NCBI GenBank assembly: GCA_010093995.1
Contig: ML992517.1
Span: 262,677 to 326,676 of the forward strand
Direction: 5' to 3'
DNA length: 64,000 bases
From: Elsinoe ampelina
Taxonomy: Eukaryota
Shown: positions 1 through 64,000 of the stretch, piece after piece
How positions within the stretch are numbered: the stretch's first letter is position 1
How the letters are laid out: the number at the start of each line of letters is the position of its first letter
Position numbers and translations under genes: made by a program
The notes under the pieces: generated by a model
Told to the model about the DNA's origin: nothing
Seen by the model: the letters and a program-made list of their open reading frames with translations, nothing else
Database searches by the model: none

Positions 1-272
1 TTAACTATAGTACTTATATAAGGTAAGGACTATTTCTATATACTTGTGTTCTTTATCGCGTACTTTATATACTCTATATGCTCCGTAGCGAAAGCTAGGG
101 GCAGCATAGAGTACATGTCTACTAGTAACCTACGCGCTCTATAGTCTCTAGGGTAGAGCCGCTAGAGAAGATAGAGAACCGGGTAAATGTCGGGCTAGGT
201 TACGTAATAACCTTAGTAGTTTAATTAGTCCTAACGTCCCTACGCTCTAGCTTATCCTACTAGTTCGTAACA
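1..272. repeat. End of an LTR (family D, truncated by window edge) inserted in the 5' leader of element A copy 1
   Basis: Ends ...tcgtaaca (CA terminus) at 272. Similarity to A copy 2 begins exactly at 273 (ctattataactatagttcccgcg) and is absent upstream. Predicted TSD CTATT; the other end lies outside the window. Confidence 0.65.
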
Positions 273-476
273 CTATTATAACTATAGTTCCCGCGTATAC
301 TATAATAGATCCTTGCTACTACTATATAGGTTAATACTATAAACTCTAAAGATATAAGAAAAAGGTAATAAGTTAAGTTATAGACAACTCTTAAAGAAAG
401 TAGACTACTAGCTAAAAATTTTAATATTCTCTTTGTTATATATTAACTTTTTATACTATTTTATTTATAACTAACT

Positions 477-3400
477 ATGCTAAGTATAGCTTACTCTAAC
501 TATAGTAACGACAACTATTATATAAGTAAGATCCCTCTACCCTCTACTAATAATAATAATAAACCTATCTAGTTATTCTATTATAACCTTATTCGCCTTA
601 ATAACTCTAACCTAAAGAAGAGATTATAAGAGTTAGATAGTATAATTACTCTATGTAAGGCCTTTACCTTTATTAAGTCTACCTATAATAAATAGGTTAC
701 TATATATAACTTAGTATATTTTAATACTCTTAATCTATATAACTAGTTAGACAACGTCCTTATTAAACTAAATATAGCTAATAGTACTACTAATAATCTT
801 ACTACCTAGGCCGCGTACTACTTTACTAATATTAGTAAACTTAAAACTAAACTAGCCTAGCTAAGAGCTAAGATAGAACGCACTATACTAGCCTCTTCTA
901 TATATGTATTACATTGTTAAAGAAGATACTAGACCCCGCTATCTTCTCTAGTAGTACTCTAGAATAGTTTAAGGTCTTTAAATATTAGATAAAGAATAAG
1001 ATATATACTAACGCTAACTACTTCTCTACTAAGGCTATCTAGTTTATCTACCTATACTTACGCCTCTCTAATAAAGTATATACCCTCGTTATAGACACCG
1101 CTAGTAATAATACTATTAGCGTTAATAAGACTCTTACTCTCCTAGCCTAATACTTTAAGAATCCTAACTATAAGACTATAGTACGTACTTAGTTTACTAG
1201 TCTCTTCTAGTGTAATATCTCCTTTAACTCCTTTATTAGTAAGTTTAATAAGTATACTTTCTACGCTAAGATTACTAAAGATAAATAGCTCTACTAGCTT
1301 TAGTAGAAAATATCTAGTAAGCTATATACTACCCTTATTAACTTCGATACTAATAGTCTTTCTATCTTTATTATAAAGGCTTATACTACTAATTATAATA
1401 TCTAGTAGAGTAACCTTATTACTAAGCGTACATAGGCTTTATGCCTTAGCCTAGCTATAAGCTATACCGCTACTACCTCTACTTATATATCTTATTCTAC
1501 CTCTATACTTACTACTCTAGCTACCTTCTACTCTATTACTAGAGGTGCTCTATAGCCTTTCTGTCTAACTTAGGCACTTACCTACTATATATGTAGTAAA
1601 CCTAGCTATATCTCTACTAAGTATATAGCTAGTACTTTAGAGAAGGCTACTTACGCTACTATACGCTCTATACGTATTAGTACTATAGAGGAGATATAGT
1701 AGCTCTAGAATCGCTTAGCTAAGTTAAGTAACTAAGTTAATACTAGTTCGGCTTATGAACTAGATCTAGTTTAGCCTTAGTTCGACCCTAAAATAGACTA
1801 TAAACCTACTAGTTTCTCTAGCTAGAGAAACAAGTAGCTAGAGAATAAGTCCTATTCTCTAGCGAAATAAGAGTAATTCGAGATAGATCTAGAGATATAT
1901 ACTTAATAAACAGCGTTATTAGCTACTATATCCCTGCTATTATAACTCCTATTACTATTTACAACTCTTATAATATAAGGGCTTAGTATTAGAGCGGCAC
2001 TTAGTAGCGGCTAGTTCCGCTTACGTAACGTACTTAAATATCCTATATAGCGCTTACGCCCGGGGCTTAATAGCAATTAGTTCTACTACTAACGGACTAT
2101 TTAGTTAGATAGGCGTTCTCTATATTACGATATATATAGCTTTAATATAAGGCTTTAATATATAACTACTTATGTACTATTATACTTTAAGCCTTTATTA
2201 ACACTAGCGCGCTTATTAGCGCCGTAGTTAATTATAACATCCTTAATAAGCTAAAGAGCTTTAGCTGCCCTATAGTACTAGCTAGTCCTATTTAGCTTTA
2301 AGCCTATAACAGTGTTCTAATAGAGTAAGTTATATATAGTATTCCTCTTACTACTACTATTTCTAGTAAGCTAAATAACTTTACTACCTTTCGTATTATA
2401 GATATTAGCTAATTTAATATTATTCTTAGCCTTAGCTAGCTTAAGGCTAATAGGGCTACTATTAACTATAAGTATAGCTAAGTTATATATAAAGAAGAGT
2501 TTTTACTAATAGTTATTAAGTAGAAGCTACTATAGCTAATTAAAAGACTAGAATCTAGATCTAAGCCCGGCTTAGATCTAGAAATCTAGCTTAGTAAAGC
2601 TGCCGTTTTAGTTTAGAATTAGTTTAGTTCTAGTTTAATACGTAAACTAGGTTCTAGCTTAGCTACTAAGATAGAGTAAACTAGACTATATTAACTACTA
2701 GCTCTTAGGTTAAACTTTAAGCTAAATTAGAGAGAGTTTAAGCTAATCTCCTATAGTACTTAGTTAATGTATAAGTTCTTCTACATACCTACCTACGTAA
2801 GTAACACTAAGTAAGAAAAGCTAACTATTGCTTTTATCGGCGCTACTACCTTCGTATTAGTAGCTAAATACTAAGAGAATAAGGTGTTTATAATCTTAGT
2901 AAAGAATATTAAAGATTACTACCGAATAGCCTTTAAGCTAGAACTAGACCCTATAGTAGTTCTCTCTAAAGAGCTATATAAATTTACTAATGTTTTTTCT
3001 AAGAAGTAATCTAATATACTACCTCTCTATTAGCTAGGATTCGATAACTAGATTATACTTAAGGATAGTACTAAACTACTATATATAGAACTCCTATAGC
3101 GCCTATTCTTTAAGAAGCTTAATATAGTAGAGTAATTTATTTATAAACACCTTAATAAAGGCTTTATTATACTAAGCTCTACTAGCTATTTCTTACCTAT
3201 TCTCTTTATTTATAAGCTAGGCGGAGGTCTCTACCTCTATATTAATTACTATAGCCTTAATAAGGTAACTAAGTAAGATATCTATCTACTACCTCTTATT
3301 AAAGAAACACTTACGCGCGTAAGTAAGGCTAAATAGTTTAGTAAGATTAATATCTATTAAGCCTTCTACCGCCTCTATAACTCTATTAATAGCGAGGATC

Positions 3401-6130
3401 TAACTATATTCTTTATATATATAGGTAACTTTAAGTAGTTAGTAATGCCTTTTAGCCTTACTAACGCCTCTATAGTATAGTAGAGATTTATAAATTAGAA
3501 TTTCGTTAATATACTAGAGCACTTTATATTAATCTATCTAGATAACATTCTTATCTATACTAATAGTACTTGCCGAGAGTACGCTAAGCATATTAAGCTT
3601 ATACTCTAGAGGCTTTATAAATTAGGCCTAAACACTAACATTAAGAAGAGTAAGTTCTACCTAATAGAGGTAAAGTACCTTAGTATTATTATTAGCCGAG
3701 ATAGAGTTAAGATAGACCCTAAGAAGGTAGAAGCTATTCGAGCATAGAAATAGCTAGCCCCTAGTAATACTACTTAGGTAAGAAGCTTTATTAGCTTCTA
3801 TAGCTACTATTACTACTTTATTAAGGGATTTAGTACTATTACTAAGCTATTAAACAATCTACTTAAGAAAGACGCTACGCTATAGAACGATAAGTGCACT
3901 ACTATATTTAATTATATAAAGCGTACTATTATAAGTATATCTATCCTTATATACTTTAATTACTTAAAGTAGATAGTTCTTAAGACTAACACTTCTAATA
4001 CTACTACCGCTGGAATTCTATTATAATATAACAAATCTAATATTCTTTAGCCTATTACCTTTTTTAGTAAGTCTATAAACAAAGCTAAATATAACTACGC
4101 TATCTATAACAAAGAACTACTAGCTACTATTTAAGCCTTTAAGGAGTAGGCCCTTAAGCTTATAAGTACTTAATCTAATAAGGCTATCTATATCCTTACT
4201 AACTACTAATCGTTAATATACTTTATAAAGACTTAGAAGCTATTACGCTACTAAGTACGCTAGGCCCTCTACCTTACGTAGTTTAACTTTAAGATTATAT
4301 ATAGGCCTAGCGCCGCTAATAGCAAAGCTAATATACTTACAAGAAGGAATAGAGATATACTATACTCGAAGGAAGACTCTAACCTCTACTAGACGTTATT
4401 ACTATATAAGGTGCTTAATCTATACATTATTAACGAACTAAATCTAGGTCGTATCTAAACTAAATTACTAGCTCGAGTCGAACTAGTATCTAGTTTGTTA
4501 TCTAGTTTATAAACTAGTTCGTTATCTAGCTTATTACCTATTTTACTTTCTATTTTATAACCTATATCGGCGCCTATTTCGGCTACTAAACTAGGCATCT
4601 ATATAGCACCTATAATAGCTATAGAAGAGCCTTTACCTCTTTTCGAAGAAGTAGCTAAAGCTAACTTATAGAACGCTAAGTGTAAAATAGTTCGAGGCAT
4701 CTACTATATAATAGAGACCTCCCTAAAGAGGAAATAGCTACTATTAACCGATGTTACTATTAATAAAGGGATATTATAGGTCGCTAGCTAACTATTTATA
4801 CTATAGTTAATAGCTATAAAGGTTATCTAAGAGGTCTATATATCGAAGAACTATATATATACTAGAGCTACTAAAACAGCTACTATAATTAAGACTACCT
4901 TTTTTATTCTAGGCTATAATAACTTTATTAAGAGGTTCGTTACTAATTACTATAACTATAAACGCTTAAAGGCTTACTATAGCTTACCGGCTGGCCTTCT
5001 ATTACCTTTGTCTATTCCGGAAAGGCCCTAGTAATATATTATAATAGACTTTATTACTAGTCTACTCTTAGCTAATAGCTATAACATAGTACTCTATGTT
5101 ATTAATTGTTTATCTAAGGAATAACACTTAATCCCTTACTTCTCTAGAGATAGAGGGACCTTAGCGTTTAAAACTACTAAGTTATTATTCTTCTACGTAT
5201 AGAAACTATATAGCCTACTAGATAGTATTACCTCCAACTATAGTCCTTAGTTCGTTAGCAACGTATAGAGTAGGCTCTACTAGATCCTAAAAATTATAGC
5301 TAAGCTCTTAACTGCTAGCTACTCTTAAACTAATAGCTAATTAGAGGTTATAAATTACAAGTTTAAGTAAGTTATTTATTTATATACTACGCGCTTTAGT
5401 AATTAGACCCTTATTCTACTAGTAGTAGAGTTCTCTACTAATACTAGCCTATTAGAAAGTACTAAGTTATTACTCTTTAAGGTTACTAGAGGATATAAGT
5501 CTAGGCTAAGCTTCTAGCTCCCCTCCGATATACTATTAATAAGAGCTAAGCTTAATAAGGCTAATATCCGAGCACTTACTAAATAACTAAAGGAGGCGCT
5601 ATCTATTACTAAGGTAAACCTCGCTATTGCCTAATTATATATAGTAGAATAGGCTAATAAACACCGCTAGCTAATAGAATTTAAGGTAGGCGATTTAGTT
5701 TAGTTATTAATAAAAAACCTCTAGCTTTAAGGTAATCTAAAGCTACTACTAAAACACGTTAGTCTATATAAGATCTTAGAGAAGTATTTAAGGCTATTAT
5801 ATAAGCTAGAGCTTCTACTAGCGCTATAACAAATTTACCTAGTATTCTATACTAACTTCCTAACTAAGTACCCTAATAACTCTCTTCTAGGCTAAGCCTT
5901 TAAAGAGCTACCTCTAATAGAGGTCGATAGTAAAGAGAAGTATAAGGTAGATGACATAATTAATATATATATGTTATAAGGGAAGCTAGTTGCCTATATA
6001 AGCTAGAAGAGATATCTAGAGAATCTTACCTAGTAGCTAATTAACAATCTTAAAGAAGTAGCTAATATACTACGTAACTATCTAGACTCTTACACGGATA
6101 AGCTAAGGCCGAAATAGATTAATAGATAGT
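477..6130 (+). pseudogene. gag-pol remnant of A copy 1 (protease, RT, RNase H, integrase, chromodomain); ends approximate
   Basis: AFI(D)T(G)A protease motif ~2195, IYLD(D)ILIY at ~3532-3560, IY(D)KELLA ~4100, DFIT(G)L(P) ~5048, chromodomain-like Y(E)VDDII..(W)K(G)Y..LT(W) at ~5940-6060. Many TAA/TAG stops. Confidence 0.9.
1974..2160. repeat. Solo LTR (187 bp) of another family inserted in A copy 1
   Basis: Absent from A copy 2 at the equivalent site (~27495). Flanked by 5-bp TSD TATAA (1969-1973, 2161-2165). Ends tataag...ttaata are compatible with RIP-mutated TG...CA. Confidence 0.85.
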
Positions 6131-6174
6131 ATATAATAGTGTTTAAGAGTAAACACGTTTAAGAGGAGAGGTAG

Positions 6175-6374
6175 TAATATAAGATAGATACGAACTAGAT
6201 TTAGTTAGGATTTAGTTTAGATTAGTTATATAATCTTAGTATCGCGGCCTAGGCTTCTAGCCGCTTTACCCTCGATATTATATATGCTTTATATACTAGC
6301 TTTTCTTCTTCTTCTAAGTCTTAATATCTTAATAAATAGACGTAATTAACTTCTTATCTTACTAGTCGTAATTA
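6175..6374 (+). repeat. 3' LTR of A copy 1
   Basis: Reverse complement of the LTRs at 23280-23482, 29340-29542 and 38567-38782. Confidence 0.95.
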
Positions 6375-6475
6375 CTAATAGGTTTATAATAGCTTTTAAA
6401 TACCTTCTAATATATAAAAATTAGTATTAAGTAAGAAGGTTCTTATAGTCTACTAAGCCTACTAAAGGTAACTAG

Positions 6476-6671
6476 TATTATAGCGTAGGTTACTTTCTAG
6501 TATTAAGTAGGGATACTTAGGCCTTATTACTATTATTATATTAAAGCTACTAGTCTATTACGTTATATATATCTATTACTATATTAGTTGTCTATAATAC
6601 TACCTATATATCTTAATGTTTCTTTATAATAATAGCTATAGGTTAGGTAACCTATATCTTAGTCTATAATA
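6476..6671 (-). repeat. 3' LTR of E
   Basis: Direct repeat of 38347-38542; adjacent PPT complement actattctctctct. Confidence 0.92.
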
Positions 6672-9006
6672 ACTATTCTCTCTCTACTAGTATCTATCCT
6701 AGATATAAATAGAAACTAGCTTATACCTTAGCTAGATACTTACCTATCTAGATAGCTCTTCCTTAGAGACCCTAAATAGGACTACTCTTAGCTATATAAA
6801 CTACTACCTATTAGACTCTCTTTAATAATAGATATAACTATAAGTGTTAAAAGATACTAGTATATTCTTATAGTTAGCTACTATCTCCTCTACTACTATA
6901 CGCTACTATCTTTATATATTTAACCTACTTCTAGTAAGTCTCTTATTCTTATTCTCTAATAGCTCTAATAGTTTCTCTTTCTTCTTACTTTTCTTAACTA
7001 TCTCTTCCTTATTATTCTTTATTATTATTATATCTCTAGAAGTAATTATACTATAAGAAGTAGAGTTAGAATTATTATAAGGTACTAGAACTAAGTTTTA
7101 CTTCTTATAGTAAAAGAAAGAATATACTCTAGTATAGTACTACTTCTTATATATCTTAACCTTATTCTAAGCTATATATACCTAGACCTTAATCTACTTA
7201 TAAATCTTAGTTACTTTTACCTAAGCTACTACTAAGTTATTAAAAAGAAGAATAGTAACTTTTTCTACTATAGTTAAATTATTCTAATAAATATACTTAA
7301 CTAATATATTACTTACTAGACTATTAATCTTTAGATAGATAGCTATAAGAAAAGTAAGATATATAGACCTATATATATTTAGCTTACTTAAAGAAGTAAG
7401 GGTAGTAAGCTTCTTTTTTATATATATATTAACTAGGGAGAAGTAGATACTATTCTTATTCTATTCTAGAGTCTTATAATTAGTACTAATACTATAGTAC
7501 TATAGCAGAAAAGTATAGTAAATACTAGTAGTAGGACTAGTAGAACTATATAAAGTATAAAGTATAGTAAGATAAATATTATTAGCCTTATAGAGAAAAA
7601 GCTTTTACTTAGTACTATATTTAGCCTTATCTTCTAAAGTAAAATACTAAGGAGAGATATTAATAATAGAAGTATTATTTAGAATTTTATAAGCCTTAAG
7701 GTCTATAACCTATTCCTTTATATAGTAATATATACTATAGACTATAATAGTATAATTACTCTTAGTCTTATTATCTAAGCTAAGGAAGCTCTATATAGTA
7801 TTAATACTATAACTAGTAGCTAGTAAACTAGGGTTAATATTAATATAGTAGAACTAAGTATAATTACTCTTCTAAGTATACTTAGTATAGTAAGAGTAGA
7901 AGATTAACTAAATATATCTATTAGAGTAATAAGCTATATAGAGATAGTAGTACTTAGAGTCTATATATATAGCTTACTAAGTAAAAAAATAAAATATATT
8001 TCTTAACTATCTAAGCTATCTCTTACCCTTAGAAAAACTAAAGTAGTAGTAGTATATCTTAATCTTCTCTAAGAAAATATCTATAAGATCTATATTAAAC
8101 TAAAACTTAAAGATATTTATACTAATATTTCTATTAGCTAACTACTTATCTAAAAGACCTTAATAAAAACTATTAAGAATTACTTTATATTAGTTAGTAT
8201 TAATATATTATTCTAGAAGTATAGTCTTATACTTAAAAGTACTTCTTTTAGTAGCTACTTACTTATAATAAGCTAAAGGAACTAACTACTAAAAGGTCTT
8301 TTAGTATATCTCTATTATATCTAGGGTACTATTAAGGTAGAAGTTATACTAATAGTTAATATAATAGTAAAGAAGATTCTAAGAAATATTAGAGAGAAGA
8401 TATAGATAATAGACTAATATATAGGTATATAGGTAGTAGATAGAGCTTTTAGTACTTAAATCCTTATTACGCTATTAGTCTATAATAATAGCTAGCTCTA
8501 TAGTACTAATACTCTTCTTTAATAATATAGCTATCTTTAATTCTTATAAGATACTCTTATATATATATATCTTCTTTAGATTCTCTTTACTAGGTTTAGT
8601 AGTAGTATCTTTACCTCTATCTATAGTAAGTATAGAGATAGAATAGTCTACTAAGATAAACTCTCTATTATCTCTAATATAACACTTCTTACTTAGGGAC
8701 CTAGTATAACTCTTATACTTAGGCTTCTCTTAAGGCTCTTTAATAGACTTAATAATTCTCTTATCTTCTTCTTCTTTATTCTATAGCTAATTTTATAGAT
8801 ATATATAAATAGACCTATATACTAAATCCTTAAAGTAGATAGAAGAAGCTATATAAGATTCTAGATCTAAGCTAGGCTTAGATTTAGAAATACTAGAGTT
8901 TACCTAAGTAGTAATATTATTCCTTATAGTAATACTAGTATACTATATAATTATAATAGTAATCCTAGCTAAATTAGACTCTAATATACTAAGCTTACTA
9001 TAAGTA

Positions 9007-9428
9007 TATTACGAACTATCTAAACATAGCCTACGCTAGTAGTCTAAGCTAAGCCGAGAATAAGGTAGTTCTACTTCTATAGTAGTATAGTACTAAGGTA
9101 AGAGTCGGAGAAGGTATGTCTTATAGATAATAAAGTACAATTAGATAGTATTATAAAGACTAGCCTTAGTAATACTAGTATTTACTATCTAGACGAGATT
9201 AACTATAGTACTTATAGAAGGTAAGAACTATATACTATATATAGTACACTCTATAGCGTAAGAGTTTAGTAGTATTAGAGTATTAGTAGTAAAGCTACTA
9301 TCCTATAAACACTATAAACTATTTCCTAATTAGGCTACGTTACGTGTCCTAGGTTGCCTTGTCTTAGCGTAGAGTTAATTAGTTGTCTATAACTTGTTCT
9401 ATAGGTCTCTTAAGAGACCTTCGTAATA
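9007..9428 (-). repeat. 3' LTR of B
   Basis: Direct repeat of the split LTR 22976-23279 + 29548-29665. Confidence 0.95.
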
Positions 9429-9525
9429 CTATTCCTCTTCTAGCTAGAGTCGTCCTTAACGTTTATAACTACGTTGTTCCTTAGGTTATCTCTTTTCTTT
9501 ATTTTTCTTATAGTTATAGCTAACT

Positions 9526-10110
9526 ATAGACAGCTTTTGTGTTAATAAGAAGAATAGAAGCTAAAAACCTCCGCGGTCCTAGAAGTAGCGTTATATCGAC
9601 ATAGCTAACACTTTATTAACGCCTAAGAATATTACGATAGTTACTTATATAAACTGTCTAGAATCGGGTATAGTATATTATTTTAATTAGGAACGGTTAG
9701 TGAAATGCGCTAAGTGCTAGAGGCATAACCGAAAATATAATAGTACTTTCTCGTTTAAGAAATATTACTAGGTAGGTAAGTAAAAGAAAGTTATAAAGGT
9801 AAAGAGCCTTTAAAAATAAAAGGAGATAGCTTAGCTAAGGAGGAATCTTATCGCAGCGTAATAGGCGCTTACTATAGCTAAAGTAGAGAACTTGTCTCTA
9901 TAGAAGAATATTATAAAGCTAGATAAGAAGTCTAATTAGATACTTCGTTATAAGATAGAAGCGTTAGGCGCCTTTAACGTAATAGACCCTTCTACTAAAA
10001 TCTCTTTAGGAGACTACAACTTCGTAGTAGACGAGATGCCTATTATTTAGATAGTTAACTAGTCCGATTAGGGTTTAGACCCTAGTAGATCTTTAGAGCT
10101 TATCGGGTAA
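9526..10110 (+). pseudogene. Antisense accessory ORF of B: Zn2Cys6-like cluster plus coiled coil, ~194 aa before RIP
   Basis: One 585-nt frame from ATA (RIP of ATG) to TAA. 9646-9738 reads (C)INCLESGIV(C)YFN*ERLVKCAKC*RHNRK(C), i.e. C-x2-C-x6-C-x9-C-x2-C-x6-C with 3 Cys intact and 3 as TAT. A K/E/R/L-rich helical stretch follows. Confidence 0.75.
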
Positions 10111-13100
10111 GATACTCTTCTAGTTTCTAGGTGTTCTTACTTTACTAATACTCTTTCTAGTAGATTAAGTAGTAGCGTTTCTAGTTAATAAGCTTATAAG
10201 TTATAACTCTCTCGATCTTATATCTAGGTTATTACGTCTCTTTATCTAGTTTAATTAGTCTAGGTATAGCGTCCTATAGTGCCTTTTCTAGTAATAATAT
10301 ATAAAATACTAAGTAGATCCTTATATATCTTAGTAGTTCTAGTTTGTATATGTTTTTATTTTTCTTTTTAAGGATCCTAAAAGGTCCTAACTTAGTGTAA
10401 TTTAGTTTTTTGCTTAGTCTTTTAGTTTTAATATTTTTACTAAGGAGGTAAACTTTCTTTCCCTCTTATAGAATTAGTCCTATAATTCTTTTTTAGTTAG
10501 TAAATTCTGCTATTCTTTGTAATATAAATACTATATTATAGTATAGCTAGTCGTATAACTTTTTAATATTAGTTACTAATATATTAGTGTCCTTAGATAT
10601 TAGCTTAATTCTAAGCGTATTATAGTATAGATCTAGGTATATTCTATAATTTACATAAAAGAGTAAGACTCTATTTACTAATTTTCTATTATTAATAGCA
10701 AGCTCTATAAGTAGTAATAGTATTGCCTAAGAATCTTGTTTATAGTTAAGGTAGTAACGTAGGTACTATTCTAGTACTTAATTAGCTCGCTTAGTTTGTC
10801 TATCTATTTATAGATAAAAGAAGGTCGACAATTTATGTTTAACTCCTAGTAGGTCTATAAATAATTACTAGAATTGTAATATAAATAACTTATCCCTATT
10901 AGTAATTAGATCCTATAGTACTCTATACTATAAAACGATTATTCGGAGGAAGGTAAAGGCTATATCCTCTATAGTTACTATTATCTTATATAGTATAAAG
11001 TAGTAATACTTCGTAAACCTATCTACTAGAACTAAAATGCTATTATACTTTACGCCTATAAGAGGCTCTTCTAATAATAGTAAGAGTCCTATAAAGTCTA
11101 TTATAACTAATTACTATAGTTTATCTAGTAGTAGTAAGAGTTATAGTAGGCTATATAGCTTATGTTATAAGTACTTAGACTTATAGTATATATCGTATAT
11201 AGTGATATATGTCTTAATATCGTTTTGAAGTCCTTTCTAGAGGTAGTTTTATATAATAAGTTTAATAGTCTTATTAATCCTACTATGTCCTACTATTAGG
11301 TTATTATAGTATATTTAAATAACTTTTTGTTTTTGTTCTTATATAAGCTTCTAGGTAAGGCTATATAGTTACTCTACTTTCGGGTACTTATAGACTAAAG
11401 TGCTATCTTACTACTTTAATATAGAGGCCTCTATTATTGTTATATTCTTTAAGTAATCTAGCTATTAGCTAAGAGCGTCTACTCCGCTATTCTCTAATTC
11501 CTTAATATAATAAATCTAAAAGTTGTAGCTTATAAGTGTTTCTAACTATTAAATCTATTATCTATTAAGAACCTTAGTTATTGTCTAATATAGAAGGTTC
11601 TTATAGTTAGTATAGACTTATATAGGTAAGGTTATTCCTTCTAGGTATACTCTCTACTTACGGAATGCTTCTATAATTATAAGTAGTTCTTTGTTATATA
11701 TATTATAGTTAAGTTTAGGTCTAGTTATTTTTTATAAGTAGTATATAATTAGGTAGCGTTGTCCTTATACGTCTTTCTACGCTAGATATACTTCTATTAC
11801 AAAGTCTAAGGCATCTAATTTCTAGTAGTACTTATTAGTCTAGGTCGTAGAGTACTAGTATAGGTACTATTATAAGTCTAAGCTTTAGCTCCTTAAAGGC
11901 CTACCTATATTCTTCGTTAAAGACAAAGCTAGTTTCTTTCTTCGTAAGGTTAGATATTAGCGTAGCTACTTTAGAGAATTCCTTAATAAACTTATAGTAG
12001 TAGTTAAAGAACTCTAGTAGCGCTTAAACTTCTTTAACTATAGTAGGTTCTAGCTAGTTATTTACTAACTTAATCTTCTTTAGATTAGGTCTAATGCTAT
12101 TAGTAGATATAATATAGCTTAGAAATTATATCTTATATTTATAAAACTTATACTTAGAGAGCTTTACTAGTAGGTCTTTTTCCTTTAGTTTTTATAGTAC
12201 CTTATAAATATGTCTTATATATTTATTATATATCTTAGAGAAAACTATAATATTATATAAGTAAGCTAAGATAAAGTTATTAAGGTACTTCCTAAGAGTG
12301 TTATTAATTAATTCTTAGAAGAATATAGGTATATTAGTTAGGCTAAAGAGTATAACAAGGTACTTATAGAGTCCTTATCTAGTCCTAAAAGCTATCTTCT
12401 ACTCTTTACTATCCTTTATCTATATTTAGTAATAGGCGTCCCTAATATTAATTATAGTAAACTATTTAGCTCTAATAAGTTAATTCTAAAGTTTGTCGAT
12501 CCTTAGTAAAGAATAATAATTCTTTCTAGTAATTATATTAAGTTTCTAGTAATTAATATATAGTTGTAGTAATCTATCCTTCTTAGGTACGAAGAGTACT
12601 CTATATATAATTAGTAATTTTAATAGTTATATAAATCCTTTCTATAGATACTTATTAATATATTTCTTAAGGAAATCTTTCCCCTTTTTTAATAATAGTA
12701 TAAGACCTTAGTAGTATATTAGGGATTTACTCTCCTTGAAAGGTATTTTATAATTCTATATTTTATTAGGGTGGTTAAGTGGGTAATTACTATACTCTTT
12801 AGAGTATAGTAATTACAATGTAACTTTTCGTGAAATTTTCGTGTTTTTTGATATTTTAACGTGCATTAGTAAGCGTATTTTACTAATAAAGATATTTTGT
12901 CTATACTATCAAAAATTCTGCATTTTCTAGTACTATTTTTGCTTATGTAATCTTAGATCCTGATTTTTAGTAGTGATTTCAAATTTCTTTCTTCTTCTAA
13001 AAATCAGGATCTAGGATTACGTAAGCGAAAGTAGTACCAAAAAATGTAGATTTTTTTATAGTATAGAAAAAATACTTTAGATTATAAAAGAAGCTTACTA

Positions 13101-13790
13101 ATACACGTAAAAACATCAAAAAACACGAAAATTTCACGAAAAGTCACGTTGTAATTATACCTACTCGACCACTCTATATTTTATGTTAGAGTAAGGCTAT
13201 AATACCTTCCCTTTCCTTAAATAAGTCCTTAAAGTCTTTATATTCTAGTAGAAGTACTTAATTACTTACGCTAGCGATAGCTCTAACTATTAGTCGTACC
13301 TATACTATTCTTATAGTTAGTATCTATAGAGCTAATTATACTTCCTATATTCTATAATTATACTTAGGGAATTCGAGTGTTTCTTTAATCTAGTCTACTT
13401 CTAGATTGTGTTATTAAAGCTAGTCTATACTAAGTACTATATTATACTATATATTAACTATATTAATTAGTTGTTTTTCTATATTTATTTTAATTTTAAT
13501 TATAATATTTTGTAGTTCTTAAGTAACTTTCCTATCCTTTTCTATAGAGGTTCTATCTACTATAGTAAGTAGGTAAGGTAACTCCTTCTAGTGTTAATAA
13601 GGTTTAAGCTAATTAGTAACTATTATAGAAACGTAGCTATAGTTAGCTCCTAAATCTATTATTACTCTTACCTTACTTCCTTATATCTAGGCTTCTAGTA
13701 TAAAGTAATTCGACATATAGATCTTTATTATATTAAGGCTTTAGCTAGTATTGTTATTATACCTCGATAGGTAATAACTAGCTAGTTTTT
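10055..13790 (-). pseudogene. pol remnant of B (PR, RT, RH, IN, chromodomain), interrupted by the MITE; ends approximate
   Basis: RT region ~12240-12620, RNase H Y(D)KELL ~11690, RI(HP)VF(H)..LLE and YYLI.(W)K(G)Y...NT(W) chromodomain at ~10110-10330. Confidence 0.88.
12767..13176. mobile_element. 410-bp non-autonomous fold-back element (MITE), hAT-like by TSD length
   Basis: TIRs tagggtggttaagtgggta (12767-12785) / tacctactcgaccactcta (13158-13176), 8-bp TSD TATTTTAT (12759-12766, 13177-13184), ~160-bp inverted arms 12810-12970 / 12997-13157. Confidence 0.9.
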
Positions 13791-14525
13791 TATTATTATA
13801 GCCTCTTAGATAAGTAGTTAATCCCTCCCTGTATATATCTATTATTAGTACTATATCTACTAAGCTAGCTATATTTTGTCGTTGTTTAATATAGTAAGGT
13901 AGACTTCTAGAGCTTAAGTCCCTTAATAGCTATAAAGTCTAATAATCCTCTATTAGTTATACTAAGTAGTACTATATACTTATATTAGTATAACTATTCC
14001 CTCTAGATATAGCTACGTATTAGCGTTAAAGATAAACACGAGTTATATAGACTTATCTTATTATGTCCTAGTCTAGTAGTAGATGTATATTATTATATAA
14101 TTTCTCTATATCCCTATAAGGTATACTTTAAGTCGTCCGCCCGGTAGTAGTATATTATCGTTGTTATTATTAGATAAGTTCTTATCTATGTTATTATATT
14201 ATAGTTATTTAATGTATTTTTCGTTATATTTCTCTTTGTCGCTACTGTCTCTAGTATAGTTATAATTAGTAAAGCTATACTAAGTACATTCTCGTACTTA
14301 GCTATAGAGAGTAGTACTACCTATCTTAATTACTAAGAAGTCTATAGTATACTCGAGACTTATAGCCTCTTCTCTAAGTACATTATATAAGTAGATAGTG
14401 TAGTACTACTTATAATTTAGATTTATACATTTCTAGAGCGATATATAATATACCTTTCCTTATAGTTTGCTATAAGAGCTAAAGGTAAGACTACTATATT
14501 ATTATATAGCACTTGCGTCCTAATA

Positions 14526-14756
14526 TGTTAGGGGTAAATTATATTAATACTAGTAAGTATATATAATAATTAACTTATAGTAGTATAAGGATAGCTCTTA
14601 ATTAGTAGTACAAATAATACTTAAGGAAGCTAACTTCCTTAGCTAGTATATAGTAAGATTAGAGCCTACACGTATAGGCTATCCGAAGCTAGCTAGACTC
14701 TAGATCCTTATACCTAATTAGAAGCTTACACCTTATCTCTAAAAATCTCTATAATA
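14526..14756 (-). repeat. 3' LTR of C
   Basis: Starts TGTTA; direct repeat of 21379-21609. Confidence 0.95.
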
Positions 14757-15128
14757 TTACTTCCTTCTCTAAGCTAATGTCCTTAGTAGCTAGCCTTAAT
14801 AAAAACCTATTAGCCTTTATAACTATTATAGGAAAAGAGTATCTAGTATTACTACTTTATCTACTTATATTCCTTATATAATTTTTACACAGTCTATATA
14901 TAATTAGTAAGGTTATTGTAGCTTTATCGCTTCTAGAAAGGTAAGTAATATACGCTTTATTTAGGCTTTATTTAGGATTTTTACCTCCTAGGCCCTTAGT
15001 GCTAGGACTACCTTTATTACGTAGGACAATAACAATAAATATAGCTAGAATATATTTCTATAATGTACCTACACTTCTTAACTTCCTTAATAACACTTAT
15101 TACATATACCGCACCTTCTTTGCCTATT

Positions 15129-16112
15129 ATAGTTGCCTTTAGTAGACTAATATATATTAGCTCTACTACCCTTAGTTACGCCTATAACTATGCTTTCCGC
15201 TACTAAGTTACCTATAACATAACTATACTCTATATACTGACTTATATACGCTATATATATAAGATTATAAAGCATAGTATAATTTATAGTAGGCTAGACC
15301 TTAAGAGGTATAACTACTATACTAGAGGTAATAGATCTTCTTATACTCTAGTAAGAACTTTACTAAGTAATACTCTTCTACGACATTACTAATACACTTA
15401 GGTTCCTATTGTATTTAATAGTTGTATTAAGTATATATACTAGTTCTATAATACTTATATCTAGGCTATTAATACTAGTACCTTTCCTAGGAATAGGAGA
15501 AGCTAAGACTCTACTATCTAGCGTATAGACTTAGCTCTTATACGTGCCTAGTATACCCTTACTTAGTAGCTTAAGTATTATAGGCATATTATAGCTCTTA
15601 GAGAAAATCCCTTAGAAATGCTAACTAAGGTGCCTAAGTCTAGCCCTAACATAGAGAGGCTATAGCTATTAGAGTAGAGGAGAATTACTAATATCCTAGA
15701 ATAGATAGCTATTTAGTAGTTTAGCTATGTAAGTTTATACTCTACTTGCTTCTAGTTTGTATACTAATAGCTAGAATAGCCTAGTCCTCTTAGGTTTAGT
15801 AGTAGAGCTCCTAGTAGTAGGCCTTATCTATACTTTAGGCCTAGTAGTAGTCCTAGGGGTAGTAGTAGTAGTAGAGGTAGAAGTAATAGTAGCAGGGGTA
15901 GTAGCGTAAGTTTATACCTGCCTATTACCTATATCGTATACTAATATCGTAGCTAGGGTAGTAGGGGTAGTAATAATAGTAATAGGGATAGGGATAGCCC
16001 TAGCCCTAATAGAGATAGGGAGGATAGAGAGAATAGAGATAATAAGGATAGTAATAATAGCAAGAATAGTAATATAAGCTAGAGCCTACCTATTATCTAC
16101 ACCGCTTACTAA
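15129..16112 (+). pseudogene. Antisense, apparently three-intron accessory gene of C: six-Cys motif, helical middle, Gly/Asp-rich tail
   Basis: Six TAT codons spaced x2-x10-x7-x2-x7 at 15243-15344. Three GTAAG...TACTAAT...TAG units at 15351-15401, 15729-15779 and 15906-15956. agt/aat runs are consistent with RIP of ggt/gat codons. Confidence 0.65.
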
Positions 16113-16539
16113 TCTTATAGTTTAGAATAATAAGGAAGATAGAAGTAAGAGAGGTAATAATAGTAAGGAGTTTAGTAGTTTAAGTAATAAGGATACTAAT
16201 AACTAGATAGACGTAGTATAATCGCTGTTATGTATTATATTAATCGCTTACTAATAGCATAGCTAGGATAAAGAGAATAACTTAGATATTGTTATTAATA
16301 AGGATAAGAATAATAAGTAGTCGTCGCGCTTGTCGCTTATAGGTCAGCTATATAAAGCATATATAGTATAGGTATTTCTAGCATTATTCTTGTAAAGATA
16401 CTAGGCTAAAGAGCTATAGATAAAAATAGACAGTCTTAATCCTTAAGCTAATGTTTCTATTAAAGTTATAAAGCTAAAGTCTCTAGTACTAAGTATCTTA
16501 TTATAAGTATATAATAGTATTACTACAAGTTATTTATTA

Positions 16540-19500
16540 TTTACTACTAAGTTGCTTATTCTTCTCTTAACCCTAGCTATGCTTACTACTTTCTCTAAAC
16601 TTCCTTAATAAGTTATCTATCTCCTTAAAGTCTTTTTCCTTTATCTATAAGCTTTTAGTCTTATTATATCCTTCCTACTTAAGTAGATATTTCTTCTTTC
16701 TTACGTATATAGTATACTCTATAAGAATCTTCTTTATATACTAAACTTATTCTCTATCTTCTACTAACTCTAGGGCTCTTATGTTTAGTAATTCTTCCCC
16801 TTCCCTAGGGTAAAAGAGCTTTAGAAGAGATATATAAAACACAACGTGTATATAATAAGAGCTTAGTAGCTATAGGTAATATACCTAAGAGTTAATTGCT
16901 TCTTTAATATAAAATAGACCTACGAATTTGTCTATTAGCTTTCTACTTAGAGCTTTAAGCTTAAGGTTCTTTATGTTTAGCTATACTAAGTCCTTTAGCT
17001 TAAACTTTATTAGGGTATACTTCTTATTATAGTACCGGGTTTAATACTTAGCTACGGCCTTTAAGCACTCTTAAAGATTTACTTATAGTATTTATATATT
17101 TTATACTTGTTATATAGCTACTAGTACTTCCCCCTCTAGCTACCTATCCTTAGGTAGGTTATAGAGGATTAGGTACTTTCCTAGAATAATAAAGAACGGA
17201 GTTTTCTTTATTGCTATATATATTAAGTTATTATATATAAATTTAGCTATATAAAGCAAATTTGGCTAGTCTTTAGAATACTCTCCTATAAATACTTAGA
17301 GGTAGTATTTAAGTGTTTAATTCTAGCGTTCTATTTGCATATCGGTTTATAGATAGAAAGCTATACTTAACCTACGCTTTACCTATAGTTAATAGCAAAT
17401 TTTAGTCTAGAACTAGCTTATAAATAGAGATTCTCTATCTAATATAATTCTTTTCTATATACTATATTTACAAATTACATACTTAAAGTAGACATCTATA
17501 AAGTCTTTTATAGTCTATATCTCCTTAGCTATAATATAGATTACTAGCTTTAATAATCTATTATAAATTACTAAGATTATGTTATATATGCTACTATTAT
17601 ATATTATAGAGGAGAGCTTTATAATAAAGTCTAGTATAACTTCTTTAAAGATATTAGAAAGAATAGGTAGAGATAATAGCTTACTATATAGTATATACTT
17701 TAGTGCTTTTAACCTTTAGTATATGCTATATGTCTTAATATACTTATACACTTCCTAATCTAATAATAGCTAGTAGTAGTATCTACTAATTAGATTATGC
17801 GTTCTTATAGCGCTATAGTAGCTAGCTATATAAGAGTTATAGTATTAATATAAGATTTCTTATCTTAGACTTAGTTTATTAGAAATATAGAGCCTACCCT
17901 TATATATAAGAGTTTTATCTTTATATTTATACTATGCTAGCGACTTCTTACTGCTTTAGGTATGCTCTTCCTGCTCTAGATTAGCTATATACTTTAAAGT
18001 AAAAGTATTCCTCTACTAAAGTATATAGATAGTCTATAACATTAAAGTATCTCTTACTAATATAAGTTTACTAGTAATAAGTACTCTTACTAGACAGCGT
18101 AGTATATATAGTATATATTCTATAGCACTAGTAGTTAGGCTAGATCTACGTTTATAGGTTATAGGCTATTAACCTATAACCTCTAAGCTATACTTAGGAG
18201 TAGAGCTAATCCTACTAACAAGTTATACTCTTATAGTAACTAGACCTAATCCTAGTTTACTTACTAAGTTTAGCTTATGTTATAAGGTAGAGAGTAATCT
18301 TATAAGCGCGTAGTTCTCCTTAAAGTAGTCTACTCTCCTTAAGGGCCTATTAGCTAGATTTAACTTGCTAGAGTAGTACTAGACTTCGAAGTTAAAGGCT
18401 CCTAGGTAGGACACCTATTACGCCTAGCGCGAGTTAAGCTTACTTATGTCGTATATACCTTATAGGTTATTATAGTTACTTAGAACCTATATAGTATACT
18501 AAGTGCCCTTAAGGTAGTAACGCTACTACTTAAAGCAATAGACAATTACGTATAGTTCTTAGTTATATACCTCCTAGATATGCTCTACTCTCTAAAGCTT
18601 CTTAGAGATAAAGACAACTAGGTGCTATTTCTCGTCTTTATATAGCTAGGAGAGAATACCTACTACTATAAAGGTTAATATATCTATCTCTAGGCGTATT
18701 AGTAGCTAGGGGTCGAAATGTTATAGTAAAGGCGCTTCTATAAAGCATGCTTTAAGCTAAATAAAGCTAGCTTCTATAGCTTCTAGCTATATAAAGGTAG
18801 ATTACTCTTTCTTTAAGAGATCTATTATAGAGGCTATTAGTTTTGTATAATTCTAAATAAATCTATAATAGAAGTTAGTAAAGCTAAGGAATAACTAAAG
18901 CTCCTTAATGCTAGTCGGTTAAGGCTATCTAGAGATAGTTACTACTCGCGTAGAATTAGCGTAGATACCTCGTATATCTATAATAAACCCTAAGAAGAAT
19001 ACTTACTTTATAGTAAAGATATACTTAGACAGGTTTATAAATAGTTTAGCCTATCTTAACTATTTAAGAATAGCGCTTACTACTCGCTAGTAGGCATCTA
19101 GATCTTTGCTATAAGTATAGATAAGAATATTATTTAGGTATACTATACATAGATAGTCTACTAATCCTTTAAGAGTCTAGTTAATATAGGCCTAGAAGGT
19201 AGTAGGTATATTAGTAAGCTTAAAAGGTATAACTAGGTATTTAAAATAGCTATAATATATTCTAAAGGTAGTCTTCTACTTATCTCCTAGGCTAATACAG
19301 ATTCTGTTATAAGTATCCTTTAGATCTAGAGTTATATAGTAATATATGCCTAATAGGTAGTCTAGCGTCTTACTAATTAAGGAGAGTAGGTAGTAATCCT
19401 TTATAGTAATAGAGTTAAGGCCCCTATAGTTAATATATAAATAAAAGGTACTATCCTTCTTTAGCATAAATAGGATAGGTACCCCTACTAGGCTTATACT

Positions 19501-21330
19501 ATAACGAATCTAGCCCTTCTTAAGTATATCTTTAAGGTATAATTATAGTACCTTAAGCTTATATAAAGAGAAGTTATAGAGCAGGCTATAAGGTAGCTCC
19601 TTACCTAGTAGAATAGGAATTTAATAATTCTCTTCTTTAGTAGTAGGCAGGATTTTAGTAGTATTAGTATTAAAGACGTCCTAGTAGTCTAATAATGTAT
19701 CTAGTACCTAATTTTCCTAGGAGACACTTGCGATTTAGACGTAGATAATAACTTTCTTGCCTTAGAGGTTACTATAAACTACACCTAAGAAGTATATATA
19801 GCTCTCCTCTTATTCTAGCTACTAGATTATTACTATCTAGATACGTAACTTGTCTTTAATACCCTAAGCCTAAGTCTGCTATCTATAGTCTAGCTATATA
19901 GCTTCTCTTTATAAGAAGGAGTTACCTAAGAGTAGCTCTAGCTCTTCTTTATCTACTCTATAAGTAATAGTTTTAACCTAGTATATTACGCCTCGGTTAT
20001 TAGTAAGTATTACCTATATCTTATATATAGTATATATAGCTTTCCTTTCTAACTCTACCTAGGCTAGTTAAGGTAGGTTACTTAGTACTAAGTTAAGGTT
20101 TATCTTAATTACTATATACTAGCTAATAAGGCTAACCTCTACTTAAGGATCTAGAATAACTTCTACCTTATAGTCGACCCTAGTTGCTTCTATTATAATG
20201 TAGATATAATATATCCCCGGTAAAATGTTAATAGCTCTATACCTTATAGTTCCGGAGGTAACTACGAAACTTAGCCTTTTCCCTAGGCCTGTCTTACGTA
20301 AGTAATAGGCTTCTTATTAGCGTCTAAGAGTTAGGCTTTCTTTCTATACTTATTTATATAGTAGCCTATCTTCTTATAGAAGTAGTATTTAACTTTCGAC
20401 TTATAGGAGAAGTCTTTCTTAGGGGCTAACTCCTCTTTATATTAATCCTTACGTTATAGCTTTTAGCTATATCTAGCTAAGTAATTACAATAGTTCTATA
20501 GCTTACCTATGCCCTATAGGTTATACTCTAGCGTAGATCCTAAGATAATAAGACCTTCTCTTGTTAGAGGTATAGTATAGTAGTTTATAATTACTTACTA
20601 AAGTTCGAGGCGAAGTTTTAAAAATAGGTACTATATATAGTACTTCTCTAAGTAGGGGGGTAGCTAGTCCTTAATTGTTTCTAAATAGGTAGTAAAGGCC
20701 CTAATACTCTATCTAGGAAGTTATAGCGTAGTAGTATACATAGTAGTTGCTTCTAGAGTGTAATTAATAGAATTAGAGAGCATATCTAGTAGAAAGGTCT
20801 TAAATTAGCCCTAGGTATACGATTTTATAAGTGGCTTGTACTTTATATAAGAGTATTATACTTCGTATAGGTCTCTTATAAGATACTAACTTACCTAAGT
20901 AACTTTCTCTTATTCTAACTAGAAGTTCTCTAGAGTAAGCTAGAAGGCTATCTTATAGCTCTAAGTAAATTCCTTATATTCTCTTAGGTGTTTCTCTTTA
21001 TATTTCTTAGAATTCTTTAGCCTTATACTACGCTTTATATACGAAGGTCCTATATCTTAAGAGGTATAGCACTTATAACTTCTAGCTACTAATCTTGTTC
21101 CTATATTACTTTAGATCTTAATACTATTTAGATTTACTCCTCTCTTAAGGAAAGCAATTTGTTTCTTAATCTATCGGAGAGTCTATTCCTATAGGAGATA
21201 ATCCCTTTACTATTCTATATTATAGATATGCTTCTCGAGCGAGGTAGTTACTACTAGTAGTTCTCCCGGAGTAGTTATAGGGGTTCCTATACCCTTCTTA
21301 TTACTAATAGAGCCTAACTATGTCCTTATA
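16540..21330 (-). pseudogene. gag-pol remnant of C; ends approximate
   Basis: Zinc knuckle K(C)YF(C)KKIG(H)YINK(C) ~20345-20400. The ORF-track peptide 19276-19467 is an RT fragment (KKD..LYINYRGLNSITIKD..LDLKD). IVYL(DD)ILIY ~19120-19146; chromodomain KYLLK(W)EGY ~16660-16700. Confidence 0.92.
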
Positions 21331-21378
21331 ATAGCTATTCTTAGACTACTTCCTAAGTAGAGTAAGGAAGTATTATTA

Positions 21379-21609
21379 TATTAGGGGTAAATTATATTAA
21401 TACTAGTAAGTATATATAATAATTAACTTATAGTAGTATAAGGATAGCTCTCGATTAGTAGTGCAAATAATACTTAAGGAAGCTAACTTCCTTAGCTAGT
21501 ACGTAGTAAGATTAGAGCCTATATATATAGGCTATCCGAAGCTAGCTAGACTCTAGATCCTTATACCTAATTAGAAGCTTATACCTTATCCCTAAAAATC
21601 TCTATAATA
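21379..21609 (-). repeat. 5' LTR of C
   Basis: Direct repeat of 14526-14756. Confidence 0.95.
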
Positions 21610-22975
21610 TAATACTTTATTTTAATAATTATATATTAGTAATTATCGCTAACTACCTTCTAAGGTTAGTTAATATCGCTACTAATTATAGAAAGCCTTT
21701 CTAGGTTAACTCCCTAGTCTAGCTATTTTATTAGTTACCTACGCTTAGATAGCTTATATAGGAACTAACTAGATTCCTACTTATCTAATAAGTAAATATA
21801 ACAAGAGTTATTATAATATACTATCTATAATAGCGTCGCGTATTAGCTCTACTACTTATTGTTAGTTATAGAGATATTAAGTATAATATCTAAAGAGAAT
21901 TCTCTTATCTCTTAAGTTATTATAGATCTCTTCTATGTTTCCTTACCTACGCTAAAGGTTATTAGGTCTTCTATAGTAGTGTTAGCCTTTATCTCTACTA
22001 GCCTAGCAACTATTATATATAATCTATTAGCTAGCGCCCCTTATTAGTAGTCCCTAGCTCGATACCTAAGTCTTTTATATTTAAAATATAAGTTGTCTCG
22101 TTTATACTTCTCTCTCTCTTTTCTACTAAGGAACTTTCCTCTATAGCTATAGCCTTATACCTATAAGGGGTAGCTTTCGCGTATAGCGTTAAGTTCTATA
22201 GAGTCTCTATAGTTTCGAGAAGAACATATATATCTAGTATTTACCTTATATTCTCTATAATATTCTATACGTCGTTCGTAAAGTCTATTATTAATAGCAA
22301 TTATAGTGTCTACTAGTTCTTAAAGGCTATTAGGTAGCTTAAGTATTATTTAGTCTTTAACTAAGTCGCTTAGTCCTTAGTAAAATACTAAGTGTTTAGT
22401 ACTATTATTCTAGTCTAGGTATATTATAAGTTATTAGAATTAGAAATAGTACTAGGCTATAGACCTACGTTATTATAGTTATTAGATCTTTGTCGTAGTA
22501 ATATATTCCTTATCTAATACGTTAAAGACTTACTTAATCTTAGCCTAGAATAGACTAAAGCTTTTAAAGATAGCCTTTATGTCTAGACTTAGTTACCTAT
22601 CTAGGTAGCCTTCTATATAGAGTTTAAACTACCTAAAGGTAGTACTCTTAAGCTATATACTAGTATAGAGGACCTTAGCTATATTATTAGCGTACTTATC
22701 TCTCTCTAGAGTAAAGAAGGCCTTAAGCTAGATAAGGAAGTACCTTAGGTAGGCGCGGTCTCTATAGAAGAGTTCTATCTCTACCTTAGGCTTACCTCGA
22801 CCTTTGCCTATACTAATAGACCTTCTATATTTACTCGAGGTTAAACTAGTAGTAGATATATCGTTAATAGTAAGTCTTCCTAGCTTACTAGTAATTAAAG
22901 ATATTAATAGTAACTTAGAGTAAGAGTTACTTATTAACCTTATAACGTACTATACTATAGTAAGAGTAGTTAAAA

Positions 22976-25900
22976 TGTTATAAACTATCTAAACATAGCC
23001 TACACTAGTAGTCTAAGCTAAGCTAAGAACAAGGTAGTTCTACTTCTATAGTAGTATAGTACTAAGGTAAGAGTTAGAGAAGGTATATCTTATAGATAAT
23101 AAAGTATAATTAGATAGTATTATAAAGGCTAGCCTTAGTAATACTAGTGTTTACTATCTAGATAAGGTTAACTATAGTACTTATAGAAGGTAAGGACTAT
23201 ATACTATATATAGTGTACTTTATAGCGTAAGGGTTTAGTAGTGTTAGAGTATTAGTAGTAAAGCTACTATTCTATAAACTAATTACGACTAGCAAGACAA
23301 GAGGTTTATTATGTCTATTTATTAAGATATTAAGACTTAGAAGAAGAAGAAGAAAAGCTAGTATATAAAGCACGCGTAATATCGAGGGTAGAGTAGCTAG
23401 AAGCCTAGGCTATAATACCGAGATTATATAACTAATCTAAACTAGATCCTAACTAAATCTAGTTCGTATCTATCTCGTATTACTACTCTCTCTCTTAAGC
23501 GTGTTTACTCTTAAACGCTATTATATATTATTTATTAATCTATTTCGGCCTTAGCTTATCTATGTAAGAGTCTAGATAGTCGCGTAGCACGTTAGTTACT
23601 CCTTTAAGGTTGTTAATTAGCTACTAGGTAAGATCCTCTAGATAGCTCTTTTAGCTTATATAAGTAACTAGCTTCCCTCGTAGTATACGTATGTTAATTA
23701 CGTTATCTACCTTATACTCTTTCTTACTATCGATCTCTACTAGAGGTAGTTCCTTAAAGGCTTAGCCTAGTAGAGGGTTATTTAGGTGCTTAGTAAGGAG
23801 GTTAGTATAGAACATAAAGTAAATCCTTTATAGAGTAGCTAGTAGATCGAGCTTATATACTAATAGCAACTGTTTTTTAAGGATCTTATAAGGACTAACA
23901 TGCTTTAGTAGTAGCTTTAGATTGCTCTATAGCCGAAGGTTTTTCGTCGATAACTACACTAAATCGCTAGCTTTAAACTCTATTAGCTAGCGGTGTTTAT
24001 TAGCTTACTCTACTATTTATAACTAAGTAATAGTAAGGCTAGCTTTAGTAATAGTAAGGGCTTCTTCTAGTTATTTAGTAAGCGCGCGAATTTTAGCCTT
24101 ATTAAGCTTAGCTCTTGTTAATAGTACATCGGCAGGGAGCTAGAAGCTTATTCTTAGCTTATATCCTCTAGTTACCTCGAATAGTAATAGCTTAGTACTT
24201 TCCGAGGGGTTAGCGTTTATAGAGAACTCTATAACTAGTAGAATAAGAGTCTAATTACTAAACTATGTTATATAGGATCGAATAACTCGTTTAAACTCTT
24301 AGTTTATAACTTCTAATTAGTTGTCTATTTAAGGGTAGCTAGTAGTAGATAGCTTAGCTATAATCTTTAGGATCTAGTAGAGTCTCTTTTATACGTCGCT
24401 AACGAACTAAGGGCCGTAGTTAGAGGTAATACTATCTAGTAGGCTATATAGTTTCTACACGTAGAAGAATAATAGCTTAGCTATCTTAAACGTAGAGGTT
24501 TCTCCTTCTCCCTAGAAGTAAGAGATTAAGTGTCGCTTCTTAGATAAGTAATCGACAACACATAGTACTACGTTATAGCTATCTACTAGGGGTAGGCTAG
24601 TAACGAAGTCTATAGTAATATGTTACTAAGGCCTTACCGGAATAGGTAATAGCGATAGGAGGCTAGCTAGTAAGCTATAGCGAGCCTTTAAGCGCTTATA
24701 GTTGTAATAGTTAGCTACGAACCTCTTAACAAAGTTATTATAGCTTAGGATATAAAAGGTAGTCTTAATTATAGTAGCCGTTTTAGTAGCTCCTTTATGT
24801 ATATAGTCCTTCGATGTATAGACTTCTTAGATAACCTTTACGGCTATTAACTACAGCACGAATAGTTAGCTAGCGACCTATAACATCCCTTTATTAATAG
24901 TAACATCGCTTAATAGTAGCTATTTCCTCTTTAGGAAGGCCTCTATTATATAGTAGATGCCTCTAACTGTTTTGCACTTAGCGTCTTATAAGTTAGCTTT
25001 AGCTACTTCTTTAAAAAGGAGTAAAGATTCTTCCGCGGCTAAGATAGGTACTACGTAGATACCTAGTTCGGCGGCCGAAATAGGCGCCGATATAGGTAGC
25101 GAAATAGGAGGCAAAATCGGTAGCGAACTAGATAGCGAACTACTCTATAAACTAGATGCTAAACTAGATCTTAGTTCGGCTTAGATTAGTAATCTAGTTT
25201 AGATGCGACCTAGATTTAGTTCGTTAATAATGCGCTAATCTAGCACCTTATATAGTAGTAGCGTCTAGCGTAGATTAGAGTCTTCTCTTAAACGTAGTAT
25301 ATCTCTATTTCTTCTTATAAGCGTATTAGCCTTGCCGTTAGCGGCGCTAGGCCTATATATAATCTTAAAGTTAAACTATGTAAGGTAGAGAACCTAGCGT
25401 ACTTAGAGGCGTAATAGCTTCTAAGTCTTTATAAAGTATATTAAGAATTAGTAGTTAGTAAGAACGTAGATAGCCTTATTAGATTAAGTACTTATAAGCT
25501 TAGAGGCCTATTCCTTAAAGGCTTAGATAATTACTAGTAGTTCCTTGTCGTAGATAGCGTAGTTACGTTCGGCTTTATTTATAGATTTACTAAAAAAGGT
25601 AATAGGCTAGAGAACGTTAGACTCGTTATATTATAATAGAATTCTAGTAGTAGTAGTGTTAAAGGCGTTAGTCTTAAGGACTATCTACTTCGAGCGATTA
25701 AAATATATAAGGATAGACACACTTATAATAGTATACTTTATGTAGTTAAATACAGTAGTGTACTTGTCGTTTTATAGTATAGTATCCTTCTTAAGGAGAT
25801 TATTTAGTAGCTTAGCGATAGTGCTAAATCCCTTAATAAAGTAGCGATAGTAGCTATAGAAACTAAGAAAAGCTTCTTACCTAAGTAGTGTTACTAGGAG

Positions 25901-28900
25901 CTAGCTATTTCTAGGCTTGTATAGCTTCTATCTTCTTTAGATCTATTTTAACTCTATCTCGGCTAATAATAATACTAAGATACTTTACCTCTGTTAGGTA
26001 GAACTTACTCTTCTTAATATTAGTATTTAGGCCTAATTCGTAGAGTCTCTAGAGCACTAGCTTAATATACTTAGCGTGCTCTTAGTAGGAGCCGTTCGTA
26101 TAGATAAGAATATTATCTAGGTAGATCGACACGAAGCGCTCTAGTATATTAACGAAGTTATAATTTATAAACCTCTACTAGACTATAGAGGCATTAGTAA
26201 GGCTAAATAGTATTACTAGCTACTTAAAGTTACTTATGCGTATAAAGAATATAGTAAGATCTTTACTATCGACAGAGTTATAGAGGTAGTAGAAGGCTTA
26301 ATAGATATTAATCTTGCTAAACTATTTAGCCTTACTTACGCACGTAAGCGTTTCTTCGATAAGGGGTAGAGAATAGACATCTTACTTAGTTACCTTATTA
26401 AGGCTATAGTAGTTAACGTAGAGACAAAGTTCTCTATCTAGCTTATAAATAAAGAGAATAGGTAAGGAATAGCTAGTAGAACTTAGTGTAATAAAGCCTT
26501 TATTAAGATATTCTTAGATAAATTGTTCTACTATATCGAGTTCTTCTAGTAATAGGTAGTATAAAGGCTCTATATGTAGTAGCTTAGCGCTATCTTTAAG
26601 TATAATACAGTTGTCGAAATTCGGCCGATGCTAAGGAAGTATATTAGATTATTCTTTAGAGAAGATATTAGTAAACTTCTATAACTCCTCTAGGAGGACT
26701 ACTATAGGATCCGGTGCTAGCTTAGAGGCTATCTAGTAGTAGTCTTTAATATTCTTTACTAAGATTATAAACACCTTATTCTCTTAGTATTTAGCTACTA
26801 ATATAAAGGCAGCGGCGCTAATAAAAGCGATAGTTAGCTCTTCTTACTTAGTGTTACTTACATAGGCAGGTACGTAGAAGAACTTATATATTAACTAAGT
26901 ACTATAGGAGGTTAGCTTAAACTCTCCCTAATTTAGCTTAAAGTTCGACCTAAGAGCTAGTAGTCGATATAGTCTAGTTTACTCTATCTCGGTAGCCGAG
27001 CTAGAACCTAGTTCACGTATTAAACTAGAACTAAACTAATTCTAAACTAAAATAGTAGCTTTGCCGAGCTAGATTCCTAGATCTAAGCCGGGCTTAGATC
27101 TAGATTCTAGCCTTTCAATTAGCTATAGCGGCTTCTACTTAATAACTGTTAGCGAAAACTCTTCTTTATATATAACTCGGCCGTGCTTGTAGTTAATAGT
27201 GGCCCTATTAGCCTTAAGCTAGCCGAGGCTAAGGATAATATTAAATCGGCTAATATCTATAATGCGAAAGGTAGTAAGGTTATTTAGCTTACTAGAAATA
27301 GTAGTAGTAAGAGAAACACTATATGTAACTTGCTCTATTAGAACACTATTATAGGCTTAAAGCTAAATAGGACTAGCTAGTGCTACGGGGCAGCCGAAGC
27401 TCTTTAGCTTATTAAGAACATTATAATTAACTACGGCGCTAATAAGCGCGCTAGTGTCGATAAAGGCTTAAAGTATAATAGTGCGTAAGCGGTTATAGAG
27501 GTCGTAAATAGTAATAGAAGTTATAATAGCAGGGATATAGTAGCTAATAACACTATTTAGTAACTATATACCTCCGGATCTATCTCGAATTACCCTTATT
27601 CCGCTAGAGGATAGGACTTGTTCTCTAGCTACTTATTTCCCTAGCTAGAGAAACTAGTAGGCTCGTAGTCTATTTCGGGGTCGAACTAAGACTTAACTAG
27701 ATCTAGTTTGTAAGCCGAACTAGTGTCGACCTAGTTACTTAACTCGGCTAAGCAATCCTAAAGCTGCTATATCTCCTCTATAGCGCTAATATATATAAGG
27801 CATATAGCGGCGTAAGTAGCCTTCTCTAAGGCGCTAGCTATACACTTAGTAGAGATATATCTAGGCTTGCTATATATATAACAGGTAAGTACTAGAGCTA
27901 GACGAAAAAGCTATAGAGCACCTCTAGTAATAGGGCAGAAGGTAGGTAGAGCTATAGGCGTAGAGGTAAAATAAGGTACGTAAGTAGGTATAGTAGTAGT
28001 GTAGCTTATAGCTAGTATAGAACACAAAGCCTAAGTGCGCTTAGTAATAAGGTTGTTCTATCGAATATTATAGTTAGTAGCGTAGGCCTTAGTAATAAAG
28101 GTAGTAAGTTTATTAGTGTTATAGTTAACTAGAGTATTATATAGCTTATTAGATATCTTCTAACAGATCTAGTATAGCTACTTCTCTTTAGCAATCTTAG
28201 CGCGAAAAGCGTACTTATTAAACTTGCTAATAAAGGAGTTAAATATACTATTACACTAGAAGAGGTTAGCAAACTAAGTATATATAGTAGCTCTATAGTT
28301 AGGATCCTCGAAGCGCTAGGCTAGGAGAGTAAGAATCTCTTTAACGCTAATAACGTCGTTACTAGCTAAGTCTATAATAAGGGTATAGGCTTCTCTAGAG
28401 AGGCGTAAGTATAGATAGATAAACTAAGTGTCCCTTGTAGGGAAACGATCTACGTTAGTGTATATCTTATTTCTTATCTAGTACTTAAAGACCTCGAACT
28501 ACTCCGGTGTACCTATACTAAAGATAGTAGAGTCTAGTATCTTTTCTAACAAGGTAGAGCCACGTATAGAAAGGGCTAGTATACCACACTCTATCTCGTC
28601 TCTTAGTTAGTCTACCTTAGCCTTAAGCTTTTAGATTTTGTCTAGGTAGTAAGTAGCTTAGGTAGTAACGCCATTAGTATAGAACTAAGATATATCTAGT
28701 TCAGATTAGAAGTTACTAAGCTAGGCCTAAGTAGTATCTAACTTATAGTAATAGTAGAGAGCGTTAGTATAAGTGTCTTTTACCTATATAGTCTACTTAT
28801 TATAGAAGGACTTAATATAGTTAAATACATCTCTTAGTGCCTATATACTATACTCTTCCTATAGCTTCTTAAGGAGTCTAGCGTTAGAAAGAGCAAAAAG

Positions 28901-29665
28901 ATTATAGTAGGGGGAGTAGATAGAGGCGTTATTGTTGTTAGGGATAGGTTAAGGTAGCTTACTTTAGTAGCGCTCTTCGTCGCTATAGTTAGATTAAGCT
29001 ATACTTAGCGTAGTTAGTTGTAAATAGAATAGTATAAAAAGTCAATACGTAACAAAGGGAATATTAAAATTTTTAGCCGGTAGTCTACTTCCTTTAAGAG
29101 TCGTCTATAACTCGACTTATTACCTTCTTCTTATATCTTTAGAGTTTGCAGTATTAACCTATATAGCGGTAGCGAGGATCTATTATAGTGTGCGCGGGAA
29201 CTGTAGTTATAATAGCTTCTTCTTCGATTCTTTAATTCTTTATAAGTAGTAGTTATTAGTAGTTACATAAGTAGTAGAATAACTAGATAGTTTAATAGCT
29301 CTATTACTCGGTCGCGGTCGTTTCGAAGTCTTAATATAGTAATTATAACTAGCAAGACAAGAGGTTAATTACGTCTATTCGTTAAGATATTAAGACTTAG
29401 AAGAAGAAGAAGAAAAGCTAGTATATAAAGCACATATAATATCGAGAGTAGAGCGGCCGGAAGCCCGGGCTACGATGCTAAGATTACGTAACTAATCTAA
29501 ACTAGATCCTAACTGAATCTAGTTCGTATCTATCTCGCATTATAAACACTATAAACTATTTCCTAATTAGGCTACGTTACGTGTCCTAGGTTGCCTTATC
29601 TTAGCGTAGAGTTAATTAGTTATCTAGAACTTATTCCGTAGGTCTCTTAAGAGACCTTTATAATA
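22976..29665 (-). repeat. 5' LTR of B, split by A copy 2
   Basis: 22976-23279 (304 bp) + 29548-29665 (118 bp) = 422 bp, matching 9007-9428. Confidence 0.93.
23280..29542 (-). mobile_element. Chromovirus family A copy 2, full length 6263 bp
   Basis: 203-bp LTRs 23280-23482 and 29340-29542, TSD TAAAC (23275-23279, 29543-29547), FIDT protease motif ~27450-27465, IYLD RT motif ~26105-26126. Confidence 0.96.
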
Positions 29666-30999
29666 AAGTAGTAGAAGAAGTAGTCTCCTTAATATAACTA
29701 ATCTATACTAGCGTAACGCTCTTAACTAAAAATCTAAGCTTATTCTATATAAAGTTCTTTATCTACTAACTAGAATAGGTAGTAACTAACTTATTATAAA
29801 TAAGATTATTACTCTTTAGAGTCTAGCCTTTACTAATAAGGCTATAGGTTATAGTAATATTAATAGGCTAAAGATAGTAACTAGTAAGCTTTAAGAGTAT
29901 ACTTAACTAAGTAATTACTATATAGTATAGTATATTAATAGCTTTATAGATAGTTCTTGCCTTAGTAATAGTATTAAAACTACTCTAGGTAGTATTACTA
30001 AAATAGAGGTACTAGTCTATATAGAGGTCTAAGTTCTCTAGGTTATAGATAGTATTATAGATAGCCTATTACTATTTATCCTTATAGTTATAACTCTTTC
30101 TAACTTAATTATAAGTCTTATATATAGTAGAGAAGGTAGACTTCTATTCTTAAGTAGTTATATTAATAATCTTCTCTATATAGAAGTAGTTAATAATAGT
30201 AAAAATTATATCTTCTATATAGCCTTAAGTAGAGCTTATAAAGTTAAGAGTATAGTTATAGAACTCTAAGTAATTCTTAGGGGAAAGTATCTTTATAAAT
30301 ATAATAACCTCTTTAGCGTTCTTAAAAGTATTATCTCTATAGTAGAAAAGCACTTAGCTATTACTATTACTATTACTATGCCTATTACTATAGCTACTAG
30401 TATTAGAAGGGATAACTAATAAGCTAGGGTTAGTACTAGGCTATCTAGTATTATCTACTATAGTAGCGTATAAATCGTAGTATAAAATCTTAGTAGTAGT
30501 ATATATAAAAGTTATATAGGACGTTAGAATTTTACGCTATAGCTATAGATAATTAAATAAAACTAGCTCTAATTAAACTAAAGAGAGATACTCTCTAAAG
30601 TTATATAGAAAGAGATAATACTTATAAAAGTATAGAAAGGTATAGTATAAGGTAGAAGAATATTAAAGGTAGTTATTAATATAATATAAATTTTTCTACT
30701 ATAGTAGTAAGCGCTCTCTTATAGTAAGATAGATAACTCTCATTATATCTAAAACTTTTATATATCTTAAAGGTACCTTATACCTCTATATCTCTTCTTT
30801 TTCTTTTATATCTATAGTTATTTCTTTATCTTTATCTTTTACCTACTCTATATTTATTACTTATAACCTCTATAACTAGCTATTTACCTCTCTATCTATA
30901 CTTTTCTTCTTTATCTCTATTTTCCTTTTAAAAAAATCTTACTAAATAAAGATACTAAATAAAGACTATACTAAAGAAACTACTTAAATAAAAAAGATC

Positions 31000-33900
31000 T
31001 TCTTTATAAACCTTAGTAAATAACTCTCGCTAGTATAACTACTAATCTAGATTAGAAGTAATTCTAGCTTTAAGCTAGGCTTATATCTAGGAGCTTCTAT
31101 TATCTTATATAACTAACTAAACTATACCTATTAGACCTAGCTATAGTAACGTAATTCCTTTACTACTATTAGAAAGCGTATAATAAAGATAGCTATTATA
31201 GGTAAAGCTAAATTCGTCTATACTTATAATACTATTATTATATAGTAGATATGTACTAGTAATATTCTATAATCTACTATTTAAGTATATATCGACCTTT
31301 TATATAGAAGTAGTATACTAGGCGCTTAAAGAGAGTAGTAGCTATAGATAATAGTCTTAATATTTATCTATAGATTAGTAAGAGACTTCTATTATAATAT
31401 CTAGAAAGGTAAAAAGTATATTATCTACAAGGATAGCTTTATATACTTTAAAGATTCTTAGCTTATAGTTAGTAGTTAGATATATACTAATAATAGCTCT
31501 CCTCTACTAATAAGTATCTATTCTAGATATAGTAAAACTCTAAATACCTTACGTCTCTAGAAACCTACTTATATTACTTATACTCCTCTAGATTAAAACT
31601 CTCTAGCTATTTAATCTTAACTACTAGTTCTTATATTAACTACTAGATCGTAGTAGCTTTAACTTATTATTTATTAACTAACTTATATAACTTTAGTTAT
31701 TATTAAATATATATTCTAGAAAGGTAATATTTATCTAGTTTAGCTAGCTTATAGTATTCTAAGTTATATATAGTAACTACTTGATATAGCTCTTACTATT
31801 TATCTTTAAGCTTATCTTATTATATCTTTCGTAGCTAAGAGTTATATACTAATACTACATTATTAATCTTTAGTTACTCTCTCTATATATTATAACTTAA
31901 GTCCTATATATCTTTATATTCTTCCTATAGATAAAGTACTCTTACTCTTATCTTTTCTAAGTTATTATTATATAGCTAAAGCTAATAAATATATATAGTA
32001 ACTAGGTCCTTATATATTTAAATAGTTATCTAGTCTTATATATACTATATATAGATCTTAAATTCTACTAGAAGAATAATATTATTACTATATATAAGTA
32101 TTACTAGAGTTTAGCTAGTAATATAGTTAGTAGTAGTTCTCTCTACTTATAATACTATATAAAGGTAATATATCTAGCTAGCGTTATTATTATTAGTTAA
32201 CTTTGTAAGGCTATTAACTATATTTAGATATTTATACTCTACCTTATTAGATTAAGAATTATAGAAAGATATAATAATATAATTAATATTATACTATAGG
32301 TATACTAAGAAAATAGCTTCTTTAAACTCTAGTTCTCTATTAAAGATAATACTACTAATAGTACTATACCTTATTATAATGTCTTTAAAGAGAAACCTTA
32401 TAATAGCCTTTATATTAGTAGTAGTAAGTCTATATGCCTCTAGCTAACTACTTATAGCTTCTCTTACTACTAATAAATACTTCTTACCTTAGGAGGCTAG
32501 TATATAAATAATATTAATATACTACTTAGTATAAAGAGTAGAAACGCCTAAAGTCTTAAGTTTCTTAGTAGAGTATTTCTATACTCTTCTCTAGTATTTA
32601 TTATATATCTCTATATAGTATTAGATATTTATATATATAGTTAGCTACTAATATCTATTAGAGGCTTTATACTAGGTCCCTTTTTATCCTTTATACTCTT
32701 CTTTATTATATACTACTTATATTATATATTTATACTCTATATTCTAGTCTATAACTCTTTATAGTAGTAATCTCTTATATATTTACTAATATAGGTACTC
32801 TTCTTTAACTAAGAAGTTATAGGTGTTATACTTAAACTAGATAAACTCTTTTATATCTATATCTACTAGGTGTTAAAGATTATAAAGGTATTTTGTAATT
32901 ATAATTAATTAGTTATTATAGTCTTATTTAAGAATATCTCTAATTTATAGTAGTTATATATTTATAAGGAAGAACTTATTATTAATAATATTCTTAATAT
33001 CTTAATTATAAGCTTCTTCTATATTATCTAATAGAAACCTTAGTCTTGATAAGAGTCTATCTGCTATAGAATTCTTAGTTCTAGAGATATATTAGATATT
33101 AAATATAAATAATTAAAGCTATATAATCTAGTATACTATAATAGATCTAGGAAGATTAGTAGTAGATCTATTTAGTTATACTATAAGGGTATTAGTATTA
33201 GTTTCTACTATAAAGCTAATACTATAGAGATATAACTTAACCTTCTATAATACTTTAAGTAACCTATAGTACTTACGCTTCTTAGTATTATACTTTTATT
33301 CTACGTTAGACTATATACTAGACTTAAAACGAATAATATATTATTGTTTTAGATTACTCTTATTAACTTATATAAGTGCTACTCTCTATCTAGAAAGGCT
33401 AGTATCTACTATAAGAATAATTTCTTTAGCTTTATCTATATAGTTAATAGGTATTAAGGCTAGTAGAGACATTAAAGCTACCTTAAGCTTATCTATTAAT
33501 TTCTAAGCTATAGTATCTTAAATAAATACTACCTCTATATAGAGTAATTAGTATAAGAGCTTAGCTATAATTACGAAGTTCCGTACCTATAGCCTATAGT
33601 ATATATAGACTCCTAGGAATAAGTATACCTCTATAGTAGTATTATATAGTAGCTACTTAATAATCTTTCTTACCTTTATATTATTAAGGTACCTTCCTTA
33701 GGTATTATATAAGAACTTAACTATACTTAGACCTACTTATAGAAACTAAAATTTAGTACCTAAGATAGTATAGCCTACTTATTTAATATCTATAAGTATA
33801 TAATTAATAGCCTAGATATATTTAAGTATAAACTAATAAATATTAAGCTTAGTCTCTTCTCTACTATAGTCTAACCTTAGACTTTTAATTTTATTATTAT

Positions 33901-36900
33901 TTATAAAGAGTTATATATTATAGAGAATCTAGTTATATAGAATAGTATTATTAACTTAGTAGAACTAAGCGATAGAATTAGTAGCGCCTTATAGTAATAT
34001 AGTATTCTATATAAGGCTAAGAAGTATTATAAATAATATAATATCTCTACTCTCTTTTACTAGTAGAACTTAGTTATACCTAGAGAAATAGTCTATAAGA
34101 GAAGTAACTTATATACTTATAAAGGACTTAGAGAAGTTATTAATAAATAGAGAAAGGTTAGTATTTTAAATTATAACTCTATTAATCTATATTACTATAT
34201 TAACTATTTAATACTAAGCTACTTTCTTTCTCTTAATTAGTATATCTTTCTTTTTTACTAAGAACTATAGGTTATAATATAATATATAGCTCTACTCTAC
34301 TAGCCTATTTAATATATAGTTCCTTACTATCTTTACTATAGTAGGTATTAGAGACTTTAGTATAGGGAACTTAGGCTCTTACTATAGAGTATATAGGATA
34401 GTCTATATCTTCTATAGTAGTACTACTTTAGATTAAACCTATCTAATCTTAGAGAAATTCTAAGCTAAGCTAGCCTCTTAATTAAGTAGTATCTATATAA
34501 ATAGCTCTTTCTCTTATAGCTAGACTTTAGCTCTAAGAATTAGCTTAGCCTATTACTCTTCTATTAGCTATAACCTAGAGTTAATATTAAAGAACTTAGA
34601 GATAAAATATTTATAGAAGGGTATAGACTAAAAGGAGAGAAAGGCTTCTTATTCTAGATAGTACCTTTACTAGTATAGATTTTCTCTAGGTATAGACCTA
34701 TTACTATTATTTATATCTATAAGCTATATCTTCTTATTCTTCTATTTATAGAGTATTCTTATAGCTATCTTAGCTATATCTCTATACCTTTAGAGGCTAA
34801 GCTTTACTACTAATAAGAGAGAAAACTAATTATTCTTCTAAGAAGTTTAAAACTCTAAGCTATACTTACCTAGAAAGAAGATAAACTAATAATATAATTT
34901 AGCTACTTCTATACTTTCTATATCTAAGCTAGGTTTAGATTTAGTAAGTATTACTATCTAGTAAAACTTTCTAACTTCTAGATCTAAGCTAGGCTTAAAT
35001 CTAAGTACTTCTATAGAGCTATATAACTACCTCTCTTTATTATTCTACTCTTTAGCAAATATTATATTTTTAGTGCCTAGCTATAGGTTATTTTCTAAGT
35101 TATATTTTATTAATACTATACTTTCTATAACTTTAAATACTTATACTAAAACTAAACTACTCTCTAAAGATAAAAGAGACTTTTCTAGTATTATACTTAT
35201 AATACCCTTACTAGGACTAATACTACCTACTTATTTAAAGACTTTAATATTTAAGTTAACTTATAGAATAAGTAGTTCTTTAGTCTCTTTAACCTAATAC
35301 TTTAGAAGATAACTTAGCGTATTTTATTATTAGACTAGATAGTACTCTACTAAGAACTATTATCTATATTTTATAATACGAAATAGGCTTTATATTTATA
35401 AAGGTAGCTAAGAATAATATATTTAGACTTATAGTCTATTAGTAAGAAATAAGTATTAGTTATTACTCTACTAATATTTACTATAATATTTATATAAGCT
35501 TCTAAAAAGAAACTTATACTAGTTACTCTAAGTATTTTAATACTAATCTCCTATATTAGTAAGCTAAGTTCTATAGCTAGGTTAGTTAATATAAGATTAT
35601 ACTTAGCGCTACTATCTAGTAAGGTACGTATAGAATAAGTATTATATCTAAGACTAATAATAATCCTTAGACTAGTAATAGTAACTAGCTTCTCTAATAA
35701 TCCTTACTATTCTATTTCCTAACTATTATTAAAAGCTATAAGCTTCTTAGGCTATTAGAGGAGATTTATAACTAAACGATAAGAGTAAAAGAGTTTAGAG
35801 ACCTTATTACTTAGTAGGTCTAGGTTATTAAACCTCTACTATAAAATATAAGAGAGAGGCTAAGATATTTTAAAAAGGGTATCTATATATAAGGTAATAT
35901 TAGAATCTAGAAGTAAGTATATAGTATCCTAAGAATCTATAGCTTATTAAAGTACCTTATTAAACTAATAAGTCTTTAGTAATCTCTTCTACCTAGTAGT
36001 AGTACCTCTATCTAGTATAGTAGTTCTAGCCTTTACCTCTATCTCTACGTTGTTATTCTCTTTTAGTTCTATAGTTATAGACTAGCTTTACTCTACCTAG
36101 ATACTAGTAAGAATTATAACTTTAGATAGGCCTAGTACTAGCTAATAGTTACTAGCTCGAAGAGACCTTACTATACTATATAACTAGTAAGTAACTCTAG
36201 GCTTCTATATACCTATAGCTAAGGCTCTAGCTTTATTTAATCGATTAGTAGCTATAGCCTAGTAAGTTACTACTAAAATAGAAACTTCCTATAGGAAAGA
36301 GAACTCTTTAAGTATAAAGTTAATATACTAAAGAGAATTATTAGCTTTCTTATTAGAATTATCCTCTATACTAGGTTACTAGTAATTTAAGTTCTATACG
36401 GAGAGCTTACTATATACTATTAAATATTATTTAATCTACTTCTTTTAAGACTATATACCTTCCTTATTATATTAGGTAAGCCTTCTAATTAGATTCTCTA
36501 GATTCTCTACTAATCTCTAGAATATCTACGCGCCTTAGAAATAGATTAAGCTATAATTTACTAAGTTTATAATTACTAGGTAGCTAGTATAGAAATAGCC
36601 TTCTTCCTTATAGAACTAGTAACCTCGAGGGTTTATAGAAGTAGAACTAATACTAGAGCTAGAAATAGAATAGCTATAAAGAACTAGAGTAGTATATTAA
36701 GTAAGTTAAGGCACTTATATCTACGTAGAGATAACTAAGTTTACCTATAATAGCTAAACAAATAACTTCTTAATTCTATAAACTAGTTTCTATATACTTA
36801 TTTCTAATACTAAAGTGTTGTTTACTTAGCTTAGTAGTAGCATAGCTTAAGTAAAGTATAGTTCTATTAATACTTTCTTTATAGTAGATTTAATACTAGA

Positions 36901-37700
36901 CTAAACTTCTAAAGTACTTTAAAAGGATTTAAGATATTATATCTCTAAGATCTTCTCCTTAGTAAGCTTCTAGATATAATTAAAATACTTAAAGCTACTT
37001 AGATACTTAATATCTATTCTACTCTTAGCTTAGATATAGTTCTAGATATAGGCTAGAAGCCCTTTAGTAAACTAAGTACCTCTTATAATAATATTAAGCC
37101 TAGTCTTACTAAGGGTATCTATAGCTCTTTTACATATCTAGTAGTATTATATTATCTCCTAGTAGAACTATTAGGGTACATCTTAAAGATATTCTAGGTA
37201 GGCGCGTAAAGTTATAAGGTAAGCTAAATCTATATTCTTAAAACTAAGTTTTATATTTACTTATAGGCTTTTCTAATCTTATTCTACCTAACTAGTATAT
37301 AACTTTATTTATTCCTAAATACTAGTAATATAGTATTAAGGGAGGCGTTATATAGTAATATCCTTAGATAGTTAGTAGGTACCTATAAAGGTATTCTATT
37401 CCTTAATAAACTCTATAACCTTAGAACTATTAAAGAAGAAAGCTCTCTACTAACTAGAGTTTAGTACTAGTATTATTACCTATACTATAAATAGCTATAT
37501 AGTCTAATTAATTATTAATAGTAGTAGAGTTAGTTATAATAGTAGCTATAAGAATAAGGTTAAAGAAGAAGCTATAGCCTTCTTCTTCTTAATAGATAGA
37601 AGGGACTTACCTATTCTAGTAGACTTTTCTTTATTATTATTACTACTAGCTAAGGTAAGAGGTAGTAGATCTTAATACTTATTAAATAATAAGCTTACTC
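31000..37700 (-). pseudogene. gag-pol remnant of E; boundaries approximate
   Basis: SLIDYFS(G)Y(DQ)V..ESRD, L(PQ)GATNSIA(Q)F and (P)F(VDD)..IK(GP) at ~33880-34110; EV..FLGV(C).YYRL(W)VRNF at ~33570-33640. Confidence 0.85.
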
Positions 37701-38346
37701 TAAACTTATCTATTATAGTAGTAGTTAGCTAATTTAAGCTTTAGTTTCTCTTCCTTCTTAAAAATAAAATTATATATATTATATATTTTTCTATTAGGAT
37801 AAGAAGTAATACTTATATTCTCTTTAGGTACTTTACTATAGAAGATCTCTTTTTTATATAACTCCTAGTATAGTTCTAAGCTATAGAGTATAAAGGGAAG
37901 CCTTTATACTCTATCTAATTATACTACTAAAGAGATCTAGTATATAACTTATATTATATTTTAGATTTAAGCTAGGCTTAGATCTAGAAGTAGTAATAAT
38001 TATAATTATCTATAAGGCATATTTAGGGTCCTAGTTGCTCTAAAGTATTAGAGTTTTCTTAATTTCTATATTATACTACTTCTAATAAATCCTTTTAAGT
38101 ATTCTAGTATATAGTAGTATACTAAAGGTAGTATTATTCTTAATACTAGTAGGTTATTAATCCTAGGTAAATATTATATTATACTATAAAGATAACTATA
38201 GACTATAAATATATATACTATATATAACTCTATATTCCTAAACCCCTATAGAAGCTAGAATAGTCTTTAATATACGTAACTAAATATAAGTAATACTTAA
38301 TAGAACCTTAACTACGAATTATATAGTCCTTAGATAAGATTACTAA

Positions 38347-38542
38347 TATTATAGTATAGGTTACTTCCTAGTATTAAGTAGAGATACTTAGGCCTTATTA
38401 CTATTATTACGTTAAAGCTACTAGTCTATTACGTTATATATATCTATTACTATATTAGTTATCTATAATACTATCTACGTATCTCGATATTTCTTTATAA
38501 TAATAGCTATAGGTTAGGTAACTCGCGTCTTAGCCTATAATA
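38347..38542 (-). repeat. 5' LTR of E
   Basis: Direct repeat of 6476-6671, followed by CTAG. Confidence 0.92.
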
Positions 38543-38566
38543 CTAGATAATAGACTATAATATAGT

Positions 38567-41500
38567 TAATTTCGACTAGTAAGATAAGAAGTTAATTATG
38601 TCTATTTATTAAGATATTAAAACTTAGAAGAAGAAGAAGAAGAAAGCTAGTATATAAAGTATATATAATATCGAGAGTAGAGTAGCTAGAAGCCTAGGCT
38701 ATAATACTAAGATTATATAACTAATCTAAACTAAATCCTAACTAAATCTAGTTCGTATCTAGTTCGTATCTATCTTATATTACTACTCTCTCTCTTAAAC
38801 GTATTTATTCTTAAATACTATTATATAGTTTACCTCTTATTAATCTAGCTTAGATAAGACTTATCTATATAAGAATCTAAATAGTTATAAAGTACATTAG
38901 TAGCTCCTTTTAAATTATTAATTAGCTACTAGGTAAGATTCTCTAGATAGCTCTTCTAGCTTATATAAGTAACTAGCTTTCTATATAGTATATATATATT
39001 AATTATATTATTTATCTTATACTCTTCCTTACTATTAACTTCTATTAGAAGAGGTTTATTAAAGCCTTAGCCTAGTAGAGAGTTATTTAGATACTTAGTA
39101 AGAAGATTAGTATAGAATATAGAGTAGATTTATTATAGTATAGCTAGTAGATCTAGTTTATATATTAATAGTAATTACTTCTTGAGAATCTTATAAGAAC
39201 TAATATACTTTAGTAGTAGCTTTAGATTGTCCTATAGCTAGAGGTTTCTTATTAATAGCTATACTAAATCGCCTACCTTAAACTCTATTAGCTAGTAGTA
39301 TCTATTAGCTTATTCTACTATATATAATTAGGCTACTACGAGGTTTACTTTAGTAATAGATAGTACTTTCTTTAACTACTTAGTAAGTATATAGATATTA
39401 GCCTTATTAAGCTTAGCTCTTATTAATCTAGCGTTAGTAGGAAGCTAGAAGCTTAGTCTTAGCTTATACTCTCTAGTTACTTTAAATAGTAATAGCTTAG
39501 TACTTTCTAATAGGCTAATATTAGTAGAGAACTCTACTACTAGAAGAATAAGAGTCTAATTACTAAAGTATATAGTATATAAATAAATAACTTACTTGAA
39601 TTTATAATTTATTATCTCTAACTAGCTATCTATTTAGAGGTAGATAGCTATAAATAGCTTAGCTATAATCTTTAGAATTTAATAGAGCTTCCTCTATATG
39701 TTACTAATAAACTAAGAGCTATAGTTAGAGGTAATACTATCTAGTAGACTATATAGCTTCTAAACGTAAAAGAATAATAGCTTAGTAGTTTTAAACACTA
39801 AGGTATCTCTATCTCTAGAGAAGTATAAAATTAAGTATTATTCCTTAGTAAAGTAATTAACGATATAGAGTACTATATTATAACTATCTACTAAGAGTAG
39901 TCTAGTAACAAAATCTATAGTAATATATTACTAAGGCCTTTCTAGAATTAATAATAGAGAAAGGAGACTAGCTAGAAGACTATAGTAAGCTTTTAAGTAT
40001 TTATAGTTATAGTAATTAGTAATAAACCTCTTAACGTTATTATTATAGCTTAGGATATAGAAAGTAGTTTTAATTATAGTAGCTATTTTAGTAGCTCTAG
40101 TATATATATAATTCTTTAAGGTATAAACCTCTTAGATAACTTTCGTAGCTATAGAGAAAAGTATAATTAGTTAGCTATTAGCCTATAGTATTCTCTTCTT
40201 AATTATTATATTAGTTAATAGTAGCTATTTCCTCTTTAGGAAGGCTTCTATTATATAGTAGATACTATAAACTAACTTAAACTTAGTATCTTATAAGTTA
40301 GCCTTAGCTACCTTATTAAAAAGAAGTAAAGGCTCTTCTATAGCTAAGATAGGCGCTATATAGATACCTAGTTTAGTAGCTAAAATAGACACTAATATAG
40401 GTAGTAGAATAGAAAGTAAATTAGGTAACGAGCTAGATAGTAAACTAGTCTATAAACTAGATTCTAGTTTAGTAGCTAAACTAGATAGTAATATAGGTAA
40501 TAAACTAGGTACTAAACTAGTTCTTAGTTTAGCTTAAATTAGTAATCTAGTTTAAATATAACCTAGATATAGTTCGTTAATAATATGCTAATTAAGTATC
40601 TTATATAGTAATAGTATCTAGTATAGGTTAGAATCTTCTTTTAAGTATAGTATATCTCTATTTCTCCTTATAAGTACGTTAGCCTTACTATTTATAGTAC
40701 TAGGCCTATATATAATTTTAAAGTTAAACTATATAAAGTAAAGAGCCTAGTATATTTAATAGCGTAATAGCTTTTAAGTCCTTATAAAGTACATTAGAGA
40801 CTAGTAGTTAGTAAGGACATAGATAGCCTTATTAGACTAAGTACTTATAAGTTTAGAGGCCTATTCTTTAAAGGCTTAAACGATAGCTAGTAGCTTCTTA
40901 TTATAGATAGTATAGTTACGTTTAGCTTTACTTATAGACTTACTAAAGAAGATAACTAGCTAAAGAACGTTAGACTTATTATATTATAATAGAATTCTAG
41001 TAGTAGTAGTATTAGAAGTATTAGTTTTAAGGACTATCTATTTTAAATAATTAAAGTATATAAGGATAGATATACTTATAATAGTATACTTTATACGATT
41101 AAACGTAGTAGTATACCTATTATTCTAAGGCGCTATATCCTTCTTAAGTAAGTTATTTAATAGCTTAGTAATAGTACTAAATCCCTTAATAAAATAATAA
41201 TAATAGCTATAGAAACTAATAAAGCTTCTTACTTAAGTAGTATTACTAGGAGCTAGCTACTTCTAAGCTTATATAGCTTTAACCTTCTTAGGATCTATCT
41301 TAACTCTATTTTAACTAATAATAATACTAAGATATTTTACTTCTATTAGGTAGAACTTACTCTTCTTAATATTAGTATTTAGGTCTAATTTATAAAGTTA
41401 CTAAAGTACTAGCTTAATATACTTAGTATACTCTTAGTAAGTACTATTAGTATAGATAAGAATATTATTAAGATAGATTAATATAAAGCATTCTAATATA

Positions 41501-42220
41501 TTAATAAAGTTATAATTTATAAACCTCTACTATATAGTAGAAGTATCAGTAAGGCTAAATAGTATTACTAACTACTTAAAGTTATTTATATATATAAAGA
41601 ACATAGTAAGGTCTTTACTATTAATAGAGTTATAGAGGTAGTAGAAGGCTTAATAAATATTAATCTTACTAAACTATTTAGCTTTACTTATATATATAAG
41701 TATTTCTTTAATAAGAGATAGTAGATAGATATCTCGCTTAGTTACCTTATTAAGTCTATAGTAATTAATATAGAGATAAAGTCCTCTATCTAGCTTATAG
41801 ATAAAGAGAATAGGTAAGAAATAGCTAGTAGAGCTTAGTATAATAAAGCCTTTATTAAGGTACTTATAGATAAACTATTCTACTATATTAAGCTCTTTAG
41901 AAGATAGATAGTATAAAGGCTCTATATATAGTAATTTAGTACTATCTTTAAGAGTAATATAGTTATTAAAATCTAGCTAATACTAAGGGAGTATATTAGA
42001 TTATTCCTTAGAGAAGATATTAGTAAACTCTTATAGCTTCTTTAGAAGAACTACTATAGAATCTAGTTCTAGCTTAGAGGCTATTTAGTAGTAATCCTTA
42101 ATATCTTTTATTAAGATTATAAATACTTTATTCTCTTAGTACTTTACTACTAATATAAAAGTAGTAGTACTAATAAAGGTAATAGTTAGCTCTTTCTTTC
42201 TAGTATTACTTATATAGGTA
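38567..42220 (-). mobile_element. Chromovirus family A copy 3: 3' LTR (38567-38782) and IN/RH/RT, cut off by element F
   Basis: Colinear with 23280-26868; similarity stops abruptly after ...tatataggta at 42220. LTR carries an 11-bp duplication tagttcgtatc. Confidence 0.93.
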
Positions 42221-42301
42221 CATTACGAAAGTCCTAAGCGTAGGGAGTTAGAATATTAGGTTTCTCCGCATTAAACTAAGTTCAACTATGTTAGGTCGCT
42301 A

Positions 42302-42400
42302 TAAACGCACCGCACCTACCTAAATTTAGTTAAACGCACCGTACCTACCTAATTTTAGTTAAACGCACCGTACGTGCCTTAGATTAGATAAACGCTCTAC
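42302..42400. repeat. Subterminal 29-bp tandem repeat (~3.4 copies)
   Basis: taaacgcaccg(c/t)acctacctaa(a/t)tttagt starting at 42302, 42331, 42360, degenerate at 42389. Confidence 0.9.
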
Positions 42401-42599
42401 TTGCCGCAACTAGAATAGATATAGAAATTAACAAGCATCTTCCGGAGAGGGCCCTCTAAGCTAGTATTGTTATAGATCTTGTCTACTAGATAGAGAGGAA
42501 GTATATACTCTACATTATTAGAGCTTAGTATAGAAGCGCTTTTGCTATAATAGGAAAGTAGACATTGTACGCCTTGTTCTCTAGCTTACAACATAAAAC

Positions 42600-43675
42600 C
42601 CTAAACTAATATATACTTATTCTAACTCTATTTTATCGTCTCTACTTAGTTGTCTATTAAGGTGTTAGATGTCTCTAAAGATAAGTACTTTCGCGTAACT
42701 ATATAGCTAGCGACAAAGGTTAATACTAACGAAAAGCGCCTCTATTGCTCTATAGCCTACGAGTTCTACTATCTAGCGGCCTATATCGTCGATAATGTAA
42801 AATAAGCTTACGGAGGAGTATTTATAACTTAGACTCGTAGATGTAAGGAAGCTTTTCCTAAGAAGGACTTAATTATTATAGCTAAGTATAGTTATAACAT
42901 CGAGTATAAATACCTATAGACCTATTCTAGTACTTAGAAGTCGTCGGTAATGTAGGAAGAGAATAATAATAGAAGCTAGATACACTACGTTAATAGTGGC
43001 TATAGTAGCGAGGCTATAGCCTATTCTAAGAAGATTAACACTAATATAGACAGGTACGGGAAATATAATAGACATTTAGTTTAGGCTAAGCTAATCCCTC
43101 GTCTACTAACACGGAATAGTATACCTACTAGAAGGATAATTCTAGAGCTACGAAAGACTACCTAGAAAAGTAAGGTCTAACGAATATCGGCATAGTATCT
43201 AAGCAGCCCCGGAGATAGTACTAAGGATATAGTAGTCTAAACGACAGCTCGAAGGCAGTTATAGCAGAGAAGTAAATACTCTTTCTAGGAAGTTTAAGAT
43301 CTACTTCGACTATCTATCTACGAGGTTATCGGCAAGGAGGTAATTAGTAATAATAAGAGGCTCCTTCTGCTTCTTACCCTTCTTCTCCGCCTTACTAAGC
43401 TTAATACTAGCATAGCTATAGACACTAGCGAAGGTAGAGGCAGTATACTTCTTACCTTACTAGCTCTTAGCGCTAGTTATAGTAGTCGTTAGAGAGGTAA
43501 TAGAGGTAGTGTCCGGGTTAAGATCGTAGCACTTTATTACTATATATTAAAGATAAGATTACCCCGACGCGTACTAAGCTTCCGGCAATAACCCGTAGTC
43601 GTAGCTATATATAAGCAATAGTAGTTATAGAGGGAGCGGCAGTAGTAGCTTTAGTTATAGTATACCTTACTATAG
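42600..43675 (-). pseudogene. Degraded hypothetical gene in F; ends approximate
   Basis: Minus frame reads ...KLSKAEKKGKKQKEPLIITNYLLADNLVDR.SK.ILNFLERVFTSLL... at ~43265-43405; no domain recognised. Confidence 0.4.
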
Positions 43676-44704
43676 CAGAGAGCAAGGAGAAAGGTATAGA
43701 GGAGAAAGAGAGTATTTCTCTCTCGGAGGTAGGTATAATAATACTTTTTCCTACTATATCCCGCCGCTCTACTATTACTACTACTAAGTAGTAGTTATAG
43801 TAATAGCGTGTGTAGGATAATCTAGTATATAATCTTATAGACAGGATTTGTCGTATATATATTATATACTAATAATCTTACAAGGAAATACTTACGACCT
43901 ATATAGATATAGAGGAGGCTTTAGAGGATAAGGAAGAGGCTACTTACCGTACTAAAGGGTAGCTTCTTCCTCGACTTATTTCCTGTGTATAGTATATATA
44001 TAGAGATCGATAAGAATATTCCCTAGCAGGTCTTCTAAGCCGGTGTTATTATAGATCTTATCCGTTAGATAGAAAGGAATAAGTCCTTAGTAACTGCTTT
44101 AGTAGCATCGAGTAGATCCCTACGATATAATAGCGAATAGGGCAAAGTACTATCGTCTATATCGAAGTCTTATTAGTAAACTTATTATAGAGAATAAACT
44201 TTCCTCTTAGACTGCTAACTCTATTAGTAAAACTAACCTAAAGATAACTTACTAATCTAAGTCTTTTACTGCTGTCGCTAAATACTTAGGGTATATCTTA
44301 AGTATCTTAAAGACTAACTTCTATAACGCCTCGCTATAATTTCCTAAGCTATTATAATTAGTAAAGGAATAGACTAACTCTTTAGCGTAAAAACTATATA
44401 AAGCACCTTAGGCCGCGAACCCTATATAGTTTAGAGACTAACCTAATAACACACAGGTGTAAACTAACTAGTTAAGGTAATACCTATAGAAGTTATTATA
44501 ACTCGCCTATCTAATATAGTCTAGTAGTTAACCTAAGTGTACCTAAGCGTTAGGCCGTCGACGTAAGAGATAATCGTTCTAGCTACAAAAGGAGTACTCT
44601 AGCTTTATTAATACCTACTACGCTTACTAACTACGCCTAAGAATCTTAACCTCTCTCGTTTTAAAGCCTTAGCTAGGTAGAGCTATTTAGACTCCTATAA
44701 CTTA

Positions 44705-47361
44705 TTCTATAGTATGTTATATATGTTAAAGTTAGCTATATTATTAATGTATATCCGGCCGTATAGCCTTGTTTTATCTACCGGCACGACGTAGATACTA
44801 TAGTAGATTTACGAGGTAAAGTAGATACGCCTACTAGTAAGGGCGTTCTATCTAGCTCGCGCGCGTCGATTTGTCTAAGGCTTAATTAGTGTTATACTAT
44901 GCTCTCGATTAGCTACTTTATCCGGCCGAGTAGGCTAATATAGATCTACTAGCGCTCCTATATAGTATAGTTATTAACGCTAGCCCGATCTACTAGACTA
45001 GAAGCTATCCTCTATAGTTATTATAAACACAATGTAAGCTAGTAACTTACCTTATAGGCTATTAGGTAATGCTTCGTTAGTGCCTTTGTTGTTTATTGTT
45101 TATTCTTGTACCTAGAGCTAGTCTTGCCTCTTATTACTACGTATCTCTTACTATTTAGTTATACACTAGATAAAGTCTTATTCGTCCGTATTAGGATTAT
45201 TAGGATTATAGTCGGATAGTTTCCTACACTTTAAAGAATAGTAGAACTTAACGCGGAGGTTACTTACCTAGGAAGAATCTAGTTTAAGTCTATCGGGATC
45301 TAGTTTAGCGTCGAACTAATTAGAGTATTTAGTTCTCGAGTTAGAGCCTATATTAGCTATACCTTAACGAGCCTCGCGGACAAATACTACTATTACTTAC
45401 TATAGTAATAGCCTAGGTAGTATGTTAATAAGCGCCTCTAGTTCTCTTACTATACGCTATATAGCTCTCCCCTTAGCGCTAGGCTAGCTAAACTAAGAAG
45501 TAACATTTACTATATCGCTTATGCCGACTAGCGTACTTTAGATCTTAATTAGTTTAGTAGCCGATAGCCTAACTAACTTCGAGAGGTTGTCGAATACTAC
45601 TAACATATTTACTAGTTTAGTATTATAAGTAGCAACCTAGTCTTTCTATCTAGCCTTCTTATTTATAGGTTTAAAGGCGTCCTTAATAAAGCATACATAA
45701 TTATGCTTTAAATAATTAGAATTAAGGCTAGTAACTACTTCGAAATTATAGATAGCCTTTAAAAAATGTATTATTAAGTGCTATTTCGGAAAGTTAAAGT
45801 TGCTCTCTTCTTTCCTGTTACTATAATAGGCCCGGAAGGTTTCTTTATACTTGTTTATCCTAAAGAGCGCAAGGTTAATATACTAGAGTATGTCGTTGTT
45901 ATAGGTCTTATAGTTTACTAGTAATATAAAGTCGACTAGTACGCGTATAAACTTAATAGCTTAAGGCGCCTTAACCTCCTTAAGTAGCGGTATAAATACT
46001 AGAAGCATCTAGCGTATAATACTCTTCTACTCTTAACCTGTCTATTACTTAATAGCTAAGTAGTATAAGAAGTATTAGATGCCGGGAAACACTAGTATAC
46101 TATTAAAACGCTTGTTAATAATATTAAGTATAATCTTCTTTGCCGAGCACTAGTAGCCTATTTGCTATATAGTCTCTCTAGCCTTTATATACCGTAGTAA
46201 TCTCTATGTAGGTATTAAATCCTAGAGCAATTTTCGAGTCTAGCGTAAGATATGTATTAAAACGCCTTTAAGTAGTTAGTATAGAATATCTAGTACTATC
46301 GCGTAGTAAATATTAGTATACGAAAGATCCTATGTAAAGTAACTAACTATATAAACCTAAGAGCTTATATCTATCTTCTCGCTCCGCTACTAACTCTTAC
46401 GTGCTTCTCTCTATAAGCACTATTATTGCTATATAGAGTAGTAAGTTCGGAACGGCGTAGTAACTACTAGGTTCTCTCTTTTGTCCTTACTAATTAGGTA
46501 ACTTATATAATGATATAGTAACTTTATACCGGTTATAGTGACCTATTCGGCGTAATTCGTAGGTATAGTAGTAAGTATAGGGAAGTACCTCTGCCTCTTT
46601 TTATTCGTATAGGAGATTATTTTACTCCCTCTCGAGTAGTAATTAATAACAGTATTAAAGATTTTCTTTATATAAGCGTAGTAGGTCTTCTCCTTAACAA
46701 CATTGCTACTATCTTTAATAATAGAAAGTAAGCCGATTAGTAACTACCCCGGCCGATAGTTGCTATTACATGCTTCTGCCTTTAGGTTGCCTAATAATAG
46801 ATAGATAGTGTATACTATAAGATCTCCTTAATGGTTTATTATCTAGGTCTAATTACTTACGACGATTAATGGGATAATAGTGGCCTTTAGTATCCTAAGT
46901 CGCTTTTATGTGTCCTACTACTAGTCGCTACTTACTATTTCGGTATATACTTATCGTAGTAGCTTACCCTTAATAGCTTCTATAAAGACTCTATACAGGC
47001 TATAGTCTATATCTACTATAAAACTGCGATAGCTAAGTAAGAAGCGTATCGCTATAAGAATATCTAGATACTAGAACGTATGTCTTTTAGGCCTATAATT
47101 AGTGTTTAGTATAAAGCTCGAGGTCTACTAGCTATTAATGCTCCCGCCTGTATCTAAATTCTCTATCTTCTCTATTAGTTTATTCGTAGTTCGCTAACTA
47201 AGGCTCTCTACTAGAGGTTATATGTAGGTCTTTAAGTAATTACGTAATTGTAGCTCTACTAAGTTTCTCCTTTATAAGCTACTAGGTAAGACCTACGTCT
47301 ATACTGCTAATAAAGGCTTCCTTTAGTTAAGTCTTGCCTAACTAATTATAATTTAGTTCAT
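44705..47361 (-). pseudogene. Plavaka-family transposase, RIP-inactivated, probably two introns near the 3' end
   Basis: From ATG 47361: VYTE..S(G)D(WWW)DT(Q), ATIIPLIV.S(D), IYL.LGNL, (D)YAE(Q)V..TG.K, TNIY....(P)DIL(HQ)LLKGV at ~46260-46325; C-terminal I(H)VVP...YINN. GTAAGT donors at 45267 and 45050. Confidence 0.85.
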
Positions 47362-47376
47362 TGTCGGTGTTAGTAT

Positions 47377-47800
47377 ATATATTATAGACTTAGGGAGATC
47401 TAGACAAGATTAGTTAATACAAACTAAGGATAAACTATGTCTATAACTAACTCTTCGCTACTAGCCGGTATACTAGTAGCTATCTCGAACGTAGTATAAT
47501 CGGATATAGCTCTACTAGATAAGAATAACCTCCTAGTACTCCGCTCTATAGACGTGCCGCTAGTTGTACTTGCCGTAATTACTTACTCTTTCTTGTATAT
47601 ACCTTCTATTATAACCTTGTCTATGCCCTCCTCTTCCTTATGTACGTCACTATCGAGCCTACTATTACTATTACTATCTATTCTACGTACTAGAGATCGA
47701 GAGTTAAGGTCGGTAAAGAGACTAAGAGGATTGTCCGCTATACTATACTATATAGTAGGCAAAGAGGGAAGGACACTCTCTACCGGCTATAGACTTTTGT
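47377..47800. repeat. Internal direct repeat X, copy 1 (3' tail of paralog 1)
   Basis: Near-identical (mostly transitions) to ~54729-55155. Confidence 0.92.
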
Positions 47801-50800
47801 TTCTACTCTAGTGTTTAGTTTAATTCTTAGTTACCGTTATTCGCGGCGGAGTAAAGTAGACTAGCGAGTTATTCGGCGTTAGCGGACTATGTTATATATT
47901 ACTAGTAATACTACCTTATTAGTCTTTATTAGATAGTAAGCGCTCTCCCTTATTAAACAAGTAGGGATTGTTACTAGCGTTGTCTCTACGTAGATGTCTA
48001 TTACTACGTTACTCTAGTAAGACTTACACTATGTTACTTATTAGTAGCTCTCTCCTCTAGTAATATAGTAGATGTTAGACAAGGCCTCTACTAGATTATA
48101 TAATCTTCCCGTAAGTCGAGTATTTACTAATTTGCCTTAGTATATCTATGTTTATCACTTAAGATCTAAATTCGTAGTTAGAGTTAGCCGGCTAAATTTT
48201 AGCGATAGTAGAAAGTAAAAAATGTTTAGATGCTATATTATATTAAGTAACCTAAAAGATAGTTTAATATGCACGGGGAACTAAATTAGTCTACTAAACT
48301 AAAGAATTGCATTTTTAGGTAATATAGTTAGACTATTATCTAGTAATCTTAATTATTATCTATAATAATTGTGTTCTTCTTCGCTATAGCTTGTTAAAGT
48401 TTCTAGATCTCTACTCTCTACTTCTCTATTTCCTCGTAGATAACCTTCTATATTATTAACGGCCTACCCTATCTACTATTAAGCTATTCTAGAGGCCTAT
48501 AGAACAGAGCTATTAGCTTTATTATAAACGCCTCTATATAGTTAGCTTTCTAAGACTTAATATTCCTATAGACCTAAGCTAGACACTAAAGGACAGATCG
48601 TAACACTAACGCTATGTCGAGCAAGATTATAGTATCGAAGTAGTTTAGATTAAGACTAGTCTTAATAGCTCTACCCTAGGCAATTAAGATCCTTAAGCCT
48701 TCCGGCCTATTAGGTTCGATAAATGTATTATTAGACATAGCTACGTCGACGATATCTATACGAGTAGGTATAGATGTTATTCTATAGTAGATAATAACTA
48801 TATTAGCATCCTTATCGATCCTGATTGCTTTGCCGTCTAGGTGCTTCTCGAGCTATTTTAGATACTATACCCTTGTTAGTAATAACCTAAATAGACTAAA
48901 TAGACCGAACTAACTATTGTAGCGACTACTAGCACTAATAGTGTAAACGTATAGACAATTACTTACCTCTTTAGCTCCTTCGAATAGGAGATATTCTACT
49001 TAATAATCTTAGAAATAACACTATAAAGGACCTTTATCTAAGGACTAGCGTAAATCTTATCTATATACTACTATAGCGCTATCTCCGAGGAGTTATATAT
49101 AATTTTGTAGGCAAACTTAATAGTAAAGTCGCCGAACTCTTCTATAACTATAGGATCGTTCTAGAATATATCTATAAGAGCAAGGAACATAGAGAAAAGT
49201 AGTAGCGGCGTAACTAGGCTTAGTATTTGCTTCTTAGTCTTCTTATTAAGGATTGTCTCTAATGTTACTTCGGGCTTATTAGATTTGTCCTTTTGCCTGT
49301 TAATTGCCTCTTATATACTCTTATCTATATCCCGTTTAATCTTCTTCTATGTATTTATAAGACTATAAAGATACTTATCCTCGATAGTAATCTCTAGATC
49401 GAAGGTAGAATACGGTAGAACTCTAATAGCTAGCAGACTAGAAGTAGTATCGAAAGGTTTCTAGATATAGTCTATATTTATCTTAATAAGAATATTTGTA
49501 AGGATAGTGCCCTATTTACTAACTATTACTATAATCTCTTCTATAAACTACACACTTCTCTTTTTATTAAACTTACTAGAGTTATTGTTTGCCTTATACT
49601 ATTTATTAATTACAAAGGCATAGTCTAATACTATTTAAAAGTTAAGCTTGTTAGCGATAGTTTGTTAAGTCTTATCTAGTATTATCTTCGGTGTTACTTA
49701 ACATTTATTATTCTTAGCCTTAGTTAGCTCCTACTTAGATTTATAGATGTAGTTCTTGTTAAATTCTCCTATTCTACTTCTATTTACATCGAGCTTTTCT
49801 AATCTAAAGTTCTTATATATAGCCGCTATTAAGAACGCTACTATATTTAAGTACTTAACAAATAGTATTCTACTTATACCTAGTATAAAAGGCCTCCCTA
49901 GTAGTATTCCTAGATAATACTAGGTCTACGTCTTCTAGCTAGTGACCTAATAGAACTTATTAAAGATAATAGCGGCCTAGTTTATAGGCGTAGACTCTAG
50001 CTTTCTCTCTTGTCCCTTAGGAACAAAGTTCTAATCCTTAGCATTTACGTTGTTCTTACTAAGGAAGTAGTAGATTATAGTATTATAAGTAGTAAAGAAG
50101 AACTAATTATTTATCTATAAGGTCCGGGGGTGTCGCTTATATATATCGACTAGTTATAAGACTATAATAGTGTCGATAGACTCGCTAGACTTATCTATCG
50201 GCTAAGACTTCTATTAGTAGTAGCCTATAGGTAGATTCTCTTTGCAAATTAAAGTGTCTATGTTATATACGTCGCTATACTTATGTTCTTATATAGCTTA
50301 GAATATTCTCCCCTAGTATAGGACGACCTTTGTATTAGGTATAAACTTCTATATCTCCTACGCCTACTGTTTTATTATGTTTAATTCGCTAATAATTAGA
50401 TTATAGCTAATAGTATCTATAGAAGCGATATTTAGCTATAGCTCGTTAACTAGTATCTTTACCTTCCGGTACTTACTCTACTTATCCTTAGGTATAGTAG
50501 TATAGTTAGTATCCTAGATAACCTTTTTATTTAAGTTCTGAATTACTAAGAGGAAGAAGAGTCCTATCGAAGTCTTTCTAAATTCTATCTTATATATAAA
50601 CATAAATACTAGGTAGCCTTCGAGGTATTTCTTAAGTGTAATAAGCACTAAGTATATCTATACTACCTCGACTAGATACTTCTTATTCTAACTAAAACAC
50701 TATACACTAGCGTTTGGTAAGTAGATGTCTTTCTTAAAGCCTATAAAGTTATAGACTCTCTCCTAGAACTCTTCGGACTAGTAATCGATTCTAGTGCCTA

Positions 50801-52330
50801 TAGGGATAAAGCTTTAGTTAGCTAGATTATTACTAGTTTACTTGTTGTTGTTATTGTTTATAGTATAAAGTTTAACAAAGTCCGAGCTGCTAAGAGTCTT
50901 ATTAAATATACAAGTTGCAAGCGCTAGGATAGGTATAGATAGCGTCTTAGGGACTAACGGAATATAGTACCTTACTCGCTCCTTGCTAGGTATAATTATA
51001 AAGGGATACTAATTGCTGTCTCGGCATTGCTTATAGTATTTATCTTCTATTACCTAAGTAGGACAATAGTCGATAGTAGTATTATCCTCGTTAGGTAGTA
51101 GAGAGCTAAGTTACTTCTTAGAGGTAGATTTACGTAGTAGTAGGCGCTTAGCTAGAGATAGAGGGGCTAGAGGTTCCTCTTCCTCTTCCTCCTAGACTAG
51201 AGTCGATAGCTTCTAACTATTACAATACTAAAGAGAGTTAACTAAGTATGTTAGTATATACCTAAGTTAAACTAAGTATTAAACTTATAAAGTACTTCTT
51301 TAGGGAGCTTCTTAACTAGATCCGTACTAGGCGTAAGATAGATAAAAATTATATTACTACCTTCGACTAGGGAGTTAATATAGTTAATTATAGTAGTACG
51401 TAGGTCGTAGTTGTCTAAGATAGGTAGGATGTTATATAGCTCTATATAATCTATCTATATAAGGATAATGTTATTACTAACTAACTTCTTCTCCTTTAGG
51501 AATAGCCTAATGTTATTAAGGCTATATACGTTCGAATTATAATTCCCCGGATGTGACCTTAAAATTCTTAGACTAAACGCCTATAGACGACATAAACATC
51601 CTCTCTTTATAATTACGCCTAGGCTAACGTCTAATTACTTAATAATTATAAAGTCAATAATAGTTTTATTAATAATACTCTAGACTAGATAAGATATGTC
51701 CTCTAGCATTTGCTACTAACGTATAGGCTAACTAGTGTAGTAATTAATATCTATATCTATAAGTCCGCTACCGAGTATAGAAGTCTTTAATCTTTTAGAG
51801 AGTCTACTATCGGACTAGGTAGCGGAGGGGCACTTTCTAATATGCTTCTTAGGATAAGCCTTCTTATCTACTTTAGTCTAATTCTTCTTATTCCTAAGCT
51901 CTTACGCCTTAATAGTAAGGACAAAATCTTTAATAATATTACGACTAGATATATTATTATAGTTTCTAATGTTCCTCTTAAACTAGTCTTAGTCTTAATA
52001 GTATAGTCTTTAAAAGAAGATCTTCGTATAGTTATCCTAAGAGTATTATAGGGAAGTTTTAATGTTATTTATAATTGTAGTTATATTAATATTACTATTC
52101 TAAGGTTCTTTATATTTAAGTCCTAGAACTATATAGGCATTCTTATATTCTTCCTACGCTCTTACGCGTGTAGCGGCGTACTAGTCGTTGTCCTAGTTAA
52201 AGAATTTAAGGAAGAATCTCTTAATCTTAAGGTTTTTATCGAGCTATACTTAAATTTCTATAGGAGGTCTTTCGTAGAGCGGAATGTTATTAGTGGCTAT
52301 ACTAGCGCTATTAGGCTAATTCTTAGATAT
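47412..52330 (-). pseudogene. Large hypothetical gene, paralog 1 (~4.9 kb); ends approximate
   Basis: Shares FFN(W)DN, D(W)FK, AIRI, (C)NxA(R)H and II(Q)KVI motifs in the same order with 54764-59591. Confidence 0.65.
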
Positions 52331-53253
52331 ATTACGTACGTCCGTAAGCTTAGTATATACTATAAATAAAGCTTAGAATAATATCTAGTAAATAGGTTAA
52401 GTAGGTATAGTAGATATTAAAGAAGAGATCTCGTAAAGGTATTATATATTTATAAGTTTAGAAGAATTAAGGAGAGGATTTATTAACGTAGTAGGTCTAT
52501 ATACTTCGTAATATATGCCTAACTAAGACTTAACTAAAGAGGAGATATTTAAGTAAAAAGTGCTTAAAAGAGAGATTAAAGAGGTTAAAGAAATACTAGA
52601 GAGCTATATAAGTTATTTATTTATATATAAGAGAGTATAAACAAAGGTAAACTAAAGCAATTAAGGAGAGAAGTAACCTAAATTTAGTCGACTTAGGTCG
52701 GGCCCTAAACTAAGTATGTAGTAGTATACTAGACACAGTATATATATAACAGTAGATTACTTAGTTTAGACACTAAACTAAGAGTAACTATAGTCTATAC
52801 ACTTAGTTACCTTTTATTTTATATGCTATATATACTAAGGATACTATTGTCGTATTTAGAGTAGATCTTAAGGGATAATAGTCTAATAAATAGAGGAAAT
52901 ATAGTAGTAGTTAACGTGAAATAATTAAACAATATTTTAATAGCGAAACTAGTATTTGTATATAAAGGACAATAGTAATAGAATATAAATAGAAGGTAGT
53001 TAGTAGCCTATAGCGGAATAAAGAGCATAGTATATATAGCGTATAGTATAGCTTATAGATGCTAGTAAAGGAACAAAGAAAGTAATATACTACTATCTAA
53101 TTATCTAGACTTTACAATTGCTATATGCGGAATTAAGTAGTAGAGTAGAGTAAAGGCTATACATTCCGCGGAATAGGTAGTTAATAGTACATTCTATATA
53201 ATTATAAATACGCTTTATTCCTCGCCTAGCCCTACTAGGAAGGTAATAGCGAG

Positions 53254-54028
53254 AGAGAACACTACTAGTATAGCTCCGCCTACGATGCTCTCTATAGTAA
53301 GCTACTATCTAGTAGGAGGTAGTAGACGTATCTTTGCCTGCGATATTCCTCTATCTCTTCCTCTTTGTTATACTAGTTATTCCTCCGTAATTCTCCCCTT
53401 AACATCCTTATACTATAAGGCAGGTAATCCCTAGTAGACGCTAGCTTCTCTACTCTCTTTATATACGCTAGAACCCCTAGTAGCGCTATCTATAAGATCG
53501 GGAGATGCTCCGCGATAGATTCGCTTAGTCGTAGCTACTAGGTAGAGATAGTAGCTAGTTCTACTAATGATACGTAGCTAGTATAAAGGAAGCTATAGAG
53601 GGTAGTAGTAGCGGGGAGAGAGAAAGAAGTATCGGAGTCTCCTTACGCACCCTTAAGCCTATAGCGGCGTAGTAGGCAAGATAGAGAGGTATACTATAAT
53701 AGATTTGCTCCGGCGTAACTACTAGGTACTAGCGGTAGTTAATTCTATAAACACGATACAGCCGGTATAGAGGATACTATTAGAAGTAGTAGCGACAGTA
53801 ATATAGGAGTAAATATTAGAGTCGCTATTATATATATAGTAATAGATAATTATAGTATACTAGGTAGGGGATCCGCTATAATAGATAGCTAGCTATTATC
53901 GAGGTTAGATAGAGAGGAGAGAAAAGGTTATACTAGGGACACTAACGCCTACGTTTAAGTCGGTATAAGTAAAGGGCATAAACTAAGGCGTTATAGTAAA
54001 TTATATCTACGATATAGTTATATCGCTA
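53254..54028. repeat. Internal direct repeat Y, copy 1 (possible small + strand gene starting MAPPTM)
   Basis: Near-identical to ~60426-61201. Confidence 0.9.
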
Positions 54029-54155
54029 TAAACAGAGTTTATAACGCGTTTATAATGCTATAAAGATTATAAGTCTCTAAACATATAATACTTAACTTTA
54101 GAGAAGAATATAATTAGATAGCATTACGTAATTAAGTTCCGAGGAGTGCTTAATC

Positions 54156-54353
54156 TAGTTAGGTTAAAATTTTAAGTCATCCTTAAACTTCGAGAGAGAG
54201 GACTAAGAAATTGTTAGTTCGACGCAATAAACTACTAGCTATCCCCTACTAGCTATAGTTAGGTCGAAATTTTAGATTATCTTTAAACTTCGAGAGAGAG
54301 AACTAAGAAATTGTTAGTTCGACGTAATAAACTACTAGCTGTCCCCTACTAGC
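54156..54353. repeat. Tandem duplication, period 100 bp, two copies
   Basis: tagttaggt..aaatttt...aaacttcgagagagag.actaagaaattgttagttcgacg...cccctactagc at 54156 and 54256. Confidence 0.92.
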
Positions 54354-54728
54354 CGCCCTCTACTACTGCTATATATAATATGCTAGAGATAGAGTAAAGC
54401 GACGATTTGTACTACTAAATTTAAGCTAAGTAAGCTTCCTACTAGTAAATACTGTTTTACTATTAGTTAGACTACTATAGCCTTTACATATGTAACTTAG
54501 ACATATCTTTAGTACTCTTACGTAAGTAGAAGTAGATTTATTAGAACATTATATAGGGGCTAGTAGTCCGTAGCGAGTATATCCTACTAGAAGGCGCTTC
54601 TACTACAACGACCTAACTCGAATTAAAATTATCTATCTAAGTTAGTAGCTTACCTTTTATTAAACGTTAAAGCGCCGAGCCGAGGGTCCCTAGCTAAGCT
54701 ATATCTTATTAATCGCTCGAGGCGAAGG

Positions 54729-55155
54729 ATATATTATAGACTTAGGGAGATCTAGATAAGATTAGTTAATATAAACTAAGGATAAACTATGTCTATTACT
54801 AACTCCTCGCTACTAGCTAGTATACTAGTTACTATCTCGAACGTAGTATAATCGGATATAGCTCTACTAGATAAGGACAACCTCCTAGTACTCTACCCTA
54901 TAGACGTGCTACTAGTTGTACTTACTGTAATTACTTACTCTTCCTTATATATGTCTTCTATTATAACCTCGTCTATGCCCTTCTCTTCCTTATGTACGTC
55001 GCTGTCGAGCCTACTATTACTATTACTATCTATTCTACGTACTAGAGGTCGAGAGTCGAGGTTAGTAAAGAGACTAAGAGGATTGTCTACTATGCTATAC
55101 TATATAGTAGACAAAGGGGAAAGGACACTCTACGCTAGCTATAGGCTGTTATTTC
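54729..55155. repeat. Internal direct repeat X, copy 2
   Basis: Matches 47377-47800. Confidence 0.92.
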
Positions 55156-58100
55156 TACCTCGTTACTTAGTTCGGTTCTTATTTACTATAATTCGTAGTA
55201 GAGCTAATAGGACTAAGCTATTATATAGCGTTAGTAGACTAAAGCTAAAATTGTATCTACGCTATAGTACTAGACATGTTAAGACAGAGTTTACTCTAAT
55301 ATATCTAGGTAACAGAGTTTGTCGGCTGTCCCTTACTTAAGGACAATATTAAATACTATACTTAATTAGCTATTATTACGCTATTGTCCTTAGTAGAGGC
55401 TTTTATAGCAATTATAAAACAGAGGGTGCTATATAGGCACGATAATTTTAGCTAGTAAACGATTTATAGCTCTTACTATCTTATATCTCGACTTATTGCT
55501 AGTATTATAATAAGTTAGTTATAAATAGCCTCTACGAAAAAATAGTAATAGCGGTATATAAAGATACCTCGGCTATATAACGTTAAGTCGTTTATACCTA
55601 TAGTTAATCTATTAGGGATAGTCGATTAGTTCGCTAAACTAAAACTAGTACTTTTTAGGTAAAAATTGTAGGCGTTCCCTTAACCGATCTTAATAAGGAT
55701 AAACTAATAATTTGCCGTTACTCCTTTATTAGTTTAAACAACTACACTTTTAGTTCGTCTACTTTGCTATATTATCTTATATAACCTTCTATATTATTGT
55801 TAGTGTATTATAGCTATAGTTGACCTACTTCTTCGGCCGATAGGATAGTATAGTTAGCTTAAGCGTAAATACTATTATTATATCTACGCTAGCGAATGTT
55901 ATATTCTCTAAGGCACTATCGGAAGTCTACTATAATAATTAGATCTATATACTAACTTCGTGTTAAGCGAAGTTACACTATTAAGGTAGAAGTACTAGCA
56001 CTCTACTCGTTATAGAACTATATGCTATTTCTAGTTATAAACTAACTAGCGTAGCCTTCTCGAAGTAAGTTTACTTTAATATAGCTACCCTAATAATACC
56101 TACGTAGCTTACTATAGACTTCTCTCTATAATTGACAATAATAACTTTAGTGCTCTTACTAATTCTAATAGCTTAGCTATTCGGGATTCTCTTAAGTTAT
56201 TATAGATGTAGCTCTCTTATTAGTAACGACCGAACTAGACTAACTAAGTCGAACTAACTACCGTAGCTACTGCTAGCGCTATAGAGTTATATATATAAAT
56301 AATCCCTCGCTGCCTCTTAGTCTTCTAACTACGGGCTTTCTATTCTATAATCTTAAGAATAATAACATAAAGGCTCTATATTCCTAATCTAGCGTAGCGC
56401 TAGCTATATACTTGTCTACTACTTCGGCTCGAGGTACAAAGTCTAAGGAGTGTCTATAGCCTCTACTATAATATCGGTTAATGTTATTACTCTTCCTATA
56501 CTAGTAGGGCGGCAAAGTAAATAAAGTAAGCTTATAACAATATCTAGCATAATTACCTCTAGGTTCCTTTTGCTTATTAAATATAGATATTATTCCGTGC
56601 TACTCTCTCCTATATAGCGTCTCTATAATCGTAGTTAAGGTATACTCCCCTATACGCGAAGCAATTTATATATATAGTACTACTAAAGAAATAAGATATC
56701 TGTCCTCGATTAAAACTTTAAAGTCCTAGTTAGAAATATCTCAAACCTAATAAGACATAAAAGTAGGCGTAGCTACTAGATGTTTTATAATTAGGTTAAG
56801 ATACATATTAAGAGGAATAAATAGAAGTCTAGCTATCTATATAGGGACTAATATAAAGATTTTAAACTAGAAATAAGAAGTAACTATTATATTTACAAAA
56901 AGGGAGCTATAATAGGCTTTAACTATTCTTATATTACCTTCGTATAGGCGGAGAGCTACCTCTTATTATATTATATAGTAATATCGAGTTAAATTGTGTC
57001 TAGTTTATCCTCTCTTGTTCTTTGTAATAGATACGTCTTTACTGCCTATAGATAGAGACTAGCTCTACTATATCGAAGCTACCTTCGTTAAGTAGTAGGT
57101 ATCTAATCTCTTTCTCTCGGTACAATCGACCTTATATTGAATATTAAGCTTAATACTAAACCTACGTATATAGTCGATAAAGCCGTACTAATACCAAGTA
57201 GCAATTATCTAACGAGGAAAGGCATAAGATAGCTAGGCGTTATAGCGTTCTCTTAAAGGACTTATCTACCCTAACATGAAATAAGTTTGTCTCTAGTTTT
57301 AGGCTAACCGAACTAACTTAAGTTTATACTTAGTTAGGAGGTGCGACCTAACCTAAAGCGTCTCTACTATTTATTAGGAGGTGGCAGCTAGAACTAATAA
57401 TAGTTAGCGGGAATTCTTTATTAACTTCTAAGCATACTATATATAAACCTCGCTAGTATATAAGGGTAAAGCCTAATAACTATGTTAGTAGTAACACCTA
57501 CGCGCTCCTTTATAGCACTATACTATTCTTATTTAATTTAGTTAACTCTAAGTTCGGCATAGAACTAAAACTTGTACTATTGCTTCTACTATAATAGAGA
57601 ATAAGATTCTATCCCGCTAACTTATTTCGCTTATTATTAAACGCTCTAGTCTGTTATATCTATAGTAGCATTACTTCGTTTCTATTGTTAATAATATTAA
57701 GAACATATTACTTTTTTAATGCCGATGTTAATCTTATATTAGTAGAAGTAAGTTATTATCTTCTCGGACTTACTCTCTTTACTCTAATACGTTATAGCGT
57801 ACTAGGCGAGCTATAGGAAGTTACTAGTAACAAAGTAGAACTTAGAAGAGGTATTAGAGAGCTCCGAGAGATTATATTTATTTAGATAGATAGCTAGCCT
57901 TAGGTGTATAGTAGCTTATATAATATCCTTTAAGCTATTAAAGCAGTAAGAATATAGATAGCGCCTCGGCGGCATATGCTATAGTCTAAATAGGCTATAT
58001 TCTTCTAGCGGAGAAGAAGGAGCTATATTCTCCTAAAACTATATAAAGTAAGACTATACCCCGAACTAAGTTACTAGGTTAGTTAGAATCCGTCTAGCTA

Positions 58101-59591
58101 TAGTTATAGGACTATCGAGCAAGTTTACTTCTAATAACAATAACAGAAATTGTAGGATTTATAGAGGCTATAGCCTCTTAGGGGTAGAACGAGCTAAATA
58201 AAACTTTATTAGTTAAGAACTAAACAGTTTTGTAAATAACGTAATAGCAAATAAAATATAGTAGTATTACCGCTCTTACCTTTAGTAGTTTAGTCGCTAT
58301 CGCGGGTATTAAACGTTCTATATTATAATATTCTCTTTCTGCTAATCTCCTTTACGCTTCTTATTAGTATTAATGTCTATAAAGTAAAGCTTCTTAGGAG
58401 TAAGAAACACTTCCGAGTTCTCTTCTATAGTAGCCTCGGCTATAGGAAGTAGTTGCTAGCTACTATAATATCGATAAGGGTTGTCTATAAGTGTTAGTAT
58501 ATATAGATAAATAGGGAAGAGGTAAACTTACTTCGTATAAAGTCGAGAAGATCTTTAATAGATACTATAGAAGAAGTAAGATAGAGAAAGATCTTATAGG
58601 CACTAGGGATAAAAGTCATAACATACTTAGTAATAGTAGCGTCTAGATCGAAAGAGTCTTTAATAGCGAAGACTTATATAGAGTTATATATGTTAAGCTA
58701 GTAGAGTTAGAGATAATTACCTCTAATATTAAGGATCTGCCTAAGCTTACCGATGTAGTAATTAACGCGACAATTCTTGTCCTTGCCGGTACTAGACTTT
58801 CTTAAGTTATAGACGCGAATATTCTTTCTTAATGTTAGATACGAGATAGTGTCCGCTTTAATAACCTCTATAATCTAGATCGTAGTAAATTCGATATTAA
58901 TCTAGACACGATTAGACGCTAGCCCCTAGTTAAAGCTAAATATCCTATAATAAGGCTATATATGTAAATCTAATCTCTTATTGCCTGTCTTTACACGAGT
59001 TATATATCTCTCCGAGGATAGTATTCTTACTTAGAAGAGTATTAGTGTCTATATAGACGAGGTAGCTAAAGGATATAGACTCTAGGTGCCTCCTTCGCCT
59101 AGCAATGTTATTCTTTCCCTTTTAACTAATAGGAGATTTGCCCTTATTAATTATATAGTATTTTAGAATAATTACTATATAGCTTTTATCTTGTTAATAT
59201 TAACTATAGTCCGTAAGTTCTCCTTAAACTAGTCTAGATCTTTCCGATCTAGTTAGTTGACGAAGAGCTAGAAATTGTTAGGCATACTATTTAGTAGCCT
59301 AGTTTTAATTTTAAGGTGTGCTTTAAGCACCTTAGAATTACGTAACTCGCTTCTATCTTGTTTCTCGATTTTAATATTAGATTCTATAAAGACTTTTAAG
59401 ATTATTTCCTTTATCCTTATAAACGTAGTAGAGTATTACTAGTTGTCCTAATTAAAGAAGAATTAGATAGATTTCTTACTAATATTATTATTATAAAGTA
59501 CATTCTTAATAAGAGCTAGTATAAGGTTATTAAGTAGAATCTTTTCTATAGGTTTAGTAGCGACCTTTAGCTTCTTTATCTTCGGCGGCAT
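54764..59591 (-). pseudogene. Large hypothetical gene, paralog 2 (~4.8 kb)
   Basis: Intact ATG at 59591 (MPPKIKKLKV...), motifs shared with paralog 1, Cys pairs S(C)NFC...TCS and A(C)LD(C) at ~57970-58155. Confidence 0.65.
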
Positions 59592-60425
59592 AGTGCTATT
59601 ATATGTATTTAATAAGTATAAGAATGTCTACTAGTAAAGGCGTTATATAAGGTAGATAAGGTTAGAGGGGTCAAGATTATATAGCTAGGAACTAAGCGTA
59701 GTAAGTTAAGCGCTATAGAGCAAATAGTAGTAATTATAAATACCTACTACTTAGTATAATATTAAAATACTACGCGGAAAGTAGGTAGTAACTTCTTAAA
59801 TATAATAAAATTTGTATTTAAGATAGTATACTAAAGTAAGTAGTACACTTATAACTAAGATCTAGTTTAGGCCTCGACCTAAAAGTGAACTAGGTTAACT
59901 AAGTCTATGTTTTGTATATGCTAATAGTAATATATAACAATTACTAATATTAGGTCGATGCTAGAACTAAAAGTAAATAAGTTAGTTTACTACTAACAAA
60001 TATTATAGAGCGTAAATTAGGTAAGCAAATAAAACACAGCTATCGGAGGATGTTATAAGTGCTAATTATCGTAGAAAATTAGTGTCGAAGTAATTAACTA
60101 TACTAAACGCTTGCATATTAGTACTATATACAAAGTTATATATGCTCTAAATAGCTAGCGGACTATTTAACAAAGAGTATTATCGTGTAAAGCGACAACC
60201 TTAATGTCTTTATAGTAGATAGGAGATAAGACAAATAATAAGGAATAAAGAAAGATATATAGTATACTTATATATATTAGACAAGGAGATTTTGTTTACT
60301 AGTTAGAGAAGGGGAATTAAAGCGACAGGTATACAATCTATGTAGAAAGAAGTATATCGCTAACGCGAGAAAGTTATAATAAAGCGCTACTAATAACGAA
60401 ACTCCGCTATAAAAGCAATTATAAA

Positions 60426-61201
60426 AGAGAATATTACTAATATAGCTCCGCCTATAATGCCCTCTATAGTAAGCTACTATCTAGTAGGAGGTAGCAGACG
60501 TATCTTTACCTATAATATACCTCTATCTCTTTCTCTTTGTTATACTAGTTATTCCTCTACAATTCTTCCCTTAATATTCTTATACTATAAGGTAAGTAAT
60601 CCCTAGTAGATACTAGCTTCTCTACCCTCTTTACGTATACTAGAACCCCTAGTAGCGCTATCTATAAGATCGAGAGATGCTCCGTAATAGATTCGCTTAG
60701 TCGTAGCTACTAGGTAAAGATAGTAGCTAATTCTACTAATAATACATAGCTAGTGTAAAGGAAGCTATAGAGGGTAGTAGTAGCAGGGAGAGAGAAAGAG
60801 GTATTAGAGTCTCCTTACGTACCCTTAAGCCTATAGTAGCGTAGTAGGCAAGATAGAGAGGTATACTATAATAGATTTACTCTAGCGTAACTAATAGGTA
60901 CTAGTAGTAGTTAATCCTATAAACACGATATAGCTAATATAGAGGATACTATTAGAAGTAGTAGCGATAGCAAGGCGAGAGTAAATATTAGAGTCGCTAT
61001 AGTATATATAACAATTAATAATTGTAGTATACTAGGCGCGGGAATCTGCTATAATAGATAGCTAGCTATTGTCGAGGTTAGATAGAGAGGAGAGAAAAGG
61101 TTATACTAGGGACGCCGACACCTACGTTTAGGTTAGTATAAGTAGAGAGTGCAAACTAAGGCGTTATTACAAATTGTATTTGTAATATAGTTATATTACT
61201 A
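60426..61201. repeat. Internal direct repeat Y, copy 2
   Basis: Matches 53254-54028. Confidence 0.9.
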
Positions 61202-61459
61202 CGTAATAAGCATATAATAAAACTAAGAGAAGATAAAGTTTAGCGCGTCGAACTTTGTAGTTCTATAAGTGTTAGTTTAGGCTAACTAATTACAACTAAG
61301 CACAATTCCGGCATGTCTCTCTTATAAGTAAACTAAGATCTAAGGCTTATCTATTGTAAGTAACACTCGCACCGAATTACTACCTATACTGCCGCTCTCT
61401 TACCTCTACCTCTTTCCTTCTCTCCGTAGCTACACCTATATCTACTTCTTATTAACTAG

Positions 61460-62280
61460 CGATATGCTTAATTAAAGCTATTAAGTAAGCCCTCGCCCTT
61501 GACAATAAAGGCTATAGAGACTTATATAGTCTCTTAGAGGATATTATAATAGGTAAAGGCATAGTTAGAAGAACATTTAGGTCAATTTCTAATAGGAGAA
61601 GGTTAGAGAAGAAGGTGCTTCTAGTAGCACTAGACAGTAATAACATTCGGTGCACGTTTCGGCGTATAATAGAGCTCTTAGAGAGTAGCAATAGTTAAGC
61701 TACCTTCCGTGCTCTTATCTATAAGATAAGTACTAATTTTAGACGTTAGCGGGTATAGTTACACTTAAGATTATATAAGCCTAAAGGAGCGTAGAATAGT
61801 GCTAATACGCTTACCTCGAATAAATCCTTAGATTACTAATTGTAATTATAAGCGCCTTTGCTCTCTAATCGACTAGACGATATACTATTAGTAGTTTATA
61901 AGGATAGAGAGATATATCCTGTCTACTCGATTAGAGATCTTTTACTTACATATTATAAAGCTATAACTACTATATCTAAGAAGAATATAAATATTAAGTT
62001 TAATTAGCTAAGAGTAATATCGATTATAACGGACTACTATATATATAATAAGTAAAGCAATGTCATAGGTTAGAAGGACAATAGAACGCTATATTTTGCT
62101 ATAATAGAGAATACTATCTAGTTTAAGGCTATTATCTTATCTAAGATATTACATAGTTTATCTCTTTATATCCTAATAAGGCAACGAGATTAAGGAAAGC
62201 ATCTAGCCGAAGCAAGCATAAAGGAGAATAGTCCGGTAGTAGACTAAGTCGAACTAAAAAGTAGTAGGGTAATCTACGCT
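61460..62280 (+). pseudogene. Degraded hypothetical gene in F; ends approximate
   Basis: Long frame ...ALALDNKGYRDL.SLLEDI..GKG.V.RTFRSISNRRRLEKKVL... with only RIP-type stops; no domain recognised. Confidence 0.4.
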
Positions 62281-62439
62281 AAGCTATACCTACTACTAAA
62301 CTCTAGAGTTTTAGTTTGTTTACTACGCTTTATCCTTCCTTACCTTTTAACTAAATCGCCCTTTAGAATTACTTATCTATCCTTCTACTATTAATCTATC
62401 GAGTCTATTAGTATCTTTCGGCTAGGCTCCTAAGTATAA

Positions 62440-63125
62440 ATATTAATTGTACTAACCTTGTTTCTCTAGCGGCTAATATCTAGACTATAGGATTAAGTAT
62501 ATAGGCTTCTCTTATCTATTTAGGTGTTAAAGCATAGTCTTCTAATAGTCTCCCTAACTAGCTAGAGGCTTAAATTAGAAGCTCTCTACTATATATATAC
62601 GGAGAAGAGTATAATTACGTTAGTAGCTAGCAAAAGCAATATAGGACCTAGTAGCCTAAATAGCTTAATAGATAGCAACTTCTAGAGGAAGATATTGTAC
62701 TTGTTTAGTAGGAAGTAGGCTAATTACAATTAATAGCGAAGGAGAACGTAAGCTTAATTAGACAACTCTAGCGAAAGAATAATATACTTAGGAAGTATAT
62801 TAGTAAAGCTTTTTACGCGTTTAGCGTCGCCTCTACGGACCTTACTAGTAGAGTGTTAAGGGGCTTATTCGGATTAAACAAGGGTATACGACGCTATACT
62901 AATAGTGCTACTCTACTATTACTATATATAGTTACTAATAGCTAATTAACGCCTGCCCTCTATTACGATATAATTAGTAGAAGATAAGCTACTCTATCTA
63001 GCGTGTCTTATTTAGACACTCTAGACAGCGAGATAGTAAGCGATTAATGCTTTTAGCACTTAGAAGATATACTACTCGGTAAAGGGGGAACTACTAATGT
63101 AATTAATAAGGGAGCTACTATATAA
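62440..63125 (+). pseudogene. Degraded hypothetical gene with a possible coiled coil; ends approximate
   Basis: Frame ...QLLEEDIVLV..EVG.LQLIAKENVSLIRQL.RKNNILRKYISKAF... Confidence 0.35.
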
Positions 63126-64000
63126 ATCGTACTACCTGTCTATATATATAATAGCTAGTTTCTATAGTCTTTCGAATTAGTGTATAATTGCTTAGTCTAA
63201 GTTTAATCTACAATTTCTCTCTATGTATTTCTACTCTAATTATTACTTAACCTAATAATAAATACTATATTTAGTTTAAGTATTTAGTCCAAGTAAGTTT
63301 AAGTAGCTTTCTTTTTTAGTTTAGCTTCTAGTAATTAGCACTCCGCGAGTTAGACCTAGCTATAAGTCTAATTTAATACCCTTACTAGTTAAGATTACTT
63401 TAGGGTATAGGTAGATATAACTAATTCTAATTAGAAGAAAGTCGCGTACTCTAAACACCTAACTAAGCTATTATCTAACTTAAACTAACGCTAAATTACT
63501 ATAACGCATATAAGATAACTATCTATCCCTCTTATAGTATATATTATTCCGGCCTGCCTTACTAACTCTCTTATACCTATATATCTCTTTATTAGAACTA
63601 TTATAAACTAAGATATCTTAGGCACGTCGGCGCCTATATAGCTTAGACTATAAGACTAATAAGTATTCCGAAGATAATAATTTAAGTTATTTCGACTAGG
63701 ATAAAGCAGAGTAAAGCTTTAGCATTAAGGGAGACTAAGCTAACTATATAGGCTATAAATACAATATCGAAGATAAAGGAGAAGGTATAAATTAGACATT
63801 GCTACTCTCGATCCGAGTTTAAGGGAGCTATAACCCGACAAGAATAGCCTAACGTTAGCCTCTACGCTAGTTAAGATAGTAAAGTAGAGGCAATAGAATA
63901 TACTAAACTAGTATCTCGACATTTTTGAGGTAGTATATAATAATCTACGTATAAGTATAGCTATTAGAGTAGATTATAATACAATGTTACTAATATTAGA

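Follow-up and report, generated by a model that had tools for sequence, protein, structure and literature searches.

The window, i.e., the whole stretch of 64,000 nt analyzed here, covers positions 262,677-326,676 (forward strand) of contig ML992517.1 of Elsinoe ampelina (GCA_010093995.1; 28.3 Mb in 161 contigs). The DNA is severely decayed by RIP, with a GC content of 22-38%, RIP indices at saturation level (TpA/ApT of 1.7-2.2), and no ORF longer than 162 codons. Self-comparison and LTR edges delineated a nest of RIP-decayed Gypsy elements, in which element C (14526-21609) resides within element B (9007-29665). Both lie on the minus strand, and each possesses a pair of LTRs, a 5-bp target duplication, a polypurine tract (PPT), and pol domains in the order of PR-RT-RH-IN, as expected for Ty3/Gypsy, with Pfam matches to RT, RNase H, and SH3_Tf2. 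Element B begins with the 3' LTR (9007-9428, minus strand; target duplication AAGTA at 9002-9006 and 29666-29670) and the PPT (9429-9443, minus strand), followed by an antisense gene on the plus strand (9540-10050, RIP-decayed, approximate start) that comprises a six-site motif, a basic helical region, and a short tail. The decayed pol of B (10090-14520, minus strand; protease, RT, RNase H, integrase, SH3, and a probable chromodomain) is broken by a MITE-like insertion with 164-nt inverted arms (12810-13157, unstranded). This 348-bp element is less damaged by RIP than the surrounding DNA.

Element C follows the same plan. Its 3' LTR (14526-14756, minus strand; target duplication TAATA at 14521-14525 and 21610-21614) and PPT (14757-14773, minus strand) are adjoined by an unstranded non-coding block (14774-14845), and the antisense gene on the plus strand was divided into exon 1 (15129-15350), encoding a basic N-terminal arm and a six-site motif, intron 1 (15351-15401; GT..AG with a branch site), exon 2 (15402-15728; a conserved helical hairpin region), a second intron-like stretch (15729-15774), and a low-complexity and acidic tail (15775-16045, approximate end) that includes intron-like stretch 3 (15906-15952). 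The decayed gag and pol with a chromodomain (16579-21373, minus strand) and the 5' LTR (21379-21609, minus strand) complete the element. The rest of B (21615-22975, minus strand) is assigned to the gag region by its position in the LTR map, and the 5' LTR of B (minus strand) is split into two pieces (22976-23279 and 29541-29665) by an element of a third family, A (23280-29542). Elsewhere in the window, positions 1-275 are a piece of family B' (see below), and positions 47377-61201 hold two diverged tandem units of approximately 7.2 kb that contain a long, decayed frame on the minus strand. Gypsy pol was looked for in these units and was absent, and the first unit gave no Pfam match in six frames.

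The RT cores of A, B, and C share 35-43% identity (40% between B and C), and the RT tree left the order of the three families unresolved. The preliminary description regarded B and C as two chromoviruses with different LTRs, gag, and accessory ORFs, and the gag, LTR, and 3' intervals of B and C indeed gave no meaningful alignment. The chromovirus status is well supported for C, in which an intact relative bears a Pfam Chromo domain with an E value of 3e-12 (0.004 for the window piece with a local profile), and weakly for B, in which Chromo was detected with an E value of 0.015 in 1 of 15 pieces, that piece being from a B' copy. In both elements, the accessory gene is placed antisense between pol and the PPT, tail to tail with pol and starting 100-430 nt inside the PPT, and this slot is occupied in all nine aligned C copies and all three B copies. 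Thus, the architecture described earlier holds, but the six literal cysteines do not, as the window copies retain Cys at three (B) and none (C) of the six sites. Also as claimed, pol of family A ends approximately 40 nt from the PPT, and the family has no such gene; the compact 3' end is collinear in all 40 scored family-A matches of the genome. As family A is abundant without it, the accessory gene is optional at the family level.

The six-site motif of C (15243-15344; spacing x2-x10-x7-x2-x7) consists of six TAT codons in the window. The 1.8-kb interval of C is matched at 11 other places in the genome, eight of which were aligned with the window copy; among the nine copies, Cys remains only at site 4 (6/9) and site 5 (1/9). 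Resampling the interval 1000 times yielded Cys/Tyr patterns of this type in 131 cases, and, because the pattern alone is not significant, the proof comes from the homology to intact proteins. The gene is spliced and presents no simple ORF. Its intron-like stretches 2 and 3 are conserved up to RIP changes across the nine copies, every exon indel is a multiple of three with the sole 1-nt indel falling within intron 1, and the first codon lies 38 codons ahead of site 1, as in the intact relatives. A profile of eight C copies (read with X) retrieved seven natural proteins (E values of 2e-9 to 8e-4), those named being hypothetical proteins of Pyrenochaeta and Paraphaeosphaeria, and the second round comprised 27 proteins, adding those of Alternaria and Meristemomyces. 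The full-length proteins (approximately 165-240 aa; 38-64% identity to one another) share the motif C-x2-C-x10-C-x7-C-x2-C-x7-C, in which the six cysteines are invariant and spaced exactly as the Tyr codons of the window. When an intact protein was compared directly with the window copy by BLASTP, no alignment resulted, and the similarity of this copy was detected by profiles only; the profile-profile comparison of the C copies and the intact proteins aligned 166 columns with a probability of 98.8%. We therefore regard the C gene as almost certainly a real accessory gene.

A metagenome scan detected 20 C-type loci, 12 of which carry Gypsy pol on the opposite strand; these 12 are not independent observations and correspond to about five or six families. 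All six cysteines are present in 13 of the 20 loci, and the others are cut, decayed, or fragments. A scan of IMG/VR with an intact pol found nothing. In one intact element (L050), gag and a 1245-codon pol with a chromodomain are accompanied by an antisense gene whose end lies 84 nt from the stop of pol. Another locus (L052) contains two intact elements in tandem with one common LTR and a period of 6.4 kb, and differs from L048 and L050 by 15-16 non-synonymous changes in the accessory gene and 0-3 in pol. An intron of 47-56 nt, two codons past the sixth cysteine, occurs in all nine loci examined, and intron 1 of the window copy agrees with them in both position and phase. The dN/dS ratio ranges from 0.13 to 0.46 in 33 of 36 C-type pairs, albeit dS is saturated in many of the distant pairs; two close pairs give 0.62-0.66, and one pair has no defined value. 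In the five most trusted pairs (dS < 0.87; L043-L044, L055-L056, and L047 versus three others), it is 0.13-0.28. The corresponding values for pol are 0.06-0.10 in diverged pairs. Thus, the C gene is spliced, element-borne, and under purifying selection, yet evolves faster than pol.

Among the eight loci without pol, two (L047 and L060) are too short to include it, L061/L062 represent a 31-residue fragment, and two situated among host genes (L054/L055 and L056/L057) retain the PPT and LTR remains. The latter two hold an intact C-type gene (L055:1981-3077 and L056:8513-9774) that stops within the acidic tail, their host neighbours being a nucleoporin gene, and ABC transporter and HET/ankyrin genes; the copies may be remnants or may be at an early stage of domestication. 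Such pol-less genes among host genes are what we would anticipate if the gene were cargo acting on host genes, i.e., a captured or domesticated regulator for which the element is only a vehicle. We consider this improbable, as element flanks are retained in both copies, which have the appearance of 3' remnants, no element-free orthologue was found, and the gene and pol diverge along with the element.

The antisense gene and pol are convergent, and the separation of their stop codons by just 84 nt in an intact element invites the idea that the antisense RNA is the working part, limiting the element by double-stranded RNA or transcriptional interference, with the protein being secondary. Antisense RNA roles have been proposed for plant antisense accessory ORFs (aORFs) in the accessible part of PMC7264820. 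This idea is at odds with the constraint on amino acids and with six cysteines that stay invariant among proteins of 38-64% identity, both of which need a function of the protein, and we assign it a low probability. No spliced antisense junction was found on an intact element in four runs (three metatranscriptomes and one unlabelled), which offered unspliced contigs only and cannot show absence. A block of 60-90 nt beside the PPT is recognisable in both the window and the intact relatives (L044, L052, and L060), and an exact 12-mer of it occurs in 7 of the 20 loci. U3 differs among the C-type relatives and the block stays in the transcribed 3' region; we regard the block as a candidate target of the protein, as DNA or RNA. 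Upstream of the gene, where the antisense promoter presumably lies, GTAAACA-like heptamers suggestive of forkhead-type sites were spotted by eye in four loci (L043, L044, L055, and L056), and no enrichment of CGG triplets was visible in seven loci (2-8 per 630-800 nt).

The B gene had to be assessed from its own genome. The motif of B (9646-9738, plus strand; spacing x2-x6-x9-x2-x6) comprises three Cys and three Tyr codons in the window, and four of the six sites are Cys in at least one of three copies. Resampling the B interval 1000 times reproduced the pattern in 3 cases, and patterns of the same type occur 55 times over the whole window. The interval is common to just two other copies in the genome at 74% identity, and 164 codons align without gaps across the subfamilies. 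In this alignment, third positions take 20 of 29 transversions (p = 9e-5), which are informative since RIP does not create transversions; a frame test based on fixed stops failed because RIP was saturating. Read-through of pol as the source of the third-position bias was rejected, as the third positions of pol are different bases. The B translations gave no Pfam match, and a word-based protein search with the decayed alignment found no intact relative.

At least 37 other matches to B in the genome cover only the end of pol and constitute family B' (L004-L030 and L088). An antisense gene of B' is anchored in the same slot between pol and the PPT in 24 of 27 loci, with a spacing of x2-x6-x8-x2-x7 followed by a charged helical region; in the 23 loci tallied (three unanchored loci and one duplicate were excluded from the 27), ATG is present in 18, and Cys occurs at four of the six sites. 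Neither a word-based protein search with the B' alignment nor an IMG/VR scan with B' found an intact relative. Profile-profile comparisons of C with B, C with B', and B with B' were all negative and thus gave no support to a common ancestry of the B and C proteins. A comparison reduced to purines and pyrimidines gave a weak signal between B and B' (z of 2.8 and 1.6) and none with C, so that the B and B' genes may be distant homologs as judged from sequence.

As no intact relative was found, the gene status of B and B' rests on evidence within the genome, and we weighed whether their motif arose by chance or stems from a captured fragment in decay, leaving C as the only real gene. The high frequency of Tyr in RIP-affected DNA and the lack of both Pfam matches and database relatives would suit this explanation. 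It fits poorly with the third-position bias, the gap-free 164 codons, the rarity of the motif in the resamples, the presence in B' of another gene laid out in the same way, and one less mutated B' copy with five stops in 185 codons. We thus hold the chance explanation to be very unlikely, and the B gene to be quite probably a real accessory gene. Altogether, we interpret the B and C genes as genuine accessory genes that belong to the elements rather than as debris of the host, and the suspected recurrence of an element-borne accessory module is proven for C and likely for B, with a third form in B'. Neutral evolution, the case named at the outset as counting against such a module, is contradicted by the dN/dS of C and the third-position bias of B.

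The relationship between B and B' bears on how these genes move. In pol, the window copy of B differs from B' by 1.7-2.1% transversions and from the two copies sharing its own gene by 4.4%. B and B' have R/U5 in common, whereas U3 and the entire interval between pol and the PPT are unalignable. Near-identical pol combined with a different gene and a different U3 implies that the 3' cassette is exchangeable and can be explained by a single template switch near the end of pol. Since the 3' end of the RNA serves as the template for U3, a single switch would transfer the gene and U3 jointly, and their joint exchange is expected from replication alone. B and B' therefore offer a natural swap for asking whether the gene and U3 are matched. 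Two further Gypsy families of the genome have space in their 3' regions. In one (L082-L084 and L093-L095), approximately 1.4 kb separate pol from the LTR and include an antisense frame that runs for 124 codons without a shared stop, in which no six-site motif was recognised and no match to the C profile was found. In the other (L085, L087, L089, and L090), the 3' interval is long and shows, in antisense, a Cys/Tyr pattern of x2-x6-x20-x2-x6, which is suggestive only, with one Cys among two independent copies.

The preliminary description spoke of a zinc-cluster slot; that both proteins are zinc clusters in the sense of GAL4 (Zn2Cys6) is not supported by our searches. The Zn(II)2Cys6 pattern is C-x2-C-x6-C-x5/12-C-x2-C-x6/8-C. 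The spacing of B and B' fits this pattern only when the Tyr codons are counted as RIP-hit Cys, and the decayed translations of B and B' did not match the Zn_clus profile. The C type resembles the GAL4 type (PF00172) in having two CxxC pairs and six cysteines followed by a helical region, but its first loop of 10 residues falls outside the pattern, the proteins are only approximately 165-240 aa long, and the usual basic residues of the loop are not evident. The Zn_clus profile matched none of the intact C-type queries (0/5 and 0/3), and fold searches with two models and a profile search of PDB gave no meaningful match. The exon-1 model is of low confidence (pLDDT of 60), while helices were predicted for residues 77-137 with a pLDDT of 85-94. 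In the ESM Atlas, one Zn_clus cluster was present among ten structure rows, with a sub-threshold TM of 0.26; unnamed ascomycete clusters were also obtained, along with DUF8257, DUF8414, and DUF3716 as sub-threshold leads.

What the protein does can be approached from its layout. With a basic arm, a six-Cys module, a helical hairpin or a coiled coil, and an acidic tail, it recalls a fungal DNA-binding transcription factor (the first 180 residues are basic and the tail acidic in three of four proteins counted), which makes binding of the LTR or the PPT-side block the most likely job. Our leading, though tentative, proposal is that the accessory gene encodes a DNA-binding regulator of its own element, with somewhat less than an even chance of being correct. 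An antisense promoter in or beside the 3' U3 would drive the gene, the six cysteines would hold zinc, and the protein would enter the nucleus and regulate its own element. By acting on the LTR or the conserved PPT-side block, it could raise or time transcription in silenced chromatin. Plant antisense aORF products are nuclear and proposed to be regulatory in the accessible parts of PMC7264820 and PMC11963269.

The main competitor, which we consider possible but clearly less probable, is that the protein works after transcription or through protein contacts, either binding the element RNA, e.g., at the PPT-side block, for its export or packaging, or blocking a host silencing factor. The non-canonical Cys spacing without a GAL4-type match, the helical region being conserved better than the Cys loop, and the position of the cis block in the transcribed 3' region next to a variable U3 would be understood in this way, as would a weak match to the mRNA-binding zf-C6H2 (E value of 0.004, below the cut-off, in one of three exon-1 queries). 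The basic arm and acidic tail suit a transcription factor, and no RNA-binding or silencing-related domain was detected, both of which speak against this competitor. A bolder generalization would be that many ascomycete chromovirus lineages carry a zinc-cluster-like regulator with its U3 on an exchangeable 3' cassette, so that a modular system for trans-activation or anti-silencing would be widespread in fungal retrotransposons, with several unrelated or very distant six-Cys families hidden among "hypothetical proteins"; we regard this as speculative and rather doubtful.

Fungal Gypsy elements are usually annotated for gag and pol only, and gene callers file the six-Cys genes as host hypothetical proteins. 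In one genome, no fewer than three families carry a six-Cys gene, as do several intact families of other Dothideomycetes, and its selection and exchange between families suggest a regulator overlooked by standard transposon annotation. The gene provides a concrete, assayable protein for the question of what the antisense aORFs of LTR retrotransposons do, as well as a warning that some orphan Cys-rich "genes" of fungal genomes are parts of transposons.

Antisense genes in LTR elements are not new in themselves. HBZ of HTLV-1 is a retroviral antisense regulator, the gene of which is driven from the 3' LTR; the antisense, 3' LTR-driven arrangement is alike, but the protein is unrelated and the likeness is an analogy only. 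In fungi, the closest case is brtn of Boty, reported for Botrytis cinerea and Sclerotinia by Zhao et al. in 2011; the gene reportedly has three exons and encodes approximately 180 aa, and antisense repression has reportedly been suggested for it. An antisense promoter is noted for HTLV in the accessible part of PMC7264820. Plant aORFs (Grande gene23, RIRE2, and Retand TRP28) have their own promoters, are conserved within families, and are nuclear or predicted to bind DNA, according to the accessible parts of PMC7264820 and PMC11963269. They are identical to the B and C genes in position and orientation but belong to non-chromovirus lineages and encode other protein domains, the same parts of these papers reporting no six-Cys module. 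In the fungal chromodomain Gypsy Boty/BcGypsy1, brtn is an additional gene that lies antisense after pol and before the 3' LTR, i.e., in the same slot as the B and C genes, and additional ORFs in BcGypsy families appear in Fig. S1 of PMC8365987 (accessible parts of PMC7264820, PMC8365987, and PMC4227169). These parts mention neither cysteines nor zinc, the comparison being one of descriptions only, and no Botrytis protein was among the named matches of the second-round C-type profile search. The literature searched, which excluded subscription papers and Repbase, yielded no account of fungal LTR elements with antisense genes of the six-Cys or Zn2Cys6 kind. The suggestion of an under-described system is therefore to be narrowed. 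The slot itself is known; what appears undescribed in that literature is the six-Cys content, the recurrence of this content in distant families, and its swapping together with U3. BRTN may be a homolog of the B- or C-type gene, and hence itself of the six-Cys type.

Follow-up and report, generated by a model that had tools for sequence, protein, structure and literature searches.

Between the 3' end of pol and the 3' LTR of a degraded retrotransposon in Elsinoe ampelina lies a 585-nt stretch that reads, opposite to gag-pol, as a single protein frame, and the question raised by this locus is whether that frame is the remnant of a gene and, if so, what the gene might have contributed to the element that carried it. 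A sequence-only reading of the window (the whole 64,000-nt stretch of DNA analyzed here) had proposed that the frame encoded a Zn2Cys6-like DNA-binding regulator transcribed from the 3' LTR, possibly autoregulatory or anti-silencing. We evaluated the carrier element, the decay of the frame, its protein relatives, the selection acting on them and the predicted structure of the protein.

The carrier, chromovirus B, and the elements nested within it are listed with the features of the frame in Table 1. Translation of 10000-17500 (-) with stops read through as X gave Pfam matches to RVT_1, RT_RNaseH, Integrase_H2C2 and SH3_Tf2-1, and the pol of an intact relative from a metagenome contig (L001) aligned to the B pol by tblastn with 40-47% identity from RT to chromodomain and 29% at the protease end. 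This alignment extends to residue 1112 of the 1137 in L001 pol and spans the Chromo match of that protein at 1055-1102, and the chromodomain of B is assigned solely through it. With RT, RNase H, integrase, a C-terminal chromodomain and an LTR pair, B is a chromovirus. Other gypsy copies in the window share only ~28-33% identity with L001 pol, and a pol of a different family lies at 16819-19671, inside the second nested element (tblastn). The inner end of the B 3' LTR reads ...TCGTAATA, for which the counterpart in intact relatives is TCGTAACA. By alignment, the 3' end of B pol overlaps the antisense frame by at least 61 nt. The frame is flanked by the polypurine tract on one side and by pol, whose end it overlaps, on the other, and the anatomy described by the sequence-only reading, with the frame ending inside the end of the chromodomain frame, is correct.

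Table 1. Features of chromovirus B, its antisense frame and its nested elements (window coordinates).
Feature	Position	Strand	Basis
Antisense accessory ORF inactivated by RIP; 195 codons, 17 internal stops	9526..10110	+	phmmer matches; end-to-end alignment with ~200-aa proteins
Six-Cys motif C-x2-C-x6-C-x9-C-x2-C-x6-C, here 3 Cys and 3 TAT	9646..9738	+	Exact in 86/119 relatives
Long helix / coiled-coil segment (predicted), window codons ~77-146	9754..9963	+	AlphaFold2 of relative P0005; predicted homodimer
3' LTR of chromovirus B	8978..9429	-	8978-9428 85.6% identical with 22949-23279 + 29541-29665; terminus aligns with LTR ends of relatives
Polypurine tract, + strand complement CTATTCCTCTTCT	9430..9442	-	Directly inside LTR end; aligns with CTWTCCCC... 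of five intact relatives
Start-context relic TCATGGCTRACNATG	9513..9528	+	DNA alignment of window and five intact relatives
pol of chromovirus B, PR-RT-RNaseH-IN-SH3-chromodomain, RIP-degraded	10049..13740	-	Pfam; tblastn with L001 pol
5' LTR of B (22949-23279 + 29541-29666), split by nested element A	22949..29666	-	LTR alignment
Element A, 6.3 kb, 209-bp LTRs, nested in B 5' LTR	23274..29542		
Second nested LTR element in B gag region; LTRs 14471-14871 / 21327-21729, 79% identical	14471..21729	.	LTR pair

Position, strand and coordinates of the frame had thus been read correctly, whereas the frame is not open: it begins with ATA, carries its 17 stops before a terminal TAA, and no open frame of at least 80 aa was found within 2000-12000 of the window. 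Pfam scans of the window frames at 9400-10300 (+) and 2001-9600 (-) gave no match. The motif noticed from the sequence is present, its residues being Y-IN-C-LESGIV-Y-YFN*ERLVK-C-AK-C-*RHNRK-Y, with three Cys codons kept (TGT at 9655, TGC at 9706, TGC at 9715) and TAT codons at 9646, 9676 and 9736. RIP marks extend across the entire window, with a GC content of 0.22-0.38 in 2-kb blocks and, in every such block, TpA/ApT of 1.7-2.2 and (CpA+TpG)/(ApC+GpT) of 0.01-0.35. Comparison of the window ORF with intact relatives revealed 107-128 C>T plus G>A differences versus 30-39 in the reverse direction, whereas pairs of intact relatives are near symmetric for the same mismatch classes (45-55 versus 34-45), and many stops of the window frame stand opposite TGG, CAA/CAG or CGN codons of the relatives. 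Opposite the TAT codons, each of the four intact relatives compared carries TGT or TGC, and the three TAT codons were therefore formerly Cys codons rather than Tyr codons of the ancestral gene. The skewed substitutions and the stop pattern match the action of RIP. The window copy is dead and has no present function.

To find what the frame once encoded, its translation, with stops read as X, was compared by phmmer with 1.84 billion representative proteins, which returned 37 proteins at E ≤ 1e-3, 19 of them at E ≤ 1e-10, with a best value of 1.4e-19. These matches are 81-373 aa long, most of them ~170-230 aa, and the window frame aligns from codon 1 (ATA opposite ATG) through the C-terminal '..G stop', colinear with its homologues across all 195 codons without a frameshift. 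In the reverse comparison, tblastn of the 37 homologues against the window gave matches confined to 9526-10068. Searching with one member enlarged the set to 63 proteins, and a 28-member profile reached 97 proteins of 94-410 aa; among 8000 scored candidates of 411-2000 aa no longer or fused form appeared at E ≤ 1e-3, which is weak evidence in itself. The named members are all called 'hypothetical protein' and come from Exophiala, Fonsecaea, Capronia, Knufia, Circinaria and Aureobasidium, genera that we take to be Eurotiomycetes, Lecanoromycetes and Dothideomycetes rather than Leotiomycetes. UniRef labels two members 'Zn(2)-C6 fungal-type domain-containing' and one 'B box-type domain-containing', and the ESM Atlas returned only unnamed Ascomycota clusters with no Pfam family. 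Of the 119 relatives collected, 86 carry the exact six-Cys spacing at 25-60% identity and 107 carry it if Tyr is allowed for Cys, the remaining 12 being mostly N-terminal truncations. Intact relatives encode a protein of ~190-220 aa with, in this order, a basic N-terminus, the six-Cys module, a predicted helix of ~60 residues and an acidic, aromatic tail (..DW..).

Evaluating where these genes lie, we scanned metagenome contigs and obtained ten homologue loci, nine of which have pol on the opposite strand immediately downstream of the ORF; at the tenth (L007) the contig ends ~300 nt past the ORF, too early to judge pol. Five copies (L001, L002, L003 and two in L004) combine an intact ORF with a facing pol that is either intact or a contig-cut 3' end with Chromo, and the longer of these contigs also encode RT, RNase H and integrase. 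In the intact relatives the ORF overlaps pol by 88-139 nt at the chromodomain-coding end, and the main ATG lies ~85-100 nt inward from the LTR and polypurine tract. Upstream of the start, an alignment of six sequences (the window and five intact relatives) shows that they have in common the end of the LTR, the polypurine tract, a GTACATAAC-like motif and a CT-rich tract, together with TCATGGCTRACNATG; ATGGCTRACNATG is likewise conserved there. The stretch ATGGCT.AC.ATG is invariant in these six save for G>A changes in the window, its upstream ATG (ATA at 9516-9518 in the window) lying 10 nt before the main start (ATA at 9526-9528) and out of frame with it. The antisense ORF is hence a lineage-wide feature of related elements and not a single transduced copy.

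The intact homologues also show how the frame has been maintained. Among L001, L002 and L004b, dN/dS is 0.095-0.123, with dS saturated, and differences per site reach 0.52-0.57 at third positions and 0.22-0.34 at positions 1 and 2. Over the first 140 codons, which are free of the pol overlap, pN/pS is 0.23-0.31. An opposite-strand frame of 216 aa is open across the same stretch in L002 and L003; we did not take it as coding, since its wobble position coincides with codon position 1 of the + frame and the antiparallel frame shows a pN larger than pS. The antisense gene is conserved as a protein under purifying selection (dN/dS ~0.1), and its frame is intact, without the stops of the window copy, in related elements.

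These observations bear on two accounts in which the protein would matter little or not at all. The motif could have arisen from Cys and Tyr codons by chance in a spacer scrambled by RIP, or the frame could be a one-off captured fragment of a host gene, and the 17 internal stops, the commonness of Tyr codons in the window (9.2% of all six-frame codons) and the failure of blastn to find a second copy of 9430-10110 there (9000-10400 against the window) would all suit such an origin; yet the frame matches proteins of its own length at the E value given above, a six-frame search of the window yields the pattern, with three or more Cys, a single time where a first-order Markov model expects a mean of 0.02 (at least one occurrence in 2 of 100 simulations), and nine of ten independent loci carry this gene at the corresponding position. 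Protein matches, locus synteny and the simulated rarity of the pattern together refute chance and one-off capture, to which we leave next to no probability. It is also conceivable that the antisense RNA was itself the functional product, forming dsRNA with the 3' end of the genomic RNA and thereby feeding or damping RNA silencing, with the protein secondary. The pol overlap makes any such transcript complementary to genomic RNA, and regulatory antisense RNAs of retrotransposons are discussed in PMC7264820, but the protein frame is under strong purifying selection outside that overlap and the six Cys persist in relatives of low identity. We consider an RNA-only role improbable because it would keep neither the selection on the protein frame nor the conserved Cys. 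The frame at 9526-10110 (+) is almost certainly a RIP-killed copy of an accessory gene from an ascomycete Ty3/gypsy chromovirus lineage.

Whether the protein belongs to the Gal4-type zinc-cluster factors, as had been proposed, is a separate matter. The Zn2Cys6 consensus is C-x2-C-x6-C-x5-12-C-x2-C-x6-8-C, and the spacing claimed from the single window copy holds in the family, with 89 of the 119 relatives fitting the consensus and 86 of them in the x2/x6/x9/x2/x6 form. The Pfam Zn_clus model (PF00172), with a cut-off of 21 bits, told otherwise: 0 of 27 and 0 of 20 members reached it, the best E-value being 0.0021 (among the 27) and the highest score given 18.2 bits (the L007 ORF). The sub-threshold matches are half-motifs and mostly swapped, such that the first Cys half resembles the second half of the model and vice versa; a PDB sequence search with the domain profile gave Leu3 as its best match (E 0.13, not significant) with the halves likewise swapped, and the full profile found coiled-coil proteins only (best E 0.03). 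The distribution of charge is shifted too. Gal4-type domains, as in the Gal4 and Ppr1 structures, have their basic DNA-contacting residues between Cys2 and Cys3, in the first Cys half, whereas in the antisense family they lie in the second, with a mean of 0.50 K/R between Cys2 and Cys3 (consensus V-N-H-G-V-V) and 2.59 between Cys5 and Cys6 (L-R-H-Q-R-K).

Structure prediction was more suggestive of a zinc cluster, at low scores throughout. The AlphaFold2 model of relative P0005, built from a 28-sequence alignment (mean pLDDT 81.7), has a helix at 21-34 and short helices at 45-49 and 65-70, both of which open with the second Cys of a CxxC pair; beyond them a long helix spans 80-142 (pLDDT ~98), and the tail is modeled with low confidence. 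The long helix, whose window coordinates in Table 1 were transferred through an alignment with P0005 (A1), bears out the coiled-coil-like segment noticed after the Cys motif. In a Foldseek search of the PDB with the full model, Zn2Cys6 DNA-binding domains (Pho7, Ppr1, Leu3, Gal4, Put3, AlcR and Hap1 among the top) made up the first 11 of the best 19 of 22 matches, with E at least 0.69, and with a domain-only model (five sequences, pLDDT 70.1) they were the top 9 of 14, with E at least 0.93. VIA-align gave Z of 2.0-2.6, and in a wide search of 48,161 chains only 9 reached Z 2; among these nine were Pho7 and the Lac9 domain 1cld, which superposes over 33 of 33 residues at 1.6 A, tied with unrelated chains. 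All structure scores for Zn2Cys6 likeness are weak (Foldseek E ≥ 0.69, VIA Z ≤ 2.6). Of the proposed identity, then, the spacing stood and the fold-search ranking is suggestive, whereas the Pfam result is negative, and membership of the antisense protein in the Gal4-type Zn2Cys6 family is not established. Because of the sub-cut-off Pfam matches, the swapped halves, the shifted basic residues and the weak structural scores, we call the module Zn2Cys6-like, possibly with permuted halves, and do not file it as a family member.

The long helix is further predicted to pair two copies of the protein. A homodimer prediction along this helix scored 0.56, while the best of three controls scored 0.00, and three runs agreed in at least 98% of contacts with a partner pLDDT of at least 84. 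In calibration, 21 of 30 proteins solved as same-chain pairs attained this mark and none of the 23 solved as single chains did; among eukaryotes it was attained by 17 of 29 pairs and by none of the 30 single chains. The present prediction was run without the alignment and, unlike the calibration, with zinc included. The predicted contacts (107-107, 93-121 and 89-128) describe an antiparallel coiled coil. Dimers of Gal4, Put3 and Hap1 are parallel. An antiparallel pairing, as predicted here, would place the two Cys modules ~60 helical residues apart.

From these results we propose that the locus holds a RIP-killed chromovirus accessory gene that probably encoded a dimeric nuclear regulator, an explanation that, taken whole, we regard as having an even chance of being right. 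In the mechanism that we envisage, the six Cys would hold zinc in a Zn2Cys6-like cluster, the long helix would join two copies, by prediction antiparallel, and the dimer, a nuclear protein, would bind nucleic acid sequence-specifically and thereby regulate the LTR of its own element. The protein would be made from an antisense transcript starting at the U3 end of the 3' LTR, either within it or a short way inward, where we place a putative promoter, and would be the retrotransposon counterpart of retroviral transactivators. As a complete chain, this zinc-holding dimeric regulator of its own LTR, expressed from an antisense transcript, comes a little short of even in our estimation.

The same gene could instead have encoded something other than a DNA-binding regulator, namely a zinc-stabilized interaction or RNA-binding module on a dimeric rod that served the life cycle as an adaptor. 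Such an adaptor could, for instance, have helped to assemble particles, handle RNA or bring about nuclear import, could have joined the chromodomain in targeting integration, or could have titrated a host silencing factor. It would fit a family that stays below the Zn_clus cut-off and matches the model only in swapped half-order, with a first Cys half that lacks basic residues and with Cys modules held far apart in the predicted antiparallel dimer; the lack of longer, host-type zinc-cluster factors among the relatives points weakly the same way, and according to the review PMC7264820 no function has been assigned to any LTR-retrotransposon antisense ORF. However, only Zn2Cys6 DNA-binding domains rank consistently at the top of the fold search, the second Cys half is basic, and a basic N-terminus followed by a Cys cluster, a dimerizing helix and an acidic/aromatic tail would suit the layout of a small activator. 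On balance we find an adaptor doubtful, though a serious contender, and keep to the regulator as the preferred reading.

One metagenome contig (L004) carries tandem elements whose pattern of divergence touches on the target of such a regulator. Its two elements are 99% identical over 158 nt of the LTR (the R/U5 part) and 93% identical over 718 nt of the pol 3' end. Between these borders, in the U3, the spacer and the ORF, DNA identity is only 42-64%, and the two antisense proteins are ~27% identical. U3 and the antisense gene are inherited together. Intermolecular first strand transfer in reverse transcription is established retroviral mechanics, and a first strand transfer between molecules followed by a switch back in pol would give the sharp borders seen in L004; the pattern therefore need not mean functional coupling. 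An extended version of the regulator reading, hinted at by L004, would have this chromovirus lineage encode its own transactivator, a permuted Zn2Cys6-like antiparallel dimer that recognizes its own U3, with U3 and gene forming an exchangeable 'regulatory cassette', and we think this unlikely. If it were true, the cassette would set which elements become co-activated, and antisense transcription of the 3' LTR region would supply the message for the transactivator. As a side observation, summed contig depth (run X1) was ~80-600 over 9303-10211, 5,200-98,000 per bin over pol and 72,000-354,000 over 9000-9302, with borders that resemble those of the L004 cassette; such depth cannot rank gene parts and gives a hint only.

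For the window itself the result is modest, its copy being a dead relic. The family is of wider use, offering a concrete handle in the form of a conserved and selected protein with a zinc-cluster-like module, a predicted dimerizing helix, an activator-like tail and a fixed position in its element, through which the role of antisense retrotransposon genes becomes testable with ordinary assays. It also means that ~100 proteins annotated as 'hypothetical' in fungal genomes and metagenomes are in fact encoded by retrotransposons, and that members automatically labeled Zn(2)-C6 or B-box are not to be counted as host transcription factors.

Compared with known systems, the antisense protein resembles the Gal4-type factors (Gal4, Ppr1, Put3, Hap1, Leu3, Pho7 and Lac9) in its Cys spacing, in the predicted short helix after each CxxC, in its top-ranked structural matches and in a predicted helical dimerization segment after the cluster, and both are restricted to fungi. 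It differs from them in that all 47 member scans fall below the Pfam cut-off, the halves are swapped and the predicted dimer is antiparallel, and in being retrotransposon-encoded and only ~200 aa long, without a regulatory middle domain.

Closer in position is brtn of Boty-like elements, which was reportedly described by Zhao et al. in 2011 (Virology 417:248). PMC8365987, PMC4227169, PMC7264820 and PMC5987419 cite brtn as an additional antisense gene in Boty-like chromoviruses of Botrytis cinerea, and PMC5987419 mentions one transcript from Monilinia with similarity to BRTN as well as to truncated Pol, consistent with brtn adjoining pol. By these accounts, both cases concern a fungal Ty3/gypsy chromovirus with an extra antisense gene between pol and the 3' LTR, a resemblance in position and orientation. 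The hosts differ, Botrytis in the one case and genera from Exophiala to Aureobasidium for the named relatives in the other; none of the named entries among the 63 and 97 matches, most of which are nameless, is a BRTN-named or Botrytis protein.

Plant LTR retrotransposons likewise carry antisense ORFs between pol and the 3' LTR (Grande gene23, RIRE2, Retand and PvRetro13), for which, according to PMC7264820, neither a clear similarity to other proteins nor a recognizable fold has been described. These resemble the fungal family in position, orientation and lineage-wide presence, and in the nuclear or regulatory roles proposed for them; they belong to other hosts and element lineages, whereas the fungal family has the six-Cys module and a predicted dimerizing helix. 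In HTLV-1, antisense transcription from the 3' LTR gives rise to HBZ, a leucine-zipper factor that forms dimers. PMC7264820 mentions that the 3' LTR of HTLV harbors an antisense promoter. By functional analogy only, HBZ would match the proposed protein as a small dimerizing nuclear factor encoded antisense at the 3' end of a retroelement; the two are related in neither sequence nor fold, the principle of DNA binding is another, and an animal virus is set beside a fungal retrotransposon. A literature search that covered few subscription journals turned up no account of a fungal chromovirus with a zinc-cluster-like antisense gene. Antisense ORFs at this position are already known in plants and in Boty, and the zinc-cluster-like module is what the present family would add to them.

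Relatives of the antisense ORF, the RIP-inactivated accessory gene of chromovirus B, occur twice in the metagenome locus L004, where one LTR is common to two tandem chromoviruses. Comparing the stretches 1-1616 and 6491-8171 of this locus revealed 99% identity in the R/U5 part of the LTR and 93% in the pol end; the U3-plus-antisense-ORF cassettes share 42-64% DNA identity, such that they are unrelated at the DNA level, and their edges are abrupt, at 158/159 and 898/899. This pattern looks like recombination via template switching. A TATA-like sequence, CTATATAG, is found at 143-150 and 6641-6648, where the LTR changes from its shared R/U5 part to its variable U3 part; as the sequence is palindromic, transcription of either strand could make use of it.

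Evaluating window 9000-12000 in X1, the likely source run, we found a summed contig depth, which is not a copy number, of about 80-600 over 9303-10211, about 72,000-354,000 at 9000-9302 and 5,200-98,000 per bin on pol. The U3-plus-ORF part of B seems rare in this run and its flanks match very many contigs, again with depth not read as copy number. X3, a run under a different organism label, held several short contigs over the antisense ORF (window 9580-10102; 80-96% identity). Most of their differences from the window are A>G or T>C changes, which marks these contigs as another organism's copies with less RIP damage.

Directly upstream of the antisense ORF, TCATGGCTRACNATG was invariant in all six aligned elements (window, L001, L002, both L004 copies and L007), G>A changes in the window copy aside. 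A second ATG, preceded by a CT-rich tract, lies 10 nt 5' of the main start and out of frame with it, forming a short overlapping upstream ORF. Such a conserved start context may act in translational control or be part of the core promoter. Three loci also contain a long open frame in the pol sense direction, its course exactly antiparallel to that of the antisense ORF; we rejected it as a gene, as it is a codon-usage by-product with pN > pS, and it could deceive gene callers.

Coordinates of start contexts, antiparallel frames and repeats
Feature	Sequence	Position	Strand
TCATGGCTRACNATG start context	window	9513-9528	
TCATGGCTRACNATG start context	L001	about 3400-3416	
TCATGGCTRACNATG start context	L002	about 537-553	
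TCATGGCTRACNATG start context	L004	391-406 and 6898-6913	
TCATGGCTRACNATG start context	L007	about 1115-1130	
Antiparallel open frame	L002	548-1195	-
Antiparallel open frame	L003	75-722	-
Antiparallel open frame	L007	1225-1683	-
LTR element with 209-bp LTRs, inside 5' LTR of B	window	23274-29542	
Related copies of 209-bp-LTR element	window	about 273-6845 and 35536-42220	
Direct repeat pair	window	47377-49069 with 54729-56412	
Direct repeat pair	window	51191-54028 with 58434-61201	

Two further pairs of direct repeats, in the right third of the window, have diverged to 64-67% identity and are probably additional RIP-mutated elements. The 209-bp-LTR element nested in B has the empty counterpart of its insertion site in the 3' LTR of B (9304-9310), and both of its extra copies have flanks in common with it beyond the LTR, with 82% identity between 2161-6845 and 27497-22812 and 77% between 22842-26866 and 38118-42218 (element plus flank). 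These common flanks suggest duplication of the nested structure as a whole, not independent insertions.

Follow-up and report, generated by a model that had tools for sequence, protein, structure and literature searches.

A likely antisense accessory-gene relic in the pol-to-LTR spacer of a dead Ty3/gypsy retrotransposon in Elsinoe ampelina

Accessory genes of LTR retrotransposons are, to our knowledge, rare and mostly of unknown function. In Boty-like elements of Botrytis and Sclerotinia, an antisense gene termed brtn is described between pol and the 3' LTR (PMC8365987, PMC7264820, PMC4227169), and antisense additional ORFs are reported between pol and the 3' LTR of the plant LTR retrotransposons Grande1, RIRE2, Retand and PvRetro13 (PMC7264820; PMC11963269). 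The locus considered here is a retrotransposon, element C, in a 64,000-nt stretch of Elsinoe ampelina DNA (GenBank GCA_010093995.1, contig ML992517.1, positions 262,677 to 326,676), which we refer to as the window. As far as Boty is characterized in papers that cite the original brtn report (Virology 417:248, 2011), both are fungal Ty3/gypsy elements with a chromodomain and with an extra gene, putative in case of element C, that occupies the region from pol to the 3' LTR and is encoded on the opposite strand; the window copy of element C is, however, mutated beyond function, and the likeness considered here is one of position and strand. With the plant antisense ORFs, as summarized in the cited papers, the candidate in element C shares the place, the orientation, the presence in most family copies and the lack of a known function, whereas the plant lineages are non-chromoviruses, and a sequence relation is neither shown nor expected.

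Element C lies on the minus strand, and its LTRs, the 5' LTR at 21374-21610 and the 3' LTR at 14521-14757, form a 237-nt direct repeat with 95% identity. Its gag-pol (16531-21373, minus strand) is a single continuous frame with many TAA/TAG stops, and in one and the same minus frame the Pfam domains RVT_1, RT_RNaseH_2, RT_RNaseH and SH3_Tf2-1 score above the cut-off and Integrase_H2C2 below it. The SH3_Tf2-1 match ends near 16812 and is followed, as judged by eye, by a chromodomain-like stretch that reaches to about 16530; the closest match in the pol search has 36% identity. A dead Ty3/gypsy retrotransposon whose pol end is chromodomain-like, element C has undergone heavy repeat-induced point mutation (C-to-T, G-to-A), and the window's copy, the only one of family C within the window, has no function remaining. 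As pol is encoded on the minus strand, the plus strand is the antisense strand. A spacer of 1.76 kb (14758-16530) separates the pol end from the 3' LTR, and inspection of the sequence just inside the 3' LTR revealed a polypurine-tract-like run at 14760-14770 (AGAGAAGGAAG on the minus strand), which shows that the limits of the spacer are set by 3' signals belonging to the element itself. The spacer also occurs in other family C copies: when 852 contig pieces from DNA run X1 were aligned to the window, their depth was even over 14804-17400 without any step at the border of spacer and pol, i.e. the spacer is as repeated as pol. The candidate antisense region is thus located inside the element, between the pol end and the polypurine tract or 3' LTR, and is shared by most family C copies, as judged from the depth across spacer and pol in this run.

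What such a spacer can contain is evident from unmutated relatives, for which 79 metagenome loci were available. In 11 of the loci, pol is enclosed by an LTR pair, and in each of these 11 the distance from the end of the pol match to the 3' LTR is 1.1-2.1 kb, and antisense ORFs are present. Their conserved protein has a C-x2-C-x6-C-x10/11-C-x2-C-x6-C cluster (C-x2-C-x6(8)-C-x8-26-C-x2-C-x6-C in the broader spacing of the family), followed by a patch of basic residues, an extended helix and a tail of acidic character, and wherever the strand was testable in a relative, the gene proved to be antisense to pol. Locus L038 has an open spliced frame of 361 aa with a 52-nt intron, and wherever the ORF begins at the cluster (14 of 14 loci), the first Cys is preceded by a GT[AG]AG..branch..AG unit that ends at most 22 nt upstream of it. 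These upstream units are 47-67 nt long (one was called at 113), represent all three length classes modulo 3, and have a GC content of 0.22-0.65, with 12 of the 14 at or below 0.42. Substitutions between the loci number 985, 847 and 1901 at the first, second and third antisense codon positions, i.e. they show a third-position excess. Searches with the protein yielded 70 homologues, and among 1.84 billion representatives 124 clusters were found at E up to 0.001; those members that carry a name are hypothetical proteins from Pisolithus, Melanogaster and Astraeus, and UniRef annotates one of them as Zn(2)-C6 fungal-type domain protein. In these relatives, the accessory gene is real: it is antisense to pol, bears an intron, codes for a six-Cys cluster and an acidic tail, and sits in the pol-to-LTR spacer.

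The protein of the relatives resembles Gal4-type factors, whose architecture consists of an N-terminal Cys cluster, a basic stretch, a dimerizing helix and an acidic tail. Zn(2)-Cys(6) factors (PF00172) and the relatives have in common the C-x2-C-x6-C-x5-12-C-x2-C-x6-8-C arrangement near the N-terminus, a basic stretch, a helix that could dimerize, and an acidic tail. They differ in that PF00172 scores remain below threshold in the relatives (4 of 13 ORFs reach 10.6-16.3 bits, the cut-off being 21), in that the fold of the cluster is modeled by AlphaFold with low confidence only, the long helix of residues 94-151 being confident (pLDDT 96-97), and in that no solved relative was found by Foldseek, which gave no match of the model in the PDB at E up to 0.001. 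For this protein, both DNA binding and its target are predictions.

A second, neighboring element of the window, element B, indicates how such a gene looks after partial decay. Its pol is likewise on the minus strand, and in antisense a Y-x2-C-x6-Y-x9-C-x2-C-x6-Y arrangement with three intact Cys codons is found at 9646-9738. When a profile was built from relatives on which the mutation process had been simulated, windows of element B took ranks 1-5 of 3164 in a first run and ranks 2-6 of 3165 in a second run, in which an unrelated minus-strand window came first; in a mutation-simulated codon model, the right frame of element B reached +35 bits, as compared to -34 to -47 bits in the other five frames. 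Element B hence keeps a detectable, half-mutated copy of the antisense gene of the relatives.

For element C, we consider it likely, with a probability of roughly 0.6, that the spacer also holds a dead relic of an antisense accessory gene. The original prediction had proposed such a gene from the letters of the window, with three spliced introns, a degenerate six-Cys zinc cluster and a low-complexity acidic tail. As for the gene itself, this is supported in so far as the kind of gene is real at the same place in the relatives, and as a bias for one frame exists in element C, but homology could not be recovered by profile searches. A profile search, which had been suggested as a check for exon 1, gave no match between element C and the protein of the relatives: the plain profile did not match any plus frame of element C, and with the mutation-simulated profile the candidate ranked 324 (unspliced) and 1929 (spliced) of 3164 in the first run and 1486-1990 of 3165 in the second. 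In tblastx and blastn comparisons of the spacer with the 79 loci, plain and, for tblastx, also after simulated mutation, only low-complexity matches were obtained. Pfam searches in six frames of 14400-21800 detected pol domains on the minus strand only, without any match in plus frames at E up to 0.1, and PF00172 in particular did not match any frame of element C at this threshold. The translated candidate (residues 1-230, stops as X; lengths of 185-592 were searched) had no match among 5.8 billion proteins. With the cluster of element B as query, the motif of element C ranked 47 of 8491 windows, and in the reverse search the cluster of element B ranked 301 of 8493. Gene relics in mutation-saturated DNA can thus be recovered if the mutation process is first simulated on intact relatives, which succeeded in case of element B but not in case of element C. 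A resemblance of an FPR..RR stretch near 15483 to the SPRGGEKRKK motif of the relatives rests on two residues and was dropped.

The putative relic begins with a stretch of 42 stop-free codons on the plus strand (15225-15350), whose first codon, ATA in the window copy, is ATG in the majority of the other copies (7 contigs have A>G at 15227). It contains a degenerate six-ligand motif (15243-15344), which can be read as Y-x2-Y-x6-H-x11-Y-x2-Y-x7-Y. The codons at 15243, 15252, 15285, 15309, 15318 and 15342 are indeed all TAT, at the predicted spacing and just before the first intron-like unit, into which the frame continues, and they represent a choice from 9 Tyr codons among the 42. The exact predicted spacing of six Cys or Tyr codons is found at 4 places when all six frames of the window are considered, and there are 158 stop-free runs of at least 45 codons; neither the motif alone nor the openness of the ORF is above chance in element C. 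Such numbers agree with an alternative in which the spacer is non-coding 3' sequence with a degenerate, tandemly duplicated unit, and in which the Tyr pattern and the splice-like signals arose by chance in TA-rich, mutation-saturated DNA. The four occurrences, the commonness of long stop-free runs and the missing profile homology all speak for this alternative, whereas it does not account for the fact that the motif is stop-free and has the spacing of the family: of 18 matches to the family-derived spacing in the window, counted with the mutation pattern completed, only that of element C lacks an internal stop. In addition, the corresponding position is occupied by a real gene in the relatives and likewise in element B. 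We regard this non-coding alternative as rather unlikely.

If the motif is read as a relic, its relationship to the cluster of the relatives would depend on the third ligand. The predicted third position, Tyr 15285, gives a first loop of x10, while this loop is 6 in most relatives and 8 in L024 and L064. With His 15273 as third ligand, the motif fits the first loop of 6, and the loops are x2, x6, x11, x2 and x7, with Tyr codons at the other five places. In this reading, the spacing would agree with a zinc cluster, but not with the third Cys that had been proposed; the codon at the third canonical place is CAT, which cannot be generated from a Cys codon by this mutation process. None of the six places has a Cys codon today, and 2 of 28 non-ligand residues match the consensus of the relatives in an alignment counted by eye. 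Homology of the motif to the cluster is putative. In a broader comparison with the antisense six-Cys family (alignment A4, comprising the metagenome loci L003-L073 and the Pisolithus, Melanogaster and Astraeus proteins), element C shares the place, the strand, a charged low-complexity tail, the six-ligand spacing as far as the putative ligands can be equated, and short introns of about 50 nt, which are intron-like units in element C, but differs by the His at ligand 3, by a last loop of 7 instead of 6, and by the absence of the upstream intron.

Downstream of the motif, the middle part of the candidate frame (15402-15728) contains 12 TAA/TAG stops in 109 codons, and 21 such stops are present in the whole frame. 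At codon 15423, the window copy has TGT where other copies have TAT, and thus a conversion from Cys to Tyr in the candidate frame can be seen directly. The following region of AGT/GGT-type triplet-repeat low complexity (15780-15905) is stop-free in the candidate frame and would be Gly-rich if TA is derived from TG; TGG is in fact seen there in a loose end of another copy. Also stop-free is the low-complexity tail at 15957-16073, which is purine-rich (73%) and of Arg/Asp/Gly/Asn type. This tail is charged like the acidic tails of the relatives, and to this extent the predicted acidic tail stands, by composition alone, at 15957-16073 and beyond, about 450 nt from the pol end.

Support for a coding past of the spacer comes from differences between copies. 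Of 17 listed differences in 15100-15950, drawn from 40 of 241 variable places, 13 fall on third positions of the candidate frame (P = 3e-4) and 12 are synonymous in it, a bias that speaks against the non-coding alternative. However, the listed differences in the true pol frame of element C show no third-position excess (5 of 13), and the phase bias in the spacer may therefore have another cause. A codon model trained on pol also argues against chance, as it places the candidate frame first in six consecutive 480-nt windows (14758-15837) with margins up to 19.8, the median margins of true pol frames being 9.6-23. With a codon model derived from the antisense genes of the relatives, the candidate frame scores -24 bits over 15063-15350, and over 14758-15597 this model favors the minus frame that is codon-aligned with the candidate frame, with margins of 3.5-21. 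The latter result raises the question whether the relic could be coding on the sense strand, as a third ORF downstream of pol, with the plus frame being its codon-aligned shadow. In that minus frame there is also a weak profile match of 2.3 bits, the fourth-best distinct locus, and long shadow ORFs opposite the real gene do occur in the relatives as well. But on the sense strand the copy differences would be first-position and non-synonymous, the pol-trained model prefers the plus frame, and the gene is antisense to pol in element B as well as in every testable relative, which makes a sense-strand gene quite improbable. Over 14758-15597 the two codon models thus conflict as to the strand, and we keep the antisense relic as the preferred reading. 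In the low-complexity tail, the relatives-trained model favors another plus frame with a poly-Val reading, which is taken as an artefact of composition. G+C content by codon phase gave no signal in the candidate exons of the window copy and is weak in pol too, so it is uninformative. In a scan of the entire window, the relatives-trained model also gave signals at 6601-7440 (minus strand) and at 48961-50880.

What remains to be discussed are the intron-like units. As predicted, three units of the type GTAAG..TACTAAT..TAG are present antisense to pol, and as read from the sequence, all of them agree with the signals of short fungal introns, namely a GT donor, a CTRAY-type branch 5-30 nt before YAG, and a length of about 45-70 nt. 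The first unit (15351-15401, plus strand, 51 nt) is GTAAGA..TTACTAAT..TAG, and its donor is GTAAGG in most other copies. The second (15729-15779, plus strand) and third (15906-15956, plus strand) are GTAAGT..TACTAAT..TAG. In each of the three, the length of 51 nt depends on the acceptor chosen in the prediction; alternative AG ends exist at 15770 and 15774 in the second and at 15952 in the third, giving 46 nt (end at 15774) and 47 nt, respectively. A fourth unit of 47 nt (16074-16120, plus strand) has ATAAGC at the place of the donor, and its region is absent from some other copies, which are represented by X1 contigs with the joints 16038>16127 and 16047>16160. The third unit resembles the second as well as the units at 16074 and 16216; these four units, which begin at 15729, 15906, 16074 and 16216 with a spacing of 142-177 nt, are alike beyond the splice signals.

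The frequency of such units in the window is compatible with the non-coding alternative outlined above. With both strands counted, there are 8 matches to the strict pattern GTAAG-N20-45-TACTAAT-N2-15-TAG, against an expectation of 4.0 (sd 2.1) in 100 dinucleotide shuffles, and GTAAG (161/156 per strand) and TACTAAT (74/66) are frequent. Five of the eight matches lie at 15351-16220 on the plus strand, two of them in purine-rich low complexity, and as the units are partly copies of each other, they count as about two independent events, which is of borderline significance. That chance matches do occur is clear from the match at 10107, which is, by eye, the antisense of the chromodomain-like coding stretch of element B. 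Several intron-like units on one strand within 900 nt, together with a Gly/Arg/Asp-rich repeat of a type that is common in cellular proteins, could also suggest that the element captured part of a host gene that had several short introns and a Gly/Arg-rich region, and that this fragment was inserted in antisense, the only orientation in which introns are known to survive. But no plus frame has a protein or Pfam match, the units are paralogous rather than independent, and a capture is not needed, since the relatives carry an element-specific gene at this place. We consider such a capture very improbable, even less probable than a sense-strand gene.

For the antisense relic that we prefer, it is a separate matter whether the three units were introns. 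Since each of them measures 51 nt, neither their removal nor their retention shifts the frame. Three sequencing runs presumed to be RNA gave no alignments. The 8 in-frame stops inside the three units are all TAA/TAG and derivable from Gln or Trp codons by the mutation process. In addition, all four copy differences listed inside the first and third unit (15356, 15395, 15920, 15932) are in the third-position phase of the flanking frame; this is a small sample, but a coding phase that is kept there speaks against introns. The conserved intron of the relatives lies just upstream of the first Cys, where element C does not have an intron: as read from the sequence, the closest AG on that side ends at a distance of 35 nt from 15243, and the interval 40-130 nt upstream lacks a GT[AG]AG donor. 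The proposed introns of element C are all downstream of the motif, where those relatives with contiguous ORFs (the L038 group, the L055 group and L003) have none. The first unit also does not qualify as a homologue of the conserved intron with the cluster following it, because the codons past 15402 misfit the spacing in every frame. Judged by these signals and phases, it is thus doubtful that the three units are introns; the relatives and the copy differences speak against this part of the prediction, and any splicing in element C would be putative.

How might the system have functioned? The spacer of element C most likely contains a decayed accessory gene on the strand opposite to pol, of which intact relatives of the clade carry a version at the same place. 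In the relatives, the gene begins next to the inner border of the 3' LTR and extends towards the pol end. Introns persist through retrotransposition only when they are antisense to the genomic RNA, and a short spliceosomal intron could thus be kept in the gene of the relatives because of its orientation. There the gene encodes about 200-360 residues, in which a Gal4-like six-Cys cluster is combined with the basic patch, the long helix and the acidic tail described above, and the product may be a dimeric, nuclear, sequence-specific DNA-binding regulator that probably acts on its own LTR or on neighboring promoters. In the window copy, Cys codons would have been turned into TAT, and with ATA as start and the 21 stops, nothing functional is left.

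In its widest form, this idea would be that a Ty3/gypsy clade that extends from Boletales to the genome analyzed here encodes, antisense and intron-bearing between pol and the 3' LTR, a Gal4-like zinc-cluster regulator that tunes the element's own or host promoters, and that family C represents a divergent branch, in which a unit of intron plus exon was duplicated and the gene thereby acquired additional short introns. We put this forward as a tentative proposal that is less probable than the presence of the relic as such. In the literature that was searched, no published description of such an antisense zinc-cluster family was found. If the clade carries its own antisense, spliced DNA-binding regulator, the control of expression would be testable by asking which DNA is bound, and whether the LTR is activated or silenced, and intact copies in relatives could serve for such tests. 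Genome annotation, in turn, ought not to dismiss as junk the long spacers that separate pol from the LTR in fungal gypsy elements.

The entire 64-kb window consists of AT-rich, mutation-saturated repeat DNA whose dinucleotides bear the marks of repeat-induced point mutation (C-to-T and G-to-A), as seen in TA/AT ratios of 1.8-2.2, (CA+TG)/(AC+GT) ratios of 0.04-0.31 and a G+C content of 23-36%. It contains five Ty3/gypsy pol copies, which belong to elements A (2824-5613, plus strand), B (about 10343-12671, minus), C (16906-19689, minus), D (24107-26834, minus) and E (39466-42030, minus), and shared LTR-like repeats suggest nesting. Element C, the only copy of its family in the window, has LTRs of 237 nt each (14521-14757 and 21374-21610; 95% identity), and a single minus-strand frame encodes RVT_1, RNase H and Tf2-type SH3 domains above the Pfam cut-offs and an integrase zinc-binding domain below the cut-off. 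This pol frame extends over 1000 codons without a frameshift, yet with 74 TAA/TAG stops, and ends near 16530 after a chromodomain-like stretch identified by eye. The positions of the 3' LTR, of a polypurine run directly inside it (14760-14770) and of the pol end thus define a 1.76-kb spacer (14758-16530), into which the feature at 15129-16112 falls, on the strand opposite pol.

For this feature, the original prediction had proposed a spliced antisense gene encoding a zinc cluster whose six Cys codons had mutated to TAT. All three intron-like units that it named (U0, 15351-15401; U1, 15729-15779; U2, 15906-15956) are present, each opening with GTAAG, containing (T)TACTAAT and closing with TAG, and the six codons are indeed all TAT, in frame entering U0; the unit length of 51 nt holds with the chosen acceptors only, as nearer AG dinucleotides exist in U1 and U2. 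The strict unit pattern matches eight times in the window, where shuffling predicts 4.0, and five of the eight lie in one 870-base stretch of the element C spacer, every one on the plus strand. As two of the five sit in purine-rich low complexity, and as the mutual likeness of U1, U2 and two more units (16074, 16216) extends past the splice signals, about two independent events are left. A good-looking unit of 54 nt at 10107-10160 on the plus strand (GTAAGA..TTTACTAAT..TAG) is antisense to the chromodomain-like coding stretch of element B, and such units therefore arise by chance here. The motif accounts for six of nine Tyr codons among 42 codons; its spacing, with Cys or Tyr permitted, occurs four times across the six frames of the window, which has 158 stop-free runs of at least 45 codons. 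By itself, the observation is real, yet it is not above chance.

The translated candidate had no match among 5.8 billion proteins. Via P0004, the best intact relative of element C pol (36% identity, 40% of the query, E 4e-89), we obtained 79 unmutated gypsy loci from metagenome contigs (L-numbers; median G+C 49%). Each of the 11 loci in which LTRs flank pol on both sides has a spacer of 1.1-2.1 kb, measured from where the pol match ends to the 3' LTR; the antisense strand of this spacer carries conserved ORFs with a Gal4-like cluster, C-x2-C-x6-C-x10/11-C-x2-C-x6-C. In locus L038, a frame starts with an ATG at 185 nt from the LTR and is broken one base ahead of the first Cys codon (Cys1) by a 52-nt GTAAGC..CTAAC..AG unit, and 361 codons are open after joining across this unit. 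In 14 of 14 loci whose ORF starts at the cluster, an intron-like unit ends no more than 22 nt ahead of Cys1, and it ends one base before Cys1 in L032, L038, L040, L041, L043, L048, L050, L052, L054, L056, L058 and L063; L003 and L009 are further loci with the conserved antisense gene, whose AT-rich intron is about 50-60 nt long in this set. The upstream units are 47-67 nt long (one was called at 113), cover all three length classes modulo 3 and have a GC fraction of at most 0.42 in 12 of 14 cases, amid G+C-rich exons: they look as real introns do. Differences between loci (26 pairs) fall on codon positions 1, 2 and 3 of the antisense frame in numbers of 985, 847 and 1901, and this third-position excess indicates that the antisense frame, rather than its shadow on the sense strand, is under purifying selection.

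The second exon has 70 homologues of 44-99% identity and matches 124 clusters in a set of 1.84 billion representatives (E up to 0.001). The longer members with a name come from the Boletales fungi Pisolithus, Melanogaster and Astraeus and are annotated as hypothetical proteins; for one, UniRef gives the name Zn(2)-C6 fungal-type domain protein. Pfam has no model for the family, and its Zn_clus model gives sub-threshold scores of 10.6-16.3 bits (cut-off 21) in 4 of 13 ORFs. AlphaFold, run on the family alignment, predicts the cluster as two helix-strand units with middling confidence; the basic stretch is modelled as disordered and residues 94-151 as a long helix (pLDDT 96-97), and the acidic tail contains another helix. 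A Foldseek search with this model found no solved relative.

When the genes of the relatives were mutated in silico by the repeat-induced pattern, which was likewise completed in the window, a profile built from the mutated translations placed windows of the element B spacer (9121-10380, plus strand, antisense to B pol) on ranks 1-5 of 3164. When the profile run was repeated with recoded stops, they ranked 2-6 of 3165, one unrelated window coming first. The mutated relatives also served to train a codon model, which scores the element B frame at +35 bits and each of the other five between -34 and -47; when single loci were left out in turn, it ranked the true frame highest in 34 of 35 tests. 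These results indicate that elements of this genome carry the antisense gene. Its clearest relic in the window is a half-mutated cluster, Y-x2-C-x6-Y-x9-C-x2-C-x6-Y, at 9646-9738 (plus, opposite B pol), which sits between B pol and a repeat at 9006-9428 and retains intact Cys codons at 9655, 9706 and 9715, so that the decay from Cys to Tyr is directly visible. Across the whole window, this codon model scores highest in a Lys/Glu/Asn-rich minus-strand frame at 6601-7440, downstream of and opposite to element A pol (2824-5613, plus); the frame may represent another such gene or only charged low complexity.

Does element C carry such a gene as well? A DNA sequencing run with other family C copies (X1) yielded 852 contig pieces, evenly spread across spacer and pol, and almost all differences from the window copy are transitions. 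Among the best-supported 40 of 241 variable places, 17 fall in 15100-15950, where third positions of the predicted frame account for 13 (P = 3e-4) and synonymous changes for 12; the antisense genes of the relatives have a third-position G+C of 0.69-0.81 (pol, 0.57-0.68), which would yield such a bias. Against this, third positions make up 5 of 13 examined differences in element C pol, which is no excess. Codon models disagree: one from mutated pol genes puts the predicted frame on top in an unbroken run of six 480-nt windows (14758-15837), with margins of up to 19.8 that are comparable to true pol frames, whereas the relatives-trained model gives it -24 bits at 15063-15350 and prefers the codon-aligned minus frame over 14758-15597. 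The mutation-simulated profile did not find the candidate, either in the first run (where the unspliced form ranked 324 and the spliced form 1929 of 3164) or with recoded stops (ranks 1486-1990 of 3165).

With regard to the cluster, codon 15225, six codons ahead of the motif, is ATG in most copies and ATA in the window, and codon 15423-15425 is TGT (Cys) in the window and TAT in the two contigs with most depth there (366 of 459.5), which is a direct example of the conversion that had been assumed. With His 15273 as third ligand, reversal gives C-x2-C-x6-H-x11-C-x2-C-x7-C, and this spacing (2, 6, 11, 2, 7) is near that of L038 (2, 6, 11, 2, 6), but the CAT codon cannot be reached from a Cys codon through this mutation process. 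Of 18 sites in the window with the family spacing, the motif is the only one free of stops, and its first four codons are the full-mutation product of the relatives' common Cys-Val-Arg-Cys start; only 2 of 28 non-ligand residues, counted by eye, match their consensus. The element B cluster as query finds the motif at rank 47 of 8491 windows, while the motif finds the element B cluster only at rank 301 of 8493. A mutated zinc cluster and the tail are plausible for element C.

The three introns of the original prediction are not supported. Just upstream of Cys1, where the relatives have their conserved intron, element C has no donor and acceptor, and U0-U2 come after the motif, in a part that is intron-free in relatives with contiguous ORFs (the L038 and L055 groups and L003). 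As all three units are 51 nt long, the frame is identical whether spliced or not. The eight in-frame stops within them are all of the type made by the mutation process, all four examined copy differences in U0 and U2 keep the coding phase of the flanks, and the U0 donor in most copies is the weaker GTAAGG. In some contigs of other copies, 88 or 112 bases are missing (joints 16038>16127 and 16047>16160), neither a multiple of three, and with them the fourth unit (16074) and its flanks. In favor of introns, the purine content of the units is 43-47%, compared with 56-73% in the surrounding tail, and removal of U0 would bring a Pro-Arg stretch, of two residues only, to the distance of the relatives' basic motif from the last ligand. 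Altogether, we consider it unlikely that the units are introns.

Antisense genes in this place have precedents: PMC8365987, PMC7264820 and PMC4227169 describe brtn between pol and 3' LTR of Boty-like elements in Botrytis and Sclerotinia, and an antisense gene likewise positioned in several plant elements, and a figure legend in a fungal chromovirus survey (PMC2864245) shows an "additional ORF of unknown function". No description of a zinc-cluster antisense gene in retrotransposons was found in the open-access papers searched, judged mainly by titles and abstracts. The predicted kind of gene and its strand were right, as an antisense gene is present at the same place in the relatives and in element B, and the feature in element C is probably (about 0.6) the dead remnant of an accessory gene of a known kind. 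Of more interest is the wider family seen in the relatives.
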